DNA of 39,557 bases, taken from NCBI GenBank assembly GCA_043775255.1, contig JAYVST010000369.1, positions 1 to 39,557 on the forward strand, given 5' to 3'. A program made the translations under genes and the position numbers. Of this stretch, positions 1-39,557 are shown piece by piece (the first letter of the stretch is position 1; each line of letters begins with the position of its first letter). Below the pieces are notes generated by a model. That model did no database searches, had not been told where the DNA came from, and worked only from the letters and a program-made list of their open reading frames with translations. Source of the DNA: Burkholderiales bacterium. GTDB lineage: Bacteria > Pseudomonadota > Gammaproteobacteria > Burkholderiales > JAEUOS01.

Positions 1-2036
1 ACGCTGCCGCCCGGTACCGTCACCCACGCGCTGCCATCGTAGTACTGCACCTCATACGCCGTGATCCCGTACAGGCTGAACGTCATGGTCTCCGTCGGCT
101 CCGCCGGCGCCGCGTACGCGTCCTGGATCGTGAATACGTCGATCTCGCTGATCGTCTGCGCGCTGTTGAAAGCGATCTGCAGTGAATCTGGAAAGCTGTT
201 GCGATTGGCGTCCAGCCAACCACCGCCGCTGCCCCAGCCCTGCCCCTTGCGGTCGCCATTGTTCACCGCAGCGGCGGTCGTCCCGGCTCCAAACGTGCTC
301 GACGCCACCGCCACCCCGCCGTTGGCCTGCGCCGCTACGTTCATGGGAGGACCGCTGTTGATCGCCGCTACGTTGACAGTCACTGTCGCCGAAGCGGCAC
401 TGCCGCCGGCATTGTCGTAGGCCCGGGCCCAGTAGCTGTATGTACCGACCGGCAATCCCGAATCGTTCGCCGAATAAGGCCCTGCGCCGGTGACTGTCGC
501 CACCAGCGTGGAACCCCGGTAAAACTCGACCTTGCTGATGCTGCCGTCGCTGTCTGTCGCCGCAACATTCAGGTCGACACTCGCCGGCGCCGCGTATTGC
601 GTGCCCGTTGTTGGACTGGTGAGTGTCACGCTGGGCGACTGGTTGACAGTCCCGGGAGCCTGCCAACCCACAGGCTTGTAAACCCAGATGTCACCGTTGT
701 CGGCATCCATCAGGCCGACAAATACGTCGTAATAAGGCGCGTATTTCCATTTTCCGAGGATCCCGTTGGCCACGTCACCAGGCGGCACCACTGCCGAGGG
801 CGAATTGATGGCCGATATGGTCCATCCCGAAGTAGTGTTCGACTGCGGGCTGTGCAAGTTCCAGACCAGGCCGGTCCCGCACCAGATCACGAAGTTTTTC
901 CGTACCGGATCGAATTGCAGCGCACAGCCTTCAAGGGAAGTCCCCGTGCTTACCAGCCAATTCTGGAAATCCAGCACGGTGCCCGTGACTTCGACCCGTT
1001 TGTCCTTGTTGTTTGCACCGGAAGTCTGCAGGTCCCAGAAAAGAAATGGCACCGCCGTTCCTTCGGTACGCACGTGCAGGCGCTTTTCAGGATCGTATCC
1101 GCAGGTTTTCTGGACGCCGCTGGTGCCACTCCAGAATGTGCCCACCATGTCCACCGTATCGAGCGCGGGTGCGGCCGGGTTTGTCAACTGGTAACGAAAC
1201 AGGTTGGAGTTGGTGGTACCGTCGCCGGGAAAGGCCATCGCGTACACGACGTCCTTGCCGCCTTCCTGCGCGTAGGTCGAACAGCCGGTCACGAAACCGC
1301 CCGGCAATGCGCCCGGCGAAACAATGTTCTTGTAGATGTCGCGGTTTTCCCACATGTTGCCGCCCACGATGTCGGGGTAGGGCGCCACGCGCTGGACGTG
1401 CGAACCCGTGCTCCCACCCACCTTGGAGCCATCGGCCTTGGCAGGATTGAACAGGTAGGGTCCGGTGATGCGAAACTGCCCGGGATTGGCTTCATCCGGT
1501 GCCGGATAGTTGCTGTTGATGTTCCAGGGCGCCCCGCCCCACGTAAGGAAGCGGTCGGCAATCGGCAGAAACGTGTTGTTCTGATAAGTGTGTGCGGAAG
1601 GCGGCGCGGCGAAGGCCCCATCGATCGCCAGATACAAGTCTGGCGCCACCGCCAATTGAATCTCGCTCGGTAGTGACGCACGCTCCCACTGCAGGGTGCC
1701 GGAGCGCCAACGATAGACATCATTGCCTGAATAATTCGCGTGGCCGCCGCCGTAGAGAATCAGATCGCCACGGTTGCTGTCCCAGGCAAAACCGCTCCAG
1801 GCACTGATCAGCTTCGCAGGCGTCGGTTCGCCTCCATTTGCCAGCGGGCGCAATTCGGGCGGCGTCCACACGCTGTTGAACGGGTTGAGATTGACTTTCG
1901 CCCAACCACCTTCCGGCATCGAAGTGATGATGGGCAGCAGCGGACTCGATGCCACATAGGCCGGCACTTGCGCTGCGGCAGACATGCCAAACAAGGCCAA
2001 TAACGCGCTGGCAAGCAGCCTAAGCCACGAATTCAT
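1..2036 (-). CDS. secreted beta-propeller (Kelch/galactose-oxidase-like) protein with Ig-like and lectin/discoidin-like C-terminal modules; 3-prime end runs off the window
   Basis: The frame is open from ATG 2036 to position 1, so it is absent from the ORF track. GGAG lies 7 nt upstream of the ATG. My translation starts MNSWLRLLASALLALFGMSAAAQVPAYV (signal peptide). It continues through GGGHANYSGNDVYRWRSGTLQWE and GKWKYAPYYDVFVGLMDADNGDIWVYKP. An Ig-like module follows (VTLTSPTTGTQYAAPASVDLNVAATDSDGSISKVEFYRGSTLVATV), then a lectin-like segment (GWGSGGGWLDANRNSFPDSLQIAF). All listed ORFs in 52..2014 are in other frames and are Arg/Pro-rich. Confidence 0.7.
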   Translation of the reverse strand, partial: MNSWLRLLASALLALFGMSAAAQVPAYVASSPLLPIITSMPEGGWAKVNLNPFNSVWTPPELRPLANGGEPTPAKLISAWSGFAWDSNRGDLILYGGGHANYSGNDVYRWRSGTLQWERASLPSEIQLAVAPDLYLAIDGAFAAPPSAHTYQNNTFLPIADRFLTWGGAPWNINSNYPAPDEANPGQFRITGPYLFNPAKADGSKVGGSTGSHVQRVAPYPDIVGGNMWENRDIYKNIVSPGALPGGFVTGCSTYAQEGGKDVVYAMAFPGDGTTNSNLFRYQLTNPAAPALDTVDMVGTFWSGTSGVQKTCGYDPEKRLHVRTEGTAVPFLFWDLQTSGANNKDKRVEVTGTVLDFQNWLVSTGTSLEGCALQFDPVRKNFVIWCGTGLVWNLHSPQSNTTSGWTISAINSPSAVVPPGDVANGILGKWKYAPYYDVFVGLMDADNGDIWVYKPVGWQAPGTVNQSPSVTLTSPTTGTQYAAPASVDLNVAATDSDGSISKVEFYRGSTLVATVTGAGPYSANDSGLPVGTYSYWARAYDNAGGSAASATVTVNVAAINSGPPMNVAAQANGGVAVASSTFGAGTTAAAVNNGDRKGQGWGSGGGWLDANRNSFPDSLQIAFNSAQTISEIDVFTIQDAYAAPAEPTETMTFSLYGITAYEVQYYDGSAWVTVPGGS

Positions 2037-2205
2037 CAATAAACTCCGATCCGACTAGCAATGACACCAAGAAAACTCAATTACGCCAGACACTCTCGAT
2101 ATGCACACGCAAACGATGCAATTTCCACACCAGGCACGAAAATCCTTAATATTCAATGCCATTGCCGATACTTTAGAGACGAATGATCGAAATGTGTATA
2201 TTTAT

Positions 2206-2238
2206 CCGACACGCCAAGTGATAAAAATCACGTGTCGG
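2206..2238. repeat. imperfect inverted repeat in the AT-rich intergenic region between the heptose operon end and the secreted-protein start
   Basis: The sequence is ccgacacg-ccaag-tgat-aaaaa-atca-cgtgtcgg, giving an 8+4 bp stem with a bulge. No clean U-run follows it on either strand, so its function (operator, weak terminator or RNA stabiliser) is open. Confidence 0.4.
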
Positions 2239-2319
2239 TACGGTATTAACGTTTTTTCAGGATTTTCATTGCAGGTATTTCCGCAAGTTGGCGAGGCCCA
2301 CCACTGGAAGCAGCCAAGG

Positions 2320-2853
2320 TCAAAGGAGGTCGACGAGCTCGCGCAACGAAGCTACCGATGTGCAGCCGGCGACCCTGATGTGCGCCGGGTTAAACAGGTA
2401 ATTCCGCACAATGCCCGCCTGTCGGCCTGCCTGCATGTCCGTGATGCTGTCGCCCACCAGAGCGCAAGCCGACAAATCGAACGAAAAATCCTGCCCGGCC
2501 GCCAGGATCATGCCGGGGTTTGGCTTGCGCATTGGCGAATCGCGCTTGTAGGCGCCTATCCCGTGTTCCGGATGATAGGGGCAAAAGTACACCCGTGCAA
2601 TCTCGATGCAGCGCGCCAGGAATTGCGCATTCATCCAGTCTGTCAGGGCATGAAACTGTGCCTCGCTGTAGTAGCCGCGGCCTATGCCGGCCTGGTTGGT
2701 CACGACGATCAGCAGATAGTCGCGTTGCCGGGCCGCGGCGCACAACTCGAATATACCGTCGACAAACTGGAAATTCTCGGGCTTGTGGACGTATCCATGG
2801 TCGACATTGATCACGCCATCGCGATCGAGAAACAGCGCACGCTTGCCCGTCAT
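2320..2853 (-). CDS. gmhB: D-glycero-D-manno-heptose 1,7-bisphosphate phosphatase (HAD-IIIA)
   Basis: 177 aa with FLDRDGVIN (DxDG nucleophile motif), VVTNQAGIGRG and VGDSITDMQAG. The ATG directly abuts the stop of the upstream gene (TGAATG). Confidence 0.88.
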   Translation of the reverse strand: MTGKRALFLDRDGVINVDHGYVHKPENFQFVDGIFELCAAARQRDYLLIVVTNQAGIGRGYYSEAQFHALTDWMNAQFLARCIEIARVYFCPYHPEHGIGAYKRDSPMRKPNPGMILAAGQDFSFDLSACALVGDSITDMQAGRQAGIVRNYLFNPAHIRVAGCTSVASLRELVDLL

Positions 2854-3540
2854 TCAACCCCCGGGCGAGAGTTCGCTCTGAGCGCGATCGAAATCCGCAG
2901 GAATGCCGATATCGATGAAATAGCCATCGGTCACGGATGCGCGCACCTGCAAGGCATCCAGATGACGCTGCAACAGATCGGTTTCAAAGCTGAAAGCCCC
3001 GGCCAACCCGAATTTGCCGAATACATCCGGATGCACCAGGTAGACGCCTGCATTGATTAACCCCGGGCCGCTGCCGCCCTTCTCTGCAAATGCGGTGACC
3101 CTGTCGCCCTGCAGCCGGACCGCGCCGTAGCGCGCGATATCCTGCACCCTGCGGAGCATGATTGCAACCGGCACGGGATCGCGTTCGTACCAGGCAACGA
3201 ACTCCGCAAAATCCGCCCTCAAGAAGGTGTCGCCGTTCACAACCAGGGCCGGACCCGTACCCGCCAGCGCATGTGCTATGGCCCCTCCCGTACCCAACGG
3301 GCTTTCTTCCACCGCGTACTCGATGCGCGCGCCACCATAACTGCCGCCGAAATGCGCCATGATGACTTCCGCCATGTAGCCAACGGAAAGCACGATCGGT
3401 CCCATTCCAGCCTTTACCAGGCCATCAAGCACGTACTCAAGGAATGGGCGTCCGGCAACCGGCGCCATCGGCTTGGGCACGTCCTGCACACGCGCCTGCA
3501 AGCGGGTACCACGCCCACCGGCGAGAACCACCGCGCGCAT
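2854..3540 (-). CDS. hddC: sugar-1-phosphate nucleotidyltransferase, probable D-glycero-alpha-D-manno-heptose 1-phosphate guanylyltransferase
   Basis: 228 aa with the N-terminal motif VLAGGRGTRL...PKPM and GTGGAI. Its small size and its position between gmhA and gmhB fit HddC rather than RmlA/GalU. Confidence 0.75.
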   Translation of the reverse strand: MRAVVLAGGRGTRLQARVQDVPKPMAPVAGRPFLEYVLDGLVKAGMGPIVLSVGYMAEVIMAHFGGSYGGARIEYAVEESPLGTGGAIAHALAGTGPALVVNGDTFLRADFAEFVAWYERDPVPVAIMLRRVQDIARYGAVRLQGDRVTAFAEKGGSGPGLINAGVYLVHPDVFGKFGLAGAFSFETDLLQRHLDALQVRASVTDGYFIDIGIPADFDRAQSELSPGG

Positions 3541-3543
3541 GCT

Positions 3544-4125
3544 TCAGGTCCGCGGGAACATCGCAGCCTCGATCAAGCCGCAAATAGTATGGCCGGCGAT
3601 GATATGGCCTTCCTGAATCCTCGGCGTGCTGCCCGACGGAATTTCGATGCAGTGGTCCACCACCTCGACGATGCGCGCACGCAAATTGCCCGTCATGCCC
3701 ACATTGACCACGCCCAGCGCCCGCGCCGCCTCGAAAGCCGCGAGGACATTGGGTGACTTGCCGGAGGTGGAGAATCCGAACAGGACATCACCAGCCTTGC
3801 CGACGGCTTGCACCTGGCGTGAAAACAGGCGTTCATAGCCGTAGTCGTTGCCAATCGCGGTAAGCACCGAGGTGTCGGTGGTCAACGCAAACGCCGGAAG
3901 CCCCGGGCGATCGTAGGCGAATCGGCTGACCATCTCGCCGGCAAGATGCTGCGAATCGGCGGCACTGCCGCCATTGCCCATGAAGAGCAGCTTGTTGCCG
4001 GCTTTCAGGGCCGCCACGCACGCGTTCGCTACAGCCTCGATCGCGCCGGCAAGCCGCGCGTCGGCGCGCATTGCGTTGATGACTCCGGCGCTTTCCGCCA
4101 GTTCATTGGAAATGACTTGTCGCAT
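3544..4125 (-). CDS. gmhA: phosphoheptose (sedoheptulose-7-phosphate) isomerase, SIS domain
   Basis: Motifs LLFMGNGGSAADSQHLAGE, FSTSGKSPNV and GMTG are present. I start it at the internal ATG (aa 82 of the 274-aa track ORF), which overlaps the hddA stop as TAATG. The 81 upstream codons are Arg-rich and overlap hddA. Confidence 0.88.
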   Translation of the reverse strand: MRQVISNELAESAGVINAMRADARLAGAIEAVANACVAALKAGNKLLFMGNGGSAADSQHLAGEMVSRFAYDRPGLPAFALTTDTSVLTAIGNDYGYERLFSRQVQAVGKAGDVLFGFSTSGKSPNVLAAFEAARALGVVNVGMTGNLRARIVEVVDHCIEIPSGSTPRIQEGHIIAGHTICGLIEAAMFPRT

Positions 4126-5156
4126 TACAACCTCCAGCCTTGGGTTCCGGTCTTCGTGAAATGGCAATTGCTCACGCTGCCGTCGAATCGCTCGAGCGAG
4201 CGGATCACGTCCATGCGCCTGTCGGGCGGCACGAAGAACAACATGAAACCGCCGCCGCCGGCGCCCGAGATCTTGCCGGCCGACGCACCCGCGGCCAGCG
4301 CCTCTTCGAAAATGTGCTCGATATGCACGCTCGACACCGAAGACGATGTCGCTTTCTTGTTGGCCCATCCCTCCCGCATCGATTCGACGATGCCGCCGAA
4401 ATCACCTCTCAGAAGGCATTCCTTCATGCGCGCCGCTTCGCGCTTGAGCGCATGCATGGCCTCCACGGTCTTGCCGGCGCCGGACCGCACGTTGGCGCTC
4501 TGGTCGGCAATCACCTTCGCGGATTCGCGCGATACACCCGTGTAGAACAGGAGCAGCGAGGCTTCCAGTTCGCAGATGATCCAGTTCTTGATGCGCAATG
4601 AGTTGATCACTGCCTTCTCATCCGCGTAGAACTCCATGAAATTGAAGCCGCCAAATGTGGCCGCGTACTGGTCCTGCCGCCCGCCTTGCAGGCGGCAATC
4701 GACGCGCTCAACCTGGAATGCAAGGTTGGCAAGCGTGTAGTCGTCAAGCGGAAGATTGAGAAATTCCGCGAAGACGCGCAACATCACCACGGCAAGCGTG
4801 GACGAGGATCCCAGACCGGATCCGACGGGAGCGTCGCAAAAAGTGGAAAGTTCGACAGCCAGCGGCCGGCCGCCGTTGAATTCACGGACGATGCGGTTGT
4901 AAACGGCCTTATGCAGGTCAAGATTGCCATCCAGGGGATACTGCTCAGCCAGTGGCAATTCGACAGTCTGCTGTCTGTCGGTGGAAATGAAACGCAATAC
5001 CGGCGCATCGAGCGTCTTGATGACCGCATATGCGTAACGGTCGATGGTGGCGTTGAGCACGTACCCGCCGAAATGGTCGCAATACGGCGAAACGTCGGTA
5101 CCGCCGCCGGCCAGTCCCAACCGCAGCGGCGCCCGCGCCCTTACAATCATTGTCAT
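4125..5156 (-). CDS. hddA: GHMP-family kinase, probable D-glycero-alpha-D-manno-heptose 7-phosphate kinase
   Basis: 343 aa with GHMP motif II PVGSGLGSSSTLAVV and motif III SGAGGGGFMLF. It is the first gene of the gmhA/hddC/gmhB operon. Confidence 0.78.
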   Translation of the reverse strand: MTMIVRARAPLRLGLAGGGTDVSPYCDHFGGYVLNATIDRYAYAVIKTLDAPVLRFISTDRQQTVELPLAEQYPLDGNLDLHKAVYNRIVREFNGGRPLAVELSTFCDAPVGSGLGSSSTLAVVMLRVFAEFLNLPLDDYTLANLAFQVERVDCRLQGGRQDQYAATFGGFNFMEFYADEKAVINSLRIKNWIICELEASLLLFYTGVSRESAKVIADQSANVRSGAGKTVEAMHALKREAARMKECLLRGDFGGIVESMREGWANKKATSSSVSSVHIEHIFEEALAAGASAGKISGAGGGGFMLFFVPPDRRMDVIRSLERFDGSVSNCHFTKTGTQGWRL

Positions 5157-5285
5157 CTTTGCTGCTCCAAGCTAGCCGCGATCCACCCAGAACCCCATTA
5201 GAGTTTACCGCACCCGTATGCGCGGCATTTCACATTCTCGCCGGTAATCCGACCCATATTCCAATTCCACATTCACGGTAATCCG

Positions 5286-6425
5286 ATGCCTCCACGATCC
5301 GCGTTGCATGCCTGGCTAGGTAGACATTTCGAGCTGGCACAAGAGACCGCCGATCGCAATCTTCCGATGGAAGGCTTGCGTGGGATCGCTGTATTGCTGG
5401 TCTTTTTCGTCCACTATTCCACCGACATCCTGCCGTGGATCGGCAACGATGGCTTCACCAGCCGGCTCGCCACTGGCCTGTTCATAGTAGGAAATACCGG
5501 TGTCGATCTGTTCTTTGTCCTGAGTGGACATCTGATCTACGGCGCCCTCATATCGAAGAATCGCAGGTACCTGCAGTTCCTGGGCCGCCGCGTCGAGCGA
5601 ATCTATCCTGCCTTCCTGGCGGTCTTCGCGCTTTACTTCCTGACCAGCCTTTTCATGCCACAAGCCAGCAAGTTGCCGCAGGGGAACCTTGAATTGACGA
5701 GATACCTCGTGTCCAACATGTTGCTCCTGCCCGGCATGCTGCCGATTCAGCCACTGATCCAGGTGGCATGGTCATTGAGCTACGAATTCTTCTTCTATCT
5801 CGCCTGCCCCGTGCTGATCGCCATGCTGCGCCTGCGCATGCGCCGGTCGACGACCAGAATGGCTGCAATCGCCGCGATCAGCCTTTTGGGGTTCGGCTGG
5901 TCATTCGCGTTTGGCGCGTCGCACGTCCGGTTGGTCATGTTTGGTTCGGGCATGCTGCTGTACGAGATTTGCGCCGACCGCGACTTCAACGCGCCACGCG
6001 GCTACGGCATGCCGACACTCATGCTGGCTCTCGCCGGCTACTACCTGATGGTGATCAACAAGGCAGAGTCGGTAGCAGCGTTTGCCCTGCTGTTCGTCTG
6101 CTATTTCGCCGTTTGCCACGAGGCTTTCACACGCAACGGCCTGAGTGCAATGCTGCTGTCGGTGCGTCCATTGCGCTGGCTGGGCAACATGAGCTACTCG
6201 TTTTATCTCCTGCATGCGTTCATGATCCACGGGTTCTTCTTCGCATTCAGGCTCATCACTCCTGCGCGGGGTGATGCCGACCACCTCTACTACCTTCTGG
6301 CCGTGCCGGTCTTCCTGGTTTCGGTCGTCGGGTCCGCCTGTCTGTTCCTGCTCGTCGAACGCCCGTTCTCGTTGCAGAAAGCCGCCAAGCCGGGCGCTAC
6401 AGGCGCGTCGGGCTCCGCAGCCTAG
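5286..6425 (+). CDS. acyltransferase family 3 (OafA/WecH-like) integral membrane O-acyltransferase
   Basis: 379 aa that is hydrophobic throughout (about 10 TM segments). It has the N-terminal LEGLRGIAVLLVFFVHY signature of acyltransferase-3 proteins. It is transcribed divergently from the heptose operon. Confidence 0.82.
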   Translation: MPPRSALHAWLGRHFELAQETADRNLPMEGLRGIAVLLVFFVHYSTDILPWIGNDGFTSRLATGLFIVGNTGVDLFFVLSGHLIYGALISKNRRYLQFLGRRVERIYPAFLAVFALYFLTSLFMPQASKLPQGNLELTRYLVSNMLLLPGMLPIQPLIQVAWSLSYEFFFYLACPVLIAMLRLRMRRSTTRMAAIAAISLLGFGWSFAFGASHVRLVMFGSGMLLYEICADRDFNAPRGYGMPTLMLALAGYYLMVINKAESVAAFALLFVCYFAVCHEAFTRNGLSAMLLSVRPLRWLGNMSYSFYLLHAFMIHGFFFAFRLITPARGDADHLYYLLAVPVFLVSVVGSACLFLLVERPFSLQKAAKPGATGASGSAA

Positions 6426-6463
6426 TGCCAAACTTTACGACTGCATTTTTCCAAGGGACATGG

Positions 6464-7753
6464 TCAGTTGAAATCGACCATCGAACGGCGTCTGCGAGCC
6501 AACGTGACCACACCCCCCTGATGGATCAGTTCTGCGGGCGTATCACGCCCGAGAAACAACAACGGACTTGCCGTATAGCCGTAACTTCCGGAAGCCAGCA
6601 CGGCCAGCAGATCGCCATGCTGCGGTTCCGGAATCTCGACGTCAACACCAAGCAGGTCGGTCGGATTGCATGAGGGGCCGGCAATGCTGCACCTTATCCT
6701 GGCGGCGTTCGGTCGCGAAATATTGCGCAGCGCGAAATTCGATCTGAACGCGGCGCCGAACGTGCCCGCGGCCGTGAGATGATGATGCAGGCCGCCATCG
6801 GAAACGAAGAACGCCTTGCCGCGCGAGCGCTTGCTGCTGACCACCCGCGCGACATACACGCCCGCATCAGCCGTCAGGTAACGACCCAGTTCGAAAACCA
6901 TCTCGCGCGGCCCGCCAGGTGCGCTCACGAAGTCCTGGAACACGCGGCCAAGTTCCGCGGCCACAGGCGCCAGTTCGAGTTCACGCGCGTCCTCCGAATG
7001 CGCGACCCCGAATCCGCCACCGAGATTGACGACGCCGCAGTGAAACCCGCTGCTGCGCTCGATTTCGCCTGCAATGCGCAGGGTGTTCCGGACACCTTCG
7101 ATTACGCCGAATGGCTCGAAACACTGGCTGCCTGCATAGACGTGAATGCCGCGAAAGCGGAGTTGCCCGGTATGCCTCGCGACCACCTCGAGAGTTGCAC
7201 CGAGTTCCTCTTCGTCGATGCCGAATTGGACGGCCTTGCCGCCCATTTTCAGGCCGTAGGCGCGAATCTGCAGAACGGGATTGACGCGCAACAGGATATT
7301 CGCCTTCGTATCGGTGCGCCTTGCCATTTCGATGCATTCATCGAGTTCGCGTCGGGACTCGATGCTGATGCAGCCAACGCCCGCCCTGATCGCCGCAGCC
7401 AGCTCGGGCATGGTCTTTGCCGGACCGGCGAAGCTCAATTGCTCCCCGTCATAGCCGGCCAGCAGCGCCTGCTCGAGTTCGCCACCGGAAGAAATGTCCA
7501 GGCCATCGGCAGTGGCGCGAACGGCACGCAGAAGTGCCAGGTTCGGATTGGCCTTGACCGCGTAGTACACCTTGGCGAAGCCTGCAAACGCGTTGCGGAC
7601 CGCACCGATCTTCGCGTTGATCGCGTCCGCGTCGTACAAATAGAACGGGGTGCCATGTTCATTGGCCATCTTCTCCATCTGCTCGGCGGAAATGCCGCGC
7701 CATGCACCCGTCTTGTCGATATTCAAGAAATGCTCCTCGGCAACCTGCTGCAA
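6464..7753 (-). CDS. fold-III PLP-dependent decarboxylase (Orn/DAP/Arg decarboxylase family), exosortase-A-associated type
   Basis: 429 aa with TPFYLYD, the PLP-Lys motif YYAVKANPN, LGGGFGV, IAGPSCNPTDLL and SGSYGYTAS. The track start codon is TTG (7753). The next ATG would remove a conserved N-terminal strand, so the start stays uncertain. Confidence 0.82.
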   Translation of the reverse strand: MQQVAEEHFLNIDKTGAWRGISAEQMEKMANEHGTPFYLYDADAINAKIGAVRNAFAGFAKVYYAVKANPNLALLRAVRATADGLDISSGGELEQALLAGYDGEQLSFAGPAKTMPELAAAIRAGVGCISIESRRELDECIEMARRTDTKANILLRVNPVLQIRAYGLKMGGKAVQFGIDEEELGATLEVVARHTGQLRFRGIHVYAGSQCFEPFGVIEGVRNTLRIAGEIERSSGFHCGVVNLGGGFGVAHSEDARELELAPVAAELGRVFQDFVSAPGGPREMVFELGRYLTADAGVYVARVVSSKRSRGKAFFVSDGGLHHHLTAAGTFGAAFRSNFALRNISRPNAARIRCSIAGPSCNPTDLLGVDVEIPEPQHGDLLAVLASGSYGYTASPLLFLGRDTPAELIHQGGVVTLARRRRSMVDFN

Positions 7754-7774
7754 AGCTGCATCCGCGCTACCTCA

Positions 7775-9049
7775 TCAAATTGCATTCAAGTCGGCCCAGG
7801 TGATGCCGTCGACCCACAACTGATACTTTCGGTCGATCATGATGATCGGCTTTGCGCTTCCCTTGGCGGCGAACAGCCCGACAACTCCGTCGACCATCGT
7901 TTCGTCCAGCGTCTGCGCGGCCCCGCCGGTAAGGATGAACTGGGCGATCTTGCCGACATCCGCCGTCGGCAGTCCCGGGCCATCACCGCGCGAGAAGCGA
8001 TCCAGCGCGAGGAACAGGCAGGCGTACGAGAGAAACTGCGGGGACGGTTCGAATTCGCCCTCGCGCAACGATTGATAGGTCTGCTGGACGTCCCCGACCT
8101 GTACCACGCTCAGGAATTCGTACAACCTCGAATGCGTCCGGATTTGGAGCAATGCGCTCTCGCGGGACGCGACGATGCCCAGATCGGCGAATACATAGCG
8201 GGCGATGGATGACGTGGGCGACGGTTTGTGTTCGCTCTCGCCGCGGATGATCTCCACGGTGTAGTGCAGGTCGGTGGTTGCGCCTCCGATGTCGATCACG
8301 ACGCAGGCGCCGATGATCTTGATGGACGAGCGGTTGAATACCGCCCTTTGAAAGCCCCGATTGGCAATTTCCGGCGTCGGGCGAATGCCGCGCGACAGAT
8401 TGCCGCGCAATTCACTCACACCTTCCTTGTAGACGAGGTCGTCCAGATACGCACGCCGGATGGCTTCGAATACGGTCGGCAGGCGGCTGACAAGCGCGCC
8501 CGCAAGCGGATTGCCGATCACCGAGGCGCCGGGAAACAAGTCGACGAACATCGCAGCGAGGCTGGCATTGCCGGCATAGGCGAGTGCTCCAAAACGGTAA
8601 AGTCCGGGATCGAATTTCCTCAGACGCTCTTCCAGCGGGCCGGCATCGCCACAGTCGATTCCGCCGGCGACAATCAGGATGTCGACCTTGCTCTGGTCTC
8701 CGCCGGGCTCATCGAAATCACGCAGGTAAACCGGGTTGGCACCAGCCAGCAAGGCCTGGTTGCGGATGGCGGCGCCGCTGAAATGCTTGCTCAGACAGAC
8801 GATGCCGACGCGCAGCCCGCCGTTGGCCGAGGAGCATACGATGATGTTGTCGGAGTCGAGCGGGATCGCGAGGTCCGAGAGAATGGACTCGACCTGCGTG
8901 GCAATCCCGACCTTGAAGTCGCGCGCGAAAAAACTCTGCTCCATGAGCGAGTCATCCGCACCGACCTTGGCCACCTTGACGACGGTGGAACCGATGTCGA
9001 TGGCGACTCGGGCGGGATTGGTCGCGGCAACGGACATTGAATCTTCCAT
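7775..9049 (-). CDS. glmL: glutamate mutase accessory/reactivating protein (MutL/GlmL-like, ASKHA fold)
   Basis: 424 aa with AIDIGSTVVKV, CSSANGGLRV, ILIVAGGIDCGD and a second phosphate motif VVIDIGGATTDLH. It starts 7 nt after the glmE stop. Confidence 0.72.
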   Translation of the reverse strand: MEDSMSVAATNPARVAIDIGSTVVKVAKVGADDSLMEQSFFARDFKVGIATQVESILSDLAIPLDSDNIIVCSSANGGLRVGIVCLSKHFSGAAIRNQALLAGANPVYLRDFDEPGGDQSKVDILIVAGGIDCGDAGPLEERLRKFDPGLYRFGALAYAGNASLAAMFVDLFPGASVIGNPLAGALVSRLPTVFEAIRRAYLDDLVYKEGVSELRGNLSRGIRPTPEIANRGFQRAVFNRSSIKIIGACVVIDIGGATTDLHYTVEIIRGESEHKPSPTSSIARYVFADLGIVASRESALLQIRTHSRLYEFLSVVQVGDVQQTYQSLREGEFEPSPQFLSYACLFLALDRFSRGDGPGLPTADVGKIAQFILTGGAAQTLDETMVDGVVGLFAAKGSAKPIIMIDRKYQLWVDGITWADLNAI

Positions 9050-9056
9050 AATCGGT

Positions 9057-10463
9057 TCACATCATGATGTTTATGTCCGCAAGCAATTGCCGATAGGTCT
9101 TATCCGACGAACTGCCGCGTGCGGCAAGCAAGCCGCGCTCAGCGCGTGCGTCGTGGTCGGAAATCGGTACGTTGCCACGGTCGGCGATGCGGATCGACCC
9201 GTTCGCATCGCGCATGGAAATCAGCCGGTTGGCGTTTTCGGCATGGGGCGAGAACGGCACGTCGATGTGGCCAAGCTGGAAGGCGCGAAACACGCTTTCC
9301 CAGAACACGCTGCCGGGCATCGCGAAAATCGAATCGAGAATGCTGCGAACCTCCGACTCGATCAACACGGCCTCTGCCTCGATGAGGGGGGATGTAACCG
9401 GCTGGGCACTGCCGAAGATTCGCAGCAGATATCGGACGGTATCGACCGCCTCCGCATTGATCTCGGCGCGCGGCACGCCCAGCGCCTCGTCCACCGTCTT
9501 GACGACGATCTTGTCGGCGCCGATCAGGCTGGCCACGAGGCTGGCTCCGGATATGAGCGCGGCAGCCTTCTCCCGTTGTATCGGGAACTGCCCCATCCAC
9601 TGGTGGTAGACCAGATAGGTGCGAACATCGCCGAAGCCGAACTCGTGGAGGTAATGGTTGGTCAATTGCCGCAGGACCCTGGCCGTCGCGATATCCTGGA
9701 CCATCGAACCGGTTTGTCCGAAACTTACCGCGAATGACAGCACGCCCTGCTCGGCCGCCAGCAACGCCTCCACGATCTGAACCACGACGGCAATTGCAGG
9801 CGGAACCAGCGTGGCACTGAGCGGCCCGAAGCTTTCCCTGTGGATGGGGCGTTCCGGCGTCGAATTGAAGGCGCAGACGCGGTCGACGTATTGCCAGTAG
9901 AGCAGGCATCGATCAAGCGGAAAACCTTCCGAATACGGCAGGCAATAGCATATCCCGCCGCCTTCGATCTCGGCGATTCCGGATGCGAGTGCAACCTCTA
10001 CAAGAAGGCGCGCATCCGGCGTGCCGTGACGCAGGCTGATGGGCTTATCGATGCCTTCGAACAGCCCCCGGGTCAGGCGATAACCGTGACTTACCAGCGG
10101 ATAGCCGTTGAGATAGTTGCGCTCTTCGTCCTCGCTTCGGTGCAGGAGCTGGGTTGCGGTTTCGTACTGATTCTGGCGCGTGTAGCTGTCGATGGTGAGA
10201 GGAATGAAATCCGCACCTGCCTGGCTGAGTTGGCGCGTCAGCTGGAATTGCGACTCGTACCTGGGAAAGCCGCCACGCGGCTGAATGCAGGGTATCGCGC
10301 CGCGTTCGGCATACGCGACTCCCGGGAAGCGTCGCGGCGGCACCGCGGCGAGAAACGCGCGGACTTCGTCGGGCTCGATGCCCTGCGCGAGCGGATGCGA
10401 TGTTACCTGGGCGCGATAACGCTCGATATCCTGAAGTCGGGAACTAGCTGACGGGCGGGCCAT
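9057..10463 (-). CDS. glmE: methylaspartate (glutamate) mutase E/epsilon catalytic subunit
   Basis: 468 aa that is colinear by eye with Clostridium GlmE/MutE. Shared motifs are QPRGGF, ADFIPLTIDSYTRQNQY, LRHGTPDARLL, EIEGGGICYCLPY, FGPLSATLVPP, EALLAAEQGV, YHQWMGQFP and KIVVKTVDEALGVP. The ATG overlaps the glmS stop by 20 nt. Confidence 0.85.
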   Translation of the reverse strand: MARPSASSRLQDIERYRAQVTSHPLAQGIEPDEVRAFLAAVPPRRFPGVAYAERGAIPCIQPRGGFPRYESQFQLTRQLSQAGADFIPLTIDSYTRQNQYETATQLLHRSEDEERNYLNGYPLVSHGYRLTRGLFEGIDKPISLRHGTPDARLLVEVALASGIAEIEGGGICYCLPYSEGFPLDRCLLYWQYVDRVCAFNSTPERPIHRESFGPLSATLVPPAIAVVVQIVEALLAAEQGVLSFAVSFGQTGSMVQDIATARVLRQLTNHYLHEFGFGDVRTYLVYHQWMGQFPIQREKAAALISGASLVASLIGADKIVVKTVDEALGVPRAEINAEAVDTVRYLLRIFGSAQPVTSPLIEAEAVLIESEVRSILDSIFAMPGSVFWESVFRAFQLGHIDVPFSPHAENANRLISMRDANGSIRIADRGNVPISDHDARAERGLLAARGSSSDKTYRQLLADINIMM

Positions 10464-10878
10464 TCTTCAAATCCTTCAAAAGGTCATTGATCGCGATGCT
10501 TATATCGGGCTGCTGGTGATACACGCGGTCAAAGCCGTATTGCTTGAACAACCGCACCACCTCCGCCTGCGGGCGGTCTCCGACCACGATGTTTCCACCT
10601 ACGTAAAGAAGCGCTTCTCCCAGACCGATGGCGTTGAAACGGCTGCGAAAATCCGAACACCAATACTCACCCTCGCCGTTGAGCGATGAAACAAACACCG
10701 CGTGCGCATTGACTTCGAGCGCGGCCTGGCAGAAATGCTCCGGACGGTTGCGCGTGCGCAAATTGAAAACCTGGAACCCTGATTCCTCCAGCGCCAGCTG
10801 CATGATGCGATTGCCCACGACGTGGATATCGTCACCAATCACGCCGATCACGACACGTGCGAGTATTTCCGCAGGCAT
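10444..10878 (-). CDS. glmS: methylaspartate (glutamate) mutase S/sigma subunit, B12-binding domain
   Basis: 144 aa from the internal ATG (aa 80 of the 223-aa track ORF, 8 nt after the ligase stop). It carries the base-off/His-on motif GDDIHVVGN (DxHxxG), plus VFVSSL, LLYVGGNIVVG and GFDRVY. These are near-colinear with Clostridium GlmS/MutS. Confidence 0.85.
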   Translation of the reverse strand: MPAEILARVVIGVIGDDIHVVGNRIMQLALEESGFQVFNLRTRNRPEHFCQAALEVNAHAVFVSSLNGEGEYWCSDFRSRFNAIGLGEALLYVGGNIVVGDRPQAEVVRLFKQYGFDRVYHQQPDISIAINDLLKDLKNGPPVS

Positions 10879-10886
10879 GGGTGCGC

Positions 10887-12473
10887 TCAGGAAGGCTTGA
10901 CGGCGCGGCTGCCGGTTTCGGGATCGATCCCCAGCTTCTCGAACGAAGCCTGCTTGATCGATTTTCGATCGAGCTTGCCGGCATTGCCGGTTATCGGAAA
11001 GGCATCGAAATGGATGAAATACACCGGCACCATGTGACCGGGAAGGTTGCCCTTCAGGAATTGCTTGAGAGCATGTTCGGGGACGGGCTGGCCGTTCTCG
11101 GTGGTGTATGCGCAACCGATATCCTCGCCAACCTCGATATTCTGCACCGCGAATGCGACCGCCTCGCGGACGTCCGGATGGCGTATGACTTCGGTCTCCA
11201 CCTCCGTCGGGCTGACGCGAAAGCCCTTGGTCTTGATCATTTCGTCGCCGCGAGCGACGAAATAAAGGTAGCCTTCGTCATCGCGATAGACCTTGTCGCC
11301 GCTGAAGACAAGTGTCTCGCCCGGAAACCTCGGGTGGGTCCTGAAAACCTTGGCCGTGTTTTCCGGGTCGCGCCAGTATCCCTTTGAAACGGTGGCGCCG
11401 CGATGAACCAGTTCGCCGACCTCGTTGGGCGCGCATTCGTCACCCTTTTCGTCGAGCACCATGACCTGACAACCGGGGATCGACTTGCCGACGGACGTGG
11501 GATGGCTATCGAGTTTGTCCGGGTCGAGATACGTAGAACGGAACGCTTCAGTGAGACCGAACATCGAGAAGATACGGGCCTTCGGAAATGCCGTCTTGAG
11601 GTCCTTGAGCATCGTATCGGACAGGCGCCCGCCGGTCGAGCACACATACCTGAGGGCGGAAAAGTCGTGTGCCGCCGTCGCTATCTTCAGGCGCCGGTCG
11701 AACATCTTGGTGATGATGACCGGCATCACCGGCAAGGCGGTGATCTTTTCCTTGGCAAGGAACACAAACATGTCGTTCGGCAACGCAAGTTCGTGCAGGT
11801 ACAGCGTCGCCCCGTTGCGGATGGTCTGCCAAATCTGGTTCAGTCCGTAGTCGAAGTTGAACGACAGAACACAACCGATGCGATCGCTTTCGCTTGTGCC
11901 CAGATACTCGGACACAATGTCCGCGCCGTCGGCAAGATTGCGATGCGCAATCAGGATGCCCTTCGGGCGGCCAGTGGAGCCCGATGAATAGATGATTGCC
12001 GCATTGTCCGCGCCGATCCGGTCGAAATGGCGATTCGGCTGCATGTAACGCCGCATGTAGGCGATATTCGGCCAGTCCGCCACTACCTCCCCGCGCCCCA
12101 CGACGAGCTTGACGATGCCGGAAAATCCCGAAACCTCCTTGAGACGATCGGAATCGGTCACCATCGCCACCATCCCGGAGTTGTCGATGATGTGCCGGAT
12201 GTTGGGTTCCTTCAAACGCGGCAGTATCGGCACGACCACCCCGTTGGCAAACAGGATGCCCAGGATCACCAACACCTGATCGACCGATTTCTCCATGCAC
12301 ACGCCCACCCGGTCGCCGGTGCGGATACCCAGTTCGCGGAAGCATTCCGCCGTTGCCAAGGCGTCGTTGTACAACTCGGAAAACGTGATCGAGCGGTTGC
12401 TCGACACGATTGCTGCCTTGGTTGGCAGACGCTCGGCGGTTTCGGCGAGAAACCGGGGAATCGATCTAGGCAT
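10887..12473 (-). CDS. ANL-superfamily adenylate-forming ligase (acyl/aminoacyl-ACP or -CoA ligase), exosortase-A-associated type
   Basis: 528 aa with AAIIYSSGSTGRPKGI, GELVHRGATVSKGYW, FSGDKVYRDDEGYLYFVARGDEMIKTKGFRVSPTEVE and GKLDRKSI (A10 Lys). AGGAG lies about 11 nt upstream of ATG 12473. Confidence 0.9.
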   Translation of the reverse strand: MPRSIPRFLAETAERLPTKAAIVSSNRSITFSELYNDALATAECFRELGIRTGDRVGVCMEKSVDQVLVILGILFANGVVVPILPRLKEPNIRHIIDNSGMVAMVTDSDRLKEVSGFSGIVKLVVGRGEVVADWPNIAYMRRYMQPNRHFDRIGADNAAIIYSSGSTGRPKGILIAHRNLADGADIVSEYLGTSESDRIGCVLSFNFDYGLNQIWQTIRNGATLYLHELALPNDMFVFLAKEKITALPVMPVIITKMFDRRLKIATAAHDFSALRYVCSTGGRLSDTMLKDLKTAFPKARIFSMFGLTEAFRSTYLDPDKLDSHPTSVGKSIPGCQVMVLDEKGDECAPNEVGELVHRGATVSKGYWRDPENTAKVFRTHPRFPGETLVFSGDKVYRDDEGYLYFVARGDEMIKTKGFRVSPTEVETEVIRHPDVREAVAFAVQNIEVGEDIGCAYTTENGQPVPEHALKQFLKGNLPGHMVPVYFIHFDAFPITGNAGKLDRKSIKQASFEKLGIDPETGSRAVKPS

Positions 12474-12602
12474 TTGGTGCTGCTCCTACAGGTCAAATGG
12501 AGGCGGTTGCCCCGCGGCACGACAAACCGACGGGGACAGTTCGTTCCCGATTCGGCTCAAGCCCTCATACAACTATCTCGTACGGCTGGTCAGACTGCCG
12601 CG

Positions 12603-12860
12603 CTATACCTGCCCGGCGGAATTCTTTCTCTCGATCAGCGCAGCGATGCTCGACAGTCGCGACAGGTTGTCGCGCACCAGATCGTCGGCCTCGAGTTCGA
12701 CTCCGAATTTCTCCTGGACAAAAACGGCCAGCTGCACGATGCTGAAGGAATCGATCACCTGGGCTTCCAGCAGATCCAGTTGGGGATCAAGCGGCCCTTC
12801 GTAACCGAATTCCTGCCTGATGTAGTCCCCGAGAATCCCGATCACGTCTTCCATTTTCAT
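12603..12860 (-). CDS. acyl/peptidyl carrier protein
   Basis: About 85 aa and acidic, with the phosphopantetheine Ser context LEAQVIDSFSIVQLAVF. There are in-frame ATGs at 12872, 12860 and 12854, so the start is uncertain by a few codons. Confidence 0.78.
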   Translation of the reverse strand: MKMEDVIGILGDYIRQEFGYEGPLDPQLDLLEAQVIDSFSIVQLAVFVQEKFGVELEADDLVRDNLSRLSSIAALIERKNSAGQV

Positions 12861-12986
12861 TTTCCCCGCCATTGCGCGCAATGACGCGATTCTACAATTA
12901 ACGAATCTTCACACAGCGCCCTGAATTGACGCGGAATTCCCGCGCACCGTTTCATTTCGCCCCAATCCGTTGCCACATCCTGCTTG

Positions 12987-13709
12987 TCACGGTTGGCGCA
13001 GCGCATCGGCATTCAGACGCAGTTCGACTCGCCGGCCGGCGCCAGCGGTTATGCTGACGTACGGCAGCACGCTCGAGAACATCAGTTCGAACCGCCCGGC
13101 CTGGAAGAACAGCGCACGCCCCGCGAGCTTCCAGCCAAGATGTTGATGGGCGCGGCGTGATGTGAGGTTGAATCGAGTCAGCCTGCTGAACGTGAAATCG
13201 ATGCCTTGACTGCGCAAATAGGCATTGGCTCCATTCCACAGGCCGACAAAACCGAGGCCCATGCGATGCTCGGGAAAAAGATAGAAGTCGAAATCAAATA
13301 CCGCCCGATTTTCGGGTGACAGGACGTACGTGCAGCGGACTTCGTCCTCGTCGTAGCGGTCATGACAAAACCACATGAAACCGATCAGCCGTCCCTTCTG
13401 GTAGGCCCCCAGGCATATGGCGCCTTGGGAGAAACGCGACTCTTTGATGTCGGGGCGCGCCGGCATGCGCTCGACTTCCGGGTCGCCGCGCCGGATTTCG
13501 CGAATCTCGACGCTGCTCGCCAGGCGTCCGGGAACCAGAGGCTTGTCGGTAATCGGCTGCACCATCAGTTCGTATACGTACAACTTGAGGTGCGGGGAAA
13601 CGCGTCCAAGGATCCGGTCGATCACGTAGAGCGACCCCGCGCCCGGCCCGAATTCCCTGAATGGCCCCGTAATGCGCTTGAGAATGGAATTCTCCGAAGT
13701 GGTGGGCAT
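12987..13709 (-). CDS. GNAT-fold acyltransferase
   Basis: 240 aa from the internal ATG (aa 83 of the 322-aa track ORF). The longer form overlaps the upstream gene and is Pro/Arg-rich. A motif-A-like PEHRMGLGFVGLW (RxxGxG) is followed by SRRAHQHLGW. Confidence 0.6.
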   Translation of the reverse strand: MPTTSENSILKRITGPFREFGPGAGSLYVIDRILGRVSPHLKLYVYELMVQPITDKPLVPGRLASSVEIREIRRGDPEVERMPARPDIKESRFSQGAICLGAYQKGRLIGFMWFCHDRYDEDEVRCTYVLSPENRAVFDFDFYLFPEHRMGLGFVGLWNGANAYLRSQGIDFTFSRLTRFNLTSRRAHQHLGWKLAGRALFFQAGRFELMFSSVLPYVSITAGAGRRVELRLNADALRQP

Positions 13710-13842
13710 GGCTATGAATGTCCAGAATCGGTCCGCGCACGGCGCCGCCGTCGCAATGGCTGGATCGGGATCGGGCTGTGGCGACAGCCTTCTTGCAGGC
13801 GACCACGCCAGAGGCTGATGCAATGATCGACTAGCACGGCAG

Positions 13843-14805
13843 TTAACAAGCCGCCGCGGGGGCGCCCAGATTCGCATTGCGCAACATGCGCAACGCGAAT
13901 CTGGCTGTTGGACGCCCCCAGGGAATGAAGCGGGGAATCTGGTACGGATCGTCATTCACGCATGCGACCCCGGGAGCCGTCGTCACGGCACACTTGAATC
14001 CGAGGTCGCGTACCAGGGCCACATGTTCGGCGCCGAAATCCCGTCCTGGCCAGCCATTCGGATACGCGAAGCTTGTGACAGGCTTGCCGGTTACGCGCTC
14101 CAGTGTTTGCTTGCCAAGCCTGATCTCGCGCAAGGCACCTTCATTGTCAAGGGTGGTCAGTATTGCGTGCGCGTCGGTGTGCCCGCCAATCTCCACGCCG
14201 CGTCGCGAGAGTTCCCGCAGTTGCTCCGTGGACAACATCAGGTCGTTCGGCAACGGGCCGCAATCTGCAAGTGCCACGGCACGCTTGACGTTTTGCTCAC
14301 GCTCGGCAGGATTCAGGTATTTCAAACGCATCTGCAGCGCCCGCACCGCCAACTTGCGCGCTTCCGGCGTGCCAAGCGACATGCGTTCGAGTCCAATCGA
14401 AGTCAGATCAATTTCGCCCGCGCGGCAACGCGCGATTATCTCGATCGAAGTGTCGTTGAACATGCGGCCACCGTCCAAATAGGCGGTGGCGACGAACACC
14501 GTCGCAGGCAGTCCATGGCGCTCGAGGATGGGAAGCGCAAGCGTAAGATTGTCGGCATAGCCGTCATCGAAGGTGATGCAGCAGGCACGCTTGGCCAATT
14601 GGCCCGCCTTGAGACTGCCGATGGCCTCCGTCAGTGACAACACGCTGAAATTCCGCGCCAGAAAGGCCATTTGCATCTCGAACAGCCGTGCATCGACCTC
14701 TCCCTCGCGCAACTCTTCGGGCTCGGCCAGCACCCTGTGATAGATGAGTACCGTCAACAGCGGGGTCTTGCGGGGCCAAGCCAGCAGGGGAAGCGACTCG
14801 ATCAT
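13843..14805 (-). CDS. polysaccharide deacetylase (NodB homology domain)
   Basis: It has ITFDDGYADNLTLALPILERHGLPATVFV, EIGGHTDAH and FAYPNG. I start it at ATG 14805, 4 nt after the upstream stop; the track start is an upstream TTG that overlaps that gene. Confidence 0.8.
   Translation of the reverse strand: MIESLPLLAWPRKTPLLTVLIYHRVLAEPEELREGEVDARLFEMQMAFLARNFSVLSLTEAIGSLKAGQLAKRACCITFDDGYADNLTLALPILERHGLPATVFVATAYLDGGRMFNDTSIEIIARCRAGEIDLTSIGLERMSLGTPEARKLAVRALQMRLKYLNPAEREQNVKRAVALADCGPLPNDLMLSTEQLRELSRRGVEIGGHTDAHAILTTLDNEGALREIRLGKQTLERVTGKPVTSFAYPNGWPGRDFGAEHVALVRDLGFKCAVTTAPGVACVNDDPYQIPRFIPWGRPTARFALRMLRNANLGAPAAAC
13858..13919. repeat. 62-nt imperfect palindrome (7+10+7 bp stems) inside the 3-prime end of the deacetylase CDS
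   Basis: The left arm is gggggcg-c-ccagattcgc-a-ttgcgca, the loop is aca, and the right arm is tgcgcaa-c-gcgaatctgg-ctgttgga-cgccccc. I checked pairing base by base. It encodes the last ~20 aa (GRPTARFALRMLRNANLGAP) and ends 4 codons before the stop. Confidence 0.7.
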
Positions 14806-14809
14806 CGTT

Positions 14810-16144
14810 TCACGACTTGACTGGTCGAGCTGGGTCTGGCGGAGGTCCGCCCTGCGGCGGATCCGCAACGCGCATCACGTACGGAGATATCGTGCGCGCG
14901 GGTGGCGCCAACTGCTTTTTCACAATGCGGTCGAGGATGACCAATATGACCACAACGTAGTAAGGCAGATCGAAATAACTGAGACTGAGAAACGTCCCGC
15001 CCACCGCGTAGCCGATCAGCGATACCTGCGACATCGCGGCCAGGTCCCGCGCCCATTCAAGGCCTTGCTTGCCGCTTGTCCTGCGCACGATCGCCTCCCC
15101 CTGAAACCACGCCAGCACGAAGATCGACAGGAACAGGAACAACCCGACGAAACCGTGCTCACCCAGAACCTGGAAGTAGATGCTGTGCGCGGCGTGGATG
15201 TCGTCCGGAACGGGGGCGTACTTCGCAAAAACGTCCGGTTCGTAGATGGCGAAGCCACCGCCGAGCGGAAATCGGTCGACAGCGAGATTGAAGGCCATCC
15301 ACCAGGCGTTGATGCGCCCCATGGCGGATGCATCCTGGTCGTAGGTCGTGATGGTACGCATACGTTCGGTCCAGTTTTCCGGCATGGCCGCAAAAATCAG
15401 CGGCACAGCCGCCACCACCAGCACGCCAATCACGGCTTTCTTGGAGCTCTTCAGCCAGAGAAAAAAGCCCATCGCCAGCAAGGCCAGCAGGGCACCGCGC
15501 GAGTGTGACCCTAGCGCAGACACGATGCTCAGCAGGACCGCTCCGGCACAGGCCCGTTTCAGCCATAGCCGGTCGGCATACATCTGCAGATAGCGAAACA
15601 GCGGCACGCTTATGATGGTCGCCAAGGCCAGGTGATTGTTGTCCTCGATGAACGTGGCGCTCGGTCCCCACACCCGGTAGCTGCCGCCCGAGGCGAGCGT
15701 GAACAGGCCCCCCTTGACTCCAAAGAATCCGATCGATAGGGTCAGCACCCACACCAGCTTGACGAGGTCTTCGCGGTTACCGACGATCAGAAGCGTGATC
15801 AGCACCATGAGCTGGATCTTGATCGTCCGCAACCAAAAATCGAATTCGTAGTCGGGATGGAAGGAAAACACCGGCGAGACTCCGATCCAGAACATGAAAC
15901 AGATCATCGCGAGCGTAATTCCGTTGAGCGGGAATCTCTCAAGCCGGTTGAAATTGACCAGCACGCTTCCGAGCGTTGCGATGGCGATCGCCTGTGCGAA
16001 CGGCATTGAATAGGCGAAGCCCCAGGTCAGCCGGTGCGGATTCATGATGCTAAGCCAAATCCACATCATCAGTCCAAAATGCGGGCGCTTGAATATGTAG
16101 GGAATCGACCCGAACACGAAAAGCGTCAGGATCAGGTCACGCAT
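14810..16144 (-). CDS. Wzy/O-antigen-ligase-like polytopic membrane protein (exosortase-A-associated O-glycosylation-ligase type)
   Basis: 444 aa with at least 10 hydrophobic segments. It has a Wzy_C-like segment SALGSHSRGALLALLAMGFF and a large loop containing MGRINAWWMAFNL. Confidence 0.78.
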   Translation of the reverse strand: MRDLILTLFVFGSIPYIFKRPHFGLMMWIWLSIMNPHRLTWGFAYSMPFAQAIAIATLGSVLVNFNRLERFPLNGITLAMICFMFWIGVSPVFSFHPDYEFDFWLRTIKIQLMVLITLLIVGNREDLVKLVWVLTLSIGFFGVKGGLFTLASGGSYRVWGPSATFIEDNNHLALATIISVPLFRYLQMYADRLWLKRACAGAVLLSIVSALGSHSRGALLALLAMGFFLWLKSSKKAVIGVLVVAAVPLIFAAMPENWTERMRTITTYDQDASAMGRINAWWMAFNLAVDRFPLGGGFAIYEPDVFAKYAPVPDDIHAAHSIYFQVLGEHGFVGLFLFLSIFVLAWFQGEAIVRRTSGKQGLEWARDLAAMSQVSLIGYAVGGTFLSLSYFDLPYYVVVILVILDRIVKKQLAPPARTISPYVMRVADPPQGGPPPDPARPVKS

Positions 16145-16159
16145 GATCGCCCCGCTGTC

Positions 16160-17341
16160 TCATGAATTCCGCCACCGGCCGAGGATGGATTCAAACAGGG
16201 TCAGCTGTCCCTGGGTGGTGTCGTCCCAGCTGAATCGCTCGGCATAGGCACGCGTCTTTGCTCGCGCCGGCAACGCCGAACGCAAAGTCGTTACCGCGGC
16301 CGCCGCACCGGCGACGCTGCGTTCACCCATGAGCACACCTGCCTCGGGCGCGGCCACCACTTCAGGCGTTCCCCATACATTGGAAGCCACCACCGGTGTG
16401 CCGCATGCCATCGCTTCCAGCAACACGTTGGCCCAGCCCTCCCGGCTGGAGGCCAGCACCAGGCAATCCACACCGGCATACAGCGTCCGCAGGCGCGCTT
16501 GCGGCATGGCACCCAGAAAGGTCACCCGATCGATCACACCCGACCTGGCAGCCAGTTCGCGCAAGCCGGCTTCTTCCGGTCCTGCGCCGGCGATCAGCAG
16601 TTCAGCATCAGGCAACTGGGTCAGCGCGCCAATGACGAGATCGTGCCCTTTGCGCTCGATAAGATGACCGACGGACGCGATGGAAAAGCGCCGCATCCCG
16701 AATGTCTGGCGCGCGGCATCGCGGTCTTCGGGAAAAAACAACTTCAGATCCACGCCGTTGCGCAACACCGTTACCTTCTCCTCCGGCGCGCCAAGTGCCA
16801 CCAGTTCTTCCTTGAGCGCGGCGCAGACGGTAATCATGGCGTCACATCTGCGCGCCGCGTCGAGGATCATGGCGCGCGGCCGCGCGTATTTCGGAATCAG
16901 GTTTATGTCGGTCCCGCGCGCCGTGATCACTACCGGTTTGCCCAGCGCACGGCCCATCATCACGGCCGCCACGCCATCCGGATAAAAATAGTGCGCGTCA
17001 ATGAGGTCGAAGTCGTAGCCTTCCGCGATCAACCTGCGCGCCGCCGCGATGGCCGCATGCGCCAGCGTACGCGGCGCACTGGTCATGCCTATCTTCGGCA
17101 AGCGCAGGAATCGTGGATGCGCCACGCGAATGCCATCGCGTTCCTCGAAGCGCGGCGTGGCGGCGAAGCGCGCGTACTCCCCGAACCGCGCATGGGTAAA
17201 CGGAAACCACGGTACCGGTGCGATCACGCGGGCGTCCACCTTGCCCGAAGCAAGCAGATGGCGCAACCGCGTTTCGACAAAGATGCCGTGGCTGGGCATG
17301 GCGGCGCTCGGATAGAGCGAGGAGAAAGTGAGTATGCGCAT
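16160..17341 (-). CDS. glycosyltransferase family 4 (GT-B)
   Basis: 393 aa with N-terminal MRILTFSSLYPS...HGIFV and a C-terminal E-x7-E region, LVLASSREGWANVLLEAMACGTPVV. Confidence 0.85.
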   Translation of the reverse strand: MRILTFSSLYPSAAMPSHGIFVETRLRHLLASGKVDARVIAPVPWFPFTHARFGEYARFAATPRFEERDGIRVAHPRFLRLPKIGMTSAPRTLAHAAIAAARRLIAEGYDFDLIDAHYFYPDGVAAVMMGRALGKPVVITARGTDINLIPKYARPRAMILDAARRCDAMITVCAALKEELVALGAPEEKVTVLRNGVDLKLFFPEDRDAARQTFGMRRFSIASVGHLIERKGHDLVIGALTQLPDAELLIAGAGPEEAGLRELAARSGVIDRVTFLGAMPQARLRTLYAGVDCLVLASSREGWANVLLEAMACGTPVVASNVWGTPEVVAAPEAGVLMGERSVAGAAAAVTTLRSALPARAKTRAYAERFSWDDTTQGQLTLFESILGRWRNS

Positions 17342-17356
17342 GGGTTTTCCGCCGGC

Positions 17357-18529
17357 TCAGACGGCCGATGCACGTTTGTCCGCGCCGGCCCGCGAAGCCA
17401 GGTCAACGACGCGCCGCGCGTTGTCGCGCCATGTGAGGCCCAGGCGCCGGATGGATTCGCCGGCCGCCCGTCCCACCCTCGTGCGGAGTTCCTGATCGGA
17501 GCAAAGGCGAGTCAGCGCGTCTTCGAATCCGTGCGCCGCCGCCGGATCGAAGAGCACCGCATTGTCGCCGTCAACCAGGACTTCCTTGATGTTCGGGACT
17601 GCCGGGGCCACAACGGCCTTCTCCAACGCGAGATACTCGAACAGTTTCAGCGGCGACGCCCATGGCACTACGGCGGGTTGGAGTGCGATATCAAAGGCTG
17701 CCACATGCCGCGGCACGTCCTCACGCGGAATGACCCCGGTGAAGCGGATCCGGTCGCCGAGCGACAGTTCGCGCGCCAGCGATTCCAGGGCCCCGCGCAC
17801 GGGTCCGTCACCCACCACGAGCAGCCTGGCGTTTTCGGGGGCATTCGGCGAGGCCATCCAGCGCACGACTCGGTCCACACCGTGCCAATCGCGTATGAAC
17901 CCGGTAAATCCAAGAACAAGTGCATCGGGCCAACCCAGCGTACGCCGCGCCGATGCCGGGTCGGGCGCGCCGGCAAAGTGGGACTGATTGATTCCGTTCG
18001 GGATCACCACGATCCGCTCGTCAGGGACACCATACGCGGCAATTTCCGCGCCAAGCACGCGGGTTACCGGAAGGACGAAATCCGCGCCTCGCCAGACGAC
18101 CCCCTCGGTCCATCGCGCGACCCGCTTGAGACTCAGGCCCCCGAACTGGCTTCGCTCGCGCACCAGTGGACTGTTGACTTCCAGCAGCAGAGGCAATCCG
18201 GTGCGGCGCTTCAGCATCAACCCGGCCAGCAGAAACAGGTTGTAGCGTTCGTAAATGACATCAGGTCCGAATTCGCGCACTGCCGCCATCAGGCGGCGAT
18301 ATGCAAACAGCGAGTACCCGAGTTCCATCAGTTCATAGAGAGTCCTGGGCAGCACCTCCTTGAGCCTTTGTACCCAGCCCACTTCCCTGCCCATCCCGCT
18401 GTTCCGCTGCGAGCCTGGTCCGACAATGCGCACTTCATGCCCGGCGTCGCGCAGGGCGCCGACAAGTTCGTCGATATGCACCGCCTGACCGTCATTGGAA
18501 GCGGTACGGTGGTGGTAGAGAATCTTCAA
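17357..18529 (-). CDS. glycosyltransferase family 4 (GT-B)
   Basis: The conserved N-terminus KILYHHRTASNDGQAVHIDELV begins at an in-frame TTG (18529) that overlaps the methyltransferase stop as TTGA. The 40 extra codons in the track ORF overlap that gene. The start-codon choice is uncertain. Confidence 0.75.
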   Translation of the reverse strand: MKILYHHRTASNDGQAVHIDELVGALRDAGHEVRIVGPGSQRNSGMGREVGWVQRLKEVLPRTLYELMELGYSLFAYRRLMAAVREFGPDVIYERYNLFLLAGLMLKRRTGLPLLLEVNSPLVRERSQFGGLSLKRVARWTEGVVWRGADFVLPVTRVLGAEIAAYGVPDERIVVIPNGINQSHFAGAPDPASARRTLGWPDALVLGFTGFIRDWHGVDRVVRWMASPNAPENARLLVVGDGPVRGALESLARELSLGDRIRFTGVIPREDVPRHVAAFDIALQPAVVPWASPLKLFEYLALEKAVVAPAVPNIKEVLVDGDNAVLFDPAAAHGFEDALTRLCSDQELRTRVGRAAGESIRRLGLTWRDNARRVVDLASRAGADKRASAV

Positions 18530-19479
18530 TTCGGACGTCCGGGTTGATCGTATCCCCCCGCCTGGCCGGCGCGCTTGCGGAACTCCAGCCAGAAACCCAG
18601 GCAGGCGAGGTCGTCGTCGGAAAGCTTCCTGAACTCGACAGGGAGGCACTCCCGTATCTCTTCGAGGTCGCTCTGTGCGGCACGTTGCGTCACCTTGAGC
18701 GCAACGACGTCAAACGGCAATTTCTCGATGATCTCGCGATACTGGTTGATCCTAAAGCGGTTCGGTACGCCTTTGTGAGAATACATCCGCCGCCACATCG
18801 GTGCCGACCATTCAAGAAAGTCGAGCGGATTGCGCCGGTGCAGCCCGTGACTTCGCAAATCGACCAGATGTACGGCTGTTCCGCCAGCGCGCAGGCATGC
18901 GGACATATCCCTGAAAGTGGCTCCCAGATCATTGACGTGTTCGAGCACGGCGCGCGACACGACCATATCGATCACGCCTTCCAGGCCCGACAGCCCGTCG
19001 GGTCGCACCAGATATTCGATGCGGTCGGCTGCGAATCCCGAGCCTGGGTCGCCCGCTTTGCGAAAGCAATCGTCCGCGCATGCCCGCACGTCCGGGCCCA
19101 GCGACACGAGTATCGCCCGCATGACCGCGACATTGAAGTCGGTCGGCTGCAGCAATGCGAATCGATCCACGCAATAGACCTTGCGCGCCCCATAGGCCGC
19201 CAGCATCAGGGCGACCCCCAGAATGTCACCCGGCCCGTATTCCAGGACGACCCTGTCCGCGATTGCCTCAGCGATCCCGTCGCGCGGAACACCGATCGCA
19301 TCAAAATAATCGAAAAAACAATCAACGAAATACTGCCCGACCTCCTCAGGGGAGGATCCGGCCGCCTCTCCACGTCCAGTTTCCTGCGTCATGCGCATGT
19401 ATGTAGCGGACGAGAAGCGCGCCAATTGATTGGTCAACAATGCCTTGAGTACCCGTATCGAATCACCTGCGATCTGCAT
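18526..19479 (-). CDS. class I SAM-dependent methyltransferase
   Basis: 317 aa from the internal ATG of the 613-aa track ORF, whose N-terminal half overlaps asnB out of frame. GGGAG lies about 8 nt upstream. It has motif I VVLEYGPGDILG and motif II-like DMVVSRAVLEHV. Confidence 0.8.
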   Translation of the reverse strand: MQIAGDSIRVLKALLTNQLARFSSATYMRMTQETGRGEAAGSSPEEVGQYFVDCFFDYFDAIGVPRDGIAEAIADRVVLEYGPGDILGVALMLAAYGARKVYCVDRFALLQPTDFNVAVMRAILVSLGPDVRACADDCFRKAGDPGSGFAADRIEYLVRPDGLSGLEGVIDMVVSRAVLEHVNDLGATFRDMSACLRAGGTAVHLVDLRSHGLHRRNPLDFLEWSAPMWRRMYSHKGVPNRFRINQYREIIEKLPFDVVALKVTQRAAQSDLEEIRECLPVEFRKLSDDDLACLGFWLEFRKRAGQAGGYDQPGRPN

Positions 19480-19502
19480 TTCCGGCTCCCGCGTCCAATA
19501 GC

Positions 19503-21416
19503 CTACTTGTCGCTGCCTGCGGGCGCGCCCATGGCACAGCGCAGGAACGCTTCGAACATCAGAAGCGTCCAGATGGGCGTGCTGTGATCCCGCCGACCCG
19601 ATTCGTGCTGCTCGACGAGCTTCCGGATGGCGGCGGGATTGAACCAGCCGGAATCGGCCATCGGCCCGCCCAGCAGCGAATCGCGCACACGCTGCCGCAA
19701 CGGGCCACGGAACCAGCGTGTCAACGGTACCGCGAAGCCCATCTTGGGGCGGTACATGATGTCGGAAGGCAAGTACGGCTCCATCGCTCTCTTGAGCATG
19801 AACTTGCTTTCCTGCCCGCGCATCTTCAGAGCTGACGGCAGCGTCGCCAGCCACTCGACAAGGGGGTGGTCCATAAGCGGTTCTCTCACTTCGAGGGAAT
19901 GGGCCATGCTGGCGCGGTCGACCTTGGTGTTGATGTCCCCGACCAGGTAGGTATGCAGATCGATGTACTGGATCAATGCGAGCGGATCGTCGGTGTTCGC
20001 GCGGGCAGCGTGACGCGAGAACACCTCTTGCGCGGTGTAGCCGGCCAGTTCCCGCCGGAACGAATCGCTGTACAAGGCCTGGCGCTCCGCGTCGCGGATC
20101 AGGGACATGCTGTGGAAATACGCCTGCACCGAATCGCGTGCGAGGGCCTCGAACGTGGTCTTGGCACGGAATACCCGGGGCGCCCAATCGGCCTTGGGAT
20201 AGAGCCGTCCGAGCATGCCGAAAAGCGGCTTGCGCAAAGCCATTGGCATGGCACTGCGCATGTGCTCTTCCATCAGGTGCAGTTTGTAACGCCGGTAACC
20301 ACCGAAAGTCTCGTCGCCACCGTCGCCCGAGAGAGCCACCGTGACGTGTTTGCGGGCCAACTGGCAAACCCGGTAGGTCGGGATCGCGGAACTGTCGGCA
20401 TAGGGCTCGTCGTAGAGCCGAGCAAGCGTGTCGATGAGGTCAAAGTCATCGCTCTCGACCTTATCGACATGATGATTGGTGCGATAACGCTCGGCCACCT
20501 TCTGCGCGAACTGGGCCTCATCGTAGGCGGGGTCGGAGAACGATATCGAGCATGTATTGACGGGCTCGTCGGTTATGCCCGCCATCATCGCGACCACCGC
20601 GCTCGAATCGACACCACCGGACAGAAAGGCGCCCAGCGGCACTTCGGAGATCATGCGCAGGCGCACCGACTCCTTGAGTTTTTCAACCAGTTGCCCGCAT
20701 GCGTCTTCGACACCAATGATGTTGTCGAGCTTGAAGCGAACGTCCCAGTATTCACGTGGCTCGCCTACCGGCTCGCCGCGACGAATCAGCAAGGTGGAGG
20801 CGGGCGGCAGTTTCCGGGCCTGGCGGAAGATCGTGCGCGGTTCGGCCACGTATCCGAGCGCGAAATACTCCTCAACCGCCAGCGGGTCAATGTCACGTCG
20901 CAGGCCGCCGTGCGCGAGGATCGACTTCAATTCGGATCCGAACAACAGGGTGCCATCGTGCAACAACGCGTAGTAAAGCGGCTTCACTCCCAATCTGTCG
21001 CGCGCCATGAACAGCGATTCCCGATTGCGATCCCACAACACGAAGGCGAACATCCCCCGAAACCGCTCGACGCAGCGATCTCCCCAGGACTCCCACGCGT
21101 GTACGATGACCTCGGTGTCGCTACGGGTATGAAACACGTGCCCAAGCGCCTGCAATTCGGGAATGAGATCCTGATAGTTGTATATCTCGCCGTTGAAAAC
21201 CACGCAAACGGTACCGTCCTCGTTGTAAAGCGGCTGCTGTCCAGTGGATACGTCGATGATTGAAAGGCGGCGATGCCCGAGGCCCAGACCGGGTTCGACA
21301 TGCACGTCGCCCTCATCCGGGCCGCGATGGATCTGCGAATCGTTCATGCGCCTGAGCGTCGCTTGATCGATTTCGCGCTTGCCCTTTGTGTCGAACACTC
21401 CGGTGATACCGCACAT
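19503..21416 (-). CDS. asparagine synthase (glutamine-hydrolysing) family amidotransferase, exosortase-A-associated type
   Basis: 637 aa with MCGITGVFD (N-terminal nucleophile Cys2), HRGPDE and the PP-loop LSGGVDSS. Confidence 0.9.
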   Translation of the reverse strand: MCGITGVFDTKGKREIDQATLRRMNDSQIHRGPDEGDVHVEPGLGLGHRRLSIIDVSTGQQPLYNEDGTVCVVFNGEIYNYQDLIPELQALGHVFHTRSDTEVIVHAWESWGDRCVERFRGMFAFVLWDRNRESLFMARDRLGVKPLYYALLHDGTLLFGSELKSILAHGGLRRDIDPLAVEEYFALGYVAEPRTIFRQARKLPPASTLLIRRGEPVGEPREYWDVRFKLDNIIGVEDACGQLVEKLKESVRLRMISEVPLGAFLSGGVDSSAVVAMMAGITDEPVNTCSISFSDPAYDEAQFAQKVAERYRTNHHVDKVESDDFDLIDTLARLYDEPYADSSAIPTYRVCQLARKHVTVALSGDGGDETFGGYRRYKLHLMEEHMRSAMPMALRKPLFGMLGRLYPKADWAPRVFRAKTTFEALARDSVQAYFHSMSLIRDAERQALYSDSFRRELAGYTAQEVFSRHAARANTDDPLALIQYIDLHTYLVGDINTKVDRASMAHSLEVREPLMDHPLVEWLATLPSALKMRGQESKFMLKRAMEPYLPSDIMYRPKMGFAVPLTRWFRGPLRQRVRDSLLGGPMADSGWFNPAAIRKLVEQHESGRRDHSTPIWTLLMFEAFLRCAMGAPAGSDK

Positions 21417-21446
21417 GATGCTGTTTCCTGTTGCCGAATTGGTCGA

Positions 21447-22625
21447 TTATCGCGCTGCACCGGCGGCGCGGACCGATTGCCCGTGTCCACCCAGCAAACG
21501 GTCGTACAAGCTTCGATAGGCACATGTCATTGATTCGAGGCTGAACCGGCGCTCGACCAGGGCCCGGCCCGCCCGTCCGGCGGCAGCGGCAGCTGAAGGA
21601 TTGGCGACATATGCGCGTATGGCTTGCGCCAACCTAACCGGGTCCGCAGCCGGCACCAACTCGCCGGTCGTACCGGAATCCAGCAGCTCCTTGTTGCCGC
21701 CGACATCGGTGGCCACCACAGGAAGCCCACAAGCCATGGCTTCGAGAATCGTATTCGATATGCCTTCCGCCAGAGAGGGGAGAACAAAACAGTCCAGCCC
21801 GCGCAAAACGTCCGGAATGTCGCTTCGCTCGCCTGTCAACCAAGCCAGATCCGCCATGCCCGCCTGGCGCAGGATGGTCGACGCCGCGACGCGCAAGGGC
21901 CCGTCGCCGACCATGACAAGGCGCAAGCGCCCGCGCAGTTCGGGGGCGCGACGCACGGCCTCGATAAACGCCGCGGCAAGGTTGGTCTGATCCTTGACCG
22001 GTTCCATGCGACCCACCGTTCCTACAAGAAAGAGCGCCTCACCAGTAAACGGGCAGCCGGAAATCGGTACGCGTGCACCGTTTGCCGGATGAAAAAGCGC
22101 AATGTCCACTCCGTTGTAGAGTTGGGTCACACGAGTCTTCGCTATGCCGACTTTTCCGACGAGGTACCCTTCTAGATCGCGAGACAGCGCCACATAGTGC
22201 GTCACAAAAGGGCTGTAGAGCCGCCGCACCCATCGGTATTTCCGGTTGGATCCGTCAAGATCTCCCACATCACGGCCATGTTCGCCATGGATGCGCACCG
22301 GAACACCGGCCGCCCATGCAGGTGCGGATACCTCCAACGCGGCGAGGTTGCGGCTGTGAACGATTGCGGGTCGCATCGATCGGAAAAGTGAATGAAGCCG
22401 CGGGTATATTCGCAGTGCATGACCCGCAGGCTTGTTCAATGCGACGAATTCGACGTTCTTGCGCCGGATGCGATTGCGAAAGTCCGTGATGTCGGTGAGC
22501 GATATCACAGCATGCCGATAACATTCTTCCGGCATGTTGTTGATCAAATTGACGACCCCGTTTTCCAGTCCGCCGACGTTGAATCGGTATACCACGTGGG
22601 CAATCAGCGGGCGATGATCAATCAC
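21447..22625 (-). CDS. glycosyltransferase family 4, PEP-CTERM/EpsH1-locus type
   Basis: 392 aa with IAHVVYRFNVGGLENGVVNLIN and FVLPSLAEGISNTILEAMACGLPVVATDVGGN. The GTG start overlaps the exosortase stop (GTGA). Confidence 0.85.
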   Translation of the reverse strand: MIDHRPLIAHVVYRFNVGGLENGVVNLINNMPEECYRHAVISLTDITDFRNRIRRKNVEFVALNKPAGHALRIYPRLHSLFRSMRPAIVHSRNLAALEVSAPAWAAGVPVRIHGEHGRDVGDLDGSNRKYRWVRRLYSPFVTHYVALSRDLEGYLVGKVGIAKTRVTQLYNGVDIALFHPANGARVPISGCPFTGEALFLVGTVGRMEPVKDQTNLAAAFIEAVRRAPELRGRLRLVMVGDGPLRVAASTILRQAGMADLAWLTGERSDIPDVLRGLDCFVLPSLAEGISNTILEAMACGLPVVATDVGGNKELLDSGTTGELVPAADPVRLAQAIRAYVANPSAAAAAGRAGRALVERRFSLESMTCAYRSLYDRLLGGHGQSVRAAGAAR

Positions 22626-24199
22626 TTGATTTCCCGGCGCGATGTCATCGCTTGCAGGGCGCCAACGACGCCTGGCGCCGACGCCTCCATCAGCGCCGCG
22701 AGCGCCACGTCAGCCCCGGCATTCTGCGCCGCCGGCGCGAAGAAGATGACAACCGCGCTGCCGTCGCCGCGCCCACGCAAGCGGGACCAGGTCGTCAGCG
22801 CCTTCGCGAGATACGGATTGGCCGTGAGACGACCATCGATCCAGTAGAACCACTGCACCTGCCAGCGGGTATCGGTCGCGCCTGCTGCGATTCGATTCAG
22901 GCGCAATTCGGCGGTGCCCAGCCGCACCCGCATTGCCGCGAACTCGGCGTCCCGCGTACCTGCCTTGACCTGTGACCAGTCGTTGTCATTGGTCTTGACC
23001 AGCACGTTTTCGGAACTCACCAACTTCCGCTCAAACGACTGGTTACGGTAGTACGCCACGTATAGTCCGGCGGAAAGGCCGTTCTTGCGGAAATACGCGA
23101 TTTCCGATACAGACATCCCTGTGAAAGCAGGCCGCCAATCGAGCGGCACATCGACTGACTTGAGCCAACCTTCAGCTTCGAGGGGAATCGCAACGGCCAC
23201 GCGCTTATCCAATTCATCGTGCGAGATCGAAGCGTTCAACATGGCGGGAACCAGCGCCACGAAGGCCATGGCCGACCCTGCCAGCCACAACGGCCAGCCA
23301 CTCTTGGTCAAGCCAATCGAAGGTTGCGACATGATTTCATGCGGCACCGGCGGCTCGCTCCAGCGCGCTCCAATCATGAACATGATGACGATGACCAAGC
23401 CGAAAAACACCCAGCCGTAAAGGATGTGGTCGACACCAACGGCGATGCGGTTGTCGGAGAGGTGACCAAGCATCACAATCATGTAGGCGCGCAGCCAGTT
23501 GGCCACGATCGGCAACAAGATCGCGAATCCGACGAACAGCCAGCGCCGCGACATGGAACGATAGTTCAGATAGGCAAACAGCGTGCCTACGGTAGTGGAG
23601 GCGATCAGATAGCGCACGCCGCTGCATGCTTCGACTACCGACCAACTGCCTGAAGGGATGACGAAGTTCTGGCCTTCGCGAAACACCGGAACACCCGAAA
23701 GGCCGACGGCGAGAACGGTGAAGTCAGCAGTCCATTCCATCATCTTCGGCATCACGAATTCACCAATTGGAAGGGCGAAGTACATGAACCCGAGCGGAAA
23801 GGCAATCGCACGCGCAACACGTGTGCCGAGAACGGCCGGTACCGCCAGCAACATCAGGGTCAGCATGGCCAGTTGTGTCACGGAGTTGGCCGCCGCCAGT
23901 TCGCCTGCGAGCCAGGCTAATCCGGCAAGCGCTGTGAGCGCGAGTATCCAAGGGCTTGGTTCGGGTTCGATCTGCGCCAATTGAACGCGTTTGCCCCAAA
24001 TCAGCCAGAGGGAGATCGGAGGTATCAGGAAACAATGATTGAAAGTCTCGGACCGCCACCAGATTTCCACCATCGACAGCGCGGTCTGGCGGTAGACAAC
24101 GGCGATGCCGGCAACCACAGCGAGCAGCATCGGCAGCGCGGTACGCCATGCCATCGACCACTCGACGGCCGCTTGTGCGGGGGCCTCGCGAACCATCAC
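22622..24199 (-). CDS. xrtA: exosortase A (EpsH) fused to a C-terminal EpsI-family domain
   Basis: 525 aa. The N-terminal ~285 aa is polytopic, with WWRSETFNHCFLIPPISLWLIW and the exosortase catalytic signatures VVEACSGVRYL (Cys192), ANWLR (Arg237) and DHILYGWVFF (His258). One further TM segment follows. Next is an EpsI-like periplasmic domain (GLYVAYYRNQSFERKLVSSENVLV ... WQVQWFYWIDGRLTANPYLAK). Confidence 0.9.
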   Translation of the reverse strand: MMVREAPAQAAVEWSMAWRTALPMLLAVVAGIAVVYRQTALSMVEIWWRSETFNHCFLIPPISLWLIWGKRVQLAQIEPEPSPWILALTALAGLAWLAGELAAANSVTQLAMLTLMLLAVPAVLGTRVARAIAFPLGFMYFALPIGEFVMPKMMEWTADFTVLAVGLSGVPVFREGQNFVIPSGSWSVVEACSGVRYLIASTTVGTLFAYLNYRSMSRRWLFVGFAILLPIVANWLRAYMIVMLGHLSDNRIAVGVDHILYGWVFFGLVIVIMFMIGARWSEPPVPHEIMSQPSIGLTKSGWPLWLAGSAMAFVALVPAMLNASISHDELDKRVAVAIPLEAEGWLKSVDVPLDWRPAFTGMSVSEIAYFRKNGLSAGLYVAYYRNQSFERKLVSSENVLVKTNDNDWSQVKAGTRDAEFAAMRVRLGTAELRLNRIAAGATDTRWQVQWFYWIDGRLTANPYLAKALTTWSRLRGRGDGSAVVIFFAPAAQNAGADVALAALMEASAPGVVGALQAMTSRREIK

Positions 24200-25416
24200 A
24201 TCGACCCGGCGCGAGCAACGGCGGCATCAGGCAGATACTTGTCGAATCCGGACAGATGCGCCGTCCAGCTATAGCGGGACACGACAGTCTGTCGCGCCGC
24301 GGCGCCTATCGCAGCCGCACGTTCCGGTGCCTGCAACAGGTTATCGACCTGTTCGGCAAAGTCGGCTGCTCCAGCCGCAGTCAGAAAATCTTCACCCGGG
24401 GTCGCGTCAAGTGCCGCGGCGCAAGAATCCGACGCGATCACCGCCTTGCCCATCGCCATCGCTTCCAGGATCTTGTTCTGGATGCCACGTGCAAGACGCA
24501 GCGGCGCCACCACCATCAAGGCATGACGCAAATAGGGTCTAACATCCGGCACCGTCCCGGTAACCACGATGCTCTCCGACGCGAGCGCCTCCACCGCCGG
24601 CGCAGGCGAGCGCCCGACGATGTAGAACTTCAGGTGCGGCCATTTGCTCAGCAAGGCAGGAAGTGCTTCGGTAGAGAACCAGACGACCGCATCCACATTC
24701 GGCCAATAATCCATGGCGCCTGTGAATGCGATGACCGGACCGCATCCTCGAAACGGATTGTCGAATGAATGAGCCGACGAAAAGAAATCGGCATCCACCC
24801 CATTGCACACGAAATCGACACGGTCGGCGCATTCCGGTGCGAGGCCGCGGAACAGTTCCGCCTCCTTGTCGGTGACGAAGAACGTGCACTTGGCGGCCGC
24901 GGCTGCGGCACGCTCGAACGCCAGCAACTCGCGCGCTTCGCGGCGGTACATCCATGACATCGGCCAGCGATGATGCCCCGCATACTGCGACCATTTCGCA
25001 GAATCGACATCATCGAACACCAGGAGCCTTGGAACGGCCGGCAATGCATCTGCGTACTGGGCCATTGCGGATGAAAAAATCATGGCGCTGTCTATCGACA
25101 CCGCGTTGCAGGTCTGCCTGATCCATGCGCGCAAGCCGGAATCACGATAGTAAGGCACCGTAAGCGCTTCGCCCGTCAACAAGCCGCGCAGACTCGCGAA
25201 TTTCGCCAGTCGCGGTGAAATCATGCCTACGAACATGCTCGCGCACAATTTTCGGACTGTCTCGACATGTTCCAAATCGGCAGGATCGTCGACAAAGGTA
25301 CCCAGATGCACCTCGTGCCGCGAAATCAGATATCGCAGCAAATGGAAAGTCCGCACCTTGTCACCCTTGTTGGGCGGATACGGCAACCGGTGCGTAAGGA
25401 AAAGAACATTCGCCAT
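24196..25416 (-). CDS. glycosyltransferase, PEP-CTERM-locus type (stp1-like)
   Basis: 406 aa with the highly characteristic N-terminus MANVLFLTHRLPYPPNKGDKVRTFHLLRYL and the C-terminal region LRLARGIQNKILEAMAMGKAVI. Confidence 0.85.
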   Translation of the reverse strand: MANVLFLTHRLPYPPNKGDKVRTFHLLRYLISRHEVHLGTFVDDPADLEHVETVRKLCASMFVGMISPRLAKFASLRGLLTGEALTVPYYRDSGLRAWIRQTCNAVSIDSAMIFSSAMAQYADALPAVPRLLVFDDVDSAKWSQYAGHHRWPMSWMYRREARELLAFERAAAAAAKCTFFVTDKEAELFRGLAPECADRVDFVCNGVDADFFSSAHSFDNPFRGCGPVIAFTGAMDYWPNVDAVVWFSTEALPALLSKWPHLKFYIVGRSPAPAVEALASESIVVTGTVPDVRPYLRHALMVVAPLRLARGIQNKILEAMAMGKAVIASDSCAAALDATPGEDFLTAAGAADFAEQVDNLLQAPERAAAIGAAARQTVVSRYSWTAHLSGFDKYLPDAAVARAGSM

Positions 25417-25422
25417 GCTCAG

Positions 25423-26457
25423 TCATCCAAGATTGCGAACGATGTGCGGCCCGAGCCAGTTGGCGACCGCCAGAGGCATGCGCCGCCAGCCTTCAATAAA
25501 GAGCCGGTATTTCGCGTTCGACGGATTGTTCTGTGGAATCGAATCCCGGCGATACAGCCTGTATTCGTAATGCAACTGTTCCGGGTCGAAGCCCCAGTGC
25601 TTCTTGAAGGAATATGAACCGGTACCCTGTTTACTGCGACCAAAGTCGAATACCCTGAGACCCCGTGCGCATGCGAGTCGCATCAATTCCCAGTACTTGA
25701 AGTCGTTGGCGGCGAGGTCGCGCGCTTCCTCATCATCCCCTGCATAGTAAGGAAGCACTTCATCGCGGAAATAAAAGCTGAGCACCGACGAAAGCGCGCG
25801 GCCATCCGCTGACGCGACTGTCAATACCTCGCAATCCGGCCCAAACGTTTCCAGCAGCGCCTGAAAGTAGCCCTTGGACATTGCCGGCGTCCCGTGACGG
25901 TGAACATTGTCCGCATAAAGCGCGAAAAACCTTTCGACATTTCGATCGACTCCGCTCGTCAACCCGTTCTTCATGCCTTTGCGGACCATCGCACGCTGTT
26001 TTCGTGGAATCGCCAGCAGGTTCGCTTGCTCCTCCGGAAAAATCGTCTTGCGGAAAGTCACGTACAGATCCTGGGTCGGCCAGTCCGCATGGCATTGCAG
26101 GACATTGCGCAACTCGAGATGGTCGACTCCAAGCCGGATGGCGATCTGATGGGCCTCAGATTCCAGCTCTGCGGCGGCGGCGGGACTTGCTGCGGCGACT
26201 CCGCCGTAGACGGCAAATGGCAGGGAAACAAGCGCATTGCCGAACAGAAGACTGTCGACATGTGCTAGCGGCAAGACCCCCTCTATCAAACCGTCGCGCT
26301 CGGCGTACAAGAAGTAGGTCCGGTGCCTGAATATTCTTTCAATCACATCTTGCCAGCCGGCACGATGAAAAAAAGTCGCAGACGGACACGTCATGACGAA
26401 GGCATCCCAGCGCGCAGACTCCTGTCGATTCGCAGGATCAAGTCGGCGAACTGTCAT
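25423..26457 (-). CDS. FemAB-family protein, PEP-CTERM-locus type
   Basis: 344 aa from the internal ATG (aa 25 of the track ORF). It has FFHRAGWQDVIERIF, LVSLPFAVYGG, YYAGDDEEARDLAANDFKYWELM and FDFGRSKQGTGSYSFKKHWGF. Confidence 0.8.
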   Translation of the reverse strand: MTVRRLDPANRQESARWDAFVMTCPSATFFHRAGWQDVIERIFRHRTYFLYAERDGLIEGVLPLAHVDSLLFGNALVSLPFAVYGGVAAASPAAAAELESEAHQIAIRLGVDHLELRNVLQCHADWPTQDLYVTFRKTIFPEEQANLLAIPRKQRAMVRKGMKNGLTSGVDRNVERFFALYADNVHRHGTPAMSKGYFQALLETFGPDCEVLTVASADGRALSSVLSFYFRDEVLPYYAGDDEEARDLAANDFKYWELMRLACARGLRVFDFGRSKQGTGSYSFKKHWGFDPEQLHYEYRLYRRDSIPQNNPSNAKYRLFIEGWRRMPLAVANWLGPHIVRNLG

Positions 26458-26525
26458 GCTGCAACCTGGATTCCATGTAATTCCCCGACGATTGCCTTGG
26501 ATATCTGAATCTTCATCGGGGCAGG

Positions 26526-27386
26526 TCAACCCGCTTTGCCATCGGCAGCGGCCGCTACGCCGAATACTTCGTCCATCCGGCCCCAGGCGAAATCCGCCAA
26601 AAGTCGGTCAAGGCGCCGTTCCATGCGATCGATGTTCAGATAATGGCGAAACCGCGTCTTGGCATCGATTCCGGATACGCGAGGTTGCCCTGGATCGACT
26701 TCCCATGGATGGAAATAAAACGTGACCGGATTGCAGTCGATATTGTTGATGCGCTTGATCATCCAGTTGGACACCGCGTACGGCAAAAGCCGGAAGTACC
26801 CGCCGCCACTCGCCGGCCAATTGCGATTGAAGATGCGAACCGTGGTTGCCGGCACCTCCAAGAGCCCGTCCACGCGATGTGCGAAACGCGGCGCATCGGG
26901 CATGCCGTAATGATCATGGCGAATCGGATAAATGCTGGAACTGTAGACATAACCGGCGCGTCGCAGGCATTCGAATGCCCACAGATTGCCCGCGCCAATG
27001 GAAAAGCTGGGCGCGCGATAGCCCTTGACTTCCACACCGGCAAGGTCCTCAAGCAACACCTTTGCCAACTGGATGTCGGCAAAGAAGGCCTTCTCGGTCT
27101 GGTCGCTGGCTCGTTCATGGCCGTAGCCATGACTGGCGATTTCGTGGCCATCATCAACAATGCGCCGCACAAGCGTTGGATAGCGTTCAGCAATCCAGCC
27201 CAGGGTGAAGAACGTTGCCTTGGTTTGATGCCGCCCAAGCATCGCGAGGATTCGATCGATGTTGCGCTCGATACGGCACTCACGGGAATTCCACTCCTCC
27301 CTCTTGATGTAAGGCGCGAATGCCGAGACCTGGAAATAGTCTTCAACGTCAATCGACATTGCGTTGATCATTCCTGCGCCAGCCAT
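26526..27386 (-). CDS. polysaccharide deacetylase, PEP-CTERM-locus subfamily (NodB fold)
   Basis: It has NAMSIDVEDYFQVSAF, ATFFTLGWIAERYP, GHEIASHGYGHE and FYFHPWEVDPGQP. GGGAG lies 5 nt upstream of ATG 27386 (aa 22 of the track ORF). Confidence 0.85.
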   Translation of the reverse strand: MAGAGMINAMSIDVEDYFQVSAFAPYIKREEWNSRECRIERNIDRILAMLGRHQTKATFFTLGWIAERYPTLVRRIVDDGHEIASHGYGHERASDQTEKAFFADIQLAKVLLEDLAGVEVKGYRAPSFSIGAGNLWAFECLRRAGYVYSSSIYPIRHDHYGMPDAPRFAHRVDGLLEVPATTVRIFNRNWPASGGGYFRLLPYAVSNWMIKRINNIDCNPVTFYFHPWEVDPGQPRVSGIDAKTRFRHYLNIDRMERRLDRLLADFAWGRMDEVFGVAAAADGKAG

Positions 27387-27626
27387 CAATCTCCCGCTTT
27401 CATGTTGCGACCGCACCGAACAAGACTCTCGCGCAGTAGCTTTCCGCAATGAATGTCCGCCCTCAGTTGCACCAGCGGCGTAAACCAGCGGCCAACCGCA
27501 TCGCCGCGTAGGGCAGAATCACGCCATCGCACCGTTGCAGCCGGGGTAGCCGGATGACCGGCCGCCGCGTTTCCCTCAAGGATTACGGCCCGCAACGGAA
27601 AACCATAAGCCCTCAGACATCTGGAG

Positions 27627-28766
27627 CTATTCCGCCGCAACCTCTTTGTCTCCATGCGGCACCACCTCGGTATTCGCCACACGTATCGCATCGACAAGCT
27701 GGTGCAACAGGCTCAGTGTCGCGGAGTTCATGCTCTCGACGCGCAAGACAGCACGCTCAAGCCGCAAAAGCCGCTCTTCGATTTGCGCCGATCCCAGCAA
27801 GGGGCCAATCCCGGCTTCCTGAGCGCTTGCCTGCAATCTCGAAAGATCCACCTTGAACGGCCCGGTCTCTTCCATCGAACGAATTGCGCGTGGTCCCAAG
27901 GGAGCAATCACCGAGGACTCGCCTGGAGCTGCGGACATCATTCGGGTCGGGGCCGATGTTTCGTCGTAGATTTCCTTGGCAACCTCGTTTACGTCCTCCG
28001 CGTTGAACGCGATTTTGCCTCCAAGGAACCCGAACAGGAGAAGACGATCGCACAATAGGTTTATGCGTCGAGGCACCCCACCACTGGCCGTGAATATAGC
28101 GGCATGGGCATCGTCGCCAAAGTGCGGATTGTCTTTCCAGTCGGCGCACTTGAGACGGTGCTCGATATAACCGCGGGTTTCCTCGGCATCCATTGGTCCG
28201 ATATGGCACGAAGCGATAACCCGTTGCCGCAATTGCTGCATGTGGGGACTTTGCAGCATGTCGCGAAATTCGGGCTGGCCGACCAAAAAACTTTGCAGCA
28301 ATGCATGGTTGCCGTACTGAAAGTTCGACAACATTCGCAACTCCTCGACGGCGCGCGGCGTGAGATTTTGCGCTTCGTCGACAATCAGCACGCAACGCTT
28401 TCCCTTGAGCGTAAAGTTGTATAGAAAGGCTTCGAGCGCCATCAGGACATCGGATTTCGCCACATCCTTGGTGCGCACACCGAATGCCGCGCCAACCAAC
28501 CTGAGGGTGTCGTCCGCATCTAGCTGCGTGCTCACCAGATGGGCGGCAACCACCTTTTCGGCGTCCAAACTGTCGAGCAAGCCTCGGACGATCGTGGTCT
28601 TGCCCGCACCGACCTCGCCGGTGATGACGATGAACCCTTCGTTCTGATGCATGCCGTATTCCAGATATGCGGTAGCCCGGCGATGTTGCTTGCTGCCGAA
28701 ATAGAACGAGGGATCAGGATTGAGCTGAAAGGGCTTGCTGGTCAGGCCGTAGAAGGATTCGTACAT
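27627..28766 (-). CDS. ExeA/GspA-like AAA ATPase, PEP-CTERM-locus type
   Basis: 379 aa from internal ATG 28766, 11 nt after the upstream stop. It has MYESFYGLTSKPFQLNPDPSFYF, Walker A GEVGAGKTT and Walker B CVLIVDEAQNL. Confidence 0.85.
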   Translation of the reverse strand: MYESFYGLTSKPFQLNPDPSFYFGSKQHRRATAYLEYGMHQNEGFIVITGEVGAGKTTIVRGLLDSLDAEKVVAAHLVSTQLDADDTLRLVGAAFGVRTKDVAKSDVLMALEAFLYNFTLKGKRCVLIVDEAQNLTPRAVEELRMLSNFQYGNHALLQSFLVGQPEFRDMLQSPHMQQLRQRVIASCHIGPMDAEETRGYIEHRLKCADWKDNPHFGDDAHAAIFTASGGVPRRINLLCDRLLLFGFLGGKIAFNAEDVNEVAKEIYDETSAPTRMMSAAPGESSVIAPLGPRAIRSMEETGPFKVDLSRLQASAQEAGIGPLLGSAQIEERLLRLERAVLRVESMNSATLSLLHQLVDAIRVANTEVVPHGDKEVAAE

Positions 28767-28777
28767 ATGTAGTGACG

Positions 28778-30337
28778 TCAGAACTGCGCCGACAGCGAGC
28801 CAAGCAACGCGTTCTCGCGATACGGCGCTATCGTGCTGTCCGCACGCGAAGAACGAAGTCCGACGCTCATGTTGACACGGGGCGACAGGCGGGTGGTCAG
28901 ATTCACATTGAAATTGCGCTGCGTGGTGCTCAGGCCGCCGCTGGCTCCGTCGCTTCTGGACCATGAAGAAAATGCGTTCAGCGACGTCGAGGGCGACAGC
29001 CGGTGCGAGAGGTTGGAACTCATGCCGCGTTGTTTGACCGAGGGGCTGTTCGAAAAGTCGTCCACTCCGGCAGTCACAGCACCAAACGAGTCGACCACAC
29101 TCTGAAACAACGTGTACGTGGCAGTGTTTCTCAAGCCGTTCAATACAAGCGAAAGTTCCTGACGGCGCTGTACGGTAACGCGCGCGGAAAGAAAGCCGCT
29201 GGTAATGGTCGCGTTTGGCGAAATACCGGATTGCTGCAGAAGTGTGGACACCTGCTGCGCGCGCTGGACCGGATCCGGCACCGACGCTGCCAATTGGGCG
29301 AACAGCAAATCATAGTAAGTGCCTTGCGGGCCGGATGTCTGGGAATTCGGAGACGAAGTTGTCACGTTCTTGCTATCGGTAAACCGTATCGCCGTAAGTG
29401 GCATCCGATGCGCAAACGAGATGGTGTGTCCGTTGCCGAAGAACCTGCGCTCGCGGAAGACCGATACCTGGGTTCGTGGGGTCGGCGTCCAGTCCGCGCC
29501 ATAGCCAAAATTCGTCCGACTTTGCCTGGTCAAGGACGCGTAGTCGTTGGCTTCGACACCGGCGCTCCCGGTCAGGGTCAACTGCGGATCAATTCGGAAC
29601 TTCAGGCGCCCCTGCGCCTGGTCGCTCACACTTTTTCGAGCTGATCCGAAAGCGCTTGACTGCCGGCTGGCGTCAAACGTCCAGCTAAGGCTGGTAATCG
29701 TAGTAGTCCCGGAAAGGGAAGCGATAAACTGGTCAACGACGGAACTCGAAGCCAACTCACTCGCCGTGCGTGTTTCAGAGTGCGAGTAGCGGATCGTGTA
29801 GTCTGCAAAATTCCCCACCCGACCGCGAGCATAGGGGGACAGCCGGTATGTAGAGGTTTCCGTGCTGTTGCTGTTGGTGCTACCCGTCCCGGTTGCCTGT
29901 GGTCCGAATGCGGAAATCGATTGTTGTGAAATTTGGGCATTGAAATCAACGAACGCCCATTTATCGATCGCAGTCAATGTACCGAACGCATTCAGCGCGT
30001 TTTGCGTGGTATCGCCCTGCGTGCCCTTGGCGTAGATGAAATTGCGCAAGGAGTAGTCCGCATAAGCGGTCAATCGCGCAGCATTGGACTGGACGCGAAA
30101 TCCCGGGCTGATCTCGGTAATTTGCTCCGCTCGCTTGACCCCACCGGACAATCCAACGTTGTCGGTAAACGTTTCACTGAAGCTAACGCGTGGAATGATA
30201 CGCCAGGATTGTCCCGTCCCTCCCGGAGAACCGTCGCCCGACGGTTGCTGGGCGCCAGCGCAACCGGATGCGAATGCAAGGCAAAGCATCAAACGACTTG
30301 CTGTCACGTCGATGCCGCCCGCATGCCGCCAAGTCAT
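28778..30337 (-). CDS. outer-membrane beta-barrel protein of PEP-CTERM loci (uncharacterised family)
   Basis: 519 aa from ATG 30337, with AAGGGAG upstream. The signal peptide has a possible lipobox (LAFASGC). The sequence shows an alternating Ser/Thr/aromatic beta-strand pattern throughout and ends in a C-terminal Phe (SLSAQF). Confidence 0.7.
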   Translation of the reverse strand: MTWRHAGGIDVTASRLMLCLAFASGCAGAQQPSGDGSPGGTGQSWRIIPRVSFSETFTDNVGLSGGVKRAEQITEISPGFRVQSNAARLTAYADYSLRNFIYAKGTQGDTTQNALNAFGTLTAIDKWAFVDFNAQISQQSISAFGPQATGTGSTNSNSTETSTYRLSPYARGRVGNFADYTIRYSHSETRTASELASSSVVDQFIASLSGTTTITSLSWTFDASRQSSAFGSARKSVSDQAQGRLKFRIDPQLTLTGSAGVEANDYASLTRQSRTNFGYGADWTPTPRTQVSVFRERRFFGNGHTISFAHRMPLTAIRFTDSKNVTTSSPNSQTSGPQGTYYDLLFAQLAASVPDPVQRAQQVSTLLQQSGISPNATITSGFLSARVTVQRRQELSLVLNGLRNTATYTLFQSVVDSFGAVTAGVDDFSNSPSVKQRGMSSNLSHRLSPSTSLNAFSSWSRSDGASGGLSTTQRNFNVNLTTRLSPRVNMSVGLRSSRADSTIAPYRENALLGSLSAQF

Positions 30338-30353
30338 CGGCAAGCGAACTCCC

Positions 30354-31337
30354 TTACCCGGCACGGCCTTCGCCATACCCGTAACCATATCCGTAACCAT
30401 ACCCGTAACCATAGCCGCCTGCGGACGATTCACGTGCCTGATTCATGATCACCATTTTCACCGGGCATCTTTCAATCGTTGCCAGCGCCTGCTTGACGTC
30501 GGCCTGGGAGGTGCGCTCCGCCTGAACCACCAATACAACCTGCCCCATGTGCGTCGCGAGCACGCGCGACTCGGTTGTCAAAAGCAGTGGAGGTGAATCG
30601 AAAATGATGATCCGGTCGGGATACCGATTCGCGATCTCCCTCAGCAAGGATGTCATTGCATCGCTTGCCAGTAACTCCGTTGCCCTCTGCCTCGGGTTGC
30701 CGCTTGGCAAGAGAGTGAGCTTCTCGATATTTGTACGCAGGAGCACGTCCGAGATATTTGTCGTGTCCGAGGTGAGCAGATCCAACAATCCCGGAGCCGG
30801 TGGCAGTCCAAGCACATTTAGTACGGATGGACGTGCCACATCCGCATCCACAAGCATCACAGTATTGTCGAGTTCGGCTGCGATACTGATAGCCAGGTTT
30901 ACGGCGGTGTAACTCTTTCCCTCTCTTGGAAGCGCGCTGGTGACCATGATTAAATTACCGTCGGTGATCGGGGCAGCCCCTTTGCCCATGGCGTTCGCGA
31001 TCAACGGCCGTTTAATCACCCGAAACTCGTCGGCCATTCTGGAGCGCGGCGCCTCCGGTGTGATGATGTATTTCTCCGCCAATGCATGCAGATCGATTTC
31101 CACTCGCCTGGACTGAATCGCAGCTACGGGTTGCTTTTCAGCGTGGACATCAAACGGCGACACCTCGGTGCCAACCGATGGCGGCGGACGCGGCGCCTCG
31201 CCCGCGTCCTGGACGACTGCGGATCGATGCAACGGGACCATCTGCGGCGAAGGGACCGGCGTATCCGCTTCAGGAAACTCGACCCCAGCCTTGCGGAGTT
31301 GCTCGAGACGCCTGGCTGCCTGCTCAATCAGACTCAT
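30354..31337 (-). CDS. BY-type (Wzc C-terminal-like) tyrosine autokinase ATPase
   Basis: 327 aa with Walker A-like TSALPREGKSYT, Walker A-prime VMLVDADVARPS and Walker B IIIFDSPPLL. It ends in the Tyr cluster GGYGYGYGYGYGYGYGEGRAG. GAGGA lies 7 nt upstream of the ATG. Confidence 0.85.
   Translation of the reverse strand: MSLIEQAARRLEQLRKAGVEFPEADTPVPSPQMVPLHRSAVVQDAGEAPRPPPSVGTEVSPFDVHAEKQPVAAIQSRRVEIDLHALAEKYIITPEAPRSRMADEFRVIKRPLIANAMGKGAAPITDGNLIMVTSALPREGKSYTAVNLAISIAAELDNTVMLVDADVARPSVLNVLGLPPAPGLLDLLTSDTTNISDVLLRTNIEKLTLLPSGNPRQRATELLASDAMTSLLREIANRYPDRIIIFDSPPLLLTTESRVLATHMGQVVLVVQAERTSQADVKQALATIERCPVKMVIMNQARESSAGGYGYGYGYGYGYGYGEGRAG
30372..30419. repeat. 12-nt tandem repeat (about 3.3 units) encoding the (GY)7 tail of the tyrosine kinase
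   Basis: The minus strand reads ggc tat ggt tac ggg tat ggt tac gga tat ggt tac ggg tat ggc. Confidence 0.8.
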
Positions 31338-31346
31338 GGTTTGTCC

Positions 31347-32918
31347 TCACGCAGCCGGCGGAGCCTTGAGATAAAGGTAAGCCATTCCTAGGGCAAACGC
31401 AACCAGAAGTGCAGTCAGCACCGTGGCAAGCTTGAGCAAGCTATTCCTTCCTCGCCAGCGATCGGCGGCAGAAATATTCTTCGTCACGACCCCCAACAAG
31501 GGCAGTCCGGTCACTTCACGCAATGTCCGGCTGTCCATGAATACCGGCCTGACCTGGCTGGCGACGAAGGCAGACAGCAATCCCGCGACCAGGGAAATTG
31601 CAAAGGCAGCAGGAAGCAGGACAATACGGTTTGGGGCCACCGGTTGCGGTGATACGCGCGGCGGGTCGATCAGTCGAAAATCGGCAACTCCTGAGGTTGA
31701 GCCGAGGTCGCCGGTCAATGCAGCGGATTCGCGACGCGAGACCAGTTGTTCGTAATTTTTCTTATGGATTTCATAGTCCCTGTTCAGCTGTGAAAACTCG
31801 GCCTCGACCTGCGGCATGGTTTTCATCGACTCCTTGCCGCGCGCAAAGCGCGACTCATACTCGGCGACCCGCGCGCGCAAGGAAGCGACAGTAGCCTCGG
31901 TCTCGCCAAGGGAAACCTTGAGTTGCTGAAACACAGGATTGCTGCTGATCGACGACTTCGAAACAGGAATGGCGGCTGCGAGCTTGCGACGCGCGACCAA
32001 TTCCTGCCTCCTCTGCTCCTCGAGGTCCCTGATCAGTCGCCTTGCGCCGATGACATCAGGATGCTGTTCGGTGAATCGTTGCAACAGCGTATCCAGATTG
32101 CGTTTCTGGGCGTCGATTCGACTATCCAATTCGGGAACGGCCACTGTGTCGCCCGCACCACGCGAACCAGCATCGGGCAGCATCACCGGATCTTCGCCCT
32201 CGATCTGGCGCTTCAAGGCATCGCGCGCGTTCTCCGCCTCGCGCAACTCAAGCCTGGATCTGCTGAGTTGAGTGGATATCTCGGCAAATCGCTCGACCCC
32301 CCCCTTTCCTTCTGCAGCCTGCATTTCAATATTGCGCAGCTTGAATTCCTTGAGCCTGCTTTCGGCTTCCTCGAGCTTCTTTTCATAGCCTCGAATCTGA
32401 TCTTCGATGAACTTCTTCGCAGTATCCGAATCCTTGCGCTTGTCTCCAAGGCTGGATTCGACAAATATCGACGTGAGGGATTGCACCACCCGCTTCGCCC
32501 GTTCGGGATTGGAGTCCCGATACGCTAGCGTGTAAAGATTGTCCCTTCCAGTACTGACGATCTTCAACGTCTTTAGCAGGCCATCAATGAGTTCGTCTTG
32601 CGCCGCCTTGGATTTCGCTCCCAGATCCAGATCTGCCATCCGCACGAGTTTTTCGACGTTGGGGCGACTGATCAACGTTCGGCTCAGCATGCCGACCTGC
32701 TGTTCAATGTTCGGTTGTACCGCCAACCCGGACATCAAGGGCTGGAGGATTGATTGCGTATCGACGTAGATCCGTGCCGAAGCCTCGTACTTGTCGGGGA
32801 TGAACATGACCACGCCCACGCCAATGATCGCAGCGACCCAGGTAACCGCCGTGCCCAGGTAACGATGCCGCCACATCGCCCTGAGATAGCCCCCAAATTG
32901 TCTGAGAAGTTCGTCCAT
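31347..32918 (-). CDS. polysaccharide chain-length determinant (Wzz/PCP family, PEP-CTERM-locus subfamily)
   Basis: 523 aa. It has an N-terminal TM segment (GTAVTWVAAIIGVGVVMFI), a long charged coiled-coil middle, and two C-terminal hydrophobic segments. It lies directly upstream of the separate kinase gene. Confidence 0.85.
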   Translation of the reverse strand: MDELLRQFGGYLRAMWRHRYLGTAVTWVAAIIGVGVVMFIPDKYEASARIYVDTQSILQPLMSGLAVQPNIEQQVGMLSRTLISRPNVEKLVRMADLDLGAKSKAAQDELIDGLLKTLKIVSTGRDNLYTLAYRDSNPERAKRVVQSLTSIFVESSLGDKRKDSDTAKKFIEDQIRGYEKKLEEAESRLKEFKLRNIEMQAAEGKGGVERFAEISTQLSRSRLELREAENARDALKRQIEGEDPVMLPDAGSRGAGDTVAVPELDSRIDAQKRNLDTLLQRFTEQHPDVIGARRLIRDLEEQRRQELVARRKLAAAIPVSKSSISSNPVFQQLKVSLGETEATVASLRARVAEYESRFARGKESMKTMPQVEAEFSQLNRDYEIHKKNYEQLVSRRESAALTGDLGSTSGVADFRLIDPPRVSPQPVAPNRIVLLPAAFAISLVAGLLSAFVASQVRPVFMDSRTLREVTGLPLLGVVTKNISAADRWRGRNSLLKLATVLTALLVAFALGMAYLYLKAPPAA

Positions 32919-32981
32919 CAGCAGTACCCGCCGTGCCGGCGCGATGTTCGACCGGCTCGTTGTTTCGACTTGAATTTCACT

Positions 32982-33620
32982 TTAGAACCAACTTTGCGGA
33001 ATTATGAGCACGTCGCCCGGTTTCATGTCGACATTGGCGGAAACATCGCCCCGTTTGACCAGATCCCGTATGCGAACCGCATACTGCTTGCTCCCCTCCG
33101 AGGTACGCAAGATCGACGCCCGATTGCCATCCGCGAAGTCGGTGATGCCCCCGACAGCGATCATGACATCCAGCAAGGTCATTTTCTGCCTGTAGGGGAG
33201 TACCTGCGGCTTGGCAGCTTCACCTATAACTCGAATTTGCTCGCTATACGGCCCGACAAAACCGGTAACGATGACGGTGACAACCGGGTCGCGGATGAAT
33301 TTCGCTAGCTCTTTTTCGATGTCCCGCGCAAGCGCAGACGGATTCTTGCCCATGGCCTGCAGGTCTTCAACAAGCGGCGTCGCCAGTCGCCCATCAGGGC
33401 GTACCGGCACGCTCATTGACAACTCGGGGTTTCGCCAGACAATTATGTTGACGTTGTCGCCCGGTCCGATGATGTACTTGTAATCCGCCGAAGCTGCTTC
33501 CGCAGGCGCGGCCGGAAACTTGCTCGCGCATCCGGCCAATCCTCCCAAAGCGACCAACGCCACGCAAAACAGTGACAGGCTTCGTCTCAAAACACTCCCC
33601 ACACATTGTATCGGCCCCAT
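32982..33620 (-). CDS. Wza-like polysaccharide export outer-membrane lipoprotein
   Basis: 212 aa from ATG 33620, with GGAGAAGGA upstream; the 9 extra codons in the track ORF contain that RBS. It has the lipobox LAGC, the Poly_export motif YIIGPGDNVNIIVW, and an SLBB-like C-terminus ending GDVLIIPQSWF. Confidence 0.85.
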   Translation of the reverse strand: MGPIQCVGSVLRRSLSLFCVALVALGGLAGCASKFPAAPAEAASADYKYIIGPGDNVNIIVWRNPELSMSVPVRPDGRLATPLVEDLQAMGKNPSALARDIEKELAKFIRDPVVTVIVTGFVGPYSEQIRVIGEAAKPQVLPYRQKMTLLDVMIAVGGITDFADGNRASILRTSEGSKQYAVRIRDLVKRGDVSANVDMKPGDVLIIPQSWF

Positions 33621-33683
33621 GTCTTCCTTCTCCAAGTACAGGAACATTGTTACGCAACTAGCTAATTTAAAAAGGCTAAATCA

Positions 33684-33702
33684 TATTGTTCAATTAACAA
33701 TA
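33684..33702. promoter_or_regulatory. 19-bp perfect-arm palindrome TATTGTT-CAATT-AACAATA in the AT-rich divergent promoter region
   Basis: It lies between the export-gene start (33620, minus) and the SLT-gene start (33860, plus). Its 7-bp arms are exact reverse complements. It is a candidate operator only; no cognate regulator is visible in the window. Confidence 0.35.
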
Positions 33703-33859
33703 GTATCTGAAAAAGGCAATCTGCTGGTTGTTTTCGCTCAGAAAACACATTATTTCACACCAGTCCGATGGTTCCCCGGCGCAGCAAGCCTTTAAAATCC
33801 TTTCTGTTTCGACAATCGACGCCATCGCGATACTAGACAGCTGGCGTCAGGGTCTGCCA

Positions 33860-34777
33860 ATGTTCACCACAATCATATATCGCAGTGTCTTCGCGCTGGT
33901 CTGCGTCGCGGGATGCTTGATGACGCATGCGGCCGCGCAAGGCAAGGATGCATCGGATATCGACATCGCTGCGCTTCGCTTGAGCGCGCGCTCACTTGAG
34001 CACGGTGAGGGCGTGCCAAAGGATATTCTGCGAGCTGCGGAACTTTATTGCCTGGGCGCGCGCGCCGGTGACGCGGAAGCGCAGTTCAGTCTAGGCTGGA
34101 TGCACGCCAATGCGCGCGGCGTCGTACGCAATGATGCGCTCGCCGCATATTTCTTCCGCCTTGCTGCAGAGCAGGGGCATGAACACGCGAAGCGAATGCT
34201 GCGATTTACCGGCGACACCGCTTCCGGCCAGCCGCCTTGCATGGCCCCACCTCCGGCAGCTCAGGAACCTGTACCTCAGATTGTCGAGTTGGTGGAGCCT
34301 CCGATATTGACAATGACGCCGGCGCAACAGAGGGTCGCGGATCTGCTGCACAGATTGGCTCCGGAGTATGGCGTGAGTCCCAGACTCGCTTTTGCGGTTA
34401 TTCGTGCAGAATCCAATTTCGATGCGGCAGCGGTGTCGCCAAAGAATGCGCAGGGCTTGATGCAGCTGATTCCCGAGACGTCGGCCCGTTTCAATGTGAC
34501 AAAGCCATTCGACCCGGAACAGAACATCCGGGGGGGATTGTCCTATTTGCGCTGGCTGCTGGCCTATTTCAAGGGAAGCGTTCCGCTGGTCGCCGCTGCC
34601 TACAATTCCGGCGAAGGTACGGTAAACCGCTACAAGGGAATTCCGCCGTATCCCGAGACCAGGGGGTATGTCAAGCGCATTATCGATATCTTCAAACAGC
34701 GGCAGCATCCCTTCGATCCGAAAGTAACGGATCCGTCGCCCGAGTTGGTGAAGATCCTTGCCGGCGGGACGATGTAA
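33860..34777 (+). CDS. Sel1-repeat / SLT-domain lytic transglycosylase (probable lipoprotein)
   Basis: 305 aa from the first ATG; the track start is an upstream TTG. The signal peptide has VAGC. Sel1-like repeats are present (AAELYCLGARAGDAEAQFSLGWMHANARG, YFFRLAAEQGHEHA). The SLT catalytic region reads AFAVIRAESNFD...AQGLMQLIP...AAYNSGEG. Confidence 0.85.
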   Translation: MFTTIIYRSVFALVCVAGCLMTHAAAQGKDASDIDIAALRLSARSLEHGEGVPKDILRAAELYCLGARAGDAEAQFSLGWMHANARGVVRNDALAAYFFRLAAEQGHEHAKRMLRFTGDTASGQPPCMAPPPAAQEPVPQIVELVEPPILTMTPAQQRVADLLHRLAPEYGVSPRLAFAVIRAESNFDAAAVSPKNAQGLMQLIPETSARFNVTKPFDPEQNIRGGLSYLRWLLAYFKGSVPLVAAAYNSGEGTVNRYKGIPPYPETRGYVKRIIDIFKQRQHPFDPKVTDPSPELVKILAGGTM

Positions 34778-35548
34778 ATGCATTCGGCCCCGGCAGCGGC
34801 TTTGGCTTTGTCAATCGCGCTTCTTGCTGGACCACGGTTTTCTCTGGGAGCTGACCTTCCAGACATCGTCGAACGCGTCAAGCCTTCCATCGTCGCCGTA
34901 GGCACGTACAAGTCGACCGATGCACCTGCTTTCCGAATGCGCGGTACCGGATTTGTTGTGTCCGACGACAACCTGGTAGCGACCAACGCACACGTCGTCG
35001 CGGAGCCCCCTGACACCGCAAACGGCTCGAATTTCGTCGTGCGAGTCCGCCTTGCCGGCAAGACCGAGTTGCGTCGCGCGCGCGTCGTAGCGACGGCTCC
35101 GGAATTCGACCTCGCGCTGCTACGCGTCGAAGACGGCGGCTTGCCTAGGCTTGCGCTCAGGGATTCGGGCACAGTGCGTGAGGGTCAGGGCGTCGCATTC
35201 ACCGGGTTTCCGATCGGTAATGCGCTGGGTTTCGCGCCGGTCACGCATCGCGGCATCGTGGCGGCGATTACGCCAGTGGCATTGCCTGGGGGCACGGCGC
35301 AGCAGCTTAGCGAAAAGCTGGTTCGACGCCTGCGGGCAGGCAGCTTTGACATTTTTCAACTCGATGCGACCGCCTATCCTGGCAACAGCGGCAGCCCCTT
35401 GTACGACGTAAGCAGCGGCGAAGTCGTTGGCATCATCAACATGGTGCTGGTGCGCGGGACCAGGGAGGCGGCGCTGTCGCAGCCATCCGGGATCGCCTAC
35501 GCGGTACCTGCGAATTACCTTGAGGAGTTGATTCGCAGCGTCCGCTAG
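34778..35548 (+). CDS. secreted trypsin-like (S1/S1C-type, no PDZ) serine protease
   Basis: 256 aa with a signal peptide. The triad contexts are VATNAHVV (His), EFDLALLRV (Asp) and YPGNSGSPLYD (Ser). The ATG abuts the SLT stop (TAAATG). Confidence 0.85.
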   Translation: MHSAPAAALALSIALLAGPRFSLGADLPDIVERVKPSIVAVGTYKSTDAPAFRMRGTGFVVSDDNLVATNAHVVAEPPDTANGSNFVVRVRLAGKTELRRARVVATAPEFDLALLRVEDGGLPRLALRDSGTVREGQGVAFTGFPIGNALGFAPVTHRGIVAAITPVALPGGTAQQLSEKLVRRLRAGSFDIFQLDATAYPGNSGSPLYDVSSGEVVGIINMVLVRGTREAALSQPSGIAYAVPANYLEELIRSVR

Positions 35549-35713
35549 CAGCCTGTCGGACTTGGGGCGTCGAACGCGAAAATCGGCCCCAGCGAGGACA
35601 GTTTTTGCCGCCTTCTTGCCCCATAGCCCGGCTATGGGGCAAGAAGGCGGTGAAAAATGGACCGCTGCGGCCGATTTGCAGCAGACGCTCCCCAAGTCCG
35701 ACTGGCTGCTAGC
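35544..35713. mobile_element. ~170-bp palindromic MITE/REP-like element, copy 1
   Basis: It has 24-bp terminal inverted repeats, gctagcagcctgtcggacttgggg and ccccaagtccgactggctgctagc, matching at 23 of 24 positions. The arms are imperfectly complementary. The central stem is 21 bp, ccgccttcttgccccatagcc/ggctatggggcaagaaggcgg (35608..35650). A second copy sits at the window end. Confidence 0.65.
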
Positions 35714-36815
35714 CCGCACCCGCAGTCACATCATCCTTCTCGCGCGAGCGGCGCCAAAGCTTGTATGCAAGATGACGTACAAGCATCGGCATCGGCATCC
35801 TGAACCAATGTGCCCGCAAATAGAGCAGAAGAAGTGCAAGCCGTGTTCCGCGGTATTCGGCAGTCGGATGCGGCGTGCGCAGCGCGCGGATCCAGAGCGT
35901 ATCCATCAAGGGCCCAAGCATTATCGGAGGGCCCATATTGCTTGCCGCCGGCAGCTTCGTTGGCGGAACGGCAACACCGAATGTCCGCGTAACATGCCGC
36001 AGGCCGTAAAAAAGCGGTCGGCCCAGCCCCAACGCCGTCGCGCGGGCCGCGAGGCGATCCCAAAAGTCACGTTCCCGCCCGAAGTGCCGCAAGAGGATGT
36101 CGATGTCGGACAAATCGCGCAGTCCATGACTGAATTCTTCGTTGAAAAACAGGTGCGTCATGCTGTGCAATACCATATCTGCGGGTGCGAGCACGAAAGC
36201 ACCCGGCAACCCTTCGACCGGAACCGCGTCGGCCAGAAGTTTGCTGGCGTCGGCTGTGCGCCGCGCGGTCTGCGGGAGTATCGAATGGTGGATGTCTAGT
36301 ACGGTGCCGCGCCTGCTGTGCTGCATAGGCGGCAGTTCGTGCATCCAGTCGCGATAGTAACGCTGGTCGTATGCGGCGTGGTGCGTCATCGCCCAGCCCG
36401 CCACCATCAAGCGCGTTTCGACGACCGGCAGGTCGCCCTTGGGTACCAGGATGTCGATGTCTGAAAATAGCCTGCCTTTGGCGGCTGGCACGCGGCCCAG
36501 CAGGTATCCCGCTCCCTTGAGGAACACGACCTTGACCCCTGACGATTGCAGCCCTCGCATGATAAGGACTGCTTCGCGCCAGACCTCATTGTGTTGCGCT
36601 CGCGCAAGCGCAATCTCTGCCTCAAGATGGCCCGCCGGGGCCGCCGGAACGGAACACGTTTGCCCATGTTCCCTGACCGATTCGGCGATGCGTGCAAGCA
36701 AGCCTGCCGTGCGCGCCTGTCGGACTACAACATCCCAATCGCCAAGGGACATTGCCGTAGCCGAACCCGGTTCACGCAACAACGGGACCACGCGGTCGCC
36801 TGCCAAGCCCTTCAT
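35709..36815 (-). CDS. Pol-beta-fold nucleotidyltransferase (uncharacterised NTP_transf_5-like family)
   Basis: 368 aa from the internal ATG (aa 31 of the track ORF), which overlaps the kinase stop as ATGA. The NTase signature is VVFLKGAGYLLGRVPAAKGRLFSDIDILVPKGDL (G-x-G ... D-x-D). YYRDWMHELPPMQHSRRGTVLDIHH follows. Confidence 0.78.
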   Translation of the reverse strand: MKGLAGDRVVPLLREPGSATAMSLGDWDVVVRQARTAGLLARIAESVREHGQTCSVPAAPAGHLEAEIALARAQHNEVWREAVLIMRGLQSSGVKVVFLKGAGYLLGRVPAAKGRLFSDIDILVPKGDLPVVETRLMVAGWAMTHHAAYDQRYYRDWMHELPPMQHSRRGTVLDIHHSILPQTARRTADASKLLADAVPVEGLPGAFVLAPADMVLHSMTHLFFNEEFSHGLRDLSDIDILLRHFGRERDFWDRLAARATALGLGRPLFYGLRHVTRTFGVAVPPTKLPAASNMGPPIMLGPLMDTLWIRALRTPHPTAEYRGTRLALLLLYLRAHWFRMPMPMLVRHLAYKLWRRSREKDDVTAGAG

Positions 36816-37738
36816 TTGCGGCCCGCCGCACATTCCCCGGCCAGCCTGTCGAACACTTCGACCGCATCTTCCAGCCTGCTGTAAGTGAACTCGTAGCAGT
36901 CGCATTCATCGATCAATGCCGCAAATTGGTCGAAGGCACGCGCCCCATGAATATCGAAATTGAACCCATTTTCGACCAGATGCATGAACGCCCTTGCCCG
37001 GCCAAGGGGCTCAAGCCGTGCCGTCGCGCCTACGGCGTATCGGGGCAGCACCAGCCACCGGGGCCGCGTCCGCTCATGCTGCCGCAGTACGCTGTCGGCA
37101 GGCGGACACATGTGGGCCACGCTTCCCTTGAGCGTGTCGTGAACCGTCGGGCTGAAGCGTGCTGCGGGCGCGAAACGCGCAATGACCTCAATCGACTTGT
37201 TTTTCAGGCTGACCGGCCGCGGAACCGGAACAAGGCTTCCGTCCGCGAAGTCGATGACTGCGAGTTCGTCGGACAGCAAGCGCCACCCGGAATTGACAAG
37301 GCAGGCGCACAGCGTACTTTTTCCGGAACCAGGCGGTGCGGGAAAAATCGCTGCTCCCCCGTTTCGCTCCACGACCGCCGAATGAACGATCAAATATTGA
37401 TGGCAATGGCTCGTGACGCACCAGTTCATGCCCCATTCGAATACTGGGAATGCCTGATCGGCTGGCAACGGATTGAAGGTGGTATTGACGTCACAGCGGA
37501 ACACTACCTGTGGCCGGACCAAGGCACGGATGCTCCCCGGACGCTCGACAGTCACGTGGAAATCGGAAAACCCGTCTCCCGGTTCGACTGTATGGTTGGC
37601 ATAGTGGAGCTCGATGCCCGCAGCGACCAGTTCGAGCGTCGAAAACACGCGACTCACCACAGGGCCGGTACGCAAGCACAACCCGGGATCCGCCAGTCGC
37701 TTGCGCAACGCGCGGGGGCCCAATTCCGATAGTATCAA
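36812..37738 (-). CDS. HprK-related kinase (HPr kinase C-terminal-domain-like P-loop protein; kinase A type of the HPr-rel-A system)
   Basis: 308 aa with the P-loop FPAPPGSGKSTLCACL, followed by GWRLLSDELAVID and PVSLKNKSIEV. The TTG start overlaps the PqqD-gene stop (TTGA). Confidence 0.78.
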   Translation of the reverse strand: MILSELGPRALRKRLADPGLCLRTGPVVSRVFSTLELVAAGIELHYANHTVEPGDGFSDFHVTVERPGSIRALVRPQVVFRCDVNTTFNPLPADQAFPVFEWGMNWCVTSHCHQYLIVHSAVVERNGGAAIFPAPPGSGKSTLCACLVNSGWRLLSDELAVIDFADGSLVPVPRPVSLKNKSIEVIARFAPAARFSPTVHDTLKGSVAHMCPPADSVLRQHERTRPRWLVLPRYAVGATARLEPLGRARAFMHLVENGFNFDIHGARAFDQFAALIDECDCYEFTYSRLEDAVEVFDRLAGECAAGRK

Positions 37739-38079
37739 GAGGAGACGCGTTCCACAAAGCCGATTCTTTCGAATTCTAGCAATGTGGTACGCAAAAGGTC
37801 GCGAACGGCATGGTCAGGGGCCTCCGCAATCGCACCTTTGCTTGCTTCGGCCGGCACCAGCAAGGTCTCCAAAGCTTGCAGTGAAAGGGCGGAATGCGCT
37901 TCGAGAAACGTTTGAAACACCACTGCACCGACGTCACTGAGCAAGTGGGTATTCCCGGTAGCGGGAACCAGGACCACCACTTCGCCATCCCACTCCCGCC
38001 AACGAAGTCTTTCGGGCGCCGACAACGCCCAGGCACTCGAATACGGATCGATCAGTGCGTCTGCGTCGCTCAGGCCCAC
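37735..38079 (-). CDS. PqqD-family (RiPP-recognition-element-like) small protein
   Basis: The C-terminal ~100 aa of the 185-aa track ORF read RLRWREWDGEVVVLVPATGNTHLLSDVGAVVFQTFLEAHSALSLQALETLL. This is the PqqD-type beta-strands plus helices pattern. The long form overlaps the upstream gene by more than 200 nt. I provisionally use the in-frame GTG at 38079; a CTG overlapping the upstream TGA is an alternative, so the start is uncertain. Confidence 0.62.
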   Translation of the reverse strand: MGLSDADALIDPYSSAWALSAPERLRWREWDGEVVVLVPATGNTHLLSDVGAVVFQTFLEAHSALSLQALETLLVPAEASKGAIAEAPDHAVRDLLRTTLLEFERIGFVERVSS

Positions 38080-38765
38080 GTACTGCAAAGGTAGCCGTTG
38101 ACGCCACCGCAAACCGCGCTGGGCGGTTGCGCGCTGGAAGGCGTGGTGGTCGAGTGGTACCACTTGACACCTGCGGTCGGCTCGTAGAACCCCCCTGGAG
38201 TCTTGGTTTGCAGGAACATCCATCGAACTTGGGCCACGCTGTGGATGCCATTGACCAGACCACCGGCCGCATTGACGTGCGCGGCAATGCAATTCTGGGC
38301 GAGTTTGAGGGCATCACTTGTGCCCGTGAGCTTCAGCGCGGTTTTCATGCGGGTGTTGTCGTCACACGCGACAGGCAGGCCGGTAGTCGGGTCGTTACCC
38401 GAAATGCCGCTCATGCAACCGGCACCCCATGCAGCGGAACACTTGATCGAAACCCAGGCGTTGTTCACATATTCGCGACAATTCGCCGGCCACGAGGACG
38501 AAGACGTTCCCTTCCACGTGGTCGGGCTGCTACCGCTGGAGGTGATCAATATGCCGGCGCGGCTAACGTGTACGGTACTGGCTGGATGCGAAGAGAATCC
38601 CGATGCGGTCGTGGTCAAGGTAGCCAGCGCCGGACGACTGACCAAAGTCAAAGCAACGGGAACAGCGCCAATGCCCAACTTTAATACACGTCGCCGCTTT
38701 GCAACAAGCGCATCGCGCTCGGCGTTCTTGCCGACATCTCCGTTGCAATCCTGAAAATCAGCCAT
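38070..38765 (-). CDS. Tat-signal secreted protein, Ser/Thr- and Cys-rich, no recognisable family
   Basis: 231 aa with GGAG about 9 nt upstream of ATG 38765. The twin-arginine motif is KRRRVLKLG, followed by the h-region IGAVPVALTLVS and the cleavage context RPALA. The mature part has TLTTTASGFSSHPAS, SSGSSPTTWKGTSSSSW, HSTTTPSS and 7 Cys. Confidence 0.62.
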   Translation of the reverse strand: MADFQDCNGDVGKNAERDALVAKRRRVLKLGIGAVPVALTLVSRPALATLTTTASGFSSHPASTVHVSRAGILITSSGSSPTTWKGTSSSSWPANCREYVNNAWVSIKCSAAWGAGCMSGISGNDPTTGLPVACDDNTRMKTALKLTGTSDALKLAQNCIAAHVNAAGGLVNGIHSVAQVRWMFLQTKTPGGFYEPTAGVKWYHSTTTPSSAQPPSAVCGGVNGYLCSTWA

Positions 38766-39135
38766 GGCGCAAACTCCAATAAATGTACTTCAATCCCGAA
38801 GCTGGATTCTAGCCCGAACCAAGCGTATGGCACGGTAAGGAAACGTTAAATCAACCACAATGCCGTAGCAGTCCAAATCTTCCAGCGATTGACGCAATTA
38901 ACGCACCACTTCGGAATTGTTTATTTTTCCTCTTTTAAATCAATAATTTACAAAGTTATACAGAAGTTTTCTCAGCCTGCAATCAAGGTCGCGGACGGTG
39001 AATGTAAAATTTTTCGACAACTATTGGCTACACGTTCCAGAGAATATCGACCGATTGTGCTGATTCCGAAGCTCGTTATCGTAGCGGCGCGACATGCGCT
39101 TATTCGTGCTGTAACCTGAAGACCAAAGGCTTTGA

Positions 39136-39261
39136 TCGTTGAGCCGACGCAACAAGAATGCAGCGGCGGTAGCGCTGGCAAACAAGAACGCCCGCACCGT
39201 CTGGGCGCTGTTGGCAAATGCTCGGCACTCCCAGGCCGACTATGAACCTGCGGCGGCATGA
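39136..39261 (+). pseudogene. 3-prime remnant of an IS110-family transposase gene
   Basis: The open frame SLSRRNKNAAAVALANKNARTVWALLANARHSQADYEPAAA* has no start codon. It matches the conserved C-terminal helix (..AAVALANK.AR..WALL..) that I recall for IS110-family transposases. AARHALIRAV lies in another frame just upstream (about 39085..39116), which suggests a frameshifted, truncated relic. Confidence 0.5.
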
Positions 39262-39277
39262 ACACGGGTTGCCCACA

Positions 39278-39318
39278 GGCGCTCACCACACAGCGTGATA
39301 GGCGCGCTGGTGAGCGCC
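39278..39318. repeat. stem-loop just downstream of the transposase remnant
   Basis: The stem is ggcgctcacc ... ggtgagcgcc (10 bp), with an inner cagcg/cgctg pair. It begins 17 nt after the remnant stop codon. It may be an IS terminal structure or a terminator-like hairpin. Confidence 0.45.
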
Positions 39319-39456
39319 CATGGATAACCCTGCGCCATCCCCGTGCGACGACACAAACTTCGTAGAGGAGGCCCTCCACCGATTGCTCAGGCAATCATGA
39401 CGTGATGGCAAGACTGGTCAGACCGTGGTCGAACAAATCCGATAGCAGCCTTGCGC

Positions 39457-39557
39457 CTAGCAGCCTGTCGGACTTGGGAATCGTCGGCTGCAAATCGGCC
39501 GCAGCGGTCCATTTTTCACCGCCTTCTTGCCCCATAGCCGGGCTATGGGGCGGCGAA
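39457..39557. mobile_element. palindromic MITE/REP-like element, copy 2 (cut by the window end)
   Basis: It begins ctagcagcctgtcggacttggg, the same terminal repeat as copy 1. It then has a 31-nt exact match (ctgcaaatcggccgcagcggtccatttttca) to the reverse complement of the copy 1 right arm. The same ccgccttcttgccccatagcc core follows. Confidence 0.6.

Follow-up and report, generated by a model that had tools for sequence, protein, structure and literature searches.

One of the closest described precedents for the locus reported here is the vicenistatin pathway of Streptomyces halstedii, which combines a B12 glutamate mutase (VinH/VinI), an amino-acid-type adenylating enzyme (VinN), a stand-alone ACP (VinL), and a fold-III PLP decarboxylase (VinO). 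The chemistry of VinN, VinL, and VinO is documented (PMC11284099). That pathway also uses a polyketide synthase, a second adenylation enzyme (VinM), an ACP-to-ACP acyltransferase (VinK), and an aminopeptidase (VinJ). In the butirosin pathway of Niallia (Bacillus) circulans (BtrI, BtrJ, and BtrK), an amino dicarboxylate is likewise decarboxylated on its carrier and the product passes to a sugar-derived acceptor. In butirosin synthesis the substrate is glutamate, which is converted to GABA-ACP without a mutase; the ligase, BtrJ, is an ATP-grasp enzyme, and off-loading is by BtrH. Amino-group protection recurs in the Vin and Btr pathways (PMC11284099). Homologous mutase and accessory subunits (S, E, and L) occur in the catabolic operon glmS/mutS-glmL/mutL-glmE/mutE-mal of Clostridia and Negativicutes. 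Finally, XrtA polysaccharide loci carry a canonical exosortase A-associated set consisting of a ligase (TIGR03098), a decarboxylase (TIGR03099), an ACP, a 244-aa GNAT-fold protein, and two alpha/beta hydrolases (TIGR03100 and TIGR03101).

We analyzed a 39,557-nucleotide window from a Burkholderiales bacterium (contig JAYVST010000369.1). Gene calls and profile matches showed that the seven adjacent genes of the original prediction are real and lie on one strand (Table 1). From the GNAT gene to the decarboxylase gene, the intergenic gaps are 132, 129, 8, −20 (an overlap), 7, and 21 nt, so the predicted spacing of 0 to 130 nt was essentially right (−20 to 132 nt as computed). The window is a textbook case of a full XrtA/PEP-CTERM polysaccharide locus, a type marked by the exosortase A-EpsI fusion. 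Exosortase A is flanked by genes for the stp1 and stp2 glycosyltransferases, FemAB, deacetylase, ATPase, outer-membrane protein, tyrosine kinase, chain-length, and export functions, all above their cut-offs. Several other loci likewise have a deacetylase close to the cassette, and the one directly upstream here could expose a sugar amine. The cassette shares the four-part logic of vicenistatin. In contrast to that cluster, it has a GNAT-fold protein in place of VinM, VinK, VinJ, and the polyketide synthase, it includes a GlmL-like gene, and it is found in Gram-negative environmental hosts, here in a polysaccharide locus and not a macrolactam cluster.

TABLE 1 Genes of the cassette (13709 to 6464, all seven on the minus strand) and selected context genes
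Feature	Length (aa)	Coordinates	Strand	Evidence
GNAT-fold protein, putative beta-aminoacyl transferase	240	12987..13709	-	First cassette gene; fold-level match
Stand-alone acyl/aminoacyl carrier protein	83	12603..12854	-	PF00550, 23.3 bits; DSF serine motif
NRPS-type adenylating (ANL) ligase	528	10887..12473	-	TIGR03098, 502.6 bits (below cut-off, 592.35)
GlmS, B12-binding sigma subunit of glutamate mutase	144	10444..10878	-	NF002612, 154.6 bits (cut-off, 110)
GlmE, catalytic epsilon subunit of glutamate mutase	468	9057..10463	-	TIGR01503, 401.5 bits (cut-off, 390.1); PF06368, 431 bits
GlmL/MutL-like accessory protein, putative mutase chaperone/reactivase	424	7775..9049	-	PF13941, 96.8 bits
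Fold-III PLP decarboxylase	429	6464..7753	-	TIGR03099, 409.1 bits (below cut-off, 478.45)
Context: polysaccharide deacetylase, directly upstream of cassette		13843..14868	-	PF01522, 75.2 bits
Context: XrtA-associated O-antigen-ligase-like membrane protein		14810..16144	-	TIGR03097, 521.7 bits (cut-off, 188.1)
Context: exosortase A fused to EpsI domain		22622..24199	-	TIGR03109, 351.9 bits (cut-off, 208); TIGR02914, 89.5 bits

The same seven genes, in the same order, were found in all 40 species-level genomes whose contigs were long enough. These 40 species belong to at least four phyla and include Beta-, Gamma-, and Alphaproteobacteria, Acidobacteriota, and Planctomycetota; their GlmE proteins are 61 to 80% identical. 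The original prediction placed the mutase inside the canonical exosortase A-associated set. We found instead that the cassette ligase and decarboxylase fall below the curated cut-offs of the "exosortase A associated" models (502.6 versus 592.35 and 409.1 versus 478.45 bits), whereas the corresponding scores of a textbook canonical set are 815 (TIGR03098) and 636 bits (TIGR03099). The ligase, decarboxylase, ACP, and GNAT-fold protein are homologous to their canonical counterparts at 33 to 41% identity. Both kinds of set share a BtrK-type decarboxylase motif, the ligase residues D235, S/T301, an Arg loop, and K517, and an XrtA polysaccharide context. In contrast, the canonical ligase gene directly adjoins the decarboxylase gene, whereas glmS-glmE-glmL lies between them in the cassette, which also lacks the two hydrolases. 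Thus, the mutase genes do sit between a ligase and a decarboxylase gene, but they are absent from all 80 canonical sets surveyed. The cassette and a canonical set occur together in about 18 of the 40 cassette loci and are therefore paralogues, not alleles of one system. By these comparisons, the cassette is a separate, self-contained paralogue of the canonical set, and its ligase, decarboxylase, carrier protein, and GNAT-fold protein are a diverged clade.

We found that GlmS carries the predicted DxHxxG motif as GDDIHVVGN and that it is present as GDDIH[VITM]VGN in 38 of 38 cassette loci. GlmE matched Clostridium cochlearium GlmE (6h9e/1cb7) at 338 bits. The motifs expected to line the glutamate pocket are also present and, by alignment to that structure, supply its active-site residues: QPRGG contains R66, SYTRQN contains R100, RHGTPD contains R149 and H150, and EGGGICYCLPY contains E171, Y177, and Y181. 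Each of these residues is kept in all 38 loci. The 20-nt overlap of glmS and glmE is kept in other loci, and the GlmL-like gene directly follows glmE in every cassette. The GlmL-like protein itself scores only 84.8 bits against the GlmL equivalog, with a cut-off of 475. With all glutamate-binding residues kept, the enzyme has the appearance of a true glutamate mutase.

It is highly improbable that glmS-glmE-glmL is instead a catabolic insertion for glutamate fermentation through mesaconate or that the mutase has a substrate other than glutamate. GlmE barely clears its equivalog cut-off (401.5 versus 390.1), and its clade carries the substitutions A67G, S176C, N178C, and often Q101H beside active-site residues, as might be expected if the substrate differed; still, the three substrate-claw arginines and E171 are invariant, and cofactor and substrate residues are common to the cassette and catabolic enzymes. 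GlmE identity between the two groups is only 36 to 41%, a clearly bimodal distribution. Methylaspartase, which adjoins the catabolic operon in 38 of 40 loci, is encoded neither in the window, as had been noted, nor in any of 42 related cassette loci. The gene order is S-E-L in the cassette and S-L-E in catabolic operons, and in the cassette clade glmS-glmE-glmL never occurs without the ligase and decarboxylase genes. We rejected membership of a mesaconate operon because methylaspartase is missing and the gene order differs; comparative genomics thus appears largely to refute the catabolic or other-substrate reading. Strong homology and conserved active-site residues argue strongly for a first step in which GlmS and GlmE, with adenosylcobalamin, would convert free L-glutamate to (2S,3S)-3-methylaspartate, with the GlmL-like protein keeping the mutase active.

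The best PDB relatives of the ligase are NRPS adenylation domains (LgrA, 325 bits), and its sequence places it in the amino-acid A-domain type, an ANL enzyme unlike BtrJ. VinN is a more distant relative (168 bits). Its reported features are D230, F231, S299, K330/R331, and a loop shortened by one residue, and the free carboxylate of its substrate is bound at the beta13-beta14 loop position (PMC11253843). We found these hallmarks in the cassette ligase: Asp235, an aromatic residue at 236 (Tyr), Thr301 (Ser/Thr at this position), an Arg in a short basic beta13-beta14 loop with a 1- to 2-residue gap directly after GLTEA, and Lys517. The pocket code DYNACTMR[S/G/A]K is kept in 31 of 32 cassette loci; the exception has G for A at position 278. 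At the motif level, by alignment, the pocket thus appears to match that of a beta-amino-acid adenylation enzyme. Tyr236, Ser/Thr301, and the Arg loop also occur in canonical proteobacterial ligases, and therefore the pocket alone is not specific for 3-methylaspartate over aspartate or glutamate. Stand-alone ACPs that the carrier protein matched weakly include DltC, AmcB, and the OlsHI ACP, and the carrier gene is kept at this position in related loci. In the second step, the ligase is predicted to bind 3-methylaspartate as a beta-amino acid, activate its C4 carboxyl, and load it as a thioester onto the holo carrier protein.

The decarboxylase is 429 aa long from a TTG start, or possibly 404 aa from an ATG at 7678. 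Its best solved relative is the on-carrier enzyme BtrK, the L-glutamyl-[BtrI ACP] decarboxylase (265.7 bits), with which it shares the motif DGG[LM]HHH...F. We rejected a diaminopimelate decarboxylase-like identity, since that enzyme scored 167 bits and its motif MNDLIRP is missing, with the BtrK motif in its place. The cassette enzyme retains the PLP lysine and its other catalytic motifs. In the third step, this BtrK/VinO-type enzyme is predicted to strip the free alpha-carboxyl on the carrier, which would yield 3-amino-2-methylpropanoyl (3-aminoisobutyryl)-S-ACP and pull the unfavorable mutase equilibrium forward. For the second and third steps, motif-level resemblance to VinN and BtrK, together with gene linkage, points to these assignments. 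We consider it very unlikely that the unit delivered is 3-methylaspartate itself or that free 3-methylaspartate is decarboxylated first, a CrpG-like function, and loaded as free 3-aminoisobutyrate; nothing specific speaks for either version. The decarboxylase, with its BtrK motif, is encoded in every cassette locus whose contig reaches that far; the ligase has an Arg at the carboxylate-binding loop of VinN; and VinN rejects 3-aminoisobutyrate (PMC11284099).

The first cassette gene product had no Pfam or NCBIfam match at normal thresholds (best, Acetyltransf_1, 15.9 bits, E = 0.016). Its AlphaFold model (pLDDT, 86.9; pTM, 0.82) was compared with the PDB by Foldseek, and all top matches were GNAT folds (best E = 7e-8; TM, 0.40 to 0.48). 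We concluded that the protein has a GNAT fold, as predicted, an assignment that stands at the fold level only. An RxxGxG-like motif, HRMGLGF, is conserved; homologues form 772 clusters, and a GNAT paralogue lies inside a canonical XrtA set (33% identity, E = 2e-42). The Foldseek matches gave no hint of donor or acceptor, and neither Foldseek nor profile searches found a specific resemblance to the AHL or N-acyl-amino-acid synthases that had been suggested as models. The protein could be a conventional acetyl-CoA-dependent N-acetyltransferase whose role is to cap the carrier-bound intermediate at its free beta-amino group, with off-loading by an enzyme outside the cassette. Such a step would be akin to VinM-dependent alanylation or BtrJ-dependent glutamylation, the structural neighbors are all acyl-CoA- or aminoacyl-tRNA-dependent GNATs, HRMGLGF resembles a CoA/pantetheine pyrophosphate-binding motif, and the two alpha/beta hydrolases of canonical sets could off-load. 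We nevertheless judge capping quite unlikely: no hydrolase, acyltransferase, or thioesterase is encoded in the cassette, which is nonetheless kept as a portable seven-gene unit, even where it stands alone, and the pathway has no exit unless the GNAT-fold protein is the transferase. In the fourth step, then, this protein, proposed to act in the place of BtrH, would pass the beta-aminoacyl group to an acceptor, for which an amine or hydroxyl on the XrtA-type exopolysaccharide, or on its lipid-linked precursor, is the likeliest candidate here. For this step and for the identity of its acceptor, the evidence is the fold and the neighborhood.

Neighborhood is likewise the one basis for favoring polysaccharide as the acceptor. 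Where the flanks are long, most cassettes are embedded in polysaccharide clusters that include genes for glycosyltransferases, deacetylases, flippase, Bac_transf, or Wzy_C, which is consistent with this part of the original prediction. Roughly a fifth of these long-flanked loci, however, lie outside a recognizable polysaccharide cluster, and tblastn placed polysaccharide markers or a canonical set within 10 kb of the cassette in only about 26 of the 40 loci. Examples of a free-standing cassette come from Aquincola tertiaricarbonis, where its neighbors are a dCache-HAMP-GGDEF cyclase and HipA, and from a Competibacteraceae MAG, where they are a CHASE2 cyclase and a GAF-HD protein; therefore, the acceptor need not be polysaccharide. 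The same beta-aminoacyl-ACP might thus serve to modify a lipid, a protein, or a small amine or amino acid, in which case the XrtA genes would lie nearby owing to biofilm or floc coregulation rather than a shared product. Foldseek matches to the aminoacyl-phosphatidylglycerol synthase domains of MprF and A-PGS fit a lipid target, but sugar N-acetyltransferases matched at least as well, and the paralogous canonical set is tied to XrtA loci by definition. We consider a nonpolysaccharide product unlikely, though the likeliest of the alternatives.

Taken together, the data suggest, with what we regard as an even chance of being right, that the cassette is one biosynthetic unit that would convert glutamate to carrier-bound 3-aminoisobutyrate and transfer it through the GNAT-fold protein, probably to polysaccharide. 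The original prediction thus stands for the mutase, the VinN-like ligase, the BtrK-like decarboxylase, and the GNAT fold but not for membership in the canonical set or an AHL-type GNAT. It had also held that no such case was described; consistently with this, we found no description in the literature surveyed of B12-mutase beta-aminoacyl carrier chemistry in such a locus, and a poorly targeted search returned no 3-aminoisobutyrate-bearing polysaccharide. If the proposed pathway is correct, beta-amino-acid starter chemistry would, in a use for which we found no earlier description, be put to work in making a cell-surface product.

ORF listing and profile searches confirmed the seven co-directional genes that the original prediction had described at 13709-6464, and the genes called independently on an identical metagenomic contig match them. 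The window corresponds to an entire public contig of 39,557 bp. The intergenic gaps are, in order, 132, 129, 8, -20, 7, and 21 nt, and the 20-nt glmS/glmE overlap also recurs in other cassette loci. We found that the remainder of the window is a textbook XrtA/PEP-CTERM (type-1) polysaccharide locus, with the family members all scoring above their curated cut-offs. It encodes an XrtA-EpsI fusion, the stp1 and stp2 glycosyltransferases, a FemAB-family protein, the XrtA deacetylase, an ATPase, an outer-membrane protein, a tyrosine kinase, a chain-length determinant, an exporter, an AsnB-like amidotransferase, and a TIGR03097 O-antigen-ligase-like protein.

Cassette genes and the adjoining deacetylase gene in the window
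Feature	Length (aa)	Position (nt)	Strand	Remark
GNAT-fold protein	240	13709-12987	-	
Carrier protein (ACP)	83	12854-12603	-	
ANL ligase	528	12473-10887	-	
GlmS	144	10878-10444	-	
GlmE	468	10463-9057	-	
GlmL/MutL-like protein	424	9049-7775	-	
Fold-III PLP decarboxylase	429	7753-6464	-	
Polysaccharide deacetylase		13843-14868		directly upstream of cassette

Just downstream of the cassette, at 2320-5156 on the minus strand, lies a complete GDP-D-glycero-alpha-D-manno-heptose gene set (a GmhB-like HAD phosphatase, hddC, gmhA, and hddA), which thus suggests a heptose-containing polymer. The decarboxylase gene converges on a gene for an Acyl_transf_3 membrane O-acyltransferase (96 bits; 5286-6425, plus strand); genes of the Acyl_transf_3 and SGNH/SASA types likewise flank the cassette in two loci from other genomes or metagenomes, L001 and L086. 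Elsewhere in the window, a Methyltransf_23 domain protein is encoded between a glycosyltransferase and the amidotransferase (18526-19500, minus strand), and a lytic transglycosylase, a trypsin-like peptidase, and an NTP_transf_5 protein are encoded past the export gene (33728-36905). The ORFs at 36812-38765 had no family matches.

To identify the mutase, we compared its subunits with curated families and solved structures. GlmE passed the equivalog cut-off of TIGR01503 (401.5 bits versus 390.1), scored 431 bits against PF06368 (threshold, 26.6), and aligned over its full length with the solved Clostridium cochlearium GlmE (338 bits). The arginine claw (R66, R100, and R149, C. cochlearium numbering) and H150, E171, Y177, and Y181 are all kept in the window GlmE and are invariant in 38/38 cassette-clade sequences. 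GlmS is a separate B12-binding subunit (NF002612, 154.6 bits versus a cut-off of 110), and it carries GDDIHVVGN, the base-off/His-on DxHxxG motif, which is kept in 38/38 loci. Homology thus gives good support to a real glutamate mutase, predicted to interconvert L-glutamate and (2S,3S)-3-methylaspartate. Compared with catabolic GlmE, members of the cassette clade carry substitutions, either fixed or frequent, next to substrate residues (window positions 64, 98, 172, and 174): QPRAG became QPRGG, TRQN became TRHN in most members, and ISYN became [IL]CY[CST].

A glutamate mutase might instead serve catabolism through mesaconate, or this one might act on a substrate other than glutamate. A GlmE scan limited to one genome per species was sharply bimodal, with forty loci at 61-80% identity and forty at 36-41%. 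The low-identity group consisted of Clostridia and Negativicutes, in which glmS, glmL, and glmE come in that order, with the methylaspartate ammonia-lyase gene after them. We searched for the lyase by tblastn with a Pfam-verified Sporomusa protein and found it in 38/40 catabolic loci; in contrast, there was no match in the window or in any of 42 cassette loci. The original prediction had noted that the lyase was missing from this stretch and had allowed that the mutase might travel with it elsewhere; the absence held, and the mutase does not travel with the lyase, since the lyase belongs to the catabolic loci and not to those of the cassette. Gene order, the methylaspartase survey, and the bimodal identities together led us to reject insertion of a catabolic mesaconate pathway, and we regard a catabolic role or a non-glutamate substrate as extremely improbable.

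We then asked how the cassette relates to the canonical exosortase-A-associated set (ligase TIGR03098, decarboxylase TIGR03099, ACP, GNAT-fold protein, and hydrolases TIGR03100 and TIGR03101), which is likewise located in XrtA/PEP-CTERM polysaccharide loci. In the window, glmS, glmE, and glmL separate ligase from decarboxylase, and the original prediction had read this as a mutase wedged into the canonical set. The best models for the window ligase and decarboxylase were TIGR03098 and TIGR03099, and both scores fell below the cut-offs (502.6 versus 592.35 bits and 409.1 versus 478.45 bits); true canonical members reached 651 and 815 bits for ligases and 636 bits for a decarboxylase. About 18 of 40 cassette loci contain a second ligase/decarboxylase pair that is just 35-41% identical. 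One such pair, in a Korobacteraceae MAG, has a ligase that genuinely belongs to TIGR03098 (651 bits) and a decarboxylase that scores 443 bits, below the TIGR03099 cut-off.

To survey canonical sets, we scanned metagenomes with canonical ligases as anchors and recovered 80 loci, ~27 of them longer than 15 kb. The decarboxylase directly follows the ligase wherever the contig extends far enough, and GlmS, GlmE, or GlmL occurred in 0/80 of these loci. A textbook canonical set, metagenome locus L151, has a ligase (815 bits), a decarboxylase (636 bits), both hydrolases (TIGR03100 and TIGR03101), an ACP, and a 244-aa protein with 33% identity to the window GNAT (E = 2e-42). The below-cut-off scores, the coexisting canonical pairs, the absence of the mutase from all 80 loci, and the 33% GNAT identity led us to reject a simple insertion of glmS-glmE-glmL into the canonical set, whose shared parts are just 33-41% identical to those of the cassette and which is present in the same loci. 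By these sequence comparisons, the cassette is a paralogue of the GNAT, ACP, ligase, and decarboxylase genes, with glmS-glmE-glmL between the last two and without the hydrolases; this is the chief amendment to the original prediction.

Three further observations concern these sets. Four Rubrivivax/Burkholderiales loci (L024, L026, L030, and L040) enclose the whole cassette between a ligase and a decarboxylase of canonical type, at ~5100-17600 in each. The 244-aa GNAT paralogue lies within the canonical XrtA set of L151 (2625-8761) and also occurs in L127, L138, and L157; neither NCBIfam nor Pfam has a model for it, and it seems to be a core member of the exosortase-A accessory set that has gone unrecognized. 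The canonical TIGR03098-type ligases (metagenome loci L088-L167) split into two pocket types: DANGTTMRSK, mostly acidobacterial and found with a 339- to 348-aa GNAT, and DY[S/N]GTSMRSK, proteobacterial and accompanied by both hydrolases. The split may point to two substrates or modes of binding within the canonical family.

VinN, the vicenistatin ligase, reads 3-methylaspartate as a beta-amino acid through D230, a bulky F231, S299, and a one-residue-shorter loop with K330/R331 (review, PMC11253843). The window ligase resembles NRPS A domains (LgrA, 325 bits; VinN, 168 bits). Motif alignment placed D235, Y236, N239, A278, C299, T301, M322, R330, S331, and K517 in its pocket (GrsA numbering), and the code DYNACTMR[S/G/A]K was found in 31/32 cassette loci across phyla; the remaining locus has G at position 278. 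HMMER alignments showed a 1- to 2-residue gap versus LgrA A domains directly after GLTEA, within the beta13-beta14 loop. At the level of motifs rather than direct alignment to VinN, the ligase thus has all four kinds of VinN feature (D, Y, T, and an Arg in a shortened loop). The expected resemblance to VinN stood to that extent but is not distinctive, as canonical ligases, with the codes DANGTTMRSK or DY[S/N]GTSMRSK, share most of these features. Because of this, the pocket argues for an amino dicarboxylate bound in a beta or omega mode and not specifically for a methylated one; the substrate is named by the mutase, not by the ligase pocket. We also considered Tyr236 as a cassette marker distinguishing 3-methylaspartate from a longer substrate, as acidobacterial canonical ligases have Ala there, and rejected it because proteobacterial canonical ligases also have Tyr236.

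The nearest solved relative of the window decarboxylase was butirosin BtrK, the L-glutamyl-[BtrI ACP] decarboxylase (265.7 bits); diaminopimelate decarboxylases scored at most 167 bits. The BtrK segment DGG[LM]HHH...F is common to cassette and canonical decarboxylases, in contrast to the diaminopimelate decarboxylase 2p3e, which has MNDLIRP there. The PLP lysine and the motifs AVKAN, HxYxGSQ, GGGFG, ELGR, and CNPTD are intact. Motifs and linkage suggest a BtrK/VinO-type enzyme, predicted to act on an aminoacyl-S-ACP. For vicenistatin, the substrate that VinN loads is 3-methylaspartate rather than 3-aminoisobutyrate, and decarboxylation by VinO takes place on the carrier (PMC11284099). The vicenistatin module further includes a second adenylation enzyme (VinM), an acyltransferase (VinK), a peptidase (VinJ), and a PKS acceptor; in contrast, we searched the window for a second ANL enzyme, a trans-AT, a VinJ-type peptidase, and a PKS and found none of them.

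The first cassette gene had been predicted to encode a GNAT fold, and a confident structural model bore this out. The model (pLDDT, 86.9) retrieved 50 top Foldseek PDB matches that, as far as described, are GNAT folds (best E, 7e-8; TM, 0.40-0.48), including sugar N-acetyltransferases, MshD, tandem GNATs, and domains of the aminoacyl-transferring MprF, A-PGS, and Sba18. At the sequence level there was a sub-threshold PF00583 match only. The suggested kinship to AHL and N-acyl-amino-acid synthases found neither sequence nor structural support: no NCBIfam model matched at E = 0.01, including those synthases (among them the PEP-CTERM-associated TIGR03694), and none of their structures was among the top 50 Foldseek matches. 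Homology to the 339- to 348-aa GNAT of acidobacterial canonical sets was also rejected (hhalign probability, 0.5%). That the protein is a capping N-acetyltransferase is quite unlikely in our judgment.

Wherever the contig was long enough, the high-identity loci all showed the order GNAT, ACP, ligase, GlmS, GlmE, GlmL, decarboxylase. Among the carriers are Burkholderiales, Rubrivivax, Rhodoferax, Nitrosospira, Candidatus Accumulibacter, Competibacteraceae, Methylococcaceae, Chromatiales, Woeseiaceae, Steroidobacteraceae, Rhodovibrionaceae, many Acidobacteriaceae and Korobacteraceae, one Bythopirellula MAG, and a cultured isolate, Aquincola tertiaricarbonis MIMtkpLc11, whose copy occupies ~254.9-261.8 kb of NZ_JZUE01000004.1. 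Clusters of GlmE at >=71% identity number more than 120, and those of the GNAT family 772. We concluded that these seven genes form a cassette that is both fixed and portable. An 8.6-kb contig with the full cassette (L023, JAOZLT010000056.1) is assigned to a "Candidatus Gracilibacteria" MAG, probably through a binning error.

Searches of the window for a cobalamin riboswitch or other Rfam family found none, and a scan of the cassette for sigma-70 promoters and terminators gave nothing above shuffled expectation. A search upstream of the GNAT gene in the window found no sigma-54 box. In five other loci (L012, L019, L020, L037, and L044), some of them from Acidobacteriaceae, good -24/-12 boxes for sigma-54 lie 45-70 nt upstream of the GNAT gene; the box in L020 is TGGCACGACATTTGCA. 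In Korobacteraceae and related loci (L002 and L085), a sigma-54 response-regulator gene is immediately upstream of the cassette.

We propose that GlmS/GlmE with AdoCbl, and with GlmL as helper, would convert glutamate to 3-methylaspartate; that the ligase would load this via C4 onto the ACP; that the decarboxylase would strip the alpha-carboxyl on the carrier to give 3-aminoisobutyryl-ACP; and that the GNAT would pass the 3-aminoisobutyryl group to an acceptor. Homology supports the mutase step well, loading and on-carrier decarboxylation are suggested by motif-level and linkage evidence, and we infer the GNAT transfer and its acceptor. We consider it very improbable that 3-methylaspartate itself is delivered or that decarboxylation precedes loading.

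In the window locus the likeliest acceptor is the polysaccharide, and we note the deacetylase gene directly upstream. Most cassette loci sit among polysaccharide genes; several do not. The cassette also stands alone, away from such genes, so the acceptor may instead be a lipid, a small molecule, or a protein; we nonetheless judge a non-polysaccharide acceptor unlikely. The stand-alone neighbors are a GGDEF cyclase and HipA in Aquincola (L032) and a CHASE2 cyclase and a GAF-HD protein in the Competibacteraceae MAG (L003). In each case, nucleotide second-messenger genes precede the cassette (dCache-HAMP-GGDEF at 5097-6809 in L032; the CHASE2 cyclase and GAF-HD genes at 2725-6484 in L003).

As a long shot, the cassette, and by extension the canonical set, may put a short beta/omega-aminoacyl arm with a free primary amine on exopolysaccharide, and this amine could serve as exosortase A's long-sought nucleophile for transpeptidation of PEP-CTERM proteins. 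If true, the arm would parallel sortase with its FemABX-built pentaglycine and rhombosortase with its ethanolamine-type amine, and floc or granule matrix assembly in Accumulibacter, Competibacteraceae, Nitrosospira, and Aquincola would be partly vitamin-B12-dependent.

The enzymology is already known from vicenistatin and butirosin. In the literature searched, we found no published link of exosortase/PEP-CTERM loci with glutamate mutase, nothing relevant on methylaspartate mutase with exopolysaccharide or (by an overly broad query) on 3-aminoisobutyrate in polysaccharide, no published discussion of TIGR03098/99, and no function described for the exosortase-A-linked ligase, ACP, and decarboxylase genes. 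This agrees with the original statement that re-use of a beta-amino-acid starter module in an exosortase locus was not known to have been described. The apparent novelty lies in the invariant seven-gene arrangement with its GNAT exit, in how widely it occurs among environmental Gram-negative bacteria, and in its association with XrtA polysaccharide loci.

A complete glutamate mutase inside a paralogous copy of an orphan set thus provides the first concrete, testable substrate hypothesis for the exosortase-A accessory set: an amino dicarboxylate loaded via its distal carboxyl and decarboxylated on the carrier. Since A. tertiaricarbonis is a cultured carrier and another strain of it, RN12, has established floc genetics (the paper on which does not mention the cassette genes), the idea is directly testable. 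The chemistry of actinomycete macrolactams and butirosin is predicted to be encoded, in environmental Gram-negative bacteria, by a cassette that is conserved and portable; formers of wastewater flocs and granules, nitrifiers, and soil Acidobacteriota are among those that carry it. If this is true, their surface polymers would bear a new beta-amino-acid decoration that needs vitamin B12.

Follow-up and report, generated by a model that had tools for sequence, protein, structure and literature searches.

The locus described here raises the question of what substrate an orphan set of modifying enzymes acts upon. The HPr-rel-A system is catalogued as a trio of genes (models TIGR04352, TIGR04353 and PF14907) without a named substrate. 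The trio carries names in NCBI annotation and is present in at least 552 species-level genomes, and a search of the open literature returned nothing on it. In the window, by which we mean the whole stretch of 39,557 nucleotides from a Burkholderiales bacterium that was analysed, the trio follows a gene whose product bears a Tat-type signal. The four tightly packed genes run on the minus strand from 38765 to 35709 in the order client, PqqD-type protein, HprK-related kinase A and NTP_transf_5 nucleotidyltransferase (NTase, Table 1). A preliminary description of this DNA had proposed that the Tat-signal protein is the client of the trio. Our analysis indicates that the four genes probably constitute a self-contained module, in which the Tat-signal client is the substrate of the other three gene products and its signal doubles as a RiPP-style leader.

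Table 1. Features of the four-gene cassette and its flanks, in window coordinates.
Feature	Coordinates	Strand	Remarks
Weak sigma-70-like promoter match, 5' of the client gene	38806..38833	-	GTGCCA-16-TAGAAT, 9/12 matches
Client gene	38070..38765	-	ORF call, 231 aa, Tat-type signal
Signal/leader, residues 1-48	38622..38765	-	Long n-region, RRR (24-26), h-region, c-region SRPALA
Serine motif, residues 55-68 (ASGFSSHPASTVHVS)	38562..38603	-	Candidate modification sites S55, S59, S63 or S68
Folded cargo domain, residues ~75-231	38073..38543	-	AF2 pLDDT mostly >90
ORF enclosing the PqqD-like gene	38292..37735	-	ORF call
PqqD-family peptide-binding protein (RRE type)	37735..38079	-	114 aa if the putative GTG at 38079 is the start
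HprK-related kinase A	36812..37738	-	308 aa, TTG start
P-loop PPGSGKST, kinase residues 135-142	37313..37336	-	Invariant in kinase alignments
NTP_transf_5 nucleotidyltransferase-fold protein	35709..36815	-	368 aa, in-frame ATG at 36815
Terminator-like hairpin followed by a T-run	35660..35672	-	37 nt past the NTase stop, within a repeated element

Direct reading of the sequence bore out the two overlapping junctions that had been described earlier: ATGA at 36815..36812, where the ATG of the NTase gene overlaps the kinase stop, and TTGA at 37738..37735, where the TTG start of the kinase gene overlaps the PqqD stop. Translation from this TTG yields a protein beginning MILSE, in agreement with homologues that begin MIV. 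The overlap also claimed between the PqqD gene and the client gene is plausible, with a GTG at 38079 overlapping the client stop (GTGGGCCTGA), and conservation in the PqqD family starts 10 residues past this GTG. An internal TTG at about 38025 is an alternative PqqD start. The overlaps (ATGA, TTGA and GTG...TGA) indicate co-translation units. Outside the four genes, neither the sigma-70-like match nor the hairpin with its T-run is commoner than in shuffled sequences, so they are a candidate promoter and a candidate operon end only. An ORF scan of the minus strand upstream of the client gene (38766..39090) detected no ATG-initiated ORF of at least 20 aa, as the preliminary description had stated.

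The identities of the enzymes were probed with family models and structure searches. The kinase matched TIGR04352 (HprK_rel_A) with 386.6 bits (cutoff 200) over 279 of the 280 model positions, and its best solved relatives are the HPr kinase/phosphorylase structures 1jb1 and 2qmh, with the P-loop region aligned at an E-value of about 0.06. The NTase scored 187.3 bits against PF14907 (gathering score 31.2) and bears the motif GAG...DIDIL; it has no solved relative by sequence. Thus, the kinase and NTase assignments made initially from PPGSGKST and the NTase motif hold. The same is true of the recognition of the trio as an HPr-rel-A system, since the window locus has the canonical gene order, overlapping junctions and a kinase above cutoff, and the RefSeq annotation of Sphingomonas and Vibrio uses these three names as well. 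The window PqqD matched TIGR04353 over the full length of the model at 27.8-29.5 bits, below the curated cutoff of 35, which counts against our model, while 57 of 57 positional PqqD orthologues matched TIGR04353 at E<0.01 (best 7e-20). When a profile of these 57 orthologues was compared with the PDB, the best matches, all at modest E-values, included the lasso leader binders TfuB1 (6jx3_B, E=0.0035) and TbiB1 (5v1u_A, E=0.025) at the top and the lasso PqqD chaperone 9x90_B, supporting the description of this protein as PqqD-like.

Lasso-peptide clusters, those for paeninodin (PadeK) and pseudomycoidin (PsmK/PsmN and B1), likewise combine a PqqD-type leader binder, an HprK-like Ser kinase and a nucleotidyltransferase. 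HprK homologues phosphorylate Ser in lasso precursors, and those characterised modify a short peptide at its C-terminal Ser. PsmN, which we liken to the window NTase by its description as an 'uncharacterised nucleotidyltransferase' with a DxD motif, adds a hexose to the lasso-peptide phosphate in pseudomycoidin. By contrast, the present locus lacks a lasso cyclase, a B2 protease and an ABC exporter, its client is a folding protein of 231 aa with a Tat signal rather than a precursor of ~40 aa, and the candidate serines of this client are found early in the mature part, close to the N-terminus, rather than at the C-terminus. That the characterised lasso kinases modify short peptides at the C-terminal Ser, and not a 200-aa protein at internal serines, counts against our model. 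An NCBIfam scan of the large ORFs of the window revealed neither a lasso B2 protease nor a lasso cyclase, and the absence of a cyclase and a transglutaminase-like protease noted earlier stands among these ORFs. The gene at 19503..21416 was considered as a lasso cyclase and rejected: it encodes an XrtA-system amidotransferase (TIGR03108, 1084 bits) and scored 264.7 against the lasso model NF033535, below the cutoff of 525. It is the only Asn-synthase-like gene and lies ~15 kb from the cassette.

Is the client gene a constant member of the system? A genome scan found kinase relatives in at least 552 species, and we analysed the loci of the best 80 of these, which come from Beta-, Gamma-, Alpha- and Deltaproteobacteria. 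In 77 of the 80 loci, the PqqD gene is directly preceded by a client homologue that ends ~300 nt upstream of the kinase gene; in the remaining three, the upstream DNA is shorter than 250 nt, leaving 77 positives among 77 testable loci. A PqqD ORF occupies the gap between client and kinase wherever upstream DNA is present, and an NTase follows the kinase in 80 of 80. Seen from the client side, eight of nine homologues (27-47% identity) directly precede PqqD, kinase and NTase genes, the ninth lying on a short, degenerate contig with transposases. The four-gene order therefore recurs in every comparable locus examined, more than chance, and the client co-occurs with the trio as its proposed role predicts. 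Across the kinase-anchored loci no other neighbour gene is universally linked, and the cassette contains neither a protease nor a transporter of its own.

The linkage extends to distant systems (34-37% kinase identity) outside polysaccharide loci, where an ORF with an RR leader still lies upstream. In the Vibrio system, with a kinase 37% identical, the upstream protein matches the family profile over residues ~30-135 only, and in a Sphingomonas-type system, with a kinase 34% identical, only the signal matches; both have other sequence in place of the cargo domain of the window client. The gene in front of the trio is annotated 'hypothetical protein' in Sphingomonas and Vibrio. Our analysis shows it to be a constant fourth component of HPr-rel-A, whose product carries a Tat-type leader and invariant serines. 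Two loci (L113 and L133) encode short precursors of ~40-80 aa with the same RR leader, and two others (L140 and L142) encode two clients each, an arrangement that resembles RiPP clusters. The initial notion of a client that is not peptide-sized is thus correct for the window protein, but not for the system overall.

These data bear on an explanation in which the RR-signal protein is a co-regulated partner, for example a periplasmic user or binder of the product of the trio, and the enzymes of the trio act instead on an unlinked peptide, on PEP-CTERM proteins or on a molecule that is not a protein. In its favour, a third or so of loci adjoin XrtA polysaccharide genes, and PEP-CTERM proteins are encoded near some cassettes. 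Moreover, known HprK-like RiPP kinases favour a C-terminal Ser, while the client ends in ...CSTWA, without one, and modification of the client is itself reasoned by analogy. We nonetheless judge this explanation unlikely: direct adjacency is strict in all testable loci, also outside polysaccharide contexts, universal linkage is seen for no other gene, some loci encode short precursors or two clients, and the cargo is swapped while leader and serines are kept, which fits a recognised substrate rather than a fixed functional partner. The claim that the client is the target of the trio thus gains support from the linkage, seen from both sides and in distant systems, and from the leader/core conservation described below.

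The window client carries KRRRVLKLG, a hydrophobic stretch and SRPALA, has eight Cys of which seven follow the signal, and is rich in Ser and Thr (together 25%) in its mature part, confirming what had been claimed for it. Its KRRRVLKLG...VALTLVSRPALA region comprises RR, a moderately hydrophobic h-region, a basic c-region residue and an A-x-A-type site, and in the family RR is followed by a mildly hydrophobic stretch of 15-20 residues, the basic R44 and an A/G-x-A/G-type cleavage site. Such n-, h- and c-region features are those of a textbook Tat signal, and export of the client is predicted to be Tat-dependent. In an alignment of 103 sequences gathered by the family profile, a selection that can inflate apparent conservation, R24 and R25 are conserved at 99%, T40, S43 and R44 at 100%, and L41 and P45 at 98% or more, with a mean of 3.84 bits for the c-region, 2.91 for the h-region and 2.34 for the folded C-domain. 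In this alignment no part of the protein is as well conserved as the leader, whose h/c motif T-L-x-S-R-P outranks the folded domain. In the N-terminal part of the kinase-anchored set, only R24, R25, R44, S55, S59 and S68 reach at least 90%. S55 and S59 are invariant in the 63 kinase-anchored as well as the 103 profile-collected sequences, and S-x3-S-x3-S occurs in 156 of 164 sequences, usually 9-10 residues past the xRP of the c-region. A conserved signal and following serines joined to a variable cargo is the pattern expected of a leader/core substrate and, as in RRE-dependent RiPP pathways, the precursor with conserved leader and variable core is encoded beside the enzymes.

An AF2 model predicts a disordered leader and low pLDDT (52-64) for the serine motif. 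The cargo domain, as a confident AF2 fold model, had no PDB match at E<=0.001 in Foldseek, the client sequence profile had no PDB match, and neither the client nor 102 relatives matched Pfam or NCBIfam. The client family (3,625 clusters at 50% identity) lacks any model in these two collections, and the window protein is its founding member here. It is also an atypical member, since two near-invariant Cys flank the serine motif in most members and the window client lacks both. This Cys pair suggests a disulfide formed outside the cytoplasm. T229, a near-invariant Thr close to the C-terminus of the client, is a candidate alternative modification site.

Alternatively, the N-terminus might be a RiPP leader that merely resembles a Tat signal, with a product that is cytoplasmic or exported otherwise and no cleavage by signal peptidase. 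Indeed, the 'signal' is far more conserved than usual signal peptides, which is what leaders recognised by an RRE typically show, and Tat dependence is deduced from sequence features. Against this, those features (RR, hydrophobic stretch, R44 and cleavage site) are Tat features, the cassette has no protease or transporter of its own, and the Cys pair around the serine motif of most members points to the extracytoplasmic side; we therefore consider a mere resemblance improbable.

According to the mechanism that we propose, the client would be made with an N-terminal twin-arginine signal serving also as a RiPP-style leader. The PqqD-type protein would bind the highly conserved h/c region V-x-L-T-L-x-S-R-P-x-L-A, and this binding would bring the neighbouring disordered stretch within reach of HprK-related kinase A, which would phosphorylate at least one invariant serine (S55, S59, S63/S68) located 7-20 residues past the predicted signal-peptidase site. 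The NTP_transf_5 protein would add a further group to the phosphoserine, a hexose by analogy with PsmN or alternatively a nucleotide. The modified, folded protein would exit via Tat and signal peptidase would cut off the leader, making a dedicated protease and transporter unnecessary. Phosphorylation, nucleotidylation or glycosylation of the client, and its timing before export, are thus suggested by analogy with the lasso-peptide kinases and PsmN. That the Tat signal is read twice, by PqqD as a RiPP leader for Ser phosphorylation and phospho-linked addition and then by the translocon, seems possible but somewhat short of probable. If true, this would be a widespread route of protein modification that takes RRE-guided chemistry beyond peptides to folded proteins of full size, one machinery would handle anything from cores of ~20 residues to proteins of 300 aa, and the mature proteins would acquire a modified N-terminal tip, for example an attachment handle for matrix polysaccharide.

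TorD, DmsD and NapD are small proteins encoded beside a Tat substrate that hold its signal until cytoplasmic maturation is complete. The PqqD-type protein could in principle be mainly such a proofreading chaperone, with phosphorylation as a reversible export gate and not a lasting decoration, as this small dedicated binder is encoded beside a Tat substrate with a hyper-conserved signal, and the c-region residue S43 likewise shows high conservation among the 103 sequences. However, TorD, DmsD and NapD belong to an unrelated fold family and serve cofactor insertion rather than covalent Ser modification, and the nearest relatives of the PqqD protein are RiPP leader binders, not Tat chaperones. 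Moreover, the serines invariant in both sequence sets fall after the cleavage site, and the universal NTase partner points to an additional covalent step like that of PsmN. We regard a mainly proofreading role as very unlikely.

A precedent for the favoured reading, a modified precursor in which a general-export signal replaces a dedicated leader and transporter, is provided by the bufferins, small folding precursors with Sec signals that are modified by MNIO enzymes in the cytoplasm before export. They differ in the use of Sec instead of Tat, of MNIO/DUF2063 instead of PqqD/kinase/NTase, and in the conversion of Cys to thiooxazole; no MNIO (DUF692) with a DUF2063 partner was found among the window ORFs scanned against NCBIfam and Pfam. 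The bufferin signal peptide is dispensable for modification, which means that recognition need not depend on a signal, whereas in the window family the signal is more conserved than any other part of the protein. The SynChlorMet cassette (ScmC TIGR04249, ScmD TIGR04248) also contains an HprK-like P-loop protein together with a PqqD-like one, and Pfam labels the kinase PF27840 ScmC. The SynChlorMet models gave weak cross-matches only (25.3 bits, cutoff 125), and that cassette differs in having radical-SAM/SPASM enzymes and short peptides.

The constant fourth gene makes the orphan HPr-rel-A enzyme set testable: for its three enzymes there is now a single client with two to four candidate serines. 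If our model is true, this would be the first RRE-guided pathway with a Tat signal as leader, RiPP-type recognition would act on whole proteins, and a large new family would be defined whose cargo-domain model is without PDB neighbour. The cassette may also bear on floc/biofilm matrix biology in Betaproteobacteria, where it often adjoins an XrtA/PEP-CTERM polysaccharide locus, and the mature role of the window client is plausibly tied to the neighbouring system of this type. The link to an exosortase EPS locus hinted at previously proved frequent, with XrtA-type export and chain-length genes within ~6 kb in 21 of 63 loci, but neither obligatory nor defining, the surroundings of the Vibrio and Sphingomonas systems being unrelated.

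The four minus-strand genes headed by the 231-residue Tat-signal protein (henceforth the client, as the proposed substrate) belong to the catalogued HPr-rel-A system. The PqqD-like protein covers the entire TIGR04353 model but scores below its cutoff (27.8-29.5 bits against 35), and it is followed by HprK-related kinase A and a nucleotidyltransferase (NTase). Direct reading confirmed the overlapping junctions reported in the preliminary description, ATGA at 36815..36812 and TTGA at 37738..37735. The remainder of the window is a canonical XrtA/PEP-CTERM (exosortase A) polysaccharide locus with genes for PEP-CTERM export, a chain-length determinant, a tyrosine kinase, a TIGR03016 protein, an ATPase, a deacetylase, FemAB, stp1/stp2, XrtA, an amidotransferase and an O-ligase. 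No Rfam RNA families were detected in the window.

Coordinates of features in the window and, where a locus handle (L) is given, in relatives outside it
Feature	Coordinates	Strand	Description
Gene 1, client	38765..38070	minus	231 aa; long n-region, KRRRVLKLG, mildly hydrophobic stretch, SRPALA
Gene 2, PqqD-like	probable GTG start 38079, stop 37735	minus	TIGR04353 match
Gene 3, HprK-related kinase A	37738..36812	minus	TIGR04352, 386.6 bits (cutoff 200)
Gene 4, NTase	36815..35709	minus	PF14907 NTP_transf_5, 187 bits
Trypsin-like neighbor	34778-35548		PDZ-less HtrA/trypsin-like protease
Sel1/SLT neighbor	33728-34777		Sel1-repeat/lytic-transglycosylase protein
Asn-synthase homologue	19503..21416		XrtA amidotransferase
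Mutase gene set	6464-12473		four genes within XrtA locus
Heptose gene set	2854-5156		far end of XrtA locus
Inverted repeat, first arm	35618-35712		95 nt
Inverted repeat, second arm	39457-39551		95 nt
Palindrome	35599-35659		30 nt
IS110 remnant	~39145-39444		transposase remnant
Plasmid-matching piece	~39376-39441		66 nt
L113 precursor	~925-1164		short precursor
L133 precursor	~3245-3430		short precursor
L142 clients	4001-4630, 4930-5865		tandem pair
L140 clients	4001-4789, 7105-7857		second copy after NTase
L099 protein	4413-5564		383 aa, Methylobacterium tardum plasmid

The proposed pairing of client and trio was borne out from both sides. A direct search with the 231-residue client returned only nine proteins among 5.8 billion, its sensitivity limited by a word filter. 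On every long enough contig, the homologue immediately precedes a PqqD-sized ORF, an HprK/ScmC-type kinase gene and an NTP_transf_5 gene, and this linkage extends to homologues at 27-34% identity. Three of four further diverse homologues show the same arrangement, while the fourth, on a short contig with transposases, retains only the PqqD gene. Starting from the kinase, we used its alignment to scan one genome for each species and obtained at least 552 relatives, the closest 63% identical to the window kinase. The best 80 of these (49-63% identical; Beta-, Gamma-, Alpha- and Deltaproteobacteria) were taken as loci; they are the kinases nearest the query rather than a random sample, and distant examples are fewer, at about 20 loci. 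In 77 of the 80 loci the client profile matched an ORF that runs in the direction of the kinase gene and stops about 300 nt ahead of it, and the remaining three have less than 250 nt of DNA upstream; a client homologue is linked to the trio in all 77 kinase loci with enough upstream DNA. A PqqD ORF fills the gap between client and kinase wherever upstream DNA is present (after one profile iteration), and all-against-all ORF clustering found these four genes, and only these, to be universal across the kinase-anchored loci. Culturable candidates among the carriers encountered are Noviherbaspirillum denitrificans, Duganella sp., Sulfuricella sp. T08, Malonomonas rubra and Vibrio alfacsensis.

The client family is large. 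A profile search gathered at least 718 clusters (90% identity), which have either no name or the label "hypothetical" and carry no Pfam domain, and an HMM run exhaustively against 1.84 billion representatives yielded 3,625 matches at E<=1e-3, 1,663 at <=1e-10 and 321 at <=1e-30. Among 103 members tested, none matched an NCBIfam model and two gave chance-level Pfam matches (E ~0.007). AlphaFold2, run on an alignment of these 103 sequences, gave a mean pLDDT of 78.6 (by region: ~75-231 mostly >90; 1-50 disordered; serine segment 52-64). The model had no Foldseek neighbor in the PDB at E<=0.001, and a sequence-profile search of the PDB with the family found no match. In one 808-residue protein from the HMM search library (P0136), six distinct stretches match the family profile, each within the part corresponding to the folded cargo domain, so that the protein may consist of several repeats of it.

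Conservation is concentrated in the signal and in a serine motif behind it. Across a set of 63 sequences (59 anchored through the kinase scan), R25, S55 and S59 are invariant, and conservation reaches 90% or more at R24, R44, S68, W92, A162, N165 and G169. In the 103 sequences, which were gathered by profile and may overstate conservation, T40, S43, R44, S55, S59, S68, P81, W92, N165, P196 and W202 are invariant. The consensus of the signal part reads S-R-R-[RK]-[LF]-x-x-x-G-L-A-x-S-x-V-x-L-T-L-A-S-R-P-V-L-[GA], and beyond the cleavage mark it continues x-x-C-x-[ST]-P-S-[GA]-F-x-S-G-N-x-S-x-H-G-x-P-x-x-C-x-G-R-[ST]-P-G-Y-W-K, followed by a variable linker and a domain with H-x-V-A-A-L-L-N-A, G-Y-F-E-P-T-A-G-V-x-W and Y-L-x-x-T. 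An S-x3-S-x3-S pattern is present in 156 of 164 sequences, mostly starting 9-10 residues past the xRP of the c-region, and the two cysteines that bracket the serine motif are 96% conserved in the 103-sequence set. The window client is an outlier in lacking both flanking cysteines and in carrying a five-residue insertion ahead of the third serine; seven of its eight cysteines follow the signal, and its mature part is 25% Ser+Thr.

Three other readings of the post-signal segment were considered. S-G-N-x-S (window residues 59-63/68) resembles an N-x-S N-glycosylation sequon; its Asn is 84% conserved and is Pro in the window client, and the four-gene cassette holds no glycosyltransferase. A lipoprotein was rejected: the residues before the post-signal Cys mostly misfit a lipobox (NQC, VVC, TVC, QQC), and this Cys is absent from the window client. 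A sulfatase-type formylglycine motif was likewise rejected, as the family shows C-x-[ST]-P-S and not C-x-P-x-R.

Secreted proteins normally vary most in their signal peptide. Mean conservation in the client family is instead 3.84 bits in the signal c-region, 3.73 in the RRR motif and 2.91 in the h-region, against 2.34 in the C-terminal domain. A leader this conserved, compared with usual signal peptides, must have a more specific reader than the translocon. Such conservation would also fit a leader that is not an export signal at all, a reading that we rank lower; the segment keeps its twin arginines, h-region and c-region, and the cassette has no dedicated protease or exporter.

Distant systems show what is held constant. 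By tblastn against plasmids we found kinase A in Vibrio alfacsensis (37% identity) and Sphingomonas parapaucimobilis (34%). RefSeq names the kinase and NTase at both loci, and the PqqD chaperone also in Sphingomonas, and calls the preceding gene "hypothetical protein"; neither locus is close to polysaccharide genes. The Vibrio upstream protein carries SRRRFIRS...LLSIKSPSAWA, then C-S-I-T-S-C-M-S-G-N-A-S...P-D-Y-W, and its match to the client profile is confined to the first ~135 residues. The Sphingomonas type, also seen at three collected loci (L101-L103), keeps the signal alone, SRR.L.LGA....V..VRPALA, ahead of QTAGSVLNC and a small domain that is unrelated. A metagenome scan centered on the distant kinases found an ORF with an RR leader directly upstream in all strong kinase-A loci with enough upstream DNA. 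At two loci (L113 and L133), precursors of ~40-80 residues, with the leader RRRIIIT.LL.PPAVMTL and a core of ~20 residues, precede a PqqD gene and a kinase A-like gene; they are predicted to serve a system of this kind as clients of peptide size. Client genes are paired in some cassettes: L142 has two in tandem before PqqD, the second with a long Ser-rich insert, and L140 has its second copy after the NTase. A kept leader with interchangeable cargo and occasional short or duplicated precursors is, as judged from sequence, the pattern of a recognized substrate. We rank lower the alternative that the client is a partner of the trio rather than its substrate. The L099 protein, annotated as a "PqqD family peptide modification chaperone", is hit by the kinase profile as well as the PqqD profile and appears to be a natural fusion of PqqD with an HprK-like part; close by, the opposite strand carries a nucleotidyltransferase gene.

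The enzymes resemble those of lasso peptide systems, in which HprK homologues phosphorylate the C-terminal Ser of a linear precursor. The attachment of one or two hexoses to that phosphate then requires PsmN, an "uncharacterised nucleotidyltransferase" that has a catalytic DxD. The best solved relatives of a profile of 57 PqqD orthologues, all 57 of which match TIGR04353, are lasso leader-binding proteins: TfuB1 (E=0.0035), TbiB1 (E=0.025) and, as a third, a lasso PqqD chaperone. For the kinase profile they are HPr kinase/phosphorylases, with the alignment falling on the P-loop region (E ~0.06). The NTase had no solved relative by sequence. The window cassette is not a lasso cluster, because a cyclase and a B2 protease were sought among the large ORFs and are absent, as is a short precursor; the preliminary description had already found neither of the two enzymes in the window, and this stands, the Asn-synthase homologue being the XrtA amidotransferase. 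Bufferins are a precedent for RiPP-like small proteins that use a general export signal (Sec), although they do not need that signal for modification.

We infer the following binding, chemistry and export steps for the client. PqqD would bind the Tat signal at its h/c region, kinase A would phosphorylate S55/S59 (and S63 or S68), and the NTase would attach a further group; the finished protein would be exported by Tat and its leader removed by signal peptidase. The invariant serines sit just past the predicted signal-peptidase site. We rank phosphorylation as a reversible export gate below lasting modification of the client. The new element appears to be the constant fourth gene and its Tat-signal nature: its family has no Pfam or NCBIfam model and is "hypothetical" in RefSeq, and literature searches on HprK-related kinase/PqqD/NTP_transf_5 and on Tat-signal RiPPs returned nothing relevant on this system. 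Overall, we infer that the cassette would apply RRE-guided kinase/NTase chemistry to Tat-signal clients ranging from peptides to 300-residue proteins.

Polysaccharide genes were rejected as a defining partner. XrtA-type export and chain-length genes lie within ~6 kb of just 21 of 63 loci, so this context is common, not defining; the trypsin-like neighbor occurs in 14 of the 63 and the Sel1/SLT neighbor in 11. Both of these neighbors lie between cassette and export gene in the window. Farther into the XrtA locus, the mutase set comprises methylaspartate (glutamate) mutase subunits S and E and a GlmL-like accessory protein among four genes, adjoined by exosortase-A-associated PLP decarboxylase-like (TIGR03099) and acyl-CoA ligase-like (TIGR03098) genes, both below cutoff; together they suggest an unusual branched amino-acid-derived decoration. 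The heptose set encodes a GDP-D-glycero-D-manno-heptose pathway (HddC-like, GmhA, HddA-like).

The arms of the inverted repeat are 96% complementary and enclose the four genes and their upstream spacer, and each copy has its own 30-nt palindrome and a terminator-like hairpin. A mobile cassette is unlikely, since in other genomes these four genes again adjoin the trypsin-like, Sel1/SLT and export genes. The second arm ends 6 nt before the window end, where the repeat may have broken the assembly. The adjacent IS110-family remnant, in whose short ORFs Pfam recognized nothing, shares 83% DNA identity with a plasmid gene of Polaromonas naphthalenivorans that is annotated as an IS110 transposase, and the 66-nt piece has matches of 85-90% in unannotated stretches of hundreds of enterobacterial plasmids.
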